This document shows positions 1 through 63,986 of a stretch of 63,986 nt of DNA, in pieces. Location: NCBI RefSeq assembly GCF_901765095.1, contig NC_044037.1:104487279-104551264 (forward strand), read 5' to 3'. The stretch's first letter is position 1, and every line of letters begins with the position of its first letter. The translations under genes and the position numbers were made by a program. A model generated the notes under the pieces. The model saw nothing but the letters and a program-made list of their open reading frames with translations, made no database searches and was not told where the DNA came from. Source of the DNA: Microcaecilia unicolor. Lineage: Eukaryota.

Positions 1-437
1 GGGAAATTATAGACCGGTGAGTCTGACGTCGGTACCAGGCAAAATGGTAGAGGCTATTATCAAGAATAAAATTACAGAGCACATACAAAAACATGGGCTG
101 ATGAGACAAAGTCAGCACAGATTTAGTGAAGGGAAGTCTGGCCTCACCAATCTACTGCATTTTTTTGAGGGGGTGAACAAACATGTGGACAATGGGGAGC
201 CCGTGGATATTGTGTATCTGGATTTTCAAAAGGCGTTTGACAAAGTGCCTCATGAAAGACTCCTGAGGAAACTGGAGAGTCATGGGATCGGAGGTAGGGT
301 ATTACTATGGATGAAGAGCTGGTTGAAAGATAGGAAGCAAAGAGTAGGGTTGAATGGCCAGTATTCTCAGTGGAGAAGGGTAGTTAGCGGGGTCCCACAG
401 GGGTCTGTGTTGGGACCGCTGCTTTTTTTTTTTAATT
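1..437 (+). mobile_element. CR1/L2-clade LINE reverse-transcriptase fragment. Starts inside the element at the window edge and is truncated at a poly-T (the poly-A tail of the neighbouring minus-strand element).
   Basis: ORF 17..442 contains RT motifs (YLDFQKAFDKVPH, GSVLGPLLF). It is ~85% identical at protein level to the RT ORF at 53043..53876. Confidence 0.8.
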
Positions 438-2110
438 TATAAGCATCTTTATTAAGCATTGAAAACCAATACAACAGCAAGTAACTTTCCAAGATAATGC
501 AAAGTGCATAATAGAGAACACAATCTCAAAATACAAGAACATAGGTGTCATAAGAACACATGAGTACAAATTCTTTTTTTTATTATTCTTTATTTATGCT
601 TTTAAATACAATGTTCAAGGATAACCTTGTTCAGAAATGCAGGTAGAAATGAAAACTTATATTCCAAACTTTCACTTATAATAAATTTAAGAGAATACTT
701 AAAGAAAATACAATGATTGGAAAGTTTCTACAAACAAACAAACATAATATTTAACCTTTCTTAGACCTCAATTAACGTGAAGGGGGGAAAAAGAGTTAGA
801 GAAGTTAGATACAAACAAAATTTCAAATTAAAGAAATGGCTGCATTCTCTCCAGGTACTATTTCATTTCACTTGTTTCAATTCTACAAATGATTTAAGTT
901 GTTCCAGTGAAAAGAAAGTATATTTAGTTTGACCTAATTTCACTACACACTTGCATGGGTATGCAAGAAAAAAGGAAGCACCTATATCTATTGTCCTTTG
1001 TTTTAAAGCAAGAAACAACTTCCTTTTTTGTTGTGTAGACTTGGTGACGTCTGGGTAGATCCAAACTTTAGAACCATAGAATTGAGCTTTCAAATTTCTA
1101 AAATAAAGTCTTAAAATTGCATTGTAGTCTTGCTCAAACACCATAGATACACTCATTGTAGCTCTGTTCGTTATAATATCAGAAGATTGTTCCAAAATGT
1201 CAGAAATATTTTGTAAATCAAAATTGTCTTTCTCAGGACCTTGTACTCCTTCTCTAATTTTAGGAATATAATATATTTTGTTTAGCGGGGGTGTAGCCTC
1301 AGGAGGAAAATTCAAGATTTCTATCAGGTACTTCTTAAAGGTATCAATCAGAGTTACCCCCGCTATTACTGGAAAATTCAAAAATCGGAGATTTAGGCAC
1401 CTGTTGTAATTTTCAATTTGTTCAAGTTTACGTCTCATATCTATAGAATCCTTCGTAGTCACATTCTTAAAGGCATTCAAATTATCAACCTCTTTTTGTA
1501 TAGATTGTACTTGTTTTGTTATATTATTTTTAACAGAGTCTACGGTTTGTTTTAAGTCCTCAAACTTAGTATTTAGAGTAAGCACATCACCTGATGTCTT
1601 CTGAAGTGTAGTGGTAATCTGGTCCAACATCACCTTTAAAGTTTGCAGTGTCACCTCCTCAGTCTGTACCGTGGAAGACAAACTTCCAGCGAGTCTCCGA
1701 GTCGTTGCCTGCATACCTGGGTCCTCACTGGAAGCCCCTTTCGACACGCCATCCAAGTCGACGGGGTTTCCCACCATGGACGTTCTCGACATCGGGCTGG
1801 GAGGAATCAGTGAGATCGATGGTGGAGACAGGGAGACTTCCTCTCCCAGTAGGGCTTTTGATTCTCCAGACCTCCCCGCTATGGGATCCTCTCCCCGAAG
1901 CCTGGGAACACCGGGGGAAAAAACGCTCCAGCGATGTTTGAGCCGGAGAGGGAGTTGAGATAGGTGGAGGCACTATCCTCAAAACTCCCTTATATTTAGT
2001 ATGGGGCATTTTCGCCGAGGAAAAAAAGAATTTCAGCGCAAATCTCACAGAGCGTTCTCACCAACCATCCGATGCGGCAGCCATCTTGAATTTCCCCCAC
2101 ATGAGTACAA
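424..2110 (-). mobile_element. L1-derived ORF1-only ('half-L1'/HAL1-like) non-autonomous element with a poly(A) tail.
   Basis: Intact 309-aa ORF (1792 to 863, minus) with a coiled-coil N-terminus, an L1 ORF1p RRM-like motif (ENYNRCLNLRFLNFP) and a CTD-like motif (YPDVTK...AYPCK). No ORF2 follows. The minus-strand poly(A) is at 424-437. A 'caagatggc' 5' motif near 2085 is shared with the copy at 47091. Confidence 0.6.
863..1792 (-). CDS. L1 ORF1p-like protein (Transposase_22-like; coiled coil + RRM + CTD). The ORF is intact.
   Basis: Six-frame ORF of 309 aa. Motifs as above. It is homologous to the degraded copy at 47090-48830. Confidence 0.6.
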   Translation of the reverse strand: MSRTSMVGNPVDLDGVSKGASSEDPGMQATTRRLAGSLSSTVQTEEVTLQTLKVMLDQITTTLQKTSGDVLTLNTKFEDLKQTVDSVKNNITKQVQSIQKEVDNLNAFKNVTTKDSIDMRRKLEQIENYNRCLNLRFLNFPVIAGVTLIDTFKKYLIEILNFPPEATPPLNKIYYIPKIREGVQGPEKDNFDLQNISDILEQSSDIITNRATMSVSMVFEQDYNAILRLYFRNLKAQFYGSKVWIYPDVTKSTQQKRKLFLALKQRTIDIGASFFLAYPCKCVVKLGQTKYTFFSLEQLKSFVELKQVK

Positions 2111-4753
2111 ATTCAATGCATACATGGATACTAACTATACCCTTATTTTTCAGGTTTTATACCCCCCTAACCCCCCCTGCAAAGCCGACCCAATGATCCG
2201 CCTCAGCCAACGCATCCCCATCCTAATACCCCCCCCCCCCAGAAGCCCTCCCCCCCCTTTCATCCATCCATAAACAAATAAACTGAATAAGTAGTCACCA
2301 GTCATGCAGGGCAATGTTGAACAAAAGGTTCCCATATCTTTTCCCATCTGGGCAATGTCACCGCTGTCAAATGTTCCATCTCACATATGTACCTCACCTT
2401 AGCAACCCACCCGCTCAGCGATGGGACACTGGGAGATTTCCAAAGCTTCGCCAAGTGTATTCGAGCAGCCTGCAAGGCCCCCCGCACCAGTAAAAATTGA
2501 GACCCTGTAACACCCACTGGCCTCTGTCCAAGCAAAAATACCGCAGGATGCCACTGTACAGGAATGCCCACCCAAGCCTGAATACGCGACTGAACAGCCC
2601 TCCAATAGGCCCTCGCCTTAGGACACAGCCACAAAATATGTACCATGGTTCCCAATTCTCCACATCCTCTCCAACACCGGGCAGACTCCGTATTAAACAT
2701 ATGGTGCAGTCTCACAGGAGTCAGGTACCATCGGTAAAAAACCTTAACCACATTCTCCTTCACAGCCACAGATAAAGAGGACTTCAAAAGCCCCCTCTCC
2801 AACCGCATCCAAGTCTCCTCCGATAAAGTAAAATCCAACTCCTTCTCCTAGTTTTTTCTGTGTAAAAGATAAGGTTTAAGGCGCTGGCTCAAATACCCAT
2901 ACAAGGAAGTGATCATCCCTCGGGTACTCCCGGAGGCAACACACAACTCTTCTAGAAGGTCAACATCCCTAAACAAACAAGCCCTATACATAGGACTCTG
3001 CAGAAAATGCTTCAGTTGTAAATAAGCATACTGATCTTGAGGCCGAAGACGAAAGCCCTCAACTAATGTCTCGAAAGAAACAAACACTCCTTCCTCACAA
3101 AGCTGCCCCCACATATTCAAGCCCAACTCCTCCCACCGCTGAAAAGTCGTCCTCTCCATCCCCAGCCCAAACAAAGGGTTATCTCCAATCGGCACTAGCC
3201 TAGATAAAAAGGGCTGACGTGCCGGGAACAGAAGATCCCAATAGTAAACAGTGGCGTGAACTACAGGTGGAAACCGTTCAACCCATCCTCTGTGCTTACT
3301 GGGAAGCCACATTAATTGCCCCAACCTACACGAACCTACCAGGGACTGTTCAATATGGACCCACAATTTATGATCCTCCTTCCAAAACTACTCTATGGCC
3401 GATGTAGCTTGAGCAGCACAGTAATACCAAAAAAGGTTAGGCACTCCCAACCCTCCATCTCGCCTACATTTATACAAAAAGGCTCTCGGTAAACGCGGAC
3501 GTTTTTGATTCCAAATAAAACTAATCAACCTGGCTTGCAGGCTAGATAAAAAGGACCTTGATAAACACAAAGGAAGAACCTGAAACAGATACAATAACCT
3601 AGGAAGAACATTCATTTTAAGCACAGCAATCCGCCCAAACCAAGAAAGACCAACAGCATTCCAACGGTCCAAATCGCTATGAATCGCCTTTTGAAGAGCC
3701 AGATAATTAACAGCGAATAACTCCAACAAATTCCAAGGAATCTGTACCCCTAAATATCTAAGATCTCGAGTAGACCATTTAAAGGCAAAAGATGTCCTCA
3801 ACGTCTCCTTTAATCCCGGTGGCACATGCACCGCCATACCAATAGACTTACTCATATTTAGCTTATAAGCAGACACCCCCGAGTATGCCTCAATTTCTTT
3901 CAGTAGGTTCAGAAGAGACACCAACGGACGAGTCAAAGACAGGAGAACATCATCTGCAAATAATGCAATCTTAAATTCCTTGCCTCCCTCTGTTACATCA
4001 GAAATATCCACACTCTCCCTGATAGCAGATGCCAAAGGTTCCATAGCTAGTGCAAAGAGAAGATAACGGACACCCCTGGTGAGTGCCCCTCTCCAAAGAA
4101 AAAACCCTCGAGTGGCCACCATTGATTTTCACACAAGCCTTAGGAGAAGTATAGAACGCCTTGATCCGTATTCTAAACAACGGTCCCACTCCAAATTTTT
4201 CCAAGACCTTACCAAGATATCCCCAATGAACCCTGTCAAAGGCCTTTTCAGCATCAAGACCCAACAGGACCATAGGCAGGCTCTTCTTTTGTGAGACATA
4301 AAGTAAATCCAAAGTTCTTCTAATGTTATCCATAGCCTGTCTCCCTGCCACAAACCCCACCTGATCAGGATGACTCAAAATAGGAAGCAACTTAGCCAAG
4401 CGATTAGCAAGCACCTTAGCCCAAATTTTAACATCCGTATTTAAGATGGAAATAGGACGTTATGATGAACATTCAGTTACATCTTTCTCCGGCTTCGGAA
4501 TGACAGCCAACCAGGCCTCCATCATGAATTTCGGCAAAAATGCACCTTCTCTCACCGAATTAATTACCAGTGTCAAGTATGGTGCCAACTCTCCTGCAAA
4601 GACCTTAAAAAACTCATTGGTAAATCCATCTAAACCTGGAACTTTACTCGTCGGTAATTCCTTAATAACCCCCAAAACCTCCTCCACTGTCACCGAGGTG
4701 TCCAACTCCCTCCTCTGTTGTTCAGTCAAGGCCGACAAACTTTGAGCGTTCAA

Positions 4754-5573
4754 ATAGTTATCAATATCCCTGTGACGTCTGTGCTCACCTCACCCTCTGG
4801 TGGCCAGAACCGGTGGCTGCTATGAACTATAGACTGTCTTGCTGTTCCTGCCCGTTCCAGACTTTAGCCTAGTCCAGTCCGGATCTTCCAGGCTGCCAAA
4901 CTTACTCTTCTTGTTTGTCCATGATCAGCACCCGTAGCTGCCTGGTGATTGCTGCAGCTGAAGCCTCAGCTGCTGCTAGGCTTATTAGCCATTCTGAAAT
5001 CTTTCTGCTTGCCTTTGCATTGCGTCTAAGGCCCTGGTATGTTGGGGTGCTGGTGCACTTCTGCTGTTCCCAGTTTCTAGTTTATTCCTGCCTTGATTCT
5101 TGTCTGTTCTTGCTAGTCTATGGATAGTTAGATTAGATTGTTGTTTGTTTGTTTGTTTGTTTGTTTGTTTGCTTGTCTTGTCTCTGAGTTGTAGTTCTCT
5201 GTTAGTCCTTGTCTGTTTGTATCTTACTGGCTGCTCTGCAGCTTTTAGTTTTGTGTCTTGTTAGTCAGTGTTTTGCTCCCTGTTTTAGTGGCTGTTTTCA
5301 GCTTTCAGTCCTGTCCTTTATCCTTTCCCTGCCTTGCTGTCCCTGTGCTGCCTAGCTGCTATCTAGTCCTGCCCTGTCCAGTAAGTCCTGCCGGCCACCT
5401 GAAGCCTGGAGCTCAACTCTTGGTGAAAGGTGGCCAGGTGCAGGTGAAGCCTAACTATTTGTCAGAAATCTGCCCTGTCTCTAGCGTGGGGTGGTTTTGC
5501 CTGCCACTGCCGCTCCTCGGCAGTGGTCCAAGGGCTCACAATCTAGTTTCCTGCTTGTATGCATGACAATCCC
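4754..5573. repeat. Unclassified insertion interrupting the L1 ORF2 between the EN-linker and the RT. It contains a (GTTT)n microsatellite at ~5138-5182.
   Basis: The ORF2 reading frame is lost between 5574 and 4753. There is a GTTT x~10 tract, and the 3' end (..caagggctcacaatctag..) resembles the MIR-like SINE core. Confidence 0.45.
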
Positions 5574-6713
5574 TCACCTGTACAGTGGCATCTTCCTTGT
5601 ATAGCTTTTCAAAAAATTGTGCAAACCGTTCCCGGATACTAGTAGATTTCTGTAACTGAGCCCCCCTTCATCCCGAACTCGCAAAATATGCCTATCTGCT
5701 CTCAACTTTCTCAACTTGGTAGCCAACAAACGCCCAGGCTTATTAGTACATTCATAATTAACTTGCCGCAGTTGTGCATGCACAGATTTCAGACTCTCAT
5801 CATGCAATGCAGCCAATTCTAATTGCACCGCCTGAAGCGTCTGATAATCTGACATAGAGCCAAAGGCCTTATACTTATCTTCCAGAGCTCCTAATCTTTC
5901 CATACAATTAGCCAGACGAGCCCTTTGAGCCCTAGCCCGATTACTTGCACATTTAATAAAGTATCCCCTTGAAACAGCCTTAAAAGCATCCCACACTACA
6001 CCCAAAGATGGCCCCAATTCCAGGTTAATTTCAAAATACTCTTTCAAAATAGGAACAAAGTTGTTAACAATATGTGACTCTTGTAGCAAACAATTATTAA
6101 ATGTCCATCTCCGATCCCGAACCTTCTCTCTTAAATCTGGAAGAATAGCCCAGACTGGAGCATGATCCGAAATAGTAGTATGCCCTATGAATGAGTCTCC
6201 ACCTCCATCTGACAGGGATTTGTCAAAAAAAATATATAATCCAACCACGAATGAGTCAAATGAACCGGGGAATAGAAAGTATAGTCCCTTTCCCTTGAAT
6301 GCCCAAGCCTCCAGACATCATAAAGACCCATAGAATCTACCAACCCTCCCAAAGCCTGAGAGAGTCTATATCAGTCGAAGCAGGAGTAGCAGAGCGATCC
6401 AACCTCGGCTGCATAGTAGCATTAAAATCCCCCGCCACCAGCAACTTGCCCCGCACAAAAGTCTGCAGAGCTCACCGAAGACGATAAAAAAAGATGTCCT
6501 GGTGCTCATTTGGTGCATAAACACAAGCCAAAGTATACTCCTCCTGCTCCAACAAGACATGTAGAAAAAGAAAACGACCCCCAGGGTCTCTCTTCAAGTG
6601 CAGGAGCTGCACCTGCAGATCCTTATGAAACATAATAGCCACTCCTCTCTTTTTAGCCCCCTGTGCATCCGACGCATAATACAAAAGCGGATATTGAGTA
6701 AAGAATAACAAAC

Positions 6714-7049
6714 CAGTGGCGTACCAAGGGGGAGGGCGGTGGGGGTGGTCCGCCCCGGGTGCACAACGCGCCTGGGGGATGCCACGCCGGTCAGCGTTGT
6801 TGGTTTCCATGCTCCCTCTGCCCCAGAACAGGTTACTTCCTGTTCCGGGGCAGAGGGAGCATGGAAACCAACGACGCTGACTGGCGCGCGGCACCCCCCC
6901 CCCCCAGCGGCGTGCACCCGGGGGGGGTTCTTTCGCCGGTGTCCCTTCGCCGGGGGGGGGGGGGGGGGATCGCGCTGCACCCAGGGGGGGCGGGGGCGGG
7001 GCGCATCGGCGATCCGCCCCGGGTGTCAGCGCCCCTCGGAACGCCACTG
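6714..7049. mobile_element. hAT-like foldback MITE (CAGTGGCG.. family, subfamily with a central long hairpin), inserted in the L1 EN domain.
   Basis: Termini cagtggcgtacc.../...gaacgccactg. Perfect 8-bp TSD TAACAAAC at 6706-6713 and 7050-7057. Central ~45-bp stem hairpin at ~6790-6883. Confidence 0.75.
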
Positions 7050-7742
7050 TAACAAACCTTCATGTTTTCTCAAGAAATGAGTTTCCTGTAAGAAAACCAC
7101 ATGTAGGTTTACCATACGCAGCTCCTTGAGCAAAGAATGCCGTTTAAATGGAGAATTCAAACCCTTAATATTGTAAGTTAGTACCCTACATTCACCCATT
7201 GACATAATATCCCTCAGAATAATTGCACAGATGAAAGGCTAAAGCCCGTCCCACCTTCCCACCCAACCTTCCCCCTAAGCCCTGATCCCCCTTCCCCCCC
7301 CTACACACCACCAAACAGAAGACACAAGCCCTCTGAGTGGGAAAACCAGGAAGTAAGTCTCACATATAAGACACACCCAGCTCACCTCCCCCCACCCAAC
7401 TCCCTTGCCCCTATCAACAACCTTTCCAATCCACCCATACACTGACTCATCCATAGAAAGCGCTGAATCTGACTCCGACTCCGACAGAGAAGCAGGAGCT
7501 GCAGCTTCGTGGTGCACAACGGCCTTCCCAGCCGAGCACCCTGAACTTCAAGTCGCGGCTTTTCTTCCCGCCATTGAAGATTTACTCATAATTGCTGGAC
7601 ACGATTGCTGGACACCTCCTACTCCTTTTCGCAAGTATTTAAGCCTTTTACAACCCCTGCAGCCAGGTGTATCGCTACTTTTCAGGAGCCAGATGAAGGA
7701 GAAAGCAAACTAGGCTGCCATATCGTGTAGTGACATCACTTC

Positions 7743-9030
7743 CTCCTCGGGACCACTGCTTTTTAACATATTTATAAATGACCTAGAGATGGGAGTAACT
7801 AGTGAGGTAATTAAATTTGCAGATGACACAAAATTATTCAGGGTTGTCAAGTCGCAGGAGGAGTGTGAAAGATTACAGGAGGACCTCGCGAGACTGGGGG
7901 ATTGGGCATGCAAGTGGCAGATGAAGTTCAATGTTGACAAGTGCAAAGTGATGCATATGGGTAAGAGGAACCCGAATTACAGCTATGTCATGCAAGGTTC
8001 CGCGTTAGGAGTTACGGCAGGTGGGGGGAAGAGGGGTTGGTGGTTGGGAGGCTAGGATAGGGGAGGGCAGACTTATATGGTCTGTACCAGAGCCGATGAT
8101 GGGAGGCGGGACTGGTGGTTGGGAGGCGGGAAATACTGCTGGGCAGACTTATACGGTCTGTGCCCTGAAAAGGACAGGTACAAATTCAAGGTAAGTTATA
8201 CACATATGAGTTTGTCTTGGGCAGACTGGATGGACCATGCAGGTCTTTTTCTGCCATCATCTACTATGTTACTATGTTACTATGGACCTAGAAAGGGATC
8301 TGGGAGTCATCGTGGATAAGCCGTAAAAAACTTCTGCTCAGTGTGCTGCGCCGGCTAAGAAAGCGCACAGAATGTTGAGTATTATTAGGAAAGGGATGGA
8401 AAACAAACATGAGGATGTTATAATGCCATTGTATCGCTCCACTGTGCGACCGCACCTCGAGTATTGTGTCCAATTCTGGTCGCCGCATCTCAAAAGAGAT
8501 ATAAAGGAATTAGAAAAGGTGCAGAGAAGGGTGATGAAAATGATAAAGGGAATGGACTTCTCTATGAGGAAAGGCTGAGAAGGTTAGGGCTCTTCAGCTT
8601 GGAGAAAAGGCGGCTGAGGGGTGATATGATAGAAGTCTGCAAGATAATGAACGGAGTAGAGCGGACAGATGTGAAACGTTTGTTTACACTTTCAAACAAC
8701 AAGAAAACCATGGGACACAAGATGAAGCTAGAATATGGTAGATTTAAAACAAATAGGAGAAAGGTTTTCTTTACTCAGCGTGAAGTTAGACTCTGGAACT
8801 CGTTGCTGGAGAATGTAGTGACAGCAGCTGGCCTTACGGAATTTAAAGGGGGTTTGGACAGATTCCTGAGGGAAAAGTCAATTGAACATTATTAATTTTT
8901 TTTTTTGGGGGGTGGGGGTTACCGGGTTCTTGAAGCCTGGATTGGCTGCTGTCGGAGACAGGATGCTGGGCTTGATGGACCCTTGGTCTTTTCCCAGTAT
9001 GGCGGTGCTCATGTACTTATGTACTTGTGA
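7743..9030 (+). mobile_element. CR1/L2-clade LINE 3' portion (RT C-terminus + 3' UTR ending in a TTATGTAC repeat). It carries a ~270-bp internal insertion at ~8016-8287.
   Basis: ORFs 7789..8055, 8372..8578 and 8464..8895 match the RT C-terminus of the 53043 copy (FADDTKLF, KCKVMHMGK, HLEYCVQFWSPHLK, LGLFSLEKRRLRGDMI). The 3' end ..ctggattggctgctgtcgg..gtacttatgtacttgtg is shared with 54470-54590. Confidence 0.75.
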
Positions 9031-9862
9031 ATTTTCAATTGTAAATATTTTATTCCTTTAAACATCACTTTTCTTGCATTCCACTCTGCCTGTGGTGAGC
9101 CCTCACTTCTGGGGCTTTCAAAAGAGTAGTAGCAGTTAGACACCTCAGTAGCACAGGCCTTGGGAGCCTGAACTCATTGGATCTGGTAGCGTATGGCAGT
9201 CAGCGGCTTTTAAATTGCTGACAGCCATGGATTGAATTAAGCCTGGATATTCAATGCCAAGCCACGTCTGGACTCCGACATTGAATATCCACATAAGTGC
9301 AGTCATCTGGAAGTTAACCGGGCGCCAGCTGGTATCCAGATCAGTGCCTGGTTAGCTCTGCGGAAAAGCTATGACACCCTTTTTGCTATCCTAACTGTAT
9401 GCACTTAACTGGTTAAGTGCCAAGTTCTGCCCCTCGCATTCACCAGACAGTAGACCTTCATCATGGGTCAACAAAAACTTCTCCACATAAAAGCAAGTGG
9501 GTCAAAATGCCACAGTAACAGTACACCTATGATGTGGCTGGTGGGGATCCCCAAGCCCCGCCATCTGAAAACTCTCAACACTTCTCCCTGTTCTGACCTG
9601 GTTTTACAGTCTGCTTCACTGACACAGATTACTCAGTAATTACTGTGTATTCTTTTGGATTCGTATTAGGTAAATGAGACTTTTATTAGAGGTTCTAAAA
9701 TCTAAGATGCACAATGAGATATATATATATATAACTGAAAAGAAACAATGATATCTATCTATAGTTAAACAATACCTATCTATAAACAATCATTACATCA
9801 CTGGTCCCTACATCCAAGCAATGCTAGGAGTTTTTTGACCAGGAAAAGCAATAATAAACTAT

Positions 9863-10725
9863 ACTACTACTACTACAACTACTACAAATCATTTCTCTAG
9901 CGCTACCAGTCGTACGCAGCGCTTCACAATTGAACATGAAGAAAAGACAGTCCCTGCTCAAAAGAGCTTACAATCTAAATCAGGACAGACAGACAGGACA
10001 AATAAGGGATAAGGGAAGGACAGATAGATAGGACACATAGGGAAAAGGGACTATTGAAGAGAGGAAGACAAGATAAAGGTTATGAGCAGGTGACAGGTTA
10101 GGAATTGAAAGCAGCATCAAGCAGGTAGGCCTTTAGCCCGGATTTGAAGGCGGCCAGGGATGGAGCTTGACGTAATGGCTCAGGAAGTTTATTCCAGGCA
10201 TAAGGTGCGACGAGATAAAAGGAACGGAGTCTGGAGTTAGCGATGGAGGAGAAGGGTGCAATTAGGAGAGATTTGCCTAGTGAACGGAGTTCCTGGGAAG
10301 GAGTGTAGGGAAAGATGAGGGTGGAGAGGTAGTGAGGGGCAGCAGAGTGAATGCACTTATAGGTTAATAAGAGGAGCTTGAATTGTATACGCAAACGGAT
10401 AGGGAGCCAGTGAAGTGACTTCAGAAGAGGGCTGATATGGGCATAGCGACTTTGGCAAAATATTAATCGTGCAGCAGAATTTTGAACAGATTGAAGAGGA
10501 GAGAGATGGTTGAGTGGAAGACCTGTAAGAAGCAAGTGGTGAGAAACAGTAGTCCTACTACTACTACTACTACTATTTAGCATTTCTATAGCGCTACAAG
10601 GCGTACGCAGCGCTGCACAAACATAGAAGAAAGACAGTCCCTGCTCAAAGAGCTTACAATCTAATAGTCCAAGCAAGAGATGAGAGTGTGGATGAAGGTT
10701 CTGGTAGAGTGCTCAGAAACAATCA
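9863..10725 (-). mobile_element. Composite insertion of MIR-like (CORE-SINE/L2-3'-tail-related) repeat copies ending in (TAG)n tails. The body carries a conserved ORF-like segment (..SLHWLPIRLRIQFKLL..).
   Basis: The (TAC)n tract plus 'gacagtccctgctcaaa.gagcttacaatcta' (minus strand: tagattgtaagctc..gagcagggactgtc..(tag)n) occurs at 9863-9960 and again at 10555-10680. ORF 10098..10676 (minus) is homologous to ORF 40501..40842 (plus). Confidence 0.5.
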
Positions 10726-10910
10726 TCACTGGTCCTTACATCAGCCAGACTCTTATCAACAGCTAGGGGGGGGGGGGCCCTGTTCACAGCAAAAACCAGG
10801 AGTTTCTTTGACCAGGAAATATGGTTCTTTGCGCAGTATGTACTCACAGATGAGCTCTCAATTTTACTGACAGAAACTCCCTTTTTGATTAGGCTGTTCA
10901 GAGTTAAGGA

Positions 10911-11104
10911 AAAGGGTATGATACATACCTGTAGCAGGTGTTCTCCGAGGACAGCAGGCTGATTGTTCTCACGACTGGGTGACGTCCGCGGCAGCCCCCA
11001 CCAACCGGAAAGAAGCTTCGCGGGACGGTCGGCACGCAGGGCACGCCCACCGCGCATGCGCGGCCGTCTTCCCGCCCGTGCGCGACCGCTCCCGCCAGTT
11101 GAAT
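10911..11104. repeat. DIRS inverted terminal repeat (3' ITR relative to the minus-strand element).
   Basis: ~163 bp reverse-complementary to 16818-16982. The outer 31 bp are unique and complementary to the ICR. Confidence 0.85.
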
Positions 11105-11154
11105 GACTAGCAAAAGATGAAACACACAACTCCAAAGGGGAGGAGGGAAGGTAG

Positions 11155-11253
11155 GTGAGAACAATCAGCCTGCTGTCCTCGGAGAACACCTGCTACAGGT
11201 ATGTATCATACCCTTTCTCCGAGGACAAGCAGGCTGCTTGTTCTCACGACTGG
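11155..11253. repeat. DIRS internal complementary region (ICR).
   Basis: The left half is identical to the reverse complement of the outer end of the 10911 ITR. The right half is complementary to the outer end of the 16982 ITR. Confidence 0.8.
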
Positions 11254-11408
11254 GATATCCCTAGCTCTCAGGCTCACTCAAAACAAGAACCCAGGTCAAT
11301 GGAACCTCGCAACGGCGAGGAAACAACAGAAATTGACCTACGAAGAACAACTAACTGAGAGTGCAGCCTGACCAGAATAAATTCGGGTCCTGGAGGGTGG
11401 AGTTGGAT

Positions 11409-14282
11409 TTACACCCCAAACAGATTCTGCAGCACCGACTGCCCGAACCGACTGTCGCGTCGGGTATCCTGCTGGAGGCAGTAATGTGATGTGAATGTGT
11501 GGACAGATGACCACGTCGCAGCCTTGCAAATCTCTTCAATAGTGGCTGACTTCAAGTGGGCCACTGACGCTGCCATGGCTCTAACACTATGAGCCGTGAC
11601 ATGACCTTCAAGAGTCAGCCCAGCCTGGGCGTAAGTGAAGGAAATGCAATCTGCTAGCCAATTAGAGATGGTGCGTTTCCCGACAGCGACCCCTAGCCTG
11701 TTAGGGTCGAAAGAAATAAACAATTGGGCGGACTGTCTGTTGGGCTGTGTCCGCTCCAAGTAGAAGGCCAATGCTCTCTTGCAGTCCAATGTGTGCAACT
11801 GACGTTCAGCAGGGCGGGTATGCGGCCTGGGGAAGAAAGTTGGCAAGACAATTGACTGGTTAAGATGGAACTCCGACACCACCTTCGGCAGGAACTTTGG
11901 GTGGGTGCGGAGCACTACTCTGTTGTGATGAAATTTGGTATATGGAGCATGAGCTACTAGGGCTTGAAGCTCACTGACCCTACGAGCTGAAGTAACTGCC
12001 ACCAAGAAAATGACCTTCCAGGTCAAGTACTTCAGATGGCAGGTATTCAGTGGCTCAAAAGGAGGTTTCATCAGCTGGGTGAGGACGACGTTGAGATCCC
12101 ATGACACAGTAGGAGGCTTGATAGGGGGCTTTGACAAAAGCAGGCCTCTCATGAATCGAACGACTAAAGGCTCTCCAGAGATGGCTTTACCTTCCACACG
12201 ATAATGGTAAGCACTAATCGCACTAAGGTGATTCCTTACTGAGTTGGTCTTGAGGCCAGACTCTGATAAGTGCAGAAGGTATTCAAGCAGGTTCTGTGCA
12301 GGGCAAGAACGAGGTTCTAGGGCCTTGCTCTCACACCAAACGACAAACCTCCTCCACTTGAAAAAGTAACTCTTTTTAGTGGAATCCTTCCTAGAGGCAA
12401 GCAAGACCCGGGAGACACCCTCAGACAGACCCAACGCAGCGAAGTCTACGCCCTCAACATCCAGGCCGTGAGAGCCAGGGATTGAAGGTTGGGGTGCAGC
12501 AACGCTCCGTCGTTCTGCGAAATGAGAGTCGGAAAACACTCCAATCTCCACGGTTCTTCTGAGGACAACTCCAGAAGAAGAGGGAACCAGATCTGACGGG
12601 GCCAAAAGGGCGCTATCAGAATCATGGTGCCGCGGTCTTGCTTGAGCTTCAGTAAGGTCTTCCCCACCAAAGGTATGGGAGGATAAGCATACAGGAGGCC
12701 GGTCCCCCAATGAAGGAGAAAGGCATCTGACGCTAGCCTGCCGTGTGTCTGAAGTCTGGAACAGAACAGAGGCAGCTTGTGGTTGGTCTGAGAGGCGAAA
12801 AGATCCACCGAGGGGGTGCCCCACTCTCGGAAGATCTTGCGTACCACTCTGGAATGGAGCGACCACTCGTGCGGTTGCATGACTCTGCTCAGTCTGTCGG
12901 CCAGACTGTTGTTTACGCCTGCCAGGTATGTGGCTTGGAGGAGCATGCCGAACCGGCACGCCCAACGCCACATCCCGACGGCTTCCTGACACAGGGGGCG
13001 AGATCCGGTGCCCCCCTGCTTGTTGACGTAATACATTGCAACCTGATTGTCTGTCCGAATTTGGATAATTTGGTAGGACAGCCGATCTCTGAAAGCCTTC
13101 AGTGCGTTCCAGATCGCTCGGAGCTCCAGGAGGTTGATCTGTAGATCCTTTTCCTGGAGGGACCACAGACCCTGGGTGTGAAGCCCATCGACGTGAGCTC
13201 CCCACCCCAGGCGAGATGCATCCGTCGTCAGCACTTTCGAGGGCTGCGGAATTTGGAATGGACGTCCCAGGGTCAAATTGGTCCGGATGGTCCACCAGAG
13301 CAGTGAAGTGCGGCAACTGGTGGAGAGGCGGATGACATCTTCTAGATTCCCGGTGGCTTGGAACCACTGGGAAGCTAGGGTCCATTGAGCAGATCTCATG
13401 TGAAGACGAGCCATGGGAGTCACATGAACTGTGGAGGCCATATGACCCAGAAGTCTCAACATCTGCCGAGCTGTGACCTGCTGAGACGCTCTGGTCTGCG
13501 AAGCCAGGGCCAGGAGATTGGTGGCCCGCGCTTCGGGAAGGTAGGCCTGAGCCGTCTGGGTATTCAGCAGCGCTCCTATGAATTCCAGAGACTGGGATGG
13601 CTGGAGATGGGACTTTGGGTAATTTATCACAAACCCCAGCAGCTCCAGAAGTTGAATAGTGCACTGCATGGACCGGAGGGCTCCTGCCTCCGAGGTGTTC
13701 TTGACCAGCCAATCGTCGAGATATGGGAACACGTGCACTCCCAGCTTGCGTAGGTAGGCCGCTACCACCACGAGGCACTTGGTAAACACTCGTGGGGCAG
13801 AGGCGAGCCCAAAGGGCAGCACACAATACTGAAAGTGCCGTGCGCCCAGGCGGAATCTGAGATACTGTCTGTGAGCTGGCAGTATCGGTATGTGAGTATA
13901 TGCGTCCTTTAAATCCAGGGAACATAGCCAATCGTTTTTCTGAATCATTGGCAGAAGGGTGCCCAAGGAAAGCATCCTGAACTTTTCTTTGACCAGGAAT
14001 TTGTTCAGGCCTCTCAGGTCTAGGATGGGACGCATCCCCCCTGTTTTCTTTTCCACAAGGAAGTACCTGGAATAGAATCCCTGCCCTTCCTGCCCGGGTG
14101 GTACGGGCTCGACCGCATTGGCGCTGAGAAGGGCGGAGAGTTCCTCTGCAAGTACCTGCTTGTGATGGGAGCTGAAAGACTGAGCTCCCGGGGGACAATT
14201 TGGAGGCAGGGAGGCCAAATTCAGGGCGTATCCGCACCGCACTATTTGGAGAACCCACTGGTCGGAGGTTATGAGAGGCCAC
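11409..14282 (-). CDS. DIRS tyrosine recombinase ORF (957-aa open frame). The YR catalytic domain is in the C-terminal ~330 aa (~11409-12400). The N-terminal part overlaps the RT/RH ORF in another frame.
   Basis: C-terminal motifs ...ARRVSELQAL..., HSVRAMAASVA (HxxR) and SHYCL (catalytic Tyr region) are typical of lambda-integrase-like YR. Confidence 0.8.
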   Translation of the reverse strand: MASHNLRPVGSPNSAVRIRPEFGLPASKLSPGSSVFQLPSQAGTCRGTLRPSQRQCGRARTTRAGRAGILFQVLPCGKENRGDASHPRPERPEQIPGQRKVQDAFLGHPSANDSEKRLAMFPGFKGRIYSHTDTASSQTVSQIPPGRTALSVLCAALWARLCPTSVYQVPRGGSGLPTQAGSARVPISRRLAGQEHLGGRSPPVHAVHYSTSGAAGVCDKLPKVPSPAIPVSGIHRSAAEYPDGSGLPSRSAGHQSPGPGFADQSVSAGHSSADVETSGSYGLHSSCDSHGSSSHEICSMDPSFPVVPSHRESRRCHPPLHQLPHFTALVDHPDQFDPGTSIPNSAALESADDGCISPGVGSSRRWASHPGSVVPPGKGSTDQPPGAPSDLERTEGFQRSAVLPNYPNSDRQSGCNVLRQQAGGHRISPPVSGSRRDVALGVPVRHAPPSHIPGRRKQQSGRQTEQSHATARVVAPFQSGTQDLPRVGHPLGGSFRLSDQPQAASVLFQTSDTRQASVRCLSPSLGDRPPVCLSSHTFGGEDLTEAQARPRHHDSDSALLAPSDLVPSSSGVVLRRTVEIGVFSDSHFAERRSVAAPQPSIPGSHGLDVEGVDFAALGLSEGVSRVLLASRKDSTKKSYFFKWRRFVVWCESKALEPRSCPAQNLLEYLLHLSESGLKTNSVRNHLSAISAYHYRVEGKAISGEPLVVRFMRGLLLSKPPIKPPTVSWDLNVVLTQLMKPPFEPLNTCHLKYLTWKVIFLVAVTSARRVSELQALVAHAPYTKFHHNRVVLRTHPKFLPKVVSEFHLNQSIVLPTFFPRPHTRPAERQLHTLDCKRALAFYLERTQPNRQSAQLFISFDPNRLGVAVGKRTISNWLADCISFTYAQAGLTLEGHVTAHSVRAMAASVAHLKSATIEEICKAATWSSVHTFTSHYCLQQDTRRDSRFGQSVLQNLFGV

Positions 14283-14719
14283 CTTTGGTGAAAGAATTTT
14301 AACCTCCCTCCGACCGGCAGATCGTCCGGTACGGACACTTGTAGGGAGGCTATGTTCCCGTGGATCCAGTCAAAAGCCCGTCCCCGGCTTTTGCTGTGGA
14401 GGCGCAGGGGGCTGCTTAGGCGCACGCTGTTGACGAGAACGAGCGCGCTGGGGCTGTCCCTGTGCCTGACGAGGCCTTCGGGCCGGCTGGTTGTACCTAC
14501 GCTTCGCAAAAGAATAGGGTGCAGCCTGCCGGGCCCGGGAAAAACGTCCACCTGTGGAGGTGGATGCTGAAGGCGCCCGGTGGGAGAGCTTGTCGAGAGC
14601 GGTTTCCCGCTGATGCAGTTGGTCCACCATCTGCTCGACCTTCTCACCGAAAATGTTATCCCCCCGGCAAGGGACGTCAGCCAGTCTCTGCTGGGTGCGG
14701 TTGTCCAGGTCAGAGGCAC
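12446..14719 (-). CDS. DIRS reverse transcriptase / RNase H ORF (757 aa).
   Basis: RT YxDD motif (FPYLDDWLV). RNase H motifs TDASRLGWGA, LELRAI, TDN, NSLADRLSR. DIRS/Ngaro-type C-terminal motif PSVDLFASQTNHKLPLF...LIAPFWPRQIW. Confidence 0.85.
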   Translation of the reverse strand: MPLTWTTAPSRDWLTSLAGGITFSVRRSSRWWTNCISGKPLSTSSPTGRLQHPPPQVDVFPGPGRLHPILLRSVGTTSRPEGLVRHRDSPSALVLVNSVRLSSPLRLHSKSRGRAFDWIHGNIASLQVSVPDDLPVGGRLKFFHQRWPLITSDQWVLQIVRCGYALNLASLPPNCPPGAQSFSSHHKQVLAEELSALLSANAVEPVPPGQEGQGFYSRYFLVEKKTGGMRPILDLRGLNKFLVKEKFRMLSLGTLLPMIQKNDWLCSLDLKDAYTHIPILPAHRQYLRFRLGARHFQYCVLPFGLASAPRVFTKCLVVVAAYLRKLGVHVFPYLDDWLVKNTSEAGALRSMQCTIQLLELLGFVINYPKSHLQPSQSLEFIGALLNTQTAQAYLPEARATNLLALASQTRASQQVTARQMLRLLGHMASTVHVTPMARLHMRSAQWTLASQWFQATGNLEDVIRLSTSCRTSLLWWTIRTNLTLGRPFQIPQPSKVLTTDASRLGWGAHVDGLHTQGLWSLQEKDLQINLLELRAIWNALKAFRDRLSYQIIQIRTDNQVAMYYVNKQGGTGSRPLCQEAVGMWRWACRFGMLLQATYLAGVNNSLADRLSRVMQPHEWSLHSRVVRKIFREWGTPSVDLFASQTNHKLPLFCSRLQTHGRLASDAFLLHWGTGLLYAYPPIPLVGKTLLKLKQDRGTMILIAPFWPRQIWFPLLLELSSEEPWRLECFPTLISQNDGALLHPNLQSLALTAWMLRA

Positions 14720-16592
14720 GCAGCCATGAGAGCCTGCGCATCACTATACCTTGGGCCGCAGCACGAGATGCCACGTCACAGGTGTCAAAAATACCCCTGG
14801 ACAGGAACTTTCTGCACGCCTTCAGCTGCCTGACCACCTCCTGATAAGGCCTGGACTGCTCCGGCGGGAGCTTCTCGACCAGGTCCGCCAGTTGTTGCAC
14901 ATAGGTCCGCATGTGAATGCTCATATAGAGCAGGTATGACTGGATGCGGGTCACGAGCATGGAGGATTGGTAGGCCTTCCTCCCAAACGAGTCCAGAGTG
15001 CGAGACTCCCGCCCCGGGGGCGCCGAGGCGGTATCCCTGGAACTCCGTGCCCTCTTGAGAGCAGAATCCACGACCGCTGAGTCATGGGGCAATTGGGGCC
15101 GCATGAGCTCTGGGTCAGAGTGGATCCTGTACTGGGACTCTGCTTTCTTGGGAATGGTGGGGTTAGTTAATGGTCGCACCCAGTTCCGGAGCAGCGTCTC
15201 CTTCAGGACATTGTGCAGCGGTACCGTGGAGGACTCTCTAGGTGGTGATGGATAGTCGAGGACCTCGAGCATCTCGGCCCTCGGCTCTTCCACAGAGACC
15301 ACGGGGAAGGGAATGCTGATAGACATATCCCGCACAAAGGAGGCAAAGGAGAGACTCTCAGGAGGTGAGAGCTTCCTCTCCGGTGAAGGCGTGGGGTCCG
15401 AGGGAAGGCCCGTAGACTCCTCTGAGGAGAAATATCTAGGGTCCTCCTCTTCCCCCCACGAGTCCTCATCCTCGGTATCGGACATTAGCTCATGTAGCTG
15501 AGTCCTGTACCGGGCCCGGCTCGACGTCGAGGCACCGAGCTCTCGGTGTCGTCGAGCGGTGGACTCCCGCGCCGGCGGGGACGGAGCTCCCTCCATCGAC
15601 GTCGACGGGGACTCCACCTGCGTGGCGGTCGAGACCGGCACCGCAAGCGGCGGCGGTGTCGACAGCCCCGGCGCCGGGCTAGAGCTCGCCGGCGCCACAG
15701 TCATCGGCGCCGAGGGCGCAAGCACCCCCGGCGCCGGCACAGCCTGGCGCATCAGCCCTTCCAGGATCCCCGGAAGGATGGCTCTGAGGCACTCGTCCAG
15801 GCCCGCTGCCGGGAAAGGCGGTGGGGCCGGTAAGGGTGTCGGTGCCGGAAGCTGCTGGGGGCCAGGAGACGGCACCGAGGTGCCGGAACCCCGACGCGTC
15901 GGTACCTCCACAACCGACGGAGACCTCTCCTCACGACGATGACGCTTCGGCGTCGTCTCCTCTCCAACATCGGGATGCACCGAAGGCGACCGGTGACGAC
16001 GCTTCTTGTCTTTCTTCCGATGCACGTCACCGGCGCCGGAGGGCATGGAGGAGGAGGAGGTCGATCCCCCTCGGTCTCGAGGTACCGGGTCAGACAGGGT
16101 TCGGTCTCGCGGCCCACGAGCTGAGGGCGTGACCGGGGCCGACTGCCCACGCGGCCTCTCACCCCCACTCTCACCGGAAGACCGGCGGGCCGACGGGACC
16201 TGTTCTCCTGGGGTCGCTGCCATCGGTGCCGATGTCTCGGGCATCGATACCGGTACCGAAGGGCCGGGCGTCGATACCGATGCCTTCGAGGTCGACGTCG
16301 AGGGGCCGGCGCAAGTTCCAAAAAGACGGTCCCGCAGAACTTGCCTCGCAACCTGGGTCCGTTTCCGGAGACCGAGACACAAAGAACACGACTTGAGATT
16401 GTGCTCCGGCCCGAGGCACTGGAGGCACCAAGCGTGGGTGTCGGTCTGCGAGATCGGCCGGCCGCAGCGACCACACTTTTTAAATCCACTCGGGACCTTC
16501 GAGGACATCGACGGAAAAATCGCGTCGGCGAAGTCAAAGTCGTCAATGGTGGCTAAAATCACACCACGAAAAACAAACGACCGAGCGGCCAC
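14370..16592 (-). CDS. DIRS gag-like ORF1 (740 aa; Pro/Ser/Arg-rich; Cys-rich N-terminus).
   Basis: First long ORF downstream of the 5' ITR on the minus strand. It sits in the position of DIRS ORF1. Confidence 0.6.
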   Translation of the reverse strand: MAARSFVFRGVILATIDDFDFADAIFPSMSSKVPSGFKKCGRCGRPISQTDTHAWCLQCLGPEHNLKSCSLCLGLRKRTQVARQVLRDRLFGTCAGPSTSTSKASVSTPGPSVPVSMPETSAPMAATPGEQVPSARRSSGESGGERPRGQSAPVTPSARGPRDRTLSDPVPRDRGGSTSSSSMPSGAGDVHRKKDKKRRHRSPSVHPDVGEETTPKRHRREERSPSVVEVPTRRGSGTSVPSPGPQQLPAPTPLPAPPPFPAAGLDECLRAILPGILEGLMRQAVPAPGVLAPSAPMTVAPASSSPAPGLSTPPPLAVPVSTATQVESPSTSMEGAPSPPARESTARRHRELGASTSSRARYRTQLHELMSDTEDEDSWGEEEDPRYFSSEESTGLPSDPTPSPERKLSPPESLSFASFVRDMSISIPFPVVSVEEPRAEMLEVLDYPSPPRESSTVPLHNVLKETLLRNWVRPLTNPTIPKKAESQYRIHSDPELMRPQLPHDSAVVDSALKRARSSRDTASAPPGRESRTLDSFGRKAYQSSMLVTRIQSYLLYMSIHMRTYVQQLADLVEKLPPEQSRPYQEVVRQLKACRKFLSRGIFDTCDVASRAAAQGIVMRRLSWLRASDLDNRTQQRLADVPCRGDNIFGEKVEQMVDQLHQRETALDKLSHRAPSASTSTGGRFSRARQAAPYSFAKRRYNQPARRPRQAQGQPQRARSRQQRAPKQPPAPPQQKPGTGF

Positions 16593-16817
16593 TAGGCCGC
16601 AATGTGGCGTCCCCGCTGGAAGCGAGGGAAAAAAGGGAGCGCGTGTCCCACACGCGCAGGGTTTCTTTTTTCTTTTTTTTTTTTTAAAAGGAAACCGGGC
16701 GGTAACTAAAACCGATAAACAAAGTTAGAAAAAAACACGATCAGCGTATACGCGATCGAACGATCCGGCGGCTGAACAGAGAGAGCGCAAAACACGACTC
16801 TCTCCAGGCGCGGAAAA

Positions 16818-16982
16818 AAAGGAACTGGCGGGAGCGGTCGCGCACGGGCGGGAAGACGGCCGCGCATGCGCGGTGGGCGTGCCCTGCGTGCCGACCGTCC
16901 CGCGAAGCTTCTTTCCGGTTGGTGGGGGCTGCCGCGGACGTCACCCAGTCGTGAGAACAAGCAGCCTGCTTGTCCTCGGAGA
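16818..16982. repeat. DIRS inverted terminal repeat (5' ITR relative to the minus-strand element).
   Basis: Reverse complement of 10942-11104. Confidence 0.85.
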
Positions 16983-17782
16983 AATTACAGAATACTTGAG
17001 AATTTCTCTATTTAGGCAAAGAAGCCATACTGTGGGAATGTGGTCACATGTTTCCCAGTCCAGATGGCCAATCTGAACTCGAAACAGGCTCCACCTCCCC
17101 CTTCACATACCAAATTAATTAGAACTGTGTCTTATCTTCTATATTCCATACAAACAGAATTATTTCTAATCAAAATACAGACCTCGAGTGCACTTGTCGT
17201 TCATGGCAGAGTTGAAAAACAGACCTCAAGTGCACTTGTCGTTCAAGGCAGAGTTGAAAAACAATCTTTAAAATTCATTTCTAATACACTCCCTCCCACA
17301 TACCTTTAAAAGAGCAGATCTTTGCCAGCAGCAAGCAGTGTGATTGATTCACGTTGTGGGGCTGGCATAAGCAGTGTGTATCAGTCATGCTGCTCACTGC
17401 CAGCAAACATCTGCTCTTTAAAAAGTACATGGTGGGGGGGAAGGGTGTTGAAGGACTGGATTGCCGGCAGAGTGGATGGGTGGGGGGCGGGGGGGTGGTG
17501 AAGGACTGGATTGCCTGCGGGCAGAAGAGGGAGAGACCAGCTCACCTGTGGGGTGGGATTCTTCTGCCTACCCAACTTGGGCACAGGCCCACCCAAAATT
17601 GTTTGTCTGGCTATGCCCTTAGTCAGTGCTAGCAGTCAATGCAGGCCTTCCTCAACCTGCCATCTCCAACTGTCTTGCTGTCAAATTTGTGAGTTCTTTG
17701 TACCAAATGGAGCACTGCTGAGTGCGAGGAAACGCACCCTGACTCTGCTTGGCAGCCGAGCAACCCCGAGGTTCACCTGCGG

Positions 17783-18405
17783 CAGGGGCGTTTCTGCGTG
17801 GGGCCACAGGGGCCTGGGCCCCCGCAGATTTCGCCCTGGCCCCCCTCCTGCCGCCAACCCTCCCCCACTAATGTTGTTTACCTTTGCTGGCGGGGGACCC
17901 CAACCCCCGCCAGCCGCCGAGGTCTTCAAAGTTCTTGTTCGTCGTCCTCCGTGGCCATGCTGTACCCTGTTGATTTGGAGTCTGTCTGACGTCGCACCAC
18001 GTTGTACGTGCGTACAACGTGGTGCGACGTCAGACAGACTCCGAATCAGCAGCGTACAACATGGCCACGGAGGAGGACGACGAACAAGAACTTTGAAGAC
18101 CTCGGCGGCTGGCGGGGGTTGTGGTCCCCGCCAGCTGAAGAATTACTTTTAAAAGCAGGCGGAAACGGACCTCAGCTGGCGGGGGTTGGGGTCCCCGCCA
18201 GCAAAGGTAAACAACGTCAGCGGGGGAGGGTTGGCGGCGGGAGAGGAGGTGGAGAGAGTCGTTGGTGGCAGGGGGGGCTCTGGTAATGGCGGGGGGGGGA
18301 GTCGTTGGTGGCAGGGGGGGCTCTGGCAATGGCGGGGGGGGACTAAATGTGCCCCCTCCCTCTGGCCCTGGCCCCCCCTACTGCCAGAGTCCAGATACGC
18401 CCCTG
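17783..18405. mobile_element. hAT-like foldback MITE (CAGGGGCG../..CGCCCCTG family) containing a long internal palindrome (17940-18080).
   Basis: Termini caggggcgtttctgcgtggggccacagg.../...cagatacgcccctg. Perfect 8-bp TSD ACCTGCGG at 17775-17782 and 18406-18413. The whole element is near-palindromic. Confidence 0.8.
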
Positions 18406-19257
18406 ACCTGCGGTGACCGCCATTCCCCAGGGGTTGAGCCCCCAGGTGTGGGCGTGTAATGGAAGATTTAAAGGATTGCTTTTCAACCCTGCTTTGATCA
18501 ATAATGAACTCTGAAATCTTCTGTCTTTGACCGAAAGTAACTTTTCTTGTAAATACAAAAACAAGTTGGAATGCAGAAGATATGACATAGCTCTAATTAA
18601 TTTGTTATGTGAAGGGAACGATGGAGCTTGTTTTCGGGTTCAGACTGGCCATCTGGACTAGGAAACATGTGACCACGTTCCCACAGTATGGCTTGTTTAC
18701 CTAGACAGAGAAGCATTCTGTAATTTTCCTTAGCTCTGAACATGAGTTCTGAGCCTAATAAAAAGGGGAGTTTCTTTCAGTGAAATTGGGAGCTCATCCG
18801 TGAGTAACGTACGTACTGCACAGAGGATCTGCTCCTGGTCTAAAATGCTCCTGGCTTTCGCTGTAACGGGCCCCCCCAGCTGATGATAAGAGCCTGGATG
18901 ATGTAAGGACCAGTGATGTTGTATGTATGTATTATTGCTTCTTTTCCTGGTCTAAGAGCTCTTAGCATTGCTTAGATGTAGAGACCAATGATGTAATGAT
19001 TGTTTAGCTAATCATTGTGTTTATATAGCTAATCATTGTATATACCTTAATCATTGTAGAATTTAGCACCTCTAATAAAGGTTTCATTTATCTAATACGA
19101 ATCCAAAAGAATCCACAGTAATTATTGAGTAGTCTGTGTCAGTGAGACAGGCTGTAAATCCAAAGCAGTACAGGGTGGCAGACAGGACTTATGTAGAGAG
19201 AAAATGAGAGGGGCGCTGAGGAAACCAGCTGGAGGAGAGTACAAGGGAGTGGCCCAG

Positions 19258-19450
19258 GTACAGGCAACAGTCCAACAGGCAGACAGCTGGCAAAGGAGAG
19301 ATCCAGGTACAAGCAAGGTCTTACAGGCAGGCAGCAGACAAGAGAGTAGTCCAGGTCCAAGAAAGGTCTTACAGGCAGGCAGCAGACGAGAGAGTAATCC
19401 AGGTATAAGCAAGGTCAAGAACCAGGAACACAGGCAGAACACAGTGAAGA
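19258..19450. repeat. Tandem repeat, ~48-bp unit x4 (caggtacaagcaaggtcttacaggcaggcagcagacaagagagtagtc).
   Basis: Four consecutive similar units are visible directly. Confidence 0.6.
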
Positions 19451-19599
19451 TAAAAGCTTACCAACTAGAAGCCGAAGCAATAATGCAGAGGAAAGCTCTC
19501 CTGAAGTAGTGCAGGCGTCTGATGTCAACATGAGGCAGCTGGAGAAGGAGAGCTTGACAGGTCAGGAAGGCAGTGAGGGGAGGGGCGCAGGAGCCCGCC

Positions 19600-20812
19600 C
19601 ATGGAGCAGGAAGGCGGGTTGGCGGTCACAAGCCAACTGGCAGAGCCAACTTGGAAGTTCCTCAGGAAGCGCGCTGATCCGACCGCAGGCAGGGCAACAT
19701 GGGGGACCCGGGTGCGCGCACAGAGCTGGAAAGTACTACGGAAGGGCACAGCACCGTCCCGAAGTGCCAGACCCGTAGAGACAGTGAGCGTCCCCACGCC
19801 ACCGGAGAGCCCCTCCGACGAGGAGGTAAGGGGCGTGACACTTGCCCAGTTCCTCAGTGCCTTTCTCATCCATGCCTAACACTAATTACCTTCCCCATTA
19901 TCATCCAGGCACTCCAGAACAACATGGCTCAGTTGTTCACCATAGTCTGCTTTCCCTCGGTTATAGGCCTCATCAACTGCACACACATCACACTCAGACC
20001 CCCATCCACGGACACCTACAGCAGTGGCATAGCAAGGTGGGGTGCCAGGGGAACGGCCGCTCCCCCAAACAGAGTTCTGCCGGCGCTTATTTTTTTTGTC
20101 CTGTTGCACTGAAAATGTGCGCCAGCGGAAGTCCGCTCTCGCTCCCCCATGCCGTCACTGGCTCCGCTTCTGACCTACAGGAATAGAAAATCATATCACT
20201 CCATGAACATGCAGATTGTGTGTGATGCCCAGGCCCCAGGGAGATTGTGGATATATGTGCCCACTACCCAGGCTTCACCCACAATGCCTACATCCTCCAG
20301 CATTCAGGAATCTACTGCACATTTGAACAAGGGGAGATCACTGGCACCTGGCTCCTAGGTAAGCAGTACAGGGATTCCTAAACCCCATACCTCCTCCCCC
20401 CCTCTTAACCTTCAAACACACTCCTTCTCTCTAGATGCCCTCAGAACTGACAACCATTACCCCACCTCCACAAGGTCACCATACCAGCCAATACACACCC
20501 ATGTCTGTGATTCTGCTTCCCCCACCCCACAGGTGACAGAGGCTACCCCCAGCATACCTGGATCAATAATCCCATAATCCACCTCCATAATGAGGCAGGA
20601 GGAGAGTATAACGAGGCATAAGAGCACCCGCACCACCATAGAATGGACCTTTGGCCATATCAAGAATTGCTTCAGATGACTGGACCATTCCGGAGGGGAG
20701 CTCTTCTAGAGCCCTAAAAAGGTTGCCAAACGTTTGATGTCCTGCTGCTTGCTGCACAACCTGGCTCTCCAAAGAAGACAGGCCCTGCCAGAGGAGGGAC
20801 AGCAACCACAGC
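19600..20812 (+). pseudogene. Harbinger/PIF-type DDE transposase (HARBI1-like) pseudogene. It has frameshifts, two in-frame stops and two intron-like interruptions. Its 3' end continues after the hAT insertion at 23388-23480.
   Basis: Transposase motifs in order: ITFP..IQALQNNMAQLFTIVCFPSVIGLINCTHITLRPP; YRNRKSYHSMNMQIVCD; YPGFTHNAYILQHSGIY..GEITGTWLLG; then after GT..AG (20359-20532) DRGYPSIPGS; then YNEAHKSTRTTIEWTFGHIKNCFR*LDHSGGELF*SPKKVAKRLMSCCLLHNLAL. Confidence 0.65.
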
Positions 20813-21267
20813 CAGGGCCGGTCTTAGCAAGTGCGGGACCCTATGCAGACCAATTTTATGAGGCCCCACCCTAGTCCTGCCCCCACCCTAGCTCCGCCCC
20901 CACCCTAGCTCCAGGGCTGGCCACCCCTCCCTCTGAGCTCCAAGGCCCCCAGCTCCAGGGCTTGTCGATCCTGCACAGTCAATGCCAACTGAAAGCCATG
21001 TCTTTTTCACAAACACAGATACACCCTAATCCACTATAGAATAAGTAGTAATATTTAAACTTTCTATTTAGACAAAAATTAAACTGAACCCCCAAGATGC
21101 CAGACTCTGCATACAATGCAACACCACAGAAACAGAAAATGTCCCCTAGTACTGTGCAAAATATAAAGACAGCAGATGTAAATTTGAAAAAAAACTAACA
21201 AATACCAATCACCACTTTACAAATTAACAAATAGAAATAAAACAAATATAGAAAATAAAATAATACA

Positions 21268-21425
21268 ATTTTATTGGACTAATACATTTAGCTTTCAGAG
21301 GCCAAAACATCCTTCCTCAGGTCACTACAGTATAGTACTGTTACAGTATCCTATCCTGACCTGAGGAAGGGGGTTTGTTCTCCGAAAGTTAGCCAAAATG
21401 TATTAAAATTAGTCCAATAAAATGA
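21268..21425. repeat. Small palindromic (foldback) element inside hAT element A.
   Basis: Inverted arms cattttattggactaatacatttagctttcagaggccaaaacatccttcctcaggtca / tgacctgaggaaggg..attagtccaataaaatg. Confidence 0.4.
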
Positions 21426-21491
21426 TTACCTTGTTTACATGTTCTATTATAAACATTTATTAACACAGCTACAATACTACTTTATCCTAAA

Positions 21492-21841
21492 CAGTGGCGT
21501 AGCCACAGGTGGGCTTGGGTGGGCCAGGGCCCACCCATTTATGGCTCGGGCCCACCCAACAGTAGCACATGTTTAGTGGTAACTAGTGGGAATCCCAAGC
21601 TCTGCCAGCTGAAGATTTCCCCCTGATGGTAACGAACATGCTACTCTCCACAACACCGGCACCTGTGCATGCTCAGTTTTCAGTGCATGCTTGCTGCCAA
21701 GGTGAAAAGAAGCGTTTTCCCACTGGCTGAGATAATTTTTTTTGGAGGGGGGGAGAACACTTGGTGCCCACCCAATTCTTGCCCAGGCCCACCCAAAATC
21801 TGTTGTCTGGCTACGCCCCTGATCCTAAAGCAAAAAAATAA
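21492..21841. mobile_element. hAT-like foldback MITE (CAGTGGCGTAGCC family) nested in element A.
   Basis: Termini cagtggcgtagccacagg.../...tggctacgcccctg. Perfect 8-bp TSD ATCCTAAA (21484-21491 and 21842-21849). Confidence 0.8.
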
Positions 21842-21849
21842 AAATATAT

Positions 21850-22980
21850 ATTTTATTTACAGTTTGTTGTCTCTGGTTTCTGCTTTCCTCATCTTCTTTT
21901 CACTGTCTTCCTTCCATCCAGCATCTGTCTTCGGTCTCTCTTTGCCATCCAATTTCTGCCCTCTCTCCCTGCCCCTTACATCCACCATCTGCCCCTGTCT
22001 GCCCTCTCTCTCTCCCCCTTCCATTCACTGTCTACCCTTTCTATCCCTTCCATCCACTGTCTGTCCTTTCTCTCTGCCCCTTCAATCCACCATTTGCCCT
22101 CCCTCTCCCATCCATCCAGGGTCTGCCCTCCCTCTCGCTCCCCCTTCCATCCAGGATCTGCCCCTCCCTCTCTGCCCCTTTTTTTCAGCCCCCAGTTCCA
22201 GCCCCACTATCCCACCAGTCCCCCGTTTCAGCCCCAGCCCTTTTCTCCCACCAGTCTCGAGCTTCAGCCCCCAGCCACTTCTCCCTGTCCCCTTTTCAGC
22301 ACCCAGTTTCAACCCCAGCCCTTTTCTCTCATCAGTCCCAAGCTTCAGCCCCAGCCACTTCTGTCTCCTTTTCAGCCCCCAGTCCCCACACTTTCAGCCC
22401 CTGCCCCTTTTCAGCCTCCAGTCCCAGTACTAGCCCCCTTATCCCACCTACCCTCCTTTTCAGCCCCCAGTTCCAGCCCCCTTCATCCACATGCCTTGTA
22501 TTAGGGCCCCCCTTTTCAGCCCCAGAACCATTCTCCCACCTGACCCATGCATGCCCCATTTTCCCACCAGCCCCAGGCATGGCCCCCATTCTCCCATATG
22601 GCCCCTTCTCAGACCCCAGTTCCAGCCCCCTTCTCCCATCTGGGAGCCCCCTCCCCTCCTCCCATTCAAGAACCTCCTCGCCTCCCCACCCCAGTCCCTT
22701 CTGCCATCCGAGAACCCTCTCCCCACCCCACCCCCCTTCTCCCATCCCCCTTCCCACCCTAGTCCTCTTCTCCCATCCGAGAACCACCTCCCCACCCCAG
22801 TCCCCTTCTCCCATCCAAGAACCCCAGTCCCCTCCCCACCCCACCCATCCCCTGCTCCCATCCAAGAACCCCCTCCCCTCCCCCAGTCCCCTTCAACCAT
22901 CCGAGAACCCCCATCCCACACCCTTCTCCCATCTGAGTCCCCCCCCCCGACCTGACCCACCTACCAGCTCCGTTCTCCTG
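21850..22980. repeat. CT-rich low-complexity / degenerate tandem block (ccc-ttc-cat-cca motifs). The ORFs here are compositional artefacts.
   Basis: Strong pyrimidine bias on the plus strand. Similar composition at 61760-62800, which also follows a MITE end. Confidence 0.6.
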
Positions 22981-24102
22981 CCACCACCCTCACTGCCTTT
23001 TAAAAAAAAATTTGCGAAGTGCCGGAGTGGCAGGCAGCGCCTCGAGTCTGCCCTGCTAGTAAAAATCTCCTCGACGTTGTCAGGCCTTCCCACATTGAGT
23101 CCCGCCCGCCCTCGCGGTAATAGGAAGTTACCTCAGAGGAGGGCTGGACTCAATGTGGGAAGGCCCGACAACGTCGAGGAGATTTTTACTAGCAGGGCAG
23201 ATGCGAGGCACTGCCTGCCACTCCAGCGCTTGACAAATTTTTTAAAAAAGGCAGGACAGGGTGGGAGCAGCGGAGGGAGGGGGGACTGGAGCTCGGGTGG
23301 TCGGGGCGGGGCGACTTCAGGCGCGCCGCGCAGGACCCCCTTGAGCGCGAGGCCCTATGCGGTCGCCTCGCCCTAAGACCGGCCCTGACCACAGCAGCAG
23401 CCACTCGACCCAGAGGATAAGGAGCATACCAGTTGGGAGTCAGCGACAGACAAAGACTCATTCTGACCAATTTTCAGTAAAGGTAAGTGCACTATTTATT
23501 TGTGCACAGCACCTCTGTAACATCCCCCACCCCCTCTCCCCCAGCACAAACCCCCCTCCTGCTGCACATACAACCCCACCCCTGCAAATACAGACTCACC
23601 CCCTCTCCCCAGCACACACCACCACAGCATGGCAATTAGGTGACTCACAGTTCTCCCCCTCCCCAACCCCTCTGGGAACCACTTCTCCCACCCTGTCCCC
23701 GACCTGCTGGCAATGGCCCAGGCCTTGCAGGAGCAGAAATTGTGTCAGAGTTCTCCTCTCTGGGGCTTCCACTGTCCTCACAGTCATCAGTCCGTCCTGC
23801 CGCCTCTGTTGTAACCTGGAAATCTAGTCACCTGATTGGCCAGGTGGTTGATGTGCTGCTGGGCCCAGCAAACAGGAAGGGAGCTTGCACCAGCTCTGCA
23901 CCTATATGAGAAGTCAATACAAATGTGGTATAGATTAGAGAATGACATGGGGACAGGGAACCGCAGCAGGGTATTCAACAGGGGTTGGGTCTAGACCATT
24001 AATGAAGTTTTCTGTGTCCATGTTGTTCTGAGGTAGGGTTTTGCGTAGGTTTATGATTTTTTCATTGAAATATTTAGCAAGGCTGTCTGCAGATGCGATG
24101 TC

Positions 24103-25910
24103 CAGGGCCGGTCATAGCAAGTGCGGGGCCCTATGCAGACCAATTTGGTGGGGCCCCATCCTAGCCCCGCCCACCCTAGCCCTGCCCCCACCCTAGCTCC
24201 GCCCTCACCCTAGCTCCACCCCACTGATAAGATTCCATTTTTAGAAAAATTTTTTATTTATAAAGACTAATGAAGCTGAATCCCCATTCTGCTGAGCCCA
24301 AGCAGCTTCTCTCTCAGTGTATAGCCCAAGCTTCATTATTATTATTAATATATTCTTATAACCAGTGCGTTTTTTATAGCAAAAAGGTGCCAGTACTCAA
24401 ATGCTAGCCACCCTTCAGGGGTGGGGTGATCATTGAGGGACCCACCCCATAATATAATCCAGGCCCCCTGAATTGGTGTGTAGAGCCTGAGCTCTTTCAT
24501 TAAAACCCAGGGACCATGGGTCAATTTTAGCAGACAATAGAAAAGGTGCCAGCACTCAGTACCCCCAAGTACCCCCTCAAAAAAAAAGCCCTACTTATAA
24601 CCCACAAAATACCACAAAGTTCACTGTGGCTAATATACCAAAACTGAAAAAACCCCATCAGGAATTACAATGTCTATACACAAATTTTCAAAACAAACAA
24701 ACCTCAGCTACCATGAATTAACAAAATTTCTAAAAAAAATAAATTGTGACAAAGACAAATGAAGCTAAACTTGAACAAAAAAACTGAATGAAATAATAAG
24801 CACAATGCTATCATGAAACCTCCCCTCCCCAGAAATTATTCAGTTCAAGTCCACTACAATTAGTAGTTCCAATTCTCATAACAAAGGAGAATAACGGAAA
24901 AATATTAAGAAAAGATCCAGTACTTTCAAATTCCCCTATTATTCTGTAACCCATCAAACCAGAGAGGCAAGTAGCCACATCAGTTACTAAAATAGTTTGA
25001 ACTGATTGTACCTACTTTATATCAGATTTTGCTACTTCATGATTTCCATTCTCAGATTTTAGCTTAGTAATCTTTTCTTCCTGTGATTGCAGTCTAGCTT
25101 CCAAATGATTAATTCGAGGTGTCATATCATTAATTACTGGAAGCAGTGTTTTAGCTAAATCTGCTATTGCCATCCAAATTTTTATCAGGAGAAATATCTG
25201 CAGATCTATGTGAAAATAACCCAGATATGTTACAAACAGCCTCTTCCAAGCCAGAAGATCTTACTTGCTCATCTTCTCCAGCAACTAATGTTGTTGGGCC
25301 AAATTCCTCTCAGGAAGGCAGACATTTCCAACCCTTGCACCGTCCGCAAGCGTCGTTAGATGAGAGAGACACTTCTCCTGATCTCCTGCCTGCATGGAAT
25401 CCGATTTCGATTTCCGATTTGGCATAAGTGCACAACTGTTGGCATCAGCAACGATGGCTCACCTCACGTCCTCACCACCTCCGACCAGGCTCCAGCTTTT
25501 CCCGCTCAGTGACTCCTGCCCTCGCGTCTGGAAACAGGAAATACATCAGAAGGCGGGACATTGAGCGGGAAGCTGGAGCCTGGAGGTGAGCCGTCGCGCT
25601 GCAACTGTCTGTCGTCGCCGTCGGAGGCGGGGCCATCACTGCCTGGGCTGGCTCGCTGGCATCGCTCAGTTAGTCGCCGGGGACTCGGGAGCTGACGGCG
25701 GGCTCAGCGGGCCCAAGCCGGGGGGGGGGGGGGGGGGCGCCGCGCCGGTGGTGGCGGGAGCGGAGCGGCTGAGCCGCGAGAATGGGGATCATCTCAGGTG
25801 ACTAAGGCGAGCAGCGGCGGAGGTCAGAGCGGAGGCGCGCCGCGCGGAGCCCCCTTATGCGCGGGGCCCTATGCGGCCGCCTTGGTCGCCTCTGCCTAAG
25901 ACCGGCCCTG
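24103..25910. mobile_element. hAT-like non-autonomous element 'B' (1.8 kb), same TIR family as element A.
   Basis: TIRs cagggccggtcatagcaagtgcggggccctatgc.../...gccctatgcggccgccttggtcgcctctgcctaagaccggccctg. 8-bp TSD GCGATGTC/GTGATGTC (one mismatch) at 24095-24102 and 25911-25918. G17 homopolymer at ~25722-25740. Confidence 0.65.
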
Positions 25911-27005
25911 GTGATGTCAGTGTTGGTTGTGGTGACCGGTGTTGTGTCTAGTAGTTTGTTGACGAGATGGTATAGTTTCTTCGTGTTTTTGTAGTCCGGC
26001 CCAATTTTAGTTTTGTATACGACCTTTTGGTTTGTTTTATTGCGTATTTGTATTTCCTTTGTAGTTGTTTCTATGTGTTGAGTGTTTGTTCGTCTTTTAT
26101 TTTTTTCCATGCGAGTTCCAGTTTCCTTAATTGTATTTTTAGTTTTTTCAGTTCTTCATTGAACCACGGTGTCGAGTTGTGTCTACGTGAAGTTCTTATT
26201 TGTAAGGGTGCTATTTCGTCTAGTATGTGTCTGTATGTCTAAGAAGACAACTTCTATTCCAGGAAGGACTGTGGAAGACAGGAGAACTAGATTGAATCCT
26301 GAGATTGTTGATGACTTCTTATTTATCCACAGATTAAAAAACCATAACAGTGCTTTATAGGGCATATTTTTCCCCTCTAGGGCATATAGAGCGGGTTGTA
26401 TTTTATACCCCTGGACATTTTAACAGTGTGAATTAAGATTCCTTGGTGTAGTAGAAATCACCTATTGTTGGGGTTGGAAGGGTAGAGGGTGGTGGTGGGA
26501 AGGAGGGTTATTATAGCTGCTCATTGTTATTATTGTTCAATATTTGTAATTTATACACGACAGTTGCACAGTATATTGTTCCTTTTTATACTTTAATAAA
26601 AAGATTTAAATATAAAATCATGTGTTCAAGGCTTCTGCAGATGAGGACAGAGCCCACGGGGGTGGGGACGGGTACAGAACCTGCGGGGACGAGGCGAGGA
26701 CGGAGACAAACTTTGTCCCCATGTCATTCTCTAGTATAGATAGAATTTATCTTTTGTGAAAGTCCTGTTGCACTATATAATCACAACATTTGGACAACTA
26801 CAATTTTAAAAAATGTGTACTGGACCTTCAGATTTCAGGTAAAGCTAAAGATGATTTCTCACTCAGGTGTTGTACCATCAGTGGCATACCAAGCACGGGG
26901 CAGTGGGAGCAGTCCCTCCTGGGTGCAAGCAATAATACATTGCCCATAAAGAATTTGCTTTTTTAATATCACCACGTGCCAGCAATTCTAAACAATGCGT
27001 TCGTT

Positions 27006-27436
27006 TTACTAAGTTGCAGTAAGCACTAGCACGTGCTTACTGCAGGTTAAAAAGGGATCCGCTCAGGTGTCCCGCGGTAGTTTTGGAATTGGCATGCGCT
27101 TCCCACATGCTAAAAAATAGATTTTATTTTTTAGCAAGGGGGTGTGTTTGGAGACAGAGACTAGACGTACCCTGCACTAATCATTCGGTGTAGGGTTATT
27201 GGCGAATGTTGACTGATTAGCGCAGGAGCCCCTACTGCCTACAAAATAAGTGGCAGTAAGGGCTCTCACGTTAATTGGGAAATTAATGAAAAAAATAAAA
27301 AGAGAGAAAAATTGCAGCCATTTTACAACCAGGCTAAAAGTGGCCTCGGTGTGCGAGAAACCAATGAGCTAAAAATAGCACAGGTCACTTTTTAGCACAG
27401 CCTAGTAAAAGGGCCCCAAAGTCAGTGATAAAATAC
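27006..27436. repeat. MITE-like element of the GGGG(G)TCCTTTTACTAAG terminal family (5' terminus truncated).
   Basis: Starts ..cgttttactaagttgcag and ends ..ctagtaaaagggcccc. Related copies at 31273-31694, 39240-39400 (partial), 52253-52330 and 54743-54849. Confidence 0.45.
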
Positions 27437-28500
27437 TCCTTGTTGAAAAAATGTTTTGTTGGTGTATGGGGGGGGGGGGGGGGGGGGGAGGGGAGGGAAT
27501 GATAAAAAATGATCCAGTTCAGGTGTCAAATATACTAGGTATACCACTGTGTACCACCACTTCCACAGTGGTCCATTTAGGGTTAAAATTATCAATGTAG
27601 GCTACCGTTAAGATATTAGTAACAAGGTCTCTTTGCATAAAATGGGACCTGTGCTAAAATAGCATGTGTTAAACAGTATTCAAGTAGAAAAATACTTATC
27701 TTTTCCTTGAAAATCCATTAATTATTTTGAAAACAAATCAGGAGGCTACCATTTGACATAACACTATGTTTCACATTGTTGCTTCAGGGAGACAGCTCCT
27801 GCAAAAGAAATTTATCATTAACTTCTGGTCTCATAAATAACAATATCTTCTGCAACTGATGGCACACTGCACTGCTTTTTCAATTATTAAAAAAAATCAT
27901 TGGATTTTTAAGAAAAAGATAAGCATTTTTCTAACTGAATACTGTTTAAGCTGGAATAAGGATTGCATCTGAATAATTAAATGGACCTGTGAGGGAAGTG
28001 ATAGTACAGTTTCTGAGTGACAAATCCTCTTTAGTTTTACCTGACATCTGAAGGTCCGGTACAAGTTTATTATTTGTTTTTGAATTGACTGTGATTGTCT
28101 AAATTTTGTGATTTTAAACATATATTTTTGAACTGTATTTTTATTGATTTATCATTGAAGCCCTGGGATCCATTGCAAGTTTTCTGACTACAGCATGGCA
28201 TGACTACATATTGTCCCTTTTTCCAAGTACATGAGGAGTTGATGCTTAGTTTGTTTTAGTATCTAGGTAGCATGCGGTGCTGCCTGATTACTGCCGAGTT
28301 AATACTGCACTGGAAAATAGCTAGCTATTTTCCCTAGTGTGGCAAATGGCATGTTCTGGGGCTGGAACTACTGCTGGCACCCTCATTGGGCCAGCGGTAG
28401 CTCCAGATTGGCATTCGGTAAGCCTGCATTGGACTTGCCGCTACTCTGTAAAAGGGCTCCTTTGTTCGAATTCAGAGAAGAGATATAAATGGGGTCACAT

Positions 28501-28883
28501 CAGTGGAGTAGCTACGGGGGGGCCACAGGGGCCTGGGCCCCCCAAATTGGCTCTGGAGCCCCTGGTTGGTTAGGGACCCCTGCCAGCTAAAGCGTTTGTC
28601 CAGCACTAGTTTCCGCTGCATTGCCTGCCCTGCTCCTCCCCTCATGCCTGCCCTACGCTTCCCCTCACATCACATGCATGCTCGTGTTAGTGAAATGTGA
28701 GGGGAAGAGCAGGACAGGCAATGCGGTGGAGACCAGTACTGGACAAATGCTTCAGCTGGCGGGGGTCCTGAACCCCCGCTAGCCAAGGTATGTGAAGAGG
28801 CAGTGGCAATGGAGGGGCGGGGCAGCAGGGAGGCGGGCTAAAATGCCCCCCCCCCCCCACGTTGAGGTCTGGCTATGCCACTG
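28501..28883. mobile_element. hAT-like foldback MITE (variant terminus CAGTGGAGTAGCTACG).
   Basis: Termini cagtggagtagctacggggggccacagg.../...ggctatgccactg. 8-bp TSD GGTCACAT/AGTCACAT at 28493-28500 and 28884-28891. Internal palindrome cccctcacatcacatgcatg..tgtgaggggaag. Confidence 0.6.
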
Positions 28884-31272
28884 AGTCACATAGGTAAGAG
28901 AGAGATGTTCTTGTGATTATATAATTTATAAAGGCAACATACTCCCCTCCGAAGGGACACCACCTTGTAGTGGTGGAGGGGCCTCCGTGTTTCAATGACT
29001 CAGGGGGCTATGCTGAAGGCTTACCCATATCAGACAGGCCTCTGAGGAGAAACCAGACAAAGAGTGTCCCAAACTAGGGAGAGGGAAAGATGGTGGCCTG
29101 AGGCTCGTACGCTCAACGGCCCAGCTGTCCTCTGAAGTTCTGTCTTTGTTTACTTGAAGTTTCCTCTTTGCATTTGCAGTTGCCTTATCTGAGAGGACGG
29201 GGACAATGGGGGATCAGCCGCCGATGGCCAGCGTTTTGTCCCCTGTGCAGCAAGTGTGAGACCGCTGCGCGACGAGCTACCCACAGATGACTGGGTTGAT
29301 GAGTCCTTTGATTAGTACCGACGAAGGAGCGTCGATGCTCTTGGACCTGGAAACAACTTCATCGCTCTCAAATCATTTAACCACCATGCCCAAAGGAGTG
29401 GAGGAGTGAGTTAGGAGTGTATGCTGAAACGGAAGTCGTTTACAGCTGAACCCGTGTCGGCGGTGCCACTCCTAAACCCATAAGAGCTATCAGCTTGGAG
29501 TTTTTGGCTCCCGTGGAGGTTACATTGAATATCATCTGGAAGGCACGCCAGGACCTAACGGTGGTAGTAAATAATTTTGCTTCAGATATAATCTTCTTAG
29601 TGAGCTACATGGATAATTTAATCGAATCCTTGGAGAATGAAAAATTGATACAGCAAATGAAGTTCTACAGGAATAGGAAACGGTTAAGATTTTGAAAATG
29701 TTAATAGACCAGAAAAATTTGAACAAAATGAATATTATTACAGATGATTAATATCGAGATTGTTGTTTTCCCAGCGTTCCGGGTATGACTCCTAAAGTTT
29801 TTTTCCTCTGAAATGATTCCTCCTAGTATATTAATTCAAAAGGAGTGAAGCCTGTGAAACTGGGATTACCTTAATCAGTGGGAACTGGTTTAGAGATTCA
29901 AGTGTTTGTATCGTTAAATAATTTCTGGTTTTTAAAAGAGAAAAAAAATGAAATCAGGTGTATTATTTCCACTAATATTGGACAATAAGTATGTTTCCAA
30001 TGAAATTAATTGACTATACACCATCTTGGGTATGAAGAAGCCAACCAGATGATCAATGTGGAATAATGATTTAGATAAATAATAACTGGGGATAATCAGG
30101 TTAATACCACATTTTCTTTGTTTACTGTTGTTTAATTGATCTCCTTGTCTTGTTTCACTCTTCCTATTTATTTTGTGGTCTAAGAAAGAGAAAGATTGTA
30201 TATAATCCATTTATCTAGTTGAGATTCTTTTCTTCTAATATTGTATTATTGTACAGTCATCTCTGTATTACTGTTTGCAAGTGACCCTTGTAAAATGAAA
30301 AATTATAAATAAATGATTTTAAAAAAGGCAACATACTATAGGTACCTCTGTGCCTTTCCCAGAGCCACACACATGTAACACCTGCTCTGAATCTGGTGTG
30401 TGTGTGTGTACTGTACACATGTAACATAATAAATGTTTGCAGATAAAGATGGTCCATCCAGTCTGCCCAATAATGTGTGCAGAGTTGTATCTGGCATTTT
30501 CTGCAGGTTCCAGTTCTTCGTGATTAAACAATGACATCATAAACAGGGCAGTCAGCAACTTGCCATCCTCATATAGGTGCAATCTTGGAACATAATACTA
30601 TGATACCATTGCCTTCAACCCTAAGAATGTCTTCTCCTCTTGGTACTGTAGCTTTCAACCCTAAGAAAGTCTTCCCTTCCCCCACCACTAACTAGCATTA
30701 TTTATTCACTAATATCAACTTATGATTCTATCCCTGCCCCCCCCCCCCTCATAGAGCTATACAGCAACCTTAGCATACACTTTGAATGTGATATGATATG
30801 CACATACTTAATCTCTATTTCCCCTTGCCAGTTTTGGGGCACAGATCGTAGAAATCTGCCTGGTACCAGTCCTACTTCTCAACTATTGCATTTATTTTAT
30901 AAAAATATAAACTTCATCTCTGCTCTGCCAAAATTAAGCCCCCAGGAATGCTGACATGTGGCATGCTTATAAGTACACGGATTCTTATAGATGCATGTAT
31001 ATTTATGCATGTAAACGGCTGCACCGGTGGCATACCAAGGGTGAGATGGTAGATACAGTGCACACGGGTGCAGGCAGTAAAGGGGTACACTGAGCAGTCA
31101 TGAAGCTGTTGGCTCTGCCAGTCCCCTGCCCCCTCTGACATCAACTTCCTGCTCTGGGGCAGGGGACCAGAAGAGCCGACAACTGCACAACTGCTCAGTG
31201 CACCCCTTTACTGCTTGGAGGGAAATAGGGCAGGGAGTGAGGGGGTGCACACCCCAGGTGGCAACCAAGCTA

Positions 31273-31694
31273 GGGGGTCCTTTTACTAAGCTGTGTAAGC
31301 GCCTACGTGTGCCCAACATGCGCCAAAATGGAGTTACTGCCCAGCTACCACGTGGCTCTTGTGGTAATTTCATTTTTGGTGTGCGTCCGATATGCGCATC
31401 TGAAATATTTTTTATTTTCGGCCACACGTATCGGCTGCGAGTCAAGTGGCATTTGACGCATGTAGGTCATTACCACCCAGTTACTGCGTGAGACTTTACT
31501 GCTAGGTCAATGGCTGGCAGTAAGGTTTCAGACCCAAAATGGACGCGCAGCAATTTTGATTTTCCGTGCGTCCATTTTCGCCTTAAAAAAAGGCCATTTT
31601 TACAGGTGTGCTAAAAAATGGATCAGCGCACACCCAAGACCCCCGCCTACACTACCGCAAGCCATTTTTCTGTGCGCTTTTGTAAAAGGATCCC
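31273..31694. repeat. MITE-like element with TIR GGGGGTCCTTTTACTAAG / ..CTTTTGTAAAAGGATCCC.
   Basis: Terminal inverted similarity is visible. It is flanked by TA on both sides (possible TA TSD), but other copies are inconsistent. Confidence 0.5.
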
Positions 31695-32976
31695 TAGATA
31701 TGGCAGTCGGCTGCACAATTTTATAAAAGGCTTTTTCATGCATAAACATTGAGGAAAGGCCTTTACAAAATTACTCCTCACATCTGGCTATATGCATTAT
31801 TTCTTCCTTAATGGTGTAGCTTGTTACTATTATCCCCCAATCCCGAATCATAATTCCCCAAATGTTGACTGTAGGTATGAAGTGAAACATCCACTTTCCT
31901 CCTGCAAATCAATTAGGATTGTTTAGGTGCCATCTACTGGTTTTCAGTAGCATTGACTGCAAGTTAATACACTAATCAGAGAATTTGTGCTTTTGCCACC
32001 TGTTGGGCTACAGTGCCAAATATTAGGAAGGAAGGTTTTACGTCTATCTGAAACAAATATCAAAGGTGCACTTTCACTGGGAATCCACATGTGTAGGAGT
32101 GGCATAGATCTCAAATGGGATAGCAAATTCAAATGCATTCCAAGCCTTACTCTGGCGTCCACACTGAGGGGACTGGAGCTGTGTACACAATAGACGTTTT
32201 TCAATTTAGTTTTTGTTAGATTTATTTAGCCTGTTTGGATTGTACACACTCTGGCTTGCAGTTTTTGATTGTTGGTTTTTAATCTTACCTTTGTCTGAAT
32301 GATTGTCTTCTTTCCTATTGAAAATGGTGTTCTTTTTCCATGATTTAATTTTATGTTAATATTTTATTGTTAACCGCTTTAATCTATTATTGTGTAAAGG
32401 CGGTATATCAAATTTTAAATAAACATAAACATATCATTAACTGAGCCAGATTAAAAGCGTGCCGCCTCCTGTGATAACCAGTTTGCTCCTGTCCTCTGTC
32501 TGCCGACTCCACTGTTAATCGGAAGAGCAGTTCCATCGAGTAGTCTGAAGACGGAGAAGCGACGCCTCAGCACCAGACTTTGGCAAGTGACATCATTAAC
32601 TGAGCCAGATTAAAAGCGTGCCGCCTCCTGTGGTGCTACGCCGAATGGGCATACCAAAGGGGCACGCCCTGCCCTTTGTGCACAGCTTTGGGGGCAGGAA
32701 GCTAACGGGAAAGGCTGGCTGATTTGTGAGTAAATTGTACTGCATTTTTATAATTTCTTGAATGTTTCAATATGGCACGTTTAGAGAAATGGTTAATGTA
32801 GCAATTGCTATTATTGTGGATAGCCGGGCTGCAAGTTGTTTCGCTTAATGACTGGAATAAGATCCCTGTATTAACATCAGACAATATTTTAGTTATCAGG
32901 AAGGGGGTGAGGAGGTGTCTAACGAACACAGGTACAGTTCAACAGAGATCAATAAGTCAGTTTCAGCTAAGGAGAT

Positions 32977-34408
32977 ATGAAATGTGATGTGCACAGACAA
33001 TTGTTAAATGTAAAATACATTATTGCTATTAATGAATCTTATGTCCCTTTACCCATAGGGTATATTAATGCTAAATCAGTTGTTAACAAAGTTGAGAGGA
33101 TCAGAGAAAGGTTGGAGGAAGAACACATAGGCCCATTTGTCACAGAAATGTGGTTACACTTTAAAGATGATCCAGTCTTGCTGGACCTATGTCCACCAGG
33201 TTATAAAATAGTTCATTTAACTAGAAATAAGAATAAAGGTGGAGGGGTTGCTCTAATCTACAAGTCTTCTTTTAAAGTAGATCTGATCGCTGAACATTTA
33301 TTCCTTACACTTTATCAATAGAAATCAAACAAAATAAAACATGGAAAAGAAAATAAGATGATACCTTTTTTATTGGACATAACTTAATACATTTCTTGAT
33401 TAGCTTTCTGAGGTTGCCCTTCTTCGTCAGATCAGAAATAAGCAAATGTGGTAGCAAATAGTATATATAAGAGAAACATCAAAGCATTACTTTGACAGTC
33501 TGACAGAGTGGGAGGGTGGGGGTATGCATGGAGACATCAAAGCATTTCATTGATATTCTAACAGGATGGGTGTTGGTAGGTGAGAGGAGGGTAATAAACA
33601 GAGAAATAAACAGAGAAATACAGCTTTATGGTCTATAATGGGTTAGAAAACCCAGATCCTTATTAAGTCCTGTTTGTTGGGTGTCAAAATATTCAATCAT
33701 TCTTATTTCAAAGGTCTTACGTTCCTGTATTGTTTTAAAATTACCTTTCAGTATTCTTACTGTGAAATCACTGGTGCAGTGTTCTGGTCTTGTAAAGTGT
33801 CATCTTATTTTTTTCCATGTTTTATTTTGTTTGATTTCTATTGATAACCTTTAAGAGCGGACTAACACGGCTACCACACTTCCCTACACTTGAAATGATG
33901 GCATGCAAAATCTGTAATGTAACATTACAAGGACAATTGTGCTGTATGTTATTTTATTCTCCTCCAGGTACCTGGATTAAATGTTCAGGCTGACTTTATG
34001 GATTTTATATCAGACATATGCTCCAATTTCTCTAATGTAATCTTACTAGGTGATATTAACTTACATTTAGAAAATTGCTGGGATTCCAACACATCAGATC
34101 TATTGAATTGTTTAAACTTAGGGAATTTCATTCTACCACAAGCTACCATGTCCCATTTAAAAGGTCACTTACTTGATCTTTTAGCTTATTGGTTTCCTGC
34201 AAACAATGACCACATCATAGAAAATCATAGATGGAAGCAGGTGCTATGGTCAGCTCACAGTAAACTTACTTTTACTTTTCACTGGAAAGAAAGCGTAAAG
34301 CATAGAGATCAGGAGTCTGAACAAGCATTTCTATCTAGACAGAGGAAGGATAGATATACAATCATTCTGGTCAACAATGTTGGCAACGCAGAAAATACTC
34401 CTACCTAA
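32977..34408 (+). mobile_element. CR1/L2-like LINE endonuclease-domain fragments, split by a ~545-bp foldback insertion (33306-33850).
   Basis: ORF 32977..33321 (INAKSVVNKVERI...TEMWL...GGGVALIY) and ORF 33998..34408 (LLGDINLHLE...LLDLL) are the N-terminal and central parts of an APE-type EN. The insertion has ~48-bp TIRs (ctttatcaatagaaatcaaacaaaataaaacatggaaaa). Confidence 0.55.
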
Positions 34409-34505
34409 TAATATAGAATTCATGGGGAAGTGGCACGGCATGAGTAAGCACACTTTGGAACATAAAATATGATAATAGTAATGACATGAAGAGATAGCTA
34501 ATACA

Positions 34506-35600
34506 CTAGACAGAGAGACTTTCAAAGATCAATGAATTCCAGGAGGTCCCTAAAGTTGTAAGTTGTAAGCTTTCTCTAATATCCATCACAATATCCATCA
34601 ACCCAGCACAGTTACCACATATATATAGGCAGGAGTTTAATAATCTGTAAATGGAGGCCTTGGCAGTGACTTGTTTCATGCAGGAAACACTTTCCGACAA
34701 CTCACTGATCTCTAATAAACTATAAATTATAAACAATGCCCACGCCTGATTTAAAGTTCTAACCATTGCAGCTGACCCTTTCAACTTCTTATTAACTATT
34801 TTCTTCATTTTGTCATAGTCACCCTTTTGAAAATGGAATACTGCTGCAGTAGATTTCTTTAATGACTTCACTCCAGATATCAGCTCAAATTTGATCATGT
34901 TTTAATCACTGTTTCCCAGCAAATTCAACACTGTTACCTCTCATACCATGCCCTGCATTCCACTAAGGACTAGATCTAAAATGGCTCGCCTTCTTGTCGG
35001 TTCTTGGACCAGTTGCTCCAAGAAGCAGTCATTTATTACATTTAAGCATTTTACCTCCTAGTGCTCCCTGATGTAGCATTTATCCAGTCAATATTGAGGT
35101 AATTGAAATCACCATTATAATGTTGCCCAATTTGCCAGCTTTCCTAATATCTGTAAAGATTTGTTCATCTATCTGTTTGTTCTGTCCTGCAGAAGGCAGT
35201 ACAGCCCTACCAGTATACTCTTTCCCTTCACACATGGAATTTCTATCCACAAGGATTGCACGCTACTATTTGTTTTATTTTGTTTGACTCAGTTCCCTCT
35301 TTAACATATACCACACCTCCCCTCCAATTTGATCCACTCTGTCATTGCAATATAATTTGTACCCTGATAACACAGTGTCCAATTGATTGTCCTCCTTCCA
35401 CCAGGTCTCTGAAATGCCTATTATATCTACCTCTTCATTTAGTGCTATATACTCCAACTCTCCCATCTTATTTTGGGCTTCTAGCATTTGTATATAGACA
35501 CTTCAAATTGTGTTTTTTTTCTAGCATGTACAAGCTGCTTTGAAGTTGACGTGGATAATTTGCATCCTGTACTCTGTTCTTCCATTAAACTGTGGAGACA
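34506..35600 (-). mobile_element. CR1/L2-like LINE fragment (EN domain and post-EN region) on the minus strand.
   Basis: Minus ORFs carry: EN start (35275..35487, ..DIIGISETWW..GYKLYCNDR..GGEVW); EN end GDFNYLNIDW (~35100); and the post-EN segment (34506..34898). Confidence 0.55.
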
Positions 35601-36289
35601 TTTTTTCCTTCTGTGGATTACAACAAAGATCATTTTAGTAACCAGCACATAAGTACAAGCACCCTTTTTAACCCCTCCCTCTTCCTTGCCAAGCAGAGGC
35701 GTAGCCACGGGCGGGCCTGGATGAGCCCAGGCCCAGCCACTTTCCCTCCAGACCCACCCATCCAACATCCTTCGCTTGCTGTCACTGCTTTTTCTCCCGT
35801 GGCTCCGGGTATGGCCGTCCAGGAGGCAGTGTTCAGCGTTGCCTGCCTACCTGCCCTGAAATAATTCTTCTCCCCAGGCTCCGCTGCCTCGGTCCCTACA
35901 TTTTCTTTTTCGCCCGTCGCGCAGCGCTGACATTCACACAGGCAGCTCCGCTCTCCCCTATCGCGTCCATCTGGCCCTACGTAAACAGGAAGTGCATCAG
36001 AGAGGGCTGGATGGATGTGGCAAAGGGGAGCGGAGCTACCTGTGTGAATGGCAGCGCTGTGCAACGGGCAAAAAAGAGAATACAGGGACAGAGGCAGCAG
36101 AGCCTGGGGAGAAGAAGAATTTCAGGGCAGGTAGGCAGGCAATGATGAATGCTGCCTTCCGGACGGACATACCCGGAGCCACTGGAGAAAAGGCAGCGAC
36201 AGCGAGCGAAGGATGTTGGATGGGCGGGCCTGGAGGGCAGAACTAAAGTAAGTGCTGGACCCTTGGGGGGGGAGGACGGGGGGGGGGGC

Positions 36290-36960
36290 TGGAGGGAAGG
36301 GATAGATTTGTCGGACTTGTGGGAGGAAGGGGATTGGAGGGAAGGGAGAGACTTACTGAATGTGGGAGGAAGAGAAAGGAGGGGATCTGAATGGAAGGGA
36401 GAGATTTGCTGGAGGTGGGAGGAAAAGGAGGAGGGGATGGATGGAAGGGAGAGAGCTGTTGGACACATTGGAGCCAACTCTGTGGGTGCTGTGGGTGCTT
36501 GAGAGCCCCAATATTGAGAAAATTCCTTGTATGTGTCCAGGGAGGGGTTATTTTCATTGGGCTTAGCACCCCCAATAATTTTGAAAAGTTGGCTCCTATG
36601 GCTGGACATGGGAGGGAGAGGAGGAAGGGGCTGGAGAGCTGCTGGTCAAGGGAGGAAGAAGGGACTGGAGGGAAGGGAGAGAGCTACTGGACATGGGAGA
36701 AAGAGGAGGAAGGGACTGGAGGGAAGGGAGAGAGCTGCTGGACATGGGAGGAAGAGGAGGAGGGGATCTGGGTGGAAGGGAGAGAGCTGCTGGACATGGG
36801 AGGAAGAGAAGGAGGGGACTGGGTGGAAGGGAGAGAGCTGCTGGATGTGGGAGGAGGTGGCTGGAGAGAATGAGCTGCTGGATGTGGGAGTAAGAGGAGG
36901 AGGGGATCTGGATGGAAGGGAGAGAGCTGCTGGACGTGGGAGGAAGAGGGGGAACAGAAC
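36290..36960. repeat. Minisatellite, ~51-bp unit x ~10 (gggactggagggaagggagagagctgctggacatgggaggaagaggagga), within a 1.3-kb purine-rich block (36150-37460).
   Basis: Directly visible tandem units. The overlapping ORFs (36391..36873, 36527..37075, minus-strand ORFs) are repeat artefacts. Confidence 0.7.
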
Positions 36961-37999
36961 TGGCGGGAAGGGAGAACTGCTGGTACAGCACAAGGAGGGA
37001 GGGAAGGAAGGGAAACAGAGATACCAGACCAAGGACATGAAGGAAAAGGGAACAAATACTAAACCTACAGTGTGAGGGAGGGAGGAAGGGAGGGTGGGGT
37101 GGGTGGCTGGGCAGGCAGAGAATCAAACAACCAAACCAGATGCTGGAAAGGGGAGGGAGTGAGAGGGAGAGAAGCTGGACGGGGTAGGGTCAGAGAGGGT
37201 AGAGATATAATGGCACTGGGGACAAAGCGGGTGGAGAAGCTGGACAGAGAAATATAGGGACGCAGAGAAAGGGAGATACTAAACATGGAGGAAGATAGAG
37301 GTACAGAGATGAAAGAAGATGGATAGTGAACATGGAGAGAGAGTAGAAATATCAAATGGACATGAAACCTTGGTGAGTGAGTTAAGAGAAGACAGAAGGA
37401 TGTAGAAACCAGAGCCTGGGACCAACATGACTTGGAAAAAATAAAATGAGCAGACAACAAAAGGTAGAAAAAAGAATTTTATTTTTCTATTTTGTGACTA
37501 GAATATGTCAGATTTTAAATGTACATCCTGCCAGAGCTGGTATTAGAATATGGCTGGGGCCCACGGCAGATATTTAGGAGGGGACGCCAAAGCTTACTAA
37601 CAGGCTGCACCTTCTTCAGCTTCCAGCTGGCCTGGGGGTTCTCTCTGGCCAGGGGGCCAAACGCAGTTGCCCTAGTTGTACCTCCCCTAACACTGTCTCT
37701 TGCATGTGCTATCATATTTTGCACAGTATAGGAGAAAATGCATCTCTTTGTATTTCTCTGTGCTGTGCTAAATGCAAGGTCTGGCCTCTTGGGATTTTGA
37801 TTTAATTTGTTTATGGTTTGTGGTCACTTATTCTGTATTTGGCATTTGTGTTCTGTGTGTGTGACCGAAGTATTCTGTTTGCATCAATTTTCTATGTAGT
37901 ATTCTATAGTACTTTGGCTTGTTCAGTTTTCTTGATGTATTGATATTTTAGGGCCCCACTGTAATATTTAGGGCATATTTGGGGGAAGCATATGTGTGT

Positions 38000-38239
38000 T
38001 GGCGGACCGTGGCTTAGTGGAGGATGAAGAGTGCTCCCTCTTATATTTCCCCTAGCTCTCAATGTGGCCTGCAGCCACTGAGGCCAGCACTGCTACTCCC
38101 ATTGAAGTTATTGGGAGTGGGGTAGGTGTGCAGTAGGAGTAGGGGCATGGGCAGGGCATATCAGGTGCAGGTGTTTCTCTAGTGCCCGTCCATCCAACCT
38201 GTTGGCGCACCCAAAAATTGCCTTCTGTCTATGCCACTG
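38000..38239. repeat. 3' fragment of a CAGTGGCGTAGCC-family hAT MITE (inverted relative to the copy at 60625).
   Basis: 38190-38239 ..acctgttggcgcacccaaaaattgccttctgtctatgccactg is the reverse complement of 60625-60670. The interior matches 60700-60830. Confidence 0.5.
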
Positions 38240-39053
38240 TTGCCAAGTAATTGGAAGGCAATGAGTCATGCAATTCACTGTTTTCGACACATGTGTTAAA
38301 AGAGGCCATTTGGAGATTAGTTGGTTTCAGGAGGTTTTTCCATCTGCGGAGAACTAATTGCCCTATGAAGAGATGGACACGGGAGGAGGTGATAGGCAAT
38401 CCTGGCAGGCCCAAGACAAGGGAAAAAAAACATAGTGTAAGAATAAGACTCTGTAAGAATAGGACCCTGACCTTTTGAACTGACATTAGAAGTTTCTACT
38501 GAGAATGTATGTTAGCTGTTTTCAATTTTAATTTCTTTTAAACATTATTTATTAGTGTTGTTTTTTTTATTGTTTTATGATAAAGCAACCCCCTTCCTCT
38601 TTATTAAAAAGAGGCCCTTTTAAAATGGGTTTCTTAGTGGATTTTATAAAAATATTTTTTTTGTAGTAGCTGACCCTGATGCAGTTGACAATCAGTTATA
38701 ACCATGGGAAACACTGTTTTTTTTATGATGGCTGCTTTACTGGTGTCTTCTATATATATAATAGATTGCTAGCCTTGTGTAGATGTTTCTGAGCATTTTA
38801 AGGTAAGAAAAGAGGCTATTTCTTGCTCGGTGTATACTGTTTGAATTATGGATCCTTTTTATTTTGAGTGGAGATGTTTGTTTCTTGTATTTTGTGGCTA
38901 CAATTCCTTTCTACAGGTAGACGTGACTATGCAGCATTTTAACTCCTTGAATACTATGACAGGTTTGCCCTGATATTGGCATGTCTGTTTATCTTTTCAA
39001 AGTTTTAGCCTGGGTAATTAGATTGAATAATTGTAAGCATTCAAGGAGGAAGC

Positions 39054-39178
39054 TATCAATGTGAGCTACTGTTAAGTCAGGTTATTTTACCACAAGGCCT
39101 CACTGCATAAAATGGAACCCTCTGCTAAAATAACCCGATGTGGTATACCCTGACTTAACAGTAGCCCACATTGATAAC
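39054..39178. repeat. Small palindromic MITE (~125 bp).
   Basis: Arms tatcaatgtgagctactgttaagtcagg / cctgacttaacagtagcccacattgata. Partial relative at 27590-27670. Confidence 0.4.
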
Positions 39179-40289
39179 TTCCCCCTAAGTAATGTTTTAA
39201 GTAGTGAAAGTGTTGTGCTTTGGATTCCCTGTAACACACTTGTAGTTTGACTAAGGGACCTTTTTACTAAACCATGGTCAAATTTGCACTTATCGTGGCA
39301 TATGTCAAGACTCTTGTTAACTTAAAGTCTGAATATCTTGGAGTATAACCTTGGCACACCAGCGCACACCTGAAGTCTCTATTATTTTTCTGAAGTTTCC
39401 TTTATTGCTTAAATACAGATAATTTACTCAGTCAGATGTTCAGAAGTGTTGCCCCAGGGCACAGAGACTCTGTAATTCTGAGAGCTGTAGCAGTGGTTAG
39501 AGGTAGACGTCTGAAGAGAAACAGCTTTATTGCAGAGGTAAGAAATAGCTGAACAGATGGAAGTGGCTCAGAGCTGGGTGACTGGAGTGTGCAATATCTC
39601 ATTAGGGAGATATTTTCAAGGTAAAAAACCAAGTTCGTTCCAGGGAGTTTGAAGCAGGACAAGTGCTGGTCTGGAGAATGCCTCATGGTGAGAGGGACAG
39701 GGAGGTCAAGAAGGCTTATGCAGGTTCAGAGAGGAGGAGGTAAAGGCCAATGGGAACAGAGCTTGCCACTGGGTGGCAAGGGTGGTCCTAGAGGACGGCC
39801 TTCGATTGGAGGGAAAGGTCATACCTGGCTGACCTCTCAGGACAGAGATAGTAAGAATGACCAGGAAATGATAGCAGGTAGAGAAAGGAGCCAAGCTTGG
39901 CTGAGAAAGAGAGGAAGTCTAGGCAGCAGCACAACCAATAGTACAGTTCTTATACAGATATGCAAGTGTGGCTGAATTGCCTGTGAACTACATTACACAC
40001 AATGCATTGCTCATGTACCTTTGCAGTGAGAACTGCAGCAATGAAAGTCCTTAGAAATGAGAATAACAGTAAAGGCATTAAACACATTATAGGATCACAT
40101 TATAAACTAATGCGAGGCTGTCAGAGGTCAGAACAGCATAACATGGGATTTTACTGCATGGTGGTTAAAAATTTGAACTGCACTTATTGGGGGCATTTTC
40201 ACTGTTTTTTTGTTATTGCAGGTTGTGCATTAATGTTCCAAATAGTCTGCAGTTCCTGCCGAAAATTAACATGGGACCACTTACCGTCT

Positions 40290-41000
40290 CCTATTTAGGA
40301 GCTCCCACTTTTTCCTTTTGATCATAGCCCGTATAACACTTTCACCATTGATCAGGCTTCTTATCCTTTGGAAACTAATCTAAAGATATTAGGGGTAACT
40401 TTTGAATCTCAGATATCCTCTGTAATCTCCAAATCTTTTAAGACCCTTTGGAAACTGAAACGCATAAGATCCTTCTTTTCCTCCAATATCTTCAGGTTGC
40501 TTGTACAGTCTAGTCTTAACTCAACTTGATTACTGTAACTCCATTTACACTGGCTGCATGGTGGGCTTTCTGAAACAACTGCAGACTGCTCACAATACGG
40601 CACTTAGATTTGTCTTCCGAGTACTGTGTTTTGATAGGGCCTCCCCTTTATTACTTAAGTTGCATTGGCTCCCCATAAAAGCAAGGATTATATTTAAACT
40701 CTGTATTTTCATCTTTCAAATATTATATGGTGTAGCACCGGATTATATGCAACCGTTGATTAAACTTCCTCTGCCCAATGCCTCGCCTGGTGCAAGGAAC
40801 TACCTGAGACTACATTTTCTGAACTGCAAGAAAGTGATTTAGAGATTAGTACATTCTGCCAATTTTACCTATCAGGGCACCAAGCGGTGGAACTCTCTGC
40901 CAGTGGCCATTAGAAGTCAACAAGATTACTTGAAATTTCACAAGGCTCTGAAATCTTACCTCTTTGCTAAGTTTTTATTAAGACAAAAAGGCCCTTTAAA
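40290..41000 (+). mobile_element. Copy of the interspersed repeat family bearing the conserved ORF-like segment (same family as 9863-10725).
   Basis: ORF 40501..40842 (..LLKLHWLPIKARIIFKL..YGVAPDYM..) aligns with ORF 10098..10676. Downstream is a ..WNSLP..LKFHKALKSYLF.. tail-like segment. Confidence 0.5.
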
Positions 41001-41533
41001 CTTAACCCAGTTTTGTTGCCAGGTTCTGCACATTTCCTGTATATTTTTGCCTTGTGTATTATCTTCCTAAATGTTTTTTCTGCTTACTTTGTATTTAACG
41101 TATTGTTAGTGCAGTTATGACTTTCTCTGTTTAACTGTTTATTTAATTCTTTTCTTTGATTGTAAGACATCTTTTTTTCATTTTGGGTAAGGATTTTTGG
41201 ATGCATTTTTATGTAAAGATGATATAGAAAGTTTCTTTTCTACTTATTTTTCCGTTTTTCTTTTAGATATTTTCATTTTATGTTTGATTTTTGTTTTGTT
41301 TCTTCATCTTGTTTAGGCATTGAATTCATAGTGGGCATTTAGATTATCCTTTTGTTTTCAGCATCTTGTTTTTTTCAAGTAAGACCCCTGAGACAGGCAT
41401 TGGCTGAAACATGTTGGGCATCTGATCCATGTTGGACTGTTTTCAAATGAAAAATATGATGTTTTTATTTTAAATATGTATTCATGTTCTGATTTTATAT
41501 GCCTGATTTTATACCCTAGACACAATGCCTTAC

Positions 41534-41635
41534 CCCCATTTACTAAGCCGCTCTAGTGGCTGCCATGCGCTAATGTCGACACAGCCCACTTTGAATGGGC
41601 TGTGTTGGCATTGCCACACAGCTTAGTAAATGGGG
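41534..41635. repeat. Small palindromic MITE (~100 bp) with termini CCCCATTTACTAAGC / GCTTAGTAAATGGGG.
   Basis: Near-perfect inverted termini, followed by a (g)n tract. Confidence 0.4.
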
Positions 41636-43642
41636 TGGTGGTGGGGGGGGGGGTTAATCTTACTCACTGACATAGTAAATCTCACTTAGGGATGGGGTAC
41701 CTTTGCCATCTTTGTCCTTTAACCTTTATCTTCTCATCCCTAGTTCTGGTGTCTTCTTTCTCTTGAAAGAAGCCGATTTTTTGCAAGTTTATATTTTGGA
41801 GATATTTAAATGTCTCTCTCTTGCTTATTGCCCTTTTCCTTCCTCTTATCCATGGTATACATATTCAGATTTTTGTCTGTCCCTATGTGCATCATGATGA
41901 AGAATATTGACCATTTTAGTAGCTCTTTTTTGGACTATCTCCAAAAGTTTGTATCTTTTTATGGCCATCTTTAAAATCATCAGATGTGATCACCCCAAGA
42001 TCCCTGTCTTTCATGCACAGAACTTCACTATACTGTATTACTTCCTTGGAATTTTGCACTTTTAGAGTTAAATCTAGCTGCCATACCTGTAGCTTTGTTT
42101 GATCCCTCCTCATCCTTTCCACACCTTTCACAATGTGTACCCTGTTGCAGATTTTGGCAAAATTTTCCCAATAGCCTCTTTGCAATGTCACTTATAAAAC
42201 TATTGAAAAGAAAAGAATCAAGGACCAGTTCCTGTAGCACACCATTAGTAATGCCTCTATTCTCAGACTGAACTCCATGTACTACTACCCTTTGTCACCT
42301 CCCACTCAAGTAGGCTACTGCTTTTCCATTGTCCCAGGAAATCCTCACCACCGCCTGTCTCCAAAAAGAGGGGTGTGAGAGGAGAGAGACAGATCTCTGC
42401 ATTTCCTGATGAGAGGGCAGCCGGAGAGGTACAATGTGTTAAACCCTCAAAACTGACAAGCCTCCTGCCTGTCCCAAGTTCACAGCTCTCCTCCATCCAC
42501 TCTCACCCCTATGCCACCAGATCCGAGGTTAACCTAAGAGGCAGGTCTGGCAAAGTACATGAAGTAGTGGCAAGAGTTTTAGTTTGCAGTGTAAAGGACC
42601 CGATGAATGAAAAAACTTGTTCACCCTCTTTAACTACCAGATTTCTGGTAAACTGCATGGGTGAATTATATTTCTGAGGGTCTTACGTGTTTAATTTTAA
42701 ATGATTACACTGTATATGCACATCATTGTATAAGTTATGTGATTGACTTTGATTCCCTTGGTTTGTGGATATTATATCCACAAAGAAAAAGGCAAATTCT
42801 AGAAAGGTCTTTCTGATCACTCTCTTTCCTGCCTGTTGATGGACCACCTGGCTACGTGGATGCTCCAGAAGCCATGTGCCACTCAGCCCTGGCAATGCCC
42901 TTCCAAAGTGAAGAAACTTGTATCTGTTATCCATAAGCAGACTCCAGATTGAATCCTTTTCCAAATATTCCTCTGTAAGCCTCCAGGATAGGCTGGCTAT
43001 AGTCTCCACTTGTGAAGGTAATTCTTGGAAATATTGTGTAGACTAGGATGACATTGGGACCTCTGTCATGGGCTGCATCTGAACACTCATGGGACTAGTT
43101 CTAGTACTTGCAGGTAGTTCAAGATACCAGGACAATTGCAAGATTTCTATACTTAAGACTAGAGGCTGACCAAATTGTGATTTTGGTCCCAAAACCGGTC
43201 CAGAATTTGTGTATGGCCTTGGTTTGGTTTCAGCCAAACATGCAACAGAAACTGAGCTGCATAGCCTCCCTTACCTTACTCCCCTGACCAGAAAGAGCCC
43301 CTCTCTTGGCCTCACTCATTGGTGGAAGCTCCCTTCCCAGGCCTACCCTGTCATTAATTGCTAGTGGGACAGGAGCGATCCCCACTTGATCCTACCAACC
43401 TCGTGCAATGTTAGATAATATATATTCTATTCTCCACCAATTACCTATAAGGTAATATGATAAGAATAAGAATATGTAAGAAAAGGGGGAATTAAATACT
43501 ATATTTGTTGAATTACATTAACCTGCACTGCAAGGTTTAAGGACATGTGCTAGGAACATAAAGACCATATATTTAACTTTAAAATGTTTATTTACAATAC
43601 AGGTAATCTAATATAATAAAACGCACCGTGAACGTTCTGAAG

Positions 43643-44712
43643 ACAACGTTCTGAAGCCACTCAAACACTCCCTGTAGGGTTCGTGGATTCGTGGTGTGAA
43701 GCCAGCCAGCCGTCTCTGCCCCGCCCTCGCGTCAAACGTCATGACGTCGAGGGCGGAAAAAAAAACAAACAATTCCGGCAGCGTCAGGGAAGGAGGCGGC
43801 GCTCCCGACGTCTCTAGCCTTCCCTTCGCTGTGTTCCGCCTTCTTCTGACGTCAAGGATGACGTCAGAAGAAGGCGGAACACAGCGAAGGGAAGCCTAGA
43901 TGTCGGGAGCGCCGCCTCCTTCCCTGACGCTACGCTGCTGGAACCGCCACGGAGGTAAATTTAAAAAGAAGAAAAAAAAAAGGGGATGTTGGGGGGAGAG
44001 AAGAGGGTGGGCAGTAAAGTTGAACAATGGGAGCGGGAGGGCAGGGGAGAAACGACAGCATGGATGCGAAAGGGGGGGAGAAGAGGGCGGGCCAGGCTGG
44101 GTCATGGGAGAGAGAGGAGCATGGATGCGAGGGGGGGTCATGGAAGGGAGAGAGGGGACTTGCTGGAAAAGGATGAATGGAGGTGACAGAGGAGCATGGA
44201 TGGGCATGGATTGGGAGGGCAGGGCTCAGGGAGAGAGGGGAATTGCTGGAAAAGGATGAATGGAGGGGGCAGGGGACAGATGGGCATGGATTGGGAGGGC
44301 AGGGCTCACACTCTCTCTCTCATATACAATGTCTTTCTGACTCTCACTCTCACACACTCTGTCTCACACTGTATCACATTCACTCTCTATGTGCCACACA
44401 GTCACTCACACACTCGCTTGGTCTCATACACTCACTCTCACAGAGAATCTGTGTCTCACACACACTCTCTCTCTCGCCCACACACACACACTCTCTCTCT
44501 CACACTGTGTCTCACATACACACTTGCACACACTCTCATTCTCACACACACACTGTCTCACAAACACACTCACACCCAGACTCACTCTCTCTCTCACACA
44601 CTCACACTCACACTTTCACTCTGATTCTCAAACAGTCACTCTCACATACACTCTCCCAAACATACACACTCCGAGGAAAACCTTGCTAGCGCCCGTTTCA
44701 TTTGTGTCAGAA
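43643..44712 (+). repeat. Unclassified non-autonomous repeat family, copy 1. It has a conserved ~120-bp 5' region with direct repeat aacgttctgaag x2 and a palindrome, a variable interior (AG-rich tandem repeats plus a CA/CT-rich tract at 44290-44690), and a conserved 3' hairpin + T-tract.
   Basis: 5' ataataaaacgcacc.tgaacgttctgaagacaacgttctgaag...ctctgccccgccctcgcgtcaaacgtcatgacgtcgagggcgg. 3' tgctagcgcccgtttcatttgtgtcagaaacgggccttttttactagt. The same termini occur at 55416-56097. There is a 130-bp near-perfect palindrome at ~43790-43920. Confidence 0.5.
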
Positions 44713-47059
44713 ACGGGCCTTTTTTACTAGTGTAATAATGTTACAAGGGAGAGGCAGTTTTTCAGAATCTTTCACAAAGAAAATGTGCTTTTCAAGATAT
44801 CAAGTCTGAATTATATATTATGCTGGATAATGGTAACTCACTTTGATAGAGGCTGCTGGGTGGAGTGGCGGAGATCTTTGCTGAAACAGAAGTCTTTTGT
44901 TGCAGAGTTGTTGTTGTTGGAGCCTGGAGAAAGTCTTATCCAGGTGTGTGTGAAGTCCAGCAGAGTGGCAGGAGGCAGATCCCAAGAGCGAGAGCTGGGC
45001 ATTTTCCAGGCTTTTTATATTTTCTTGCTGGACCTTAGGCTGAAGTCAGGTGGGGTGTCTGAGAACTGGCTTCATCTGGTTTTGAGATGGGGCATGGTAC
45101 GGTATCATAAGACTTTCTGTCTGGACATTTGCTGTGATATACACATCCATTGTCTGAGAGTAAGTTGGCTTCTTTTGTCTGATTAGATAGGTTGATGGGC
45201 TTTTCAGTCTGAGTCATTGTCTGAGAATAGGTGGAGCTTCACTGTCTTTGGTTAACTGTAGTCTCTGTGATTGCAGTCCATTTTCAGAGTTTTGTTCTTT
45301 GGAGATGTGTTGATGGGCTTAGGTATCCACCCAGCTAGTTTTTGTTATCAGTAGTTTCCAGGGGAGAAGGGGGAGATGAAAGCCAGACCAGTTTATCTGA
45401 TTCTGTCCCAATAAGTCTTTGCAGCTATATTTATTTTATATATAAATTTGTATCTGATCCAGCAAAATCAATAACTCTGACAATTAAACTCATATCATGC
45501 TACAGCAAGACCCCCCACTGGAGGTCCTGGATGCAATTTTGACACAGGATCTAGCATGGACAGGAGCAAGTGGGGACTGCTTGTGCCCCCACATGCCACC
45601 ATCAATGTGGTAGGCCCAGGAGGGGGGCTGTCACCTATGGGTGGGTCCAGGATGAGGGGGGGGGTCTTTCTGGTCAGGAGGTCGTGAGGGAGGGACTACA
45701 TGCTGTTCAGGGCTAGTTTCATTTTCAAACTGAGTGGCCAATTTTGACTTCAGATTTTGTTTCAGCTAAAACCAGAAATCCTGGTTTTGGTTGGGATCTA
45801 CTGGAGACTGTAGCTTTCTTATGGGTTGAATAGAGGCCCCAGATGTACAGTAAACCGAGAAGTGATTAGTTTGCTTTTGGAAGAATTTACCACCCTTCCC
45901 AGCATTAACCTGGAGGTGACATTTCAGCTTTTTTTTTGCTGACTTTGCCCAAATCATCCAATTATCCAGATAAAGGTACACTAGATTCCCTCATGTAGAG
46001 CTACTGCTACTAGCAACTACTACCTTGGAAACTGTTTGTAGTACCATAGGCAGACTGAATGGTATGGCCTGAAGCAGAAAGTGTTTTCCCAAGACACTGA
46101 ACCTGAAGAAACTTTGATGTGCAATTCTGAATATAAAGATAGGTGTCTGTTTTCCACACCTGGATCTCATATCCTTGTCTCACAGCCACTATCAGTAGAA
46201 AATGGTCCTAGGCATCTACCCAGTTGCATCTGAGTGGACCCCTAAACACTGAGAGTTTCTTGTACTTCCTGTGCTTCTATCCCTACTAGCCTGCTTGCCT
46301 CCATCAGAGGACTATCCCCTCCTAAAGAATCAGTTGTGTGGAGGAATTGCATTTCTTCCTGGACTATACCTGATCCCCTGACTCTACCTTTCATTAGTTA
46401 GGAACATGAAGAAGTCCAGGCCTTATCCCCACAGCAACTTCCTTGGAGCTTTAGCACACCTAAGTCTTTCACTAGCTTCTCTAGCTTCCCCATGAAGGGT
46501 AATTGCTCAGGAGTGCCTCAGATGCTGTTTCCACAATCCCATTCCCTTTGTCACAGTAGCTAATGGGCTGTTACTTCCATGAAAATGTTACTTGCAGATT
46601 TTTGCTTGCGATCATAGAGCATCCACAGGAAGGTGGTACCCACTTCCAACCAAGATGTCTCTTTTAAAGCCACGCTGGACTCCCCAAATGCTTCCTCTGG
46701 GAATTGTTGGATTCAGCATAGACAAGATATGCAGAGTCAAACCAGACTATCAAAATTGAACCACAAGCTTTTTACTTTGCATGTCTTTTAAGCACTGTAT
46801 TGCCTTCAGGAACAGTAGTGTCCTGTCCACATGACTGCTGTCACTGAGGCAACACTAGAATTATATTTTTATATGGAAAATAGTAAGGGAAAATATCTAA
46901 GTCCAACTCTGCATTCATTGTTGGGTTGTTTCTACAGCTCTGAGGTAAAGATAATTGGAGATGAAGGCATTCTATCAGGGGTTCTGTCACATTCAATATC
47001 ATTTTGGGTTATCAACAGAGCCCAGGCTTCACTTCCCTATGGCACTTGTTAAATGATAC

Positions 47060-49090
47060 TATTGAATATTTTTAATAGTAAATTTTGGTGTCAAGATGGC
47101 GTCCTGAACACGTTTGCTGCCCGATCGGAGCTGCCCGCTGGTTTTTCCTTTAGCAATTTTCCTATCCTAATGCCTCACACTAAAAGGAAGGGGACGGTAA
47201 AAGGCCAACTGCCGTTGGCCAGAACATCTTCCCCGATCCAGCAGACGATTGATCGCTATGTGACGAGTCTTCCACTAACCGGAACGGTTGATCCCGAGTT
47301 GAGAGCCATAGAAGGAGCATCGGCTCTCTTGGGGCCAGAGACATCATTATCACCACCGGATCTTAATCCTCCTCCATGTCCTGCGTTCTTTGGGTGAAGT
47401 ACAGAGGGCCAAACCAAATCGGAAGTCACTGGTGTTGGGGCCTTGTTCAGCAGCGTACCAGCCCAGACCACAGGAGAAGTGATCGGTGAACTTTTAGCTC
47501 CCAAGGAGATTTCACAGGAGTCTATTTGGAGAGCTATTCAGGCTTTAACAACATTTGTTTCAAAATCTGCCCAGGAAACTACTCTTCTCGTGAGTAAAGT
47601 TGAAACTTTGACTACCTCATTACCGCAAACTACTGAAGACCCATCTCTTTAACAAGGCATACCACAAAGATCAACAAATGTGAACTCCTATACATATATC
47701 CTGAACTGTCTTGTAATATTTGCTTGTTAAACTACTATCATGTTTTATCATTGTCATGTTACCCAAGATCCTTCTGTAATACCAAATGTATATTTTCTTG
47801 TGTACTACCACCATTCATGATGTATTATAAGCCACATTGAGCCTGCAAAGAAGTGGGAAAATGTGGGATACAAATGCAATAAATAAATAAATAAAAAGTT
47901 AACTAAGAGACAGTTAATTTTCTGACTACTTAACTTTTCCTATTTATTTAATCTCTCTATGTTACAATTTGCAAGTGAATCTTGTATAACTTGTAAAGTA
48001 TAAATAAAATTGTTGATAAAAAAAAAAAAAGAAAAAGTTAACTAATGCAACAAGAAGTTAAAGATTTAAAATCTTCTACTGAAATGTTAATCAAAGATAA
48101 AACTTTGACTTCTAGGAAGACTGAGCAAATAGAGAACTATAACAGACGATTGAATTTAAGGATTTTAAAATTTCCTATGACTACAGGAATTACCTCAACT
48201 GATTTCTTTAAAAAGTATTTGCTGGAAGTTTTACAATATCCTGCTACAGCTATTCCCCCGTTAAATAAAACTTATTATTTACTTTTACCCAGTGGCGTTC
48301 CTAAGGGGGCTGACACCCGGGGCGGATCGCCGATGCGCCCCGTCCCCCGGGTGCAGCGCCCCCCCGGATGCAGCGCGACCTCCCCCGGTGAAAGGACACC
48401 CCCCACGAAAGAACCCCCCCTGGGTGCACGCCGCTGGGGGGGTGCTGTGCGCGCCTGCCCTCCGTTCGTTCCATGCTTCTTCTCTGCCCTTGAACAGGAA
48501 GTAAACTTTAATTGTTTCATTCGTATGTGAGCAAGATATAAATGCTGTATTAAAATTATACTTTAAGAATTCCCTAAAAATCTTTTATGGACAGAGAATT
48601 TGGGTATTTCCAGATGTCACAAAGACTACACAAGATAGACGGAAACAATTTCTAGCTCTCAGAGAAGAGACAAAGGCGATGGGCGCAACATTCTTATTAG
48701 CCTATCCATGTAAATGCCTAATACGATATTTGGGGAATAAATATGTCTTCTTTATACCTGAACAACTTAATACATTTTTGGATATGAAAAAGCTTTCCAA
48801 TAAACCAAAGGAATGAGAGAAAAACTGCTGATTAAGTATAGATTAAGTGGGAACTACGGACAGGCCATATAATTATAACTTTTTTCCTCTTTTATTTTTG
48901 ATCTCCTCGTCTGTAGAACAAGCCCCCCCCCCCCCCCCAAATTGTGGACTAAGGAAGCGATTGAATGTGGGTTAACGAATTTTCAACTAAATTTTCTAGT
49001 GTATTTTTTTGTTATGGACACATTCTTTCTCTATATTTCTTTTTGCAAGTTAATGCTTGTAAAATGTTAAAATGAAATAAAGAAAATTAA
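47060..49090 (+). mobile_element. Second ORF1-only half-L1-like element. It is degraded (frameshifts) and interrupted by a truncated hAT MITE (48290-48506).
   Basis: ORFs 47053..47397, 47443..47652 and 48045..48530 (..EQIENYNRRLNLRILKFP..PPLNKTYY) and the frame at 48590-48830 (FPDVTKTTQDRRKQFLALREETKAMGATFLLAYPCKCL) are collinear with the ORF at 863..1792. There is an A-rich 3' end. Confidence 0.6.
48290..48506. repeat. Truncated copy (5' half) of the hairpin-containing hAT MITE subfamily.
   Basis: cagtggcgttcctaagggggctgacacccggggcggatcgcc... up to the first hairpin arm (ctctgcccttgaacaggaagtaaac). Homologous to 6714-7049 and 56610-56956. Confidence 0.55.
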
Positions 49091-49587
49091 ACATAGTAAA
49101 TTTTACTGGTGGAGTGATAGAACCAAACAGTGTTCCCAAGTCAGGTCCTGAAATACCCCACTTGCCAGTCACGTTTTCAGGATATCCACAATGACTATGC
49201 ATGAAAGAGATTTGCAAACAATGGAGGTTAGCACATGCAAATCAATCTCATGCATAGTCATTGTGGATATCCTGAAAACCTGACTGGCAAAGGGGTACTC
49301 CAGGATCAACTTGGGAAACACTGGTGTAAAAGGCACTTAAAGCTTTTCTTGTAGACTCTGTACAACCAACTTATACCCAAGTCCCTATGGACCACAACTT
49401 TTTGCCAGAAAACCTTCAGTGCATAGTAGAGCTGTACCACATAGCATATTTTACTATTTGGCTGAATACAAATAATGAAATATATTATTCAGCTTTAACG
49501 TAACAAATAGAAGAAGAAACACTTGAACACTGATTTCATTTTGATTTCAGTAGGGTTTAGCACAGTACAGTCCTGGATTATTTGTAC

Positions 49588-50113
49588 CAGGGGCGTATCT
49601 GCGTGGGGCCACAGGGACCTGAGCCCCCACAGATTTCGCCCTGGACCCCCCTACCGCCGTTAACCCTCCCCCGCCTACCGTCGTCAACCCTTTCCCCGAG
49701 GTCCGTTTCCTCCTGCCGGTTTTTAAAAATATTACTTCAGCTGGCGGGGGACCCCAACCCCCGCCAGCCCAGCCGAGATCTTGTTTGAGTTCTTCATCCT
49801 CGTGCTGTGAAAGCTGCATCCCTTCCAGATGGACGGAGTCTGACGTTGCAGCACGTCAGACTCCGTCCAACTGGAAGGGATGCAGCTTTCACAGCACGAG
49901 GATGAAGAACTCAAACAAGATCTCGGCTGGGCTGGCGGGGGTTGGGGTCCCCCGCCAGCTGAAGTAATATTTTTTTAAAAACCGGCAGGAGGAAGCTGAC
50001 CTTGGGGATAGGTGACGGCAGTAGGCGGGGCAGCGGCCGGGGGGGGGGGCTATAATGTGCCCCCTCACTCTAGCCCCTGCCCCCCCTACCGCCGAACCTC
50101 AGATACGCCCCTG
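49588..50113. mobile_element. hAT-like foldback MITE, full length. The entire element is one long palindrome.
   Basis: Termini caggggcgtatctgcgtggggccacagg.../...cagatacgcccctg. Perfect 8-bp TSD ATTTGTAC at 49580-49587 and 50114-50121. Central palindrome 49780-49930. Confidence 0.85.
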
Positions 50114-52319
50114 ATTTGTACTTGAATTTAAATCACTGTTCAGCAGAATACAAATAATGTATTCGGGGCCAAATCGAATACGAATATTTGATACAGCCTA
50201 GTGCATAGGTCCTTAAGTATCTTACCAGACCAAGGTAGACATGGTGGTTTTCAGGGCTATGGAATTGATACACCAAACTTTTCACTCTGACTCCTCTATT
50301 TTTCTACTGTCCAACTCTGATCGATATTAGACTTTACATTTTTTTGTCCTGGATCTAAAGTATTGGAACATAACTTATATTTTCCAGTACTTTAGATCCA
50401 AAACAAATATATATAAGTATAAAATGATAAATTTACCATATATTATAAGTTTGTATTTTAAAGCTGGAGTTAGTACATTTTTACCGATGCCAATGCCACC
50501 CAAAATTGCTTTAGACTGACTCAGATGCTGTGACTCCAACTCTGACTCCACAGTCCTGGTTTTCAACTCTGTCCCGAAGGCATTCCTTACAAGTCTGTTT
50601 TTTAGGAAGGTCACATTGAATATTCATAAAATAAATGTGTATACACTCTGTCTCCAATATATGTAAATCTATTTCACACATATTAAAGATACCCTGACAA
50701 TCAGGGCAGGAGCAGGACCATGGGTAGGTAACAAATCAGGCACCATGAACACAAATATGATGAAGTTTTCAGGAATATGAACAAGATGGATCTACTTAAA
50801 CTGAAACGGGGGGGGGGGGGGGGGGGGGAATAAATCTCTCATATACATATTCAAGATCTTTGCCTCTGAGGAGTGAGAAGCTAAGGAGCTAAATCTTTGT
50901 GTGCCACATTCTGGTATGTACTGCTAAGGCTGACAACCTCTAATCTAAGGCATAACCTATGGCTTAATGATTTGGATGAAATCTGAGTCTGCAGTAATTT
51001 TATGGCTTTTGTGGAAAATCCTGTTTTTTAACCTGTGAATAAATAAGAAGTCATCAACAATCTCAGGATTCAATCTAGCTCTCCTGTCTTCCACAGTCCT
51101 TCCTGGAATAGAAGTTGTCTTCTTAGAAGATGTGCTGATAGCAGGATGTATAGGATCCCCCTTGCAAATTTTGCTAGTTGTGGCCAGTATGTTTGATTGC
51201 TTGTCCTAAAAATCTAAATATCTTTGTAGGCATCACTTAAACATAAATAACAGTCCAGTTCATTAACAGGCTTCAAAGTAGAAAATCAAACGGGGGCAAA
51301 GTTTGTCTCCATCCCTGTCCCGTCCCCGCCCCATCCCCACGAGCTCTGTCCCTGTTCTCATCCCCGTGTCATTCTCTAGTATGGGGAGACTGTTGCTGTA
51401 GGTGTTTAGAGCTATATCCCTGTCCTATATTATATTTCTGCTGTTTGCATATTATATTCCTTTTTTCCTTTTGTTCACATATGTATATTTTGTTGACCAT
51501 AGAGCTTGCTTTTTAGGTTTCTACAGCAGAGACATGGTACTATGATATTTCATTTACAACCGGCTGGAACTCCTTTCTTACTTCTTCCCTTTTTGTATCC
51601 TCCCCTTCCCTTCACCAGCTTACTTTTTAAGTCCAGTTATCACTGCAATAGTCCTTAGCCAGGCTCATGCATCAGAGCTTATTCAAGTGTCCTGCAATCA
51701 GAGCCCTATATCCAGCATCACATTGCACAAGAACAATTCCCTCCCCCTACAGGAGCTGTAAAAACTTCTGCGGTATCAGGCATACCCAAGCATTGAACTT
51801 GGATCCTCTGCATACTAGTGCCTGAGCCATTAGGTAGCCCAGGAGAATAGACCGAATATGGTACATGCACTAGTGGAAGTCTAGATTCTCATTTTACTAC
51901 ATATGCACTAATTTCCTTCTGTGCCATCACTATTGATTAGAATGATATGAAATTGCTCTCTACTGTCATTGCAGGAGTTTTATGGCTGTGGTCAGTCAGC
52001 ACTATTACTGTAACATTTATTATTATTTTTTTTTTTAAATAAAGGCCTGCATGCAAGTGACTAAACCTTTCCATTTCCCACCATTTTATACCTGGTCCTG
52101 TACCACCTTAAACCATTGCCCAGAATACTGGAAATCTATGCACTGCTTTTCAGTTCTCATTACCTTTGCAAAACAGTGGAGCTTTGTCCCATCTGCAACT
52201 ATGAATGGGAGTTACCAGTAAATGAATAGTGAACTCATTTAGGGGGCTATTTTGCTAAAGATTAGCTCGAGTTATCTGCTGCAGGGCCCATTTTATTCCT
52301 ATGGGCCCTGCTGTAGATA

Positions 52320-52445
52320 ACTCGAGCTAATACTACTACTACTACTACTACTTGACATTTCTAAAGCGCTACTAGGGTTATGCAGCGCTGTACAATTTAA
52401 CATAGAAGGACAGTCCCTGCTCAAAGGAGTTTACAATCTAAAGGA
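52320..52445 (-). repeat. Isolated MIR-like SINE 3' tail with a (TAC)n/(GTA)n microsatellite. It is fused on its left to a truncated palindromic MITE (52253-52330).
   Basis: (tac)8 + ttgacatttctaaagcgctactagggttatgcagcgctgtacaa..gacagtccctgctcaaaggagtttacaatcta matches 9863-9960 and 10555-10680. Confidence 0.45.
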
Positions 52446-52879
52446 CTTAGTATGGGAGATTGTGATTAAGAAAAAGCTCTTATTTTTATTTAATCTCGTT
52501 CTCCATTTTTGCTCTATTCTTTTATTTTTTGTTTTTCATTGCTTTTTGCCTTTTCAGCTCTTGCATATGTTCCTCTGGAAAGGGTTTTTTCTTTCTTCTC
52601 TTTCTACACAGTAGTAGTCTGGCCTTCCTTCACAATACCTTGGTTCATATTATTTGTCTTCTCCTTTTCCTTTCACATATCTTCTCTCTGTCCTTCACAC
52701 CTATCCTATTGCTCCTTCCATCTATCCCTACTTTTCACACACTTTCTCCCTCCCTCCCCCCTCTATGTGTCTGCTCCAGCCATCATTCCATAAAGGTTTC
52801 CTGTACTTCTCCCTGTGAGCTCTGTGTGGCAGTAGCAATAAAATCACAGCTTGAGCCATAAGACGCTGCTACATACTGA

Positions 52880-54590
52880 AGCATGATTTAGCAACAGAGC
52901 CCCACAATGGGCAGATGAGAGCCATAAGGAGCAGAAGTAAGGGCAGTTCAGCAAACTGAAGAGTAGCAAATCTCCTGGACCGGATGGTATTCATCCTAGA
53001 GTACTAATAGAACTGAAAAATGAGCTTGCCGAGCTTCTGTTAGTGATATGCAATTTATCCTTAAAATCGGGCATGGTACCGGAAGATTGGAGGGTGGCCG
53101 ATGTAACGCTGATTTTTAAAAAAGGTTCCAGGGGAGATCCGGGAAATTATAGACCGGTGAGTCTGGCGTCGGTGCCAGGGAAAATGGTAGAGGCTATTAT
53201 TAAGAACAAAATTACAGAGTACATCCAAGGACATGGATTACTGAGGCCAAGTCAGCACGGCTTTAGTGTGGGGAAATCTTGCCTGACCAATTTACTTCAA
53301 TTCTTTGAAGGAGTAAACAAACATGTGGACAAAGGGGAGCCAGTTGATATTGTGTATCTGGATTTTCAAAAGACGTTTGATAAGGTACCTCATGAAAGGC
53401 TACAGAGGAAATTGGAGGGTCATGGGATAGGAGGAAATTTCCTATTGTGGATTAAAAACTGGTTGAAGGAAAGGAAACAGAGAGTGGGGTTAAATGGGCA
53501 GTATTCACAATGGAGAAGGGTAGTTAGTGGGGTTCCTCAGGGGTTAGTGCTAGGACTGCTGCTTTTTAATATATTTATAAATGATTTAGAGATGGGAGTA
53601 ACTAGCGAGGTAATTAAATTTGCTGATGACACAAAGTTATTCAAAGTCATTAACTCGCGAGAGGTTTGTGAAAAATTACAGAAGGACCTTACGAGACTAG
53701 GAGGCTGGGCAGCTAAATGGCAGATGATGTTTAATGTGAACAAGTGCAAGGTGATGCATGTGGGGAAAAAGAGCCCGAATTATAGTTACGTCATGCAAGG
53801 TTCCACGTTAGGAGTTACGGACCAAGAAAGGGATCTGGGTGTCATCGTTGATAATACACTGAAACCTTCTGCTTAGTGTGCTGCTGCAGCTAGGAAAGCA
53901 AATAGAATGTTGGGTATTATTAGGAAAGGTATGGAGAACAGATGTGAGGATGTTATAATGCCATTCTATCGCTCCATGGTGCGACCGCACCTTGAGTATT
54001 GTGTTCAATTCTGGTCGCCGCATCTCAAGAAAGATATAGTAGAACTGGAAAAGGTGCAGCGAAGGGCGACAAAAATGATAGCGGGGATGGGACGACTTCC
54101 CTATGAAGAAAGACTAAGGAGGCTAGGGCTTTTCAGCTTGGAGAAGAGACGGCTGAGGGGAGACATGATAGGGTTATATAAAATAATGAGTGGAGTGGAA
54201 CAGGTGGATGTGAAGTGTCTGTTCACGCTTTCCAAAAATACTAGGACTAGGGGGCATGCAATGAAACTACAGTGTAGTAAATTTAAAACAAATTGGAGAA
54301 AATTTTTCTTCACTCTGGAATTCGTTGCCGGAGAACATAGTGAAGGCGGTTAGCTTGGCAGAGTTTAAAAAGGGGTTGGACGGTTTCCTAAAGGACAAGT
54401 CCATAGACCGCTACTAAATGGACTTGGGAAAAATCCACAATTTCGGGAATAACTTGTATAAAATGTTTGTACGTTTGGGTAGCTTGCCAGGTGCCCTTGA
54501 CCTGGATTGGCTGCTGTCGGGGACAGGATGCTGGGCTCGATGGACCTTTGGTCTTTTCCCAGTATGGCATTACTTATGTACTTATGTAGG
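52880..54590 (+). mobile_element. CR1/L2-clade LINE, 5'-truncated, with a near-complete RT domain and 3' UTR. It is the best-preserved copy of this family in the window.
   Basis: ORF 53043..53876 plus 53907..54353. Upstream, SKSPGPDGIHPRVL is in frame. RT motifs YLDFQKTFDKVPH, FADDTKLF, KCKVMHVGK. The 3' end ..cattacttatgtacttatgtagg is like 8990-9030. Confidence 0.85.
53043..53876 (+). CDS. CR1-like reverse transcriptase ORF (277 aa; partial, ends at a frameshift/stop).
   Basis: Six-frame ORF with RT motifs as above. Confidence 0.8.
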   Translation: MICNLSLKSGMVPEDWRVADVTLIFKKGSRGDPGNYRPVSLASVPGKMVEAIIKNKITEYIQGHGLLRPSQHGFSVGKSCLTNLLQFFEGVNKHVDKGEPVDIVYLDFQKTFDKVPHERLQRKLEGHGIGGNFLLWIKNWLKERKQRVGLNGQYSQWRRVVSGVPQGLVLGLLLFNIFINDLEMGVTSEVIKFADDTKLFKVINSREVCEKLQKDLTRLGGWAAKWQMMFNVNKCKVMHVGKKSPNYSYVMQGSTLGVTDQERDLGVIVDNTLKPSA

Positions 54591-54742
54591 TAAAACTAAT
54601 TATATAAAGTACTCCTTACACCTTAAATATCTTAAACTTATTTTATTCAAACTTATGAGGCTTATGTAGGTAAAGCCAAAAGCCAAGTAATCAGTTTTCT
54701 GTAAGCCTTCAGTTTTAGCAGACCAGAAAAACAGCCAACAAA

Positions 54743-54849
54743 GGGGGTCTTTTACTAAAGGTTAGCTCGAGTTATCTGCAGCAGGTCCCATTTTATTCCA
54801 ATGGGCCCTGCTGCAGATAAGTTGAGCTAATCTTTAGTAAAAGACCCCC
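54743..54849. repeat. ~105-bp perfect palindromic MITE (GGGGGTCTTTTACTAAAGGTTAGCTCGAG...).
   Basis: The two halves are exact reverse complements around the centre tcccattttattccaatggg. A truncated relative lies at 52253-52330. Confidence 0.55.
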
Positions 54850-55415
54850 TAAGCTGGCTGGTTTCTGCTGGCCATTGATTGCTCCCCAGTCTCTTTCTCT
54901 TTCCCCTATCCCACCCATAGTCCAGAATTTCTGCACTCTTTTTCCCTCCCAACACAGTCCAGAATTTCTCTCTCTCTCACACTCCCCTTTCCAGACCACC
55001 ATCTCTCCTGTATTTTTCCTTCATTTTCCTACAGTGCTTCAAGCTTGCTTTCATAGGCAGCCAGCAAGATAAACGAATAGGGCATCTCTAGGATTTAGCG
55101 TGCACTAAAAACACTACTGCGGCTTAGTAAAAGATCCTATTTTACAGAAACAAAAACTAAAAATATTATCCAAATAAAAACTATGAACCTTAACTCTTTA
55201 TTAAGGTGCACTAACACTTTTAGCGTGTGCTAAAAATTAGCACATGCTAATGATAGAGACACCCATATATGCGTGTCTCTAGCATTAGCGTGAACTAAAA
55301 ACGCTAACGCCTACAGCGCGGCTTAGTAAACAGAGCCCTAAAGAACTAGAATAAACGCTAAAACAAAGACTATCTATAACTAACAATAAGGCTAAAACTA
55401 AAATAAATCTACTAT

Positions 55416-56097
55416 AATAAAACGCACCCTCAACGTTCTGAAGACAACGTTCTGAAGTCACTCCACTCCGTGAAGGGTTCGACAGTTCATGGTGATGAAG
55501 CCATCCCACTCACCATGTCTCTCTGCCCCGCCCTCGCGTCAAAACGTGATGACGAGGGCAGAACAATGACAGTGAAGGGATCGCTGAACGAAAGGATCGC
55601 AACCAAGGAGTAAGCAAAGATCATTCAGAAAGAATACCCTGTTTGTCACGCGTCTGCAGGTGACTCCCCCCCCCCCCTTCCTTTTCCCCTTTTGCCGAAG
55701 CCAACGAGGATGTGACCAACCATCCCCGGCCTCAGGCAAGCCGTCTCCCACCTCGGGGATGCCCCGAGCCCCCGGAAAAAGATGGCGCTGCTTCCCGCAG
55801 CGCATTGCTTTTCCAGTGTTCCCCTCCAGCCAGCATGAAACGGAACTAACATACCAGTTCACCCCCCCCCCCCCCCCCCCCGATGGCTTGAGAACGTGCT
55901 CCTCTCTCTTCTGCCCACCTAAAACAACCATCCCCAGCCTAAGACAAGCCGTCTCACACCTCGAGGATGCCCCGAGCCCCAGCCCCCCAGAAAAAGACGG
56001 CGCTGCTTCCCGAAGCGCATTTCTGTTCCAGCGTTCACCTACCAACCACATGCTAGCGCCCGTTTCATTTGTTTTGGAAACGGGCCTTTTTTACTAG
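55416..56097 (+). repeat. Unclassified repeat family, copy 2 (same termini as 43643-44712). It has an internal ~150-bp tandem duplication (55716-55850 and 55925-56060) and C-homopolymers.
   Basis: 5' ataataaaacgcaccctcaacgttctgaagacaacgttctgaag...ctctgccccgccctcgcgtcaaaacgtgatgacgagggc. 3' ..tgctagcgcccgtttcatttgttttggaaacgggccttttttactagt. Confidence 0.5.
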
Positions 56098-56464
56098 TAG
56101 TTAAATAAATATACAAAAAATCCAACACTGAAGTTTACAACCCTAGGGATTTATAATGGCTAAATGGCATGCATGATTATCCCATCCCAAGACTCACAAT
56201 TTTAATTTAATACATTTAAGTAGTTTAATAATTAGGAAACAAAGTGTAGTACTTAAAGTTGTCTTTATGTTTTATAATTCAGATATAAAAAGCACTGACA
56301 GACCTTAACCCCTCTCTTTTTGGTTTTACTCATCCGGGTACATCACCCCCCCCCCCCCCCCCCCAATTGAGACTAATGACTTATTGTTTTGTAAATGTTT
56401 ACTTTCTTGATTTTTCATACTGTTTTCTTTAGTAGTTTCTGTTATAGTGTATTACAACGGAGCA

Positions 56465-57045
56465 GAGGAGCGGCCTAGTGGTTAGAGCACCTGTCTTGAC
56501 ATCCAGAGGTGGCTGGTTGAAATCCCCACAACTGCTCCTTGTGATCTTGGGCAAGTCACTTAATCATTCATTGCCTCAGGTACAAAATTACATTGTGAGC
56601 CCTCCAGGGCAGTGCTGTAGCGAGGGCTAATGGCACCCGGGGCGGGTCGCCGCTGTGCACCCCCCCCCCCCCCGGGTGCAGCACAGCACGACCCCCCCCC
56701 CCTCTGCGGCGCAGCCCCCCGGAGCACAAACACCCCCCGGACCGCATTCTTACCTGCGGGAGGGCCGATCCGCCCCGAGTGCACGTCACTCGGAGCTGCG
56801 TCGGCCCCGCCGGTTCCCTGCTCTCTCTGCCCTGGAACAGGAAGTAACCTGTTCCGGGGCAGAGAGAGCAGGGAACCAGCGGGGCCGGCACCCCCCAAGC
56901 GCGTGCACCCAGGGCAGACCGCCCCTCCTGCCCCCCCCCCCCTTCCTACACCACTGCTCCAGGGACAAGTACCCAACTATAACTCACCTTGAGCTACTAC
57001 CGAAAAAGGTGTGAACAAAATCCAAATAAATAATGTTTAGGGGAT
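56465..57045 (+). mobile_element. tRNA-derived MIR-like (CORE) SINE, split by a hAT MITE insertion (56610-56956).
   Basis: tRNA-like head with A box (ggcctagtggttagagcac) and B box (ggttgaaatcc). MIR CORE-like ..cttgggcaagtcacttaa..cattgcctcag..ttacattgtgagccctccaggg. It continues after the MITE as gacaagtac... Confidence 0.55.
56610..56956. mobile_element. hAT-like foldback MITE (hairpin-containing subfamily) inserted in the MIR-like SINE.
   Basis: Termini cagtgctgtagcgagggctaatggcacccggggcgg.../...ctacaccactg. Perfect 8-bp TSD CTCCAGGG (56602-56609 and 56957-56964). Central hairpin ~56815-56880. Confidence 0.7.
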
Positions 57046-57659
57046 TTCATAATGTCCTTGAAGTACATAATACTTGTTTCCTTTAGCTATGAGTCACAGC
57101 CAGTAGTTCAAAGAAACTTTTAGCACTTATTTTGTCACTTTGCACCTATTAGAACCTATACTCTTTCTTTTATACTGATTCAGGAAGGTTAATAGGCCTT
57201 TTTTTTGTTGTTGTCTACATTAAAGTGCTACTATTGTATTAACGTAAGCTATTCTATTTACAGCCCCCTGGCATTTTGCTTTATATTCTTTCACTTCTCC
57301 TCGTTGGGGTTACATTTAGAAGTAAAACCAGACGTAAAACCTAGCACAGACTGCAGTTGACAATCATTTCCCTGAGTGGAGCAGGACAGCTTCTAGTTAT
57401 GCTAAAATTAAGTAACAGGTCTGCACTACATTGGATTAACATGAGCAGTGCCTTCTTATTTTTAACTGCATTCTATATGCACGCTATACTCTAAACATTA
57501 AAATTTATGACAATGTACAATTTAGATTTAGGAATTATCTTCCCATGTCACCCTTATGCACAAGCTGCAGTTACTCATTGCCCTGTCATTTCACAACACT
57601 AGTGGGCAAGTTATTTTGCTCTCACTCAAAAATAGTTGCGTTATAATTGCACGCACAGA

Positions 57660-58930
57660 AACTGAAAAGTATATGTTGAAACCCTCTGCTCAGTGAGCAG
57701 CAGTAGCTAAGAGAACAAATAGAATGGTAAGTATTATTAGGAAAGGAATGAAAAACAAAAAATGAGAATGTTATAATGCCTTTATATCGCTCCATGGTGT
57801 GACCACACCTCGAATACTGTGTGCAATTCTGGTCATGCATCTCAAAAAAGATTTGTGGGGGGGGGGGGCATTTTTGATATAACATCTAAATCCAACTTTG
57901 GATGTTTACAGAAAAAGTTCAAAAATCCAGCAGCAAACACAGCCATTTTCAAAAATAGAAAAACATCTTTTTGTTTCAAAAATGGCTATTTCCTAGATGT
58001 TGTTGTGCTCAGTGTGTCTATCTTTACGGACCATGAAAAAAAAAAATCCAAATGAAAAACACACAGAAATCAAGGAATTCGGATGTAGAAGCCAGCATAC
58101 TTAGTAGACTGGCCACACAGATATCCCAGCAGAGCAGTGGGACACCCTAGGGGGTGGACTTCACTGCAGTGGACTTCACATAAAAAGTCCCAGGTACACA
58201 GCTCACTGTTACCACCTCATATTGTATGGGGAGCTCGCCAGAAACCCACTGTACAACACTACAATAGCCATTACTGCTGCAGTTTTCATCTCTACATGGG
58301 TACAGTGGGTTTTTGGTGGGCTTACACTTTCCACAAGTGCAACGAGTGGGATATGGGCCTGGGTCCCTTTCTCTACAGTTCACTGCACCAATAAGGCTAC
58401 TCCAGGGACCTGTCTGCTGCTCTAATAGGACTGGTCATAACATCTGATGCTGTCCTAGAGCTTGATATGTACCAATTCTTTCACGTCTTTGGGGGTTGGG
58501 GGTGGGGGTGGGAGAGGATCATTGACCACTAGAGGAGTAAGGGGGGAATAATTCCTTAATCCCTCCACTGGTCACCTGGTCAATTAGGACACCCTTTTCT
58601 GACTTATAAAAACAGGTTTAGACCAAAATGTATAAATTATAGCCCTGGATGTTTTCGTTTTGTTCCATTATGGCAGAAAAACATCAAAGTTTTGGGAACA
58701 TCTAAACCCCACCCCAGGCACACACCCCCTTGTGAACTGGACATATTGCAGATGAACTGCATAGTAAAACATCTTTAAACATGTGTTTCGAAAATAGCGA
58801 CTTGGACATTTTTCTGTTTCAAAGATGAGCCCCATAGCAGAATTAGAAAAGGTACAGAGAAGGGTGACGAAAATGATAAAGGGGATGGGATGATTTCCTT
58901 ATGAGAAAAGGCTAAAGTGGCTAAGAAGGG
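57660..58930 (+). mobile_element. CR1-like RT C-terminal fragment (57660-57850 and 58830-58930), split by a ~980-bp unclassified insertion.
   Basis: ..IIRKGMKNK..YNAFISLHGVTTPRILCAILV.. and ..ELEKVQRRVTKMIKGMG..YEKRLKWL match the 8372-8640 and 53907-54130 RT segments. The intervening sequence is unrelated. Confidence 0.5.
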
Positions 58931-59380
58931 CATAATCGAAAGATCATCCAAATACGAATTAGGACGTTCTTACGAAAGCATCCAAAAATAGACATGTAAA
59001 ACCGAAAAATAGTATGTGCGTTTTTCGATAAACGATTATCCCTGTAGCAAAACAATCAAATGAGGAGCGCATAAGCGTGACAAAATTGGGCGCCCTAACA
59101 CGGTCGATTATTGCAGGTGCAAACGACCAAATCAGAAAGTGTGTAAAAGAATGCACATAGGTGTACCGCAAGTACAGTACATGTTGTTCTGGCCATCTTA
59201 CTGGAAAATATGAGGAACGCGTATATGTGTCAACTACAGAAAAATCATGCTGCTCCACCCATACTTTCCTCATATGTGCCCATCTGCATGTCCGGATCTG
59301 CATGCACTGTACACCTACTGAACATGCAGCTATATGCATATTGTGTATATGTGAAAAGGGTCGGCTGCGTCATACTCATC

Positions 59381-59536
59381 TATATAAGGCCGCACACATA
59401 ACCAGGCATGTGCACGTCAAAGACGTCTATGCTTACGAGGGCATCCACGTGCTGATAGGGCCATATATGGGATGGTCATCCATATATGGAGCTGTGCATG
59501 AAACGACATCCCTCACGCAAGGTCGTCTATATAAGG
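59381..59536 (+). promoter_or_regulatory. Two copies of the TATA-like motif TC(A/G)TCTATATAAGGC (59381-59389 and 59528-59536) upstream of the putative Myb-like ATG.
   Basis: The exact TATATAAGG motif occurs twice, 147 bp apart. The proximal copy is only ~26 bp from the ATG. Confidence 0.3.
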
Positions 59537-59561
59537 CACTTGTTTTCCAACACGTGGAAAA

Positions 59562-59722
59562 ATGGCGCAGCGACGGGAGCCGAACTTCGGGCAGGAGGAG
59601 AGCCTGCTGCTGGTGCGCCTGTGCCTAAGGCACCGGCACAGGCTCTTCATACAACACCACCACCTGCCCCCCAGGCTCCAGGCCATGCGAGCCTGGTCCC
59701 GCATCAGGGACAGGCTTGAAAG
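59562..59722 (+). CDS. Putative exon 1 (ATG to GT donor) of a Myb/SANT-like (Harbinger-associated, NAIF1/Myb_DNA-bind_5-like) DNA-binding protein.
   Basis: MAQRREPNFGQEESLLLVRLCLRHRHRLF..LPPRLQAMRAWSRIRDRLER has the N[FW]..E...L...(hydrophobic)....AW..I pattern of Harbinger-associated Myb-like domains. It ends at ag|gtaagg. Confidence 0.4.
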
Positions 59723-60415
59723 GTAAGGTTATGGGCCAACCCCCCTCCCCTCCTGTACCTACACATATAACAGCTCCGTCATCAATGTTACCACCAGTAA
59801 CTGGAGTGTCCATGCAAGGATAATGACTAATATAGGAACATGCACAATCACTAATAAATTGTATGTTATTGAAAGGACGACCATTCCCACATCCCTACAA
59901 GAATGTATTTCGTTAGTTATGTATGTCTTGCCTGTGAAGGCCACATTTTCCAACCCCTCTTTGCAGCCTCTATGTGGCTTACAACGCATCCGAATAGTGG
60001 AAACATGATACCAATGAAACGTATACCATACTTTATAACATGGTCATGATAACACATATAAAGTAGTTTTACAAGCATACATTATAATGCATACAAACGG
60101 TACTTTCTGGCCTCATGCCCACCTCTCTGGCATCATCTGCATAGGAACCAACTCGGTGGCTGCTGTGGGTGCTTGACCACCCCCAATATAAAATAAATGC
60201 CTTGAATGTATGGAGGGAGGGGTAATCTCCACTGGGGGTTCCACCCCCCAAAATGGTAAAAAGGTGGCTCCTAAGATTCAGTACCAATGGAGGTGGTCCC
60301 CCCCCCAACACTGTTGACCCTCTCTCTCTGGTATTTGAATAGCAAATGAATGTGTGCAGAGGACAAAAAGGACCATCCTCCCCTGACCCCTGCTCTACAA
60401 ACTTATATCTTACAG

Positions 60416-60525
60416 ACGTTTTAGAGTGCACCGGGACCTCGAGTCCCTCAGGAGGCGGTTCCGCCGTGTGAGGCGGGAGAGGCCTGACCTCATCCGGGCG
60501 GTGCAAAGGCACCTCAGGGCTCGCC
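60416..60525 (+). CDS. Putative exon 2 of the Myb/SANT-like gene.
   Basis: The acceptor tatcttacag| and donor |gtaagt give phase-consistent splicing with exon 1. It encodes RRFRVHRDLESLRRRFRRVRRERPDLIRAVQRHLRAR. Confidence 0.35.
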
Positions 60526-60624
60526 GTAAGTATTCAAAAACAGGACACCTGTACAGATTTGTAAATACACTTCTTGAATAATGCGAATGTGTTGTACAAT
60601 ATCAATTCCCATGTGCCTAATAGC

Positions 60625-60830
60625 CAGTGGCGTAGCCAGAAGGCAATTTTTGGGTGGGCCAACAGGTCAGATGGGTGGGCACCAGGGTTGCTAACTTTTT
60701 GAAATTGAAAAACTTGCCTCCCGATGCCCCACCTCTACCCCACTCCCAATAACTTAAATGAGGGTAGCAGTGCAGGCTTCAGTGACTGCAGGCCACATTG
60801 AGGGCTAGGGGGAAATACAAGAGATTGTAC
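60625..60830. repeat. Partial CAGTGGCGTAGCC-family hAT MITE (5' half), within the putative Myb-like intron 2 region.
   Basis: cagtggcgtagccagaaggcaatttttgggtgggccaacagg... Reverse-complement match to 38000-38239. Confidence 0.5.
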
Positions 60831-61759
60831 TCTTCAGCCTCGGTCCCCTAACACACATACTTAGCCTGTATAGCAAGACCAAATACTTTTCAACACGTCT
60901 CTAGGTACACGCTATAGAAACAATCCCAGAAAGTATAGTGTAGTATTAAAGGCAAATAAATTCTGCATCCACAGAACCCCCTGACACCCCCCCCCCCTGA
61001 CACCCCCCCACCCCCACCCGTCCCAATGGGTGCAGAGTAGAATTAGGACATTTCCCAATAAAACTCACCATAATCTCAACAGCTGCCATATAGTAAATAA
61101 AACAATCTTTAAAATAAAATGTCACTCATAACCTAGAGCAAATCTACGATGCCAGCACTAACTTCCAAAACAAGGATCCTACCTATGAAAAAGGCATTGC
61201 CCTACATATTACAGTGGGGTCCTAAAATAGCAATAAGTCTATTGGGAAAACTGAACAAACCAAAATTACTACAGAAGGCTACATAGAAAATTCATACTAA
61301 CAGAATACCTCAATCACACACATGGACCAAAAATGCCAAAATATAGAATAATCGACTACAAATTATAAACATAAATTTAATCAAAACCCCAAGAAGCCAG
61401 ACCTTGCATGTAATACAATACCAAAGAAACAGAAAGACATGCATTTCCTCCTGTGCAAAATGTAAAGATAGTATGTGCCAGGGATGGTGTTAGAAGAATG
61501 CAACTGGAGCAATTGCTGTCGGTCCCCTGGCCAGAGAGAGCCACAAGCATGATGGAAGCTGAAGGCAGTGTAGTCTCGTGATGGGCTTTGGGGTTCCCTC
61601 CCAAATTTATGGCCTGGGCTCCAGCCATGTCTAACACCAGCTCTGGCAAGATGTACATTCCAAATCTGACATATTCTAATCACAAAATAGAAAATAAAAT
61701 TATTTTTCTACCTTTTGTTGTCTGGCTATTTTATTTTTCAAATCAGCTTGGTCCTAGTC

Positions 61760-62800
61760 TCTGGTTTCTGCTTTCCTCAGTCTTAATTCACTCACCAGGT
61801 CTCCTTTTTTGTCATGCCTTCTCTCTCCATGTCCACGATCCATTTCCCATCTCTGTGTCCCCAAAGTTCCTTGTCCAGTATCTCCACTGTGTTCAAAATC
61901 CTGCAACCATCACCCTTTTATCCCCTACCCCTGTGCCCAACATCACCCCTTGTGTCCCTATGCCCTCCCATATCCAGTACCTCCCTTCTGAGTTCCTATT
62001 CTCCCCTATATCTAGTATCTCTCCCCTGTGTCCATATACCCCTCCCTCCCAGTGTCCAGCATAGCCTCTCTATTCCCAAATCCCCCCCCCCCCCCTCTGT
62101 CAGGCATTGCCCCTCTGTGTTTATATGCCATCCCCATATAGCATCTCAGATCTGTTTCTGTATCTCCCCTTTCTCCCTCACCCACACCAATGTCTCTCTT
62201 TCCTCTGCGATCCCACCTATCCAGCTTCTCTCCTTCCTTCCAGCTTTTGGCTCTTTCTCCTACTGTGAGTTAAAAATTTGTCTCCCTCTTCCTTCATCCC
62301 CTTGACCAGTCATCTCTCTCCCTTCCCTCCTCATCTCTCCCCCTGCTACAGCACCTCTGTTTCTTCCCTGAGCCTCCCCTGCAAGCCTACCCTCTAGCCC
62401 CCCCCCCCCCCCCATAGGTCCAGCACCTCCCTTCCTTCTAGCCTGCCCCTCCTTGCAGGTCCAGCAACTTCCTTCCTTTCCTCCAGCCCCCAGCCTCTCC
62501 CCCTTAGGTCCAGCACCTCTCTTCCTTCACTCCAGAGTCCAGCCCCTCCCCCCCAATAAATCCAGCACCTCTCTCCCTTGCCTCAGCGAGCCACTTCCCC
62601 CCTTGCAGGTCCAGAACCTCTCTGCCTTCTTTCCAGCCAACCCCTCCCTTTTGTAGGTCTAGAACCTCTTTCCTTTCCTTTCCTTTCCTTTCCTTTCCCT
62701 TCCCTTCTCTTCGGCCTCCAGTCCCCCACCTCACACAGGTGCAGCCACTGTTTCCCAGCCTGCCCCTCTCCCACCCTGCAAGTACAGCCACTCACTCCCA
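61760..62800. repeat. CT-rich low-complexity block with degenerate short tandem units (ccttt x6 at ~62672-62700).
   Basis: Pyrimidine-rich plus strand. It follows a degenerate MITE terminus (gttgtctggctat at ~61722), paralleling 21830-22980. Confidence 0.55.
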
Positions 62801-63039
62801 GTCCGCCCTGCAGGTCAGCATTACTTCATCCTTTTCCCTCACTCTCACTGTGCTGCAGATGGCCACGAGCGGAGCAGAGCGGAGTGAGTGAGGTCGAGGC
62901 TGTGCACGCTGCCACGTCATACTGCACGTAGGATGGACCAAGCTGCGCGACGTGACCTGCATTTCAGTGGGCTGGACGGAGAAGTGGAGATCAGCTGAGC
63001 GGGTGCCGTCTGCGGTTGTACGCTACGCGATCGCGATCG

Positions 63040-63149
63040 CGTAGAAAACATTGAAAAAAGGCTGCGCTGCAGTGTGTGCGCTTGGGCGGGCCTGAGGTGA
63101 AATTGGACGGGCCTGGGCCCACCCAGGCCCACCCGTAGCTATGCCCCTG
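63040..63149. repeat. 3' terminal fragment of a CAGTGGCGTAGCC-family MITE.
   Basis: ..gggcctgggcccacccaggcccacccgtagctatgcccctg matches the 3' ends of the 21492 and 17783 elements. Confidence 0.4.
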
Positions 63150-63694
63150 CTAATAGCCAACTAGTAAGTAATAACATATCTGTCCCAGATCAAGGATGCA
63201 GGTTGCAGGGGTTCTCCCATGAGTGTGGCTGCAACTTCCGACCATCCCTCCAAGATGAATGAGATGATATGCCTCACTTTACTATTCCCCTTTCTGTGGT
63301 GGCTGATTAGTGTGTCCTGGTAGACCTGCCTGAGGCCCTACTTTTACTGCATGTCATGGCCTAACTCACATAAAAGTTTTGTGCTCAACACCTTTCCCAC
63401 TGCCCCCCCCCCCAATAAATCCTACAACAACTGCCCATCAACCCCTCGTTGCATCTCACAATGCAAACATGCTGGTCAGCAATGAATTTGGTATGGCAAC
63501 ATGTCCTGTGTGGTGTGTGTCAGAGGAGGTTCCAGGGTTCTTTGTCATGTCATCTGATGCAGCTCATTCCCCATGGGCATAGGCTACGCCTTACCACACC
63601 CTGGCCCATCCCCCGCCTCACGCCACCCAGCTACTGCACTATGCAAGCCATGTTGTATGCGCTGATCTCAATCACACTCCTTTTACATACACAG

Positions 63695-63986
63695 GGCTCC
63701 ACCACCAGCAAGCCGAGCAGGCAGATGAGGAGGGCCACCACCTGCAGGAGGAGGAGGAGGAGGAGCAGGAGCAGGAAAGCCACGAGGAGGAGGAGGAGGA
63801 GGATGAGGAGGCGGCGACGCCTGCACAGGAGGCGGAGGAGGAGGAGTCATCGGGCTCGGAGGAGGGGGTCCTCGTCATAGATGAGGACTATATGGAGGCC
63901 CCCTCCCCACCTGTACCAGCAGCAGAGCCCTCTCCCTCCCCTCGGCCATCCACATCCCCTGCGGCAGCACCATCACCTGCCCCACC
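63695..63986 (+). CDS. Putative exon 3 (open to the window end) encoding an acidic, then Pro/Ser-rich region. It is phase-compatible with exon 2.
   Basis: The acceptor ttttacatacacag| yields ..LHHQQAEQADEEGHHLQEEEEEEQEQESHEEEEEEDEE..SSGSEEGVLVIDEDYMEAPSPPVPAAEPSPSP.. with no stop. Confidence 0.3.

Follow-up and report, generated by a model that had tools for sequence, protein, structure and literature searches.

The distal end of the window (the whole stretch of 63,986 nucleotides from Microcaecilia unicolor analyzed here) raises the question of whether a split reading frame with Myb-like features belongs to a real gene and, if it does, whether that gene is carried by a transposon or has been taken over by the host. 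The last 5 kb of the window contain the intact 5' part of an intron-containing Myb/SANT-like gene of a type that Harbinger transposons carry (Table 1).

Table 1. Coordinates of the candidate gene and of the features around it (splice junctions marked by a slash).
Feature	Position (strand)	Details
5'-truncated CR1/L2-like LINE fragment	57677..58923 (+)	itself interrupted at 57853-58839; from self-BLAST and copy alignment
5' block (promoter or transposon subterminal region)	58924..59561 (+)	~640 bp, motif-rich, single-copy in the window
Distal CTATATAAGG, TATA-like or CArG-like	59380..59389 (+)	
Two perfect CCATATATGG palindromes, CArG-type CC[A/T]6GG	59461..59489 (+)	19 nt apart, start to start
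Proximal CTATATAAGG	59527..59536 (+)	34 nt upstream of the ATG
Exon 1	59562..59722 (+)	161 nt, 53 codons + 2 nt; ATG at 59562-59564
Intron 1	59723..60415 (+)	693 bp, 44% GC, CpG o/e 0.24
Exon 2	60416..60525 (+)	110 nt; acceptor ttacag/, donor C/GTAAGT
Intron 2 (three-exon model)	60526..63694 (+)	3169 bp; ~636 bp minus the nested element
Non-autonomous hAT-type element, complete	60625..63149 (+)	2525 bp, nested in intron 2
Putative exon 3	63695..63986 (+)	acceptor ttttacatacacag/G; phase-compatible, open to the window end

Gene Model and Myb Domain

The initial annotation proposed an ATG at 59562, a 53-codon first exon ending in the donor AG/GTAAGG and a phase-compatible second exon, and all of these coordinates were confirmed, with canonical splice sites for exon 2 and the best-scoring junction between the two exons. 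The Kozak context of this ATG is strong (A at -3, G at +4). Helices 1 and 2 of the Myb_DNA-bind_5 domain are encoded by exon 1 (family-HMM positions 1-52) and helix 3 by exon 2 (positions 55-79), which continues into an Arg-rich basic stretch. Both introns are canonical GT..AG and in phase, the GC content is 66-67% in the exons and 44-47% in the introns, and intron 1 contains two repeat fragments (59913-60000 and 60140-60273). Read past the exon 2 donor, the frame stops after 18 codons (ending in RARRKYSKTGHLYRFVNTLLE); the three-exon model gives a stop-free product of 187 codons, with the acidic stretch and Pro/Ser-rich tail that had been described and a composition of 0 Lys, 29 Arg and 35 Glu. 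The ORF, its ATG and the four splice sites have stayed intact despite the 2.5-kb element nested in intron 2. In GC-rich sequence, stops are few in several frames. An overlapping ORF (59161-59628) has no domain match, and no Rfam family was found in the window.

A profile search for a Myb/SANT-like domain, which had been named beforehand as the check that could overturn the gene, was positive. The spliced 91-aa N-terminus matches Pfam PF13873 (Myb_DNA-bind_5) with an E-value of 2e-9 and 37.6 bits (gathering cutoff 21.7), and the match, which aligns residues 5-75 to model positions 1-71 of 78, crosses the exon 1/exon 2 junction. When the 20 stop-free GT-AG combinations were scored with an independent family HMM, the proposed junction came out on top, at 28.8 bits for spliced exons 1-2 vs. 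19.1 bits for exon 1 alone. Exon 1 is also the sole significant match to this HMM among 1980 six-frame pieces of the window, and the exon 2 piece covers the complementary model positions. Since the profile match spans the junction and the junction is the best-scoring combination, we regard this split coding sequence for a Myb/SANT-like protein of Harbinger-associated type as real, judged from its sequence. Trihelix proteins carry a conserved bulky aromatic residue in each of their three helices. Here F9 and W45 are retained, the third helix has Phe (F68) in place of Trp and a near-invariant Asn after helix 2 is lost, and the profile comparisons show the predicted Myb_DNA-bind_5 trihelix domain to be divergent but complete.

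Homologue Searches

The protein databases that we searched hold annotated turtles, newt, frogs, caecilian and fish but not the source genome, and negative searches are therefore silent on annotation or expression in that genome. The spliced 101-aa N-terminus had no match at E ≤ 1e-3 among 5.8 billion proteins including the NCBI/UniRef vertebrates. Neither an orthologue nor a paralogue was found among the NCBI/UniRef vertebrate proteins (source genome absent), so that a NAIF1 orthologue was rejected at the same threshold and the earlier description of the gene as “NAIF1-like” is too specific. The DIRS reverse-transcriptase ORF of the window has a best identity of 51%, to Pleurodeles and turtles. 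In an exhaustive search of 1.84 billion representative proteins with exon 1 only as the query, the only real match was LOC143118918 of Alosa pseudoharengus (XP_076136214; 32% identity over exon 1, E 3.5e-5), a second match (P0002) being a repeat-protein artefact. One ORF of the window, looked up by exact identity, had no record. Metagenome DNA was scanned for a 26-mer from the 3' end and, separately, for a degenerate exon 1 pattern, with 0 matches in either scan, and no orthologous sequences were retrieved from either the protein databases or the metagenome scans.

The Putative Third Exon

An exon 3 from 63695 had been proposed on the strength of its phase and its open frame. It does fit the phase and stays open as far as the window end, but the open frame is weak evidence of coding because a large part of it is trinucleotide repeat: an (AGG/GAG)n tract at 63728-63846 makes up ~40% of the exon, and at least 13 of 214 other AG sites tested open at least 90 codons in phase. 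The acceptor (acacag/) has pyrimidines at 9 of the 11 positions from -15 to -5 followed by CAG/G, a CTGAT branch-point-like site lies ~30 nt upstream of it, and the 46 non-repeat codons at the end of the exon are open in no other frame. The exon would code for poly-Glu followed by Pro/Ser-rich sequence. It matched no Pfam family, its ORF as a homologue query gave no match, and the likeness of its tail to Harbinger proteins is compositional only. Exon 3 is a plausible candidate exon.

The 5' Block and the LINE Boundary

Homology of the LINE fragment to its sister copies (8450-8660 and 53980-54190) breaks off at ~58924-58932, short of the LINE 3' end by at least 450 bp, and is not resumed in the next 5 kb after 58924. 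The gene block starts at ~58924, exactly at this break. The candidate element end at 58924-58932 adjoins TAA, and neither an inverted match to it nor MITE derivatives of it were found elsewhere in the window. The 5' block has kept its CpGs (o/e 0.96 at 43% GC; 29 CpG vs. 13.5 expected, P ~2e-4), whereas both introns (o/e 0.20-0.24) and the flanks are depleted. Its motifs include three copies of CGATTAT (one of them inverted, at the extreme block end), CTTACGARRGCATCCA twice, CACGTG twice and GACGTC; the ATAATCG at the block terminus recurs inverted at +101 and +173, 3/4 of the CGATTAT copies in the window fall within 180 bp, and a 16-mer in the block has 2 occurrences vs. 0.08 expected.

The duplicated TATA motif noted earlier is present in the sense that the window has exactly two copies of CTATATAAGG, both before the ATG (0.11 expected; none of 100 shuffles reached 2), but its reading as a TATA box appears awkward from the leader geometry. 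With a start site ~30 nt past the distal copy, the leader would contain five upstream ATGs, of which three open out-of-frame ORFs that extend beyond the main start, and with the proximal copy as TATA the leader would be ~4 nt. The two CCATATATGG palindromes account for 2 of the 6 window matches to CC[A/T]6GG.

The Nested hAT-Type Element and the Transposase Relic

What had been taken for a partial MITE at 60625-60830 proved to be the left end of the complete hAT-type element in intron 2. Elements of the hAT type are recognized by an 8-bp target-site duplication and by short terminal inverted repeats starting with CAG. Both were found at the intron 2 insert, which has the perfect duplication CTAATAGC at 60617-60624 and 63150-63157 and the inverted terminal repeats CAGTGGCGTAGC and CAGGGGCATAGC; its ORFs contain no domains. 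Five further bounded copies of the family in the window each have an 8-bp duplication, the terminal repeats of all six copies take the form CAG[T/G]GGCGTAGC, and 47 of 48 target-duplication positions over the six copies are identical. These near-perfect duplications point to young insertions, and the nested family accordingly looks young. An argument that selection had kept the ORF intact beside an “old” hAT family, whose copies are 75-77% alike, was dropped for this reason. With a young family the intact ORF needs no selection; the probability of an intact ORF is 0.66 at 2% substitutions.

A Harbinger transposase relic had been placed ~40 kb from the gene, and we find a decayed Harbinger DDE transposase at ~19950-20800, 39 kb away. 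This relic, which clearly indicates that the genome has hosted Harbingers, is far older than the gene, with at least 5 stops and at least 3 frameshifts, and no second Myb-like relic was found beside it. An autonomous Harbinger has a DDE_Tnp_4 transposase in the same element, terminal inverted repeats and a 3-bp TWA target duplication. No DDE (DDE_Tnp_4) transposase ORF was found in 58924-63986, a span that ends at the window edge.

Comparison with Known Myb-Like Proteins

The transposon-encoded proteins used for comparison include Harbinger-3_DR, Harbinger-2_DR and Harbinger-1/3_LC (PMC9179366, Supplementary data S2). As in these proteins, the trihelix begins within the first 5-10 residues (here at residue 5), and the N-terminus is in register with a profile of the fish and coelacanth transposon-encoded Harbinger Myb-like proteins, with the invariant F, E and W retained. 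The hhalign probability against the transposon-encoded profile is only 10%, and pairwise identities are ~15-20%, which is not significant. The order after the domain, from a basic stretch to an acidic one and then to Pro/Ser-rich low-complexity sequence, is common to fish Harbinger Myb-like proteins. The candidate differs from its transposon-encoded relatives in having Arg for KKKW-type residues, Phe for the third Trp and a poly-Glu tract, and in that a neighbouring transposase or terminal repeats were not seen within the window. A TGGG..LTPxEE motif follows the Myb domain in the 8 transposon-encoded Myb_DNA-bind_5-type Harbinger proteins used for modelling (PMC9179366), and this motif is absent from all six frames of 59000-63986 by regular expression and motif HMM (best E 0.18).

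The Alosa protein has three tandem Myb_DNA-bind_5 domains vs. one here, and is lysine-rich whereas the candidate product is without lysine; a GGG..L(T/S)xLE motif is retained in at least two of these three repeats, while the candidate lacks TGGG..LTPxEE. The alignment to it is gapless across the candidate's exon 1/exon 2 junction. An intron position common to the two genes was rejected, since each Alosa domain lies within one exon. A profile built from the candidate and Alosa domains matches the whole DNA-binding domain of Drosophila Zeste (PDB 5cqq) with a borderline E-value of 0.013, and this match supports a three-helix DNA-binding fold for the predicted domain. Zeste is the nearest solved structure, though very distant, and is a host transcription factor without transposon context.

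In vertebrates, NAIF1 and MSANTD1-4 derive from Harbinger Myb-like genes by domestication (PMC9392472). They resemble the candidate in domain superfamily, in presumed origin and in layout, with low-complexity sequence after an N-terminal trihelix, but they are ancient, syntenic and under purifying selection, whereas the LINE boundary of the candidate points to a much later arrival. Until copy number and synteny are known, the locus is best labelled a Harbinger-type Myb-like gene and neither a NAIF1 orthologue nor an ordinary host transcription factor.

Origin and Possible Function

We see about an even chance that a fairly young Harbinger-type insertion accounts for the locus, which would then be the 5' part of its Myb-like (second) gene. 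A Harbinger-type copy would have inserted into the CR1-like LINE at ~58924, recently enough to stay intact; the hAT-type element landed in the second intron afterwards. The functions published for Harbinger Myb-like proteins (PMC9392472, citing Sinzelle 2008) are motif binding near the element ends, nuclear import and transposase recruitment. By analogy, the trihelix may bind short repeated motifs near the element ends (CGATTAT, CTTACGARRGCATCCA and CATCCAWATA are candidates in the 5' block), the basic stretch may direct nuclear import, and the protein may recruit a DDE transposase whose gene would lie beyond the window on the downstream side. Exon 3, acidic and then Pro/Ser-rich, would be a low-complexity linker as in fish Harbinger proteins, with a C-terminal helical part expected beyond the window. 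The cut of the LINE at the block edge is the signature of an insertion, and the lack of an orthologue among NCBI vertebrate proteins, the motif-rich 5' block and the transposase relic in the window count in the same direction. A transposase ORF, a second terminal repeat and a target duplication are not visible since the other end of such an element would be outside the window. The single-copy state of the block in the window, the missing TGGG..LTPxEE motif, the odd composition and the much greater age of the relic count against a transposon, and the CpG-keeping block next to depleted introns also fits a germline-unmethylated host promoter. If transposon-borne and intact, the gene would attest to recent Harbinger activity in a genome that otherwise shows Harbingers only as an old, decayed relic in the window.

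The main rival, possible but doubtful in our estimation, is a lineage-specific domesticated host gene that likewise arrived by insertion into the LINE and acts as a nuclear DNA-binding or transcription factor, with a basic trihelix, an acidic poly-Glu and Pro/Ser-rich effector tail and the 5' block as a non-methylated promoter. The CpG excess of the block over introns and flanks, the loss of the transposon-typical motif, the single copy within the 64-kb window and the strong Kozak context all fit such a gene, as does the survival of the ORF, start codon and four splice sites around the nested 2.5-kb element when ~5 disabling mutations might be expected in 187 codons at the density of the transposase relic. 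Given the youth of the nested hAT family, however, an intact ORF is no longer an argument for selection. The truncated LINE at the block edge shows that the gene's origin was recent and mobile, and with neither orthologue nor paralogue in turtles, newt, frogs, caecilian and fish any domestication would be recent and narrow. Domesticated Harbinger-derived genes are characterized by synteny across species, single copy and dN/dS <1 (PMC9392472). In its fullest form, which we think rather unlikely, a recent lineage-restricted domestication would have shed the motif, changed every Lys to Arg, gained a poly-Glu tail and come under a germline-unmethylated 5' block with paired CArG-type palindromes, giving a new host transcription factor that is possibly SRF-responsive. 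A domesticated gene would be one more recurrent co-option of Harbinger Myb-like genes, of which the vertebrate list is already long (PMC9392472). Neither a transposon-borne nor a domesticated gene would surprise a specialist, and the value of the locus, an ordinary find for a transposon-rich vertebrate genome, is mainly for annotation.

It is improbable that exons 1 and 2 are a dead Harbinger-derived Myb relic joined to a microsatellite with a chance frame, with no functional protein. The trinucleotide repeat, the lack of a domain match in exon 3, the other phase-compatible acceptors that open at least 90 codons and the early stop on read-through after exon 2 would suit a remnant, and so would the awkward promoter geometry, the missing post-Myb motif, the Trp to Phe change and the lost Asn. 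Yet no damage is seen in the 90 codons of exons 1-2, in the ATG or in either splice-site pair, and exon 3 has a good acceptor with a branch-point-like site, the GC content of exons 1-2, 46 terminal non-repeat codons open in this frame alone and the acidic to Pro/Ser-rich order of the fish Harbinger Myb-like proteins. A chance ORF with fortuitous GT/AG sites and no gene, for which the scarcity of stops in GC-rich sequence might speak, has a negligible probability and is effectively refuted by the Pfam match above its curated cutoff, by the window scan, in which exons 1 and 2 fall on complementary parts of the model, and by the rank of the proposed junction above all other combinations.

Structure and Coding Potential of the Candidate Gene

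The initial annotation had proposed a three-exon Myb/SANT-like gene, and its exon coordinates, splice sites and phase fit agree with the sequence: the model is phase-compatible and runs for 187 codons without a stop. The exons are 66–67% GC with a GC3 of 77%, the introns 44–47% GC, and the composition of the product is extreme (0 Lys, 29 Arg, 35 Glu and 12 His among 187 residues). The predicted domain was recovered when the spliced 91-aa N-terminus was compared to Pfam Myb_DNA-bind_5 (E 2e-9; 37.6 bits against a cutoff of 21.7). Residues 5–75 match model positions 1–71 of 78, so the alignment extends past residue 54, where exon 1 joins exon 2.

We also built a family HMM from transposon-encoded Harbinger Myb-like domains and the three domains of the Alosa protein (the closest database relative, described below), with the candidate excluded. 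Among 1980 six-frame ORF pieces from the window, exon 1 was the sole significant match (model positions 1–52), and the exon 2 piece covered the complementary positions 55–79. The proposed splice gave the top score of 20 stop-free GT..AG combinations, at 28.8 bits compared to 19.1 bits for exon 1 alone, and alignment to the Alosa domains requires no gap at the junction. A chance origin of exons 1–2 is excluded. The candidate is very probably a real, intron-split and apparently intact Harbinger-type Myb-like coding sequence.

Support for exon 3 is weaker than for exons 1–2. It is phase-compatible, follows a good acceptor and equals exons 1–2 in GC content; no other frame is open over its last 46 codons. 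Against it, 63728–63846 is an (AGG/GAG)n tract, it has no domain match in Pfam, at least 13 of 214 other AG sites tested are phase-compatible with at least 90 open codons, and without it the frame hits a stop 18 codons past exon 2. Fish Harbinger Myb-like proteins likewise carry an acidic and then a Pro/Ser-rich stretch C-terminal to the domain, a likeness to the candidate tail that is compositional only.

Coordinates of the candidate exons and of repeat elements in the window
Feature	Position	Remarks
Exon 1	59562–59722	Starts at ATG 59562; donor AG/GTAAGG
Exon 2	60416–60525	Acceptor ttacag/; donor C/GTAAGT
Putative exon 3	from 63695	After acacag/ at 63694; frame open up to window end
hAT-type element, complete, 2525 bp	60625–63149	Terminal repeats CAGTGGCGTAGC/CAGGGGCATAGC; perfect 8-bp duplication CTAATAGC
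hAT-type MITE/non-autonomous copies	20022–20172, 21492–21821, 28501–28883, 35694–38239, 49588–50113, 60625–63149	Six bounded, 8-bp duplications
Harbinger DDE transposase relic	19950–20800 (+)	At least 5 stops and at least 3 frameshifts
DIRS-like retrotransposon	~11400–16600 (−)	Apparently intact
CR1/L2-like LINE, four copies/fragments	1–442, 7750–9023, 53043–54588, 57677–58923	One family, 73–85% alike

Relatives of the Candidate

Exon 1 as a query against 1.84 billion representative proteins returned one real relative, an uncharacterised protein of Alosa pseudoharengus (32% identity, E 3.5e-5). This protein has three Myb_DNA-bind_5 domains, none of them split between exons. The spliced N-terminus and the exon 3 ORF found no homologue in a protein database that includes NCBI vertebrates and leaves out the source genome. 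Since NCBI vertebrate proteins are covered, the candidate is not orthologous to NAIF1 or any other conserved gene, and NAIF1-like is too narrow a label. The absence of the source genome shows in the intact DIRS reverse-transcriptase ORF of the window, whose best identity in the database is 51%, to Pleurodeles and turtles; the lack of matches therefore carries no information on whether the source species annotates or expresses the gene.

Transposon-encoded Harbinger Myb-like sequences came from the supplement of PMC9179366, machine-read from PDF with small errors possible, and pairwise similarity of the candidate to these proteins is not significant. The Harbinger Myb-like domain profile aligns with it in register, retaining the invariant F, E and W (E 0.0032, probability 10%). 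The motif TGGG..LTPxEE, which directly follows the domain in eight PMC9179366 proteins and, among the three repeats of the Alosa protein, in at least two, is absent from all frames of 59000–63986. Among solved structures, the DNA-binding domain of Zeste comes closest (5cqq, E 0.013).

Genomic Setting

Homology of the adjoining CR1-like LINE fragment to two sister copies ends at 58923/58924 (±8 bp), at least 450 bp short of the LINE 3' end, and does not resume over the remaining 5 kb. Between this breakpoint and the ATG lies a 638-bp block, present once in the window, that has retained CpG (o/e 0.96; 29 CpG vs. 13.5 expected, P ~2e-4) while its flanks and the introns have an o/e of 0.1–0.3. The block is an assembly of short repeated motifs, with CGATTAT three times (terminal copy inverted) and CTTACGARRGCATCCA twice (0.08 expected).

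Directly upstream of the ATG, motifs that are palindromes or nearly so are densely clustered at 59380–59560: the perfect CArG-type palindrome CCATATATGG is present twice, as are CTATATAAGG and CACGTG, and GACGTC once. They might be sites of the SRF, bHLH or CREB type, or else be bound by a transposon's own protein. The duplicated TATA motif reported initially is present, as CTATATAAGG occurs in the whole window at 59380 and 59527 only (0.11 expected), but the copies are awkward as TATA boxes: the proximal one would leave a leader of ~4 nt, and the distal one would place five upstream ATGs in the leader, with out-of-frame ORFs that extend beyond the main start opening at three of them. The start-site context AAAAATGGCGCA appears loosely similar to the TISU element, which is used with very short leaders.

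What had been read as a partial MITE at 60625–60830 in intron 2 is part of a complete 2525-bp hAT-type element, with both ends and the 8-bp duplication found. The terminal-repeat motif of this abundant family, CAG[T/G]GGCGTAGC, has 15 occurrences in the window where 1.67 are expected. Family members measure from 151 bp to 2.5 kb. The duplications of the six bounded copies are identical at 47/48 positions, so the insertions are young, even though the copies are only 75–80% alike, which suggests several sub-families with recent activity.

Transposon Gene or Host Gene

At about even probability, we read the candidate as a transposon-borne Harbinger Myb-like gene. The sign of an insertion into the LINE, a terminal block rich in motifs, the usual home of the family in Harbinger elements and the past presence of Harbinger in this genome (the transposase relic) argue for this, as does the failure to find orthologues in the database with NCBI vertebrates but not the source genome. 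According to PMC9392472 (citing Sinzelle 2008), the trihelix of Harbinger Myb-like proteins binds the element ends, and the proteins import and recruit the transposase; by analogy, the candidate may do the same. The young age of the nested hAT element also speaks for this reading, as it means that intactness of the candidate requires no selection; from substitutions alone, a divergence of 2% gives a probability of 0.66 of remaining intact, and one of 5% gives 0.35.

A lineage-specific domesticated gene, which by analogy might act as a nuclear DNA-binding regulator, is a tentative alternative that we think less likely. It is favoured by CpG retention in the 5' block beside CpG-depleted introns, loss of the transposon-typical TGGG..LTPxEE, the single copy in the window, and the contrast between an apparently intact candidate and a wrecked transposase relic. 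That the candidate is dead, a remnant whose exon 3 is spurious, appears improbable. The result is ordinary and useful for annotation.

Other Elements in the Window

A 151-bp hAT-family MITE (duplication ACCTACAG) sits within the transposase relic, between its DGTH and NRK motifs, and a search beside the relic found no Myb-like relic. The LINE copy adjoining the candidate is interrupted by a ~990-bp insert (57853–58839), and another has an open 277-aa reverse-transcriptase ORF at 53043–53876. Inside the intron 2 hAT element, 62840–63100 is GC- and CpG-rich (o/e 0.65) and holds the palindrome GCGATCGCGATCGC; it is preceded by CT-rich tandem repeats of 38-bp and 49-bp units (61947–62552) and a (CTTTC)8 tract (62668–62707).

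The DIRS-like retrotransposon has three long ORFs: gag-like (LAP2alpha-like match), reverse transcriptase/RNase H with YLDD, and a C-terminal tyrosine recombinase. Best database identity of the reverse-transcriptase ORF is 46–51%, to turtles and Pleurodeles, and the family or genome is therefore absent from the protein database. The 5' region of the element is CpG-rich (o/e 1.0–1.46).
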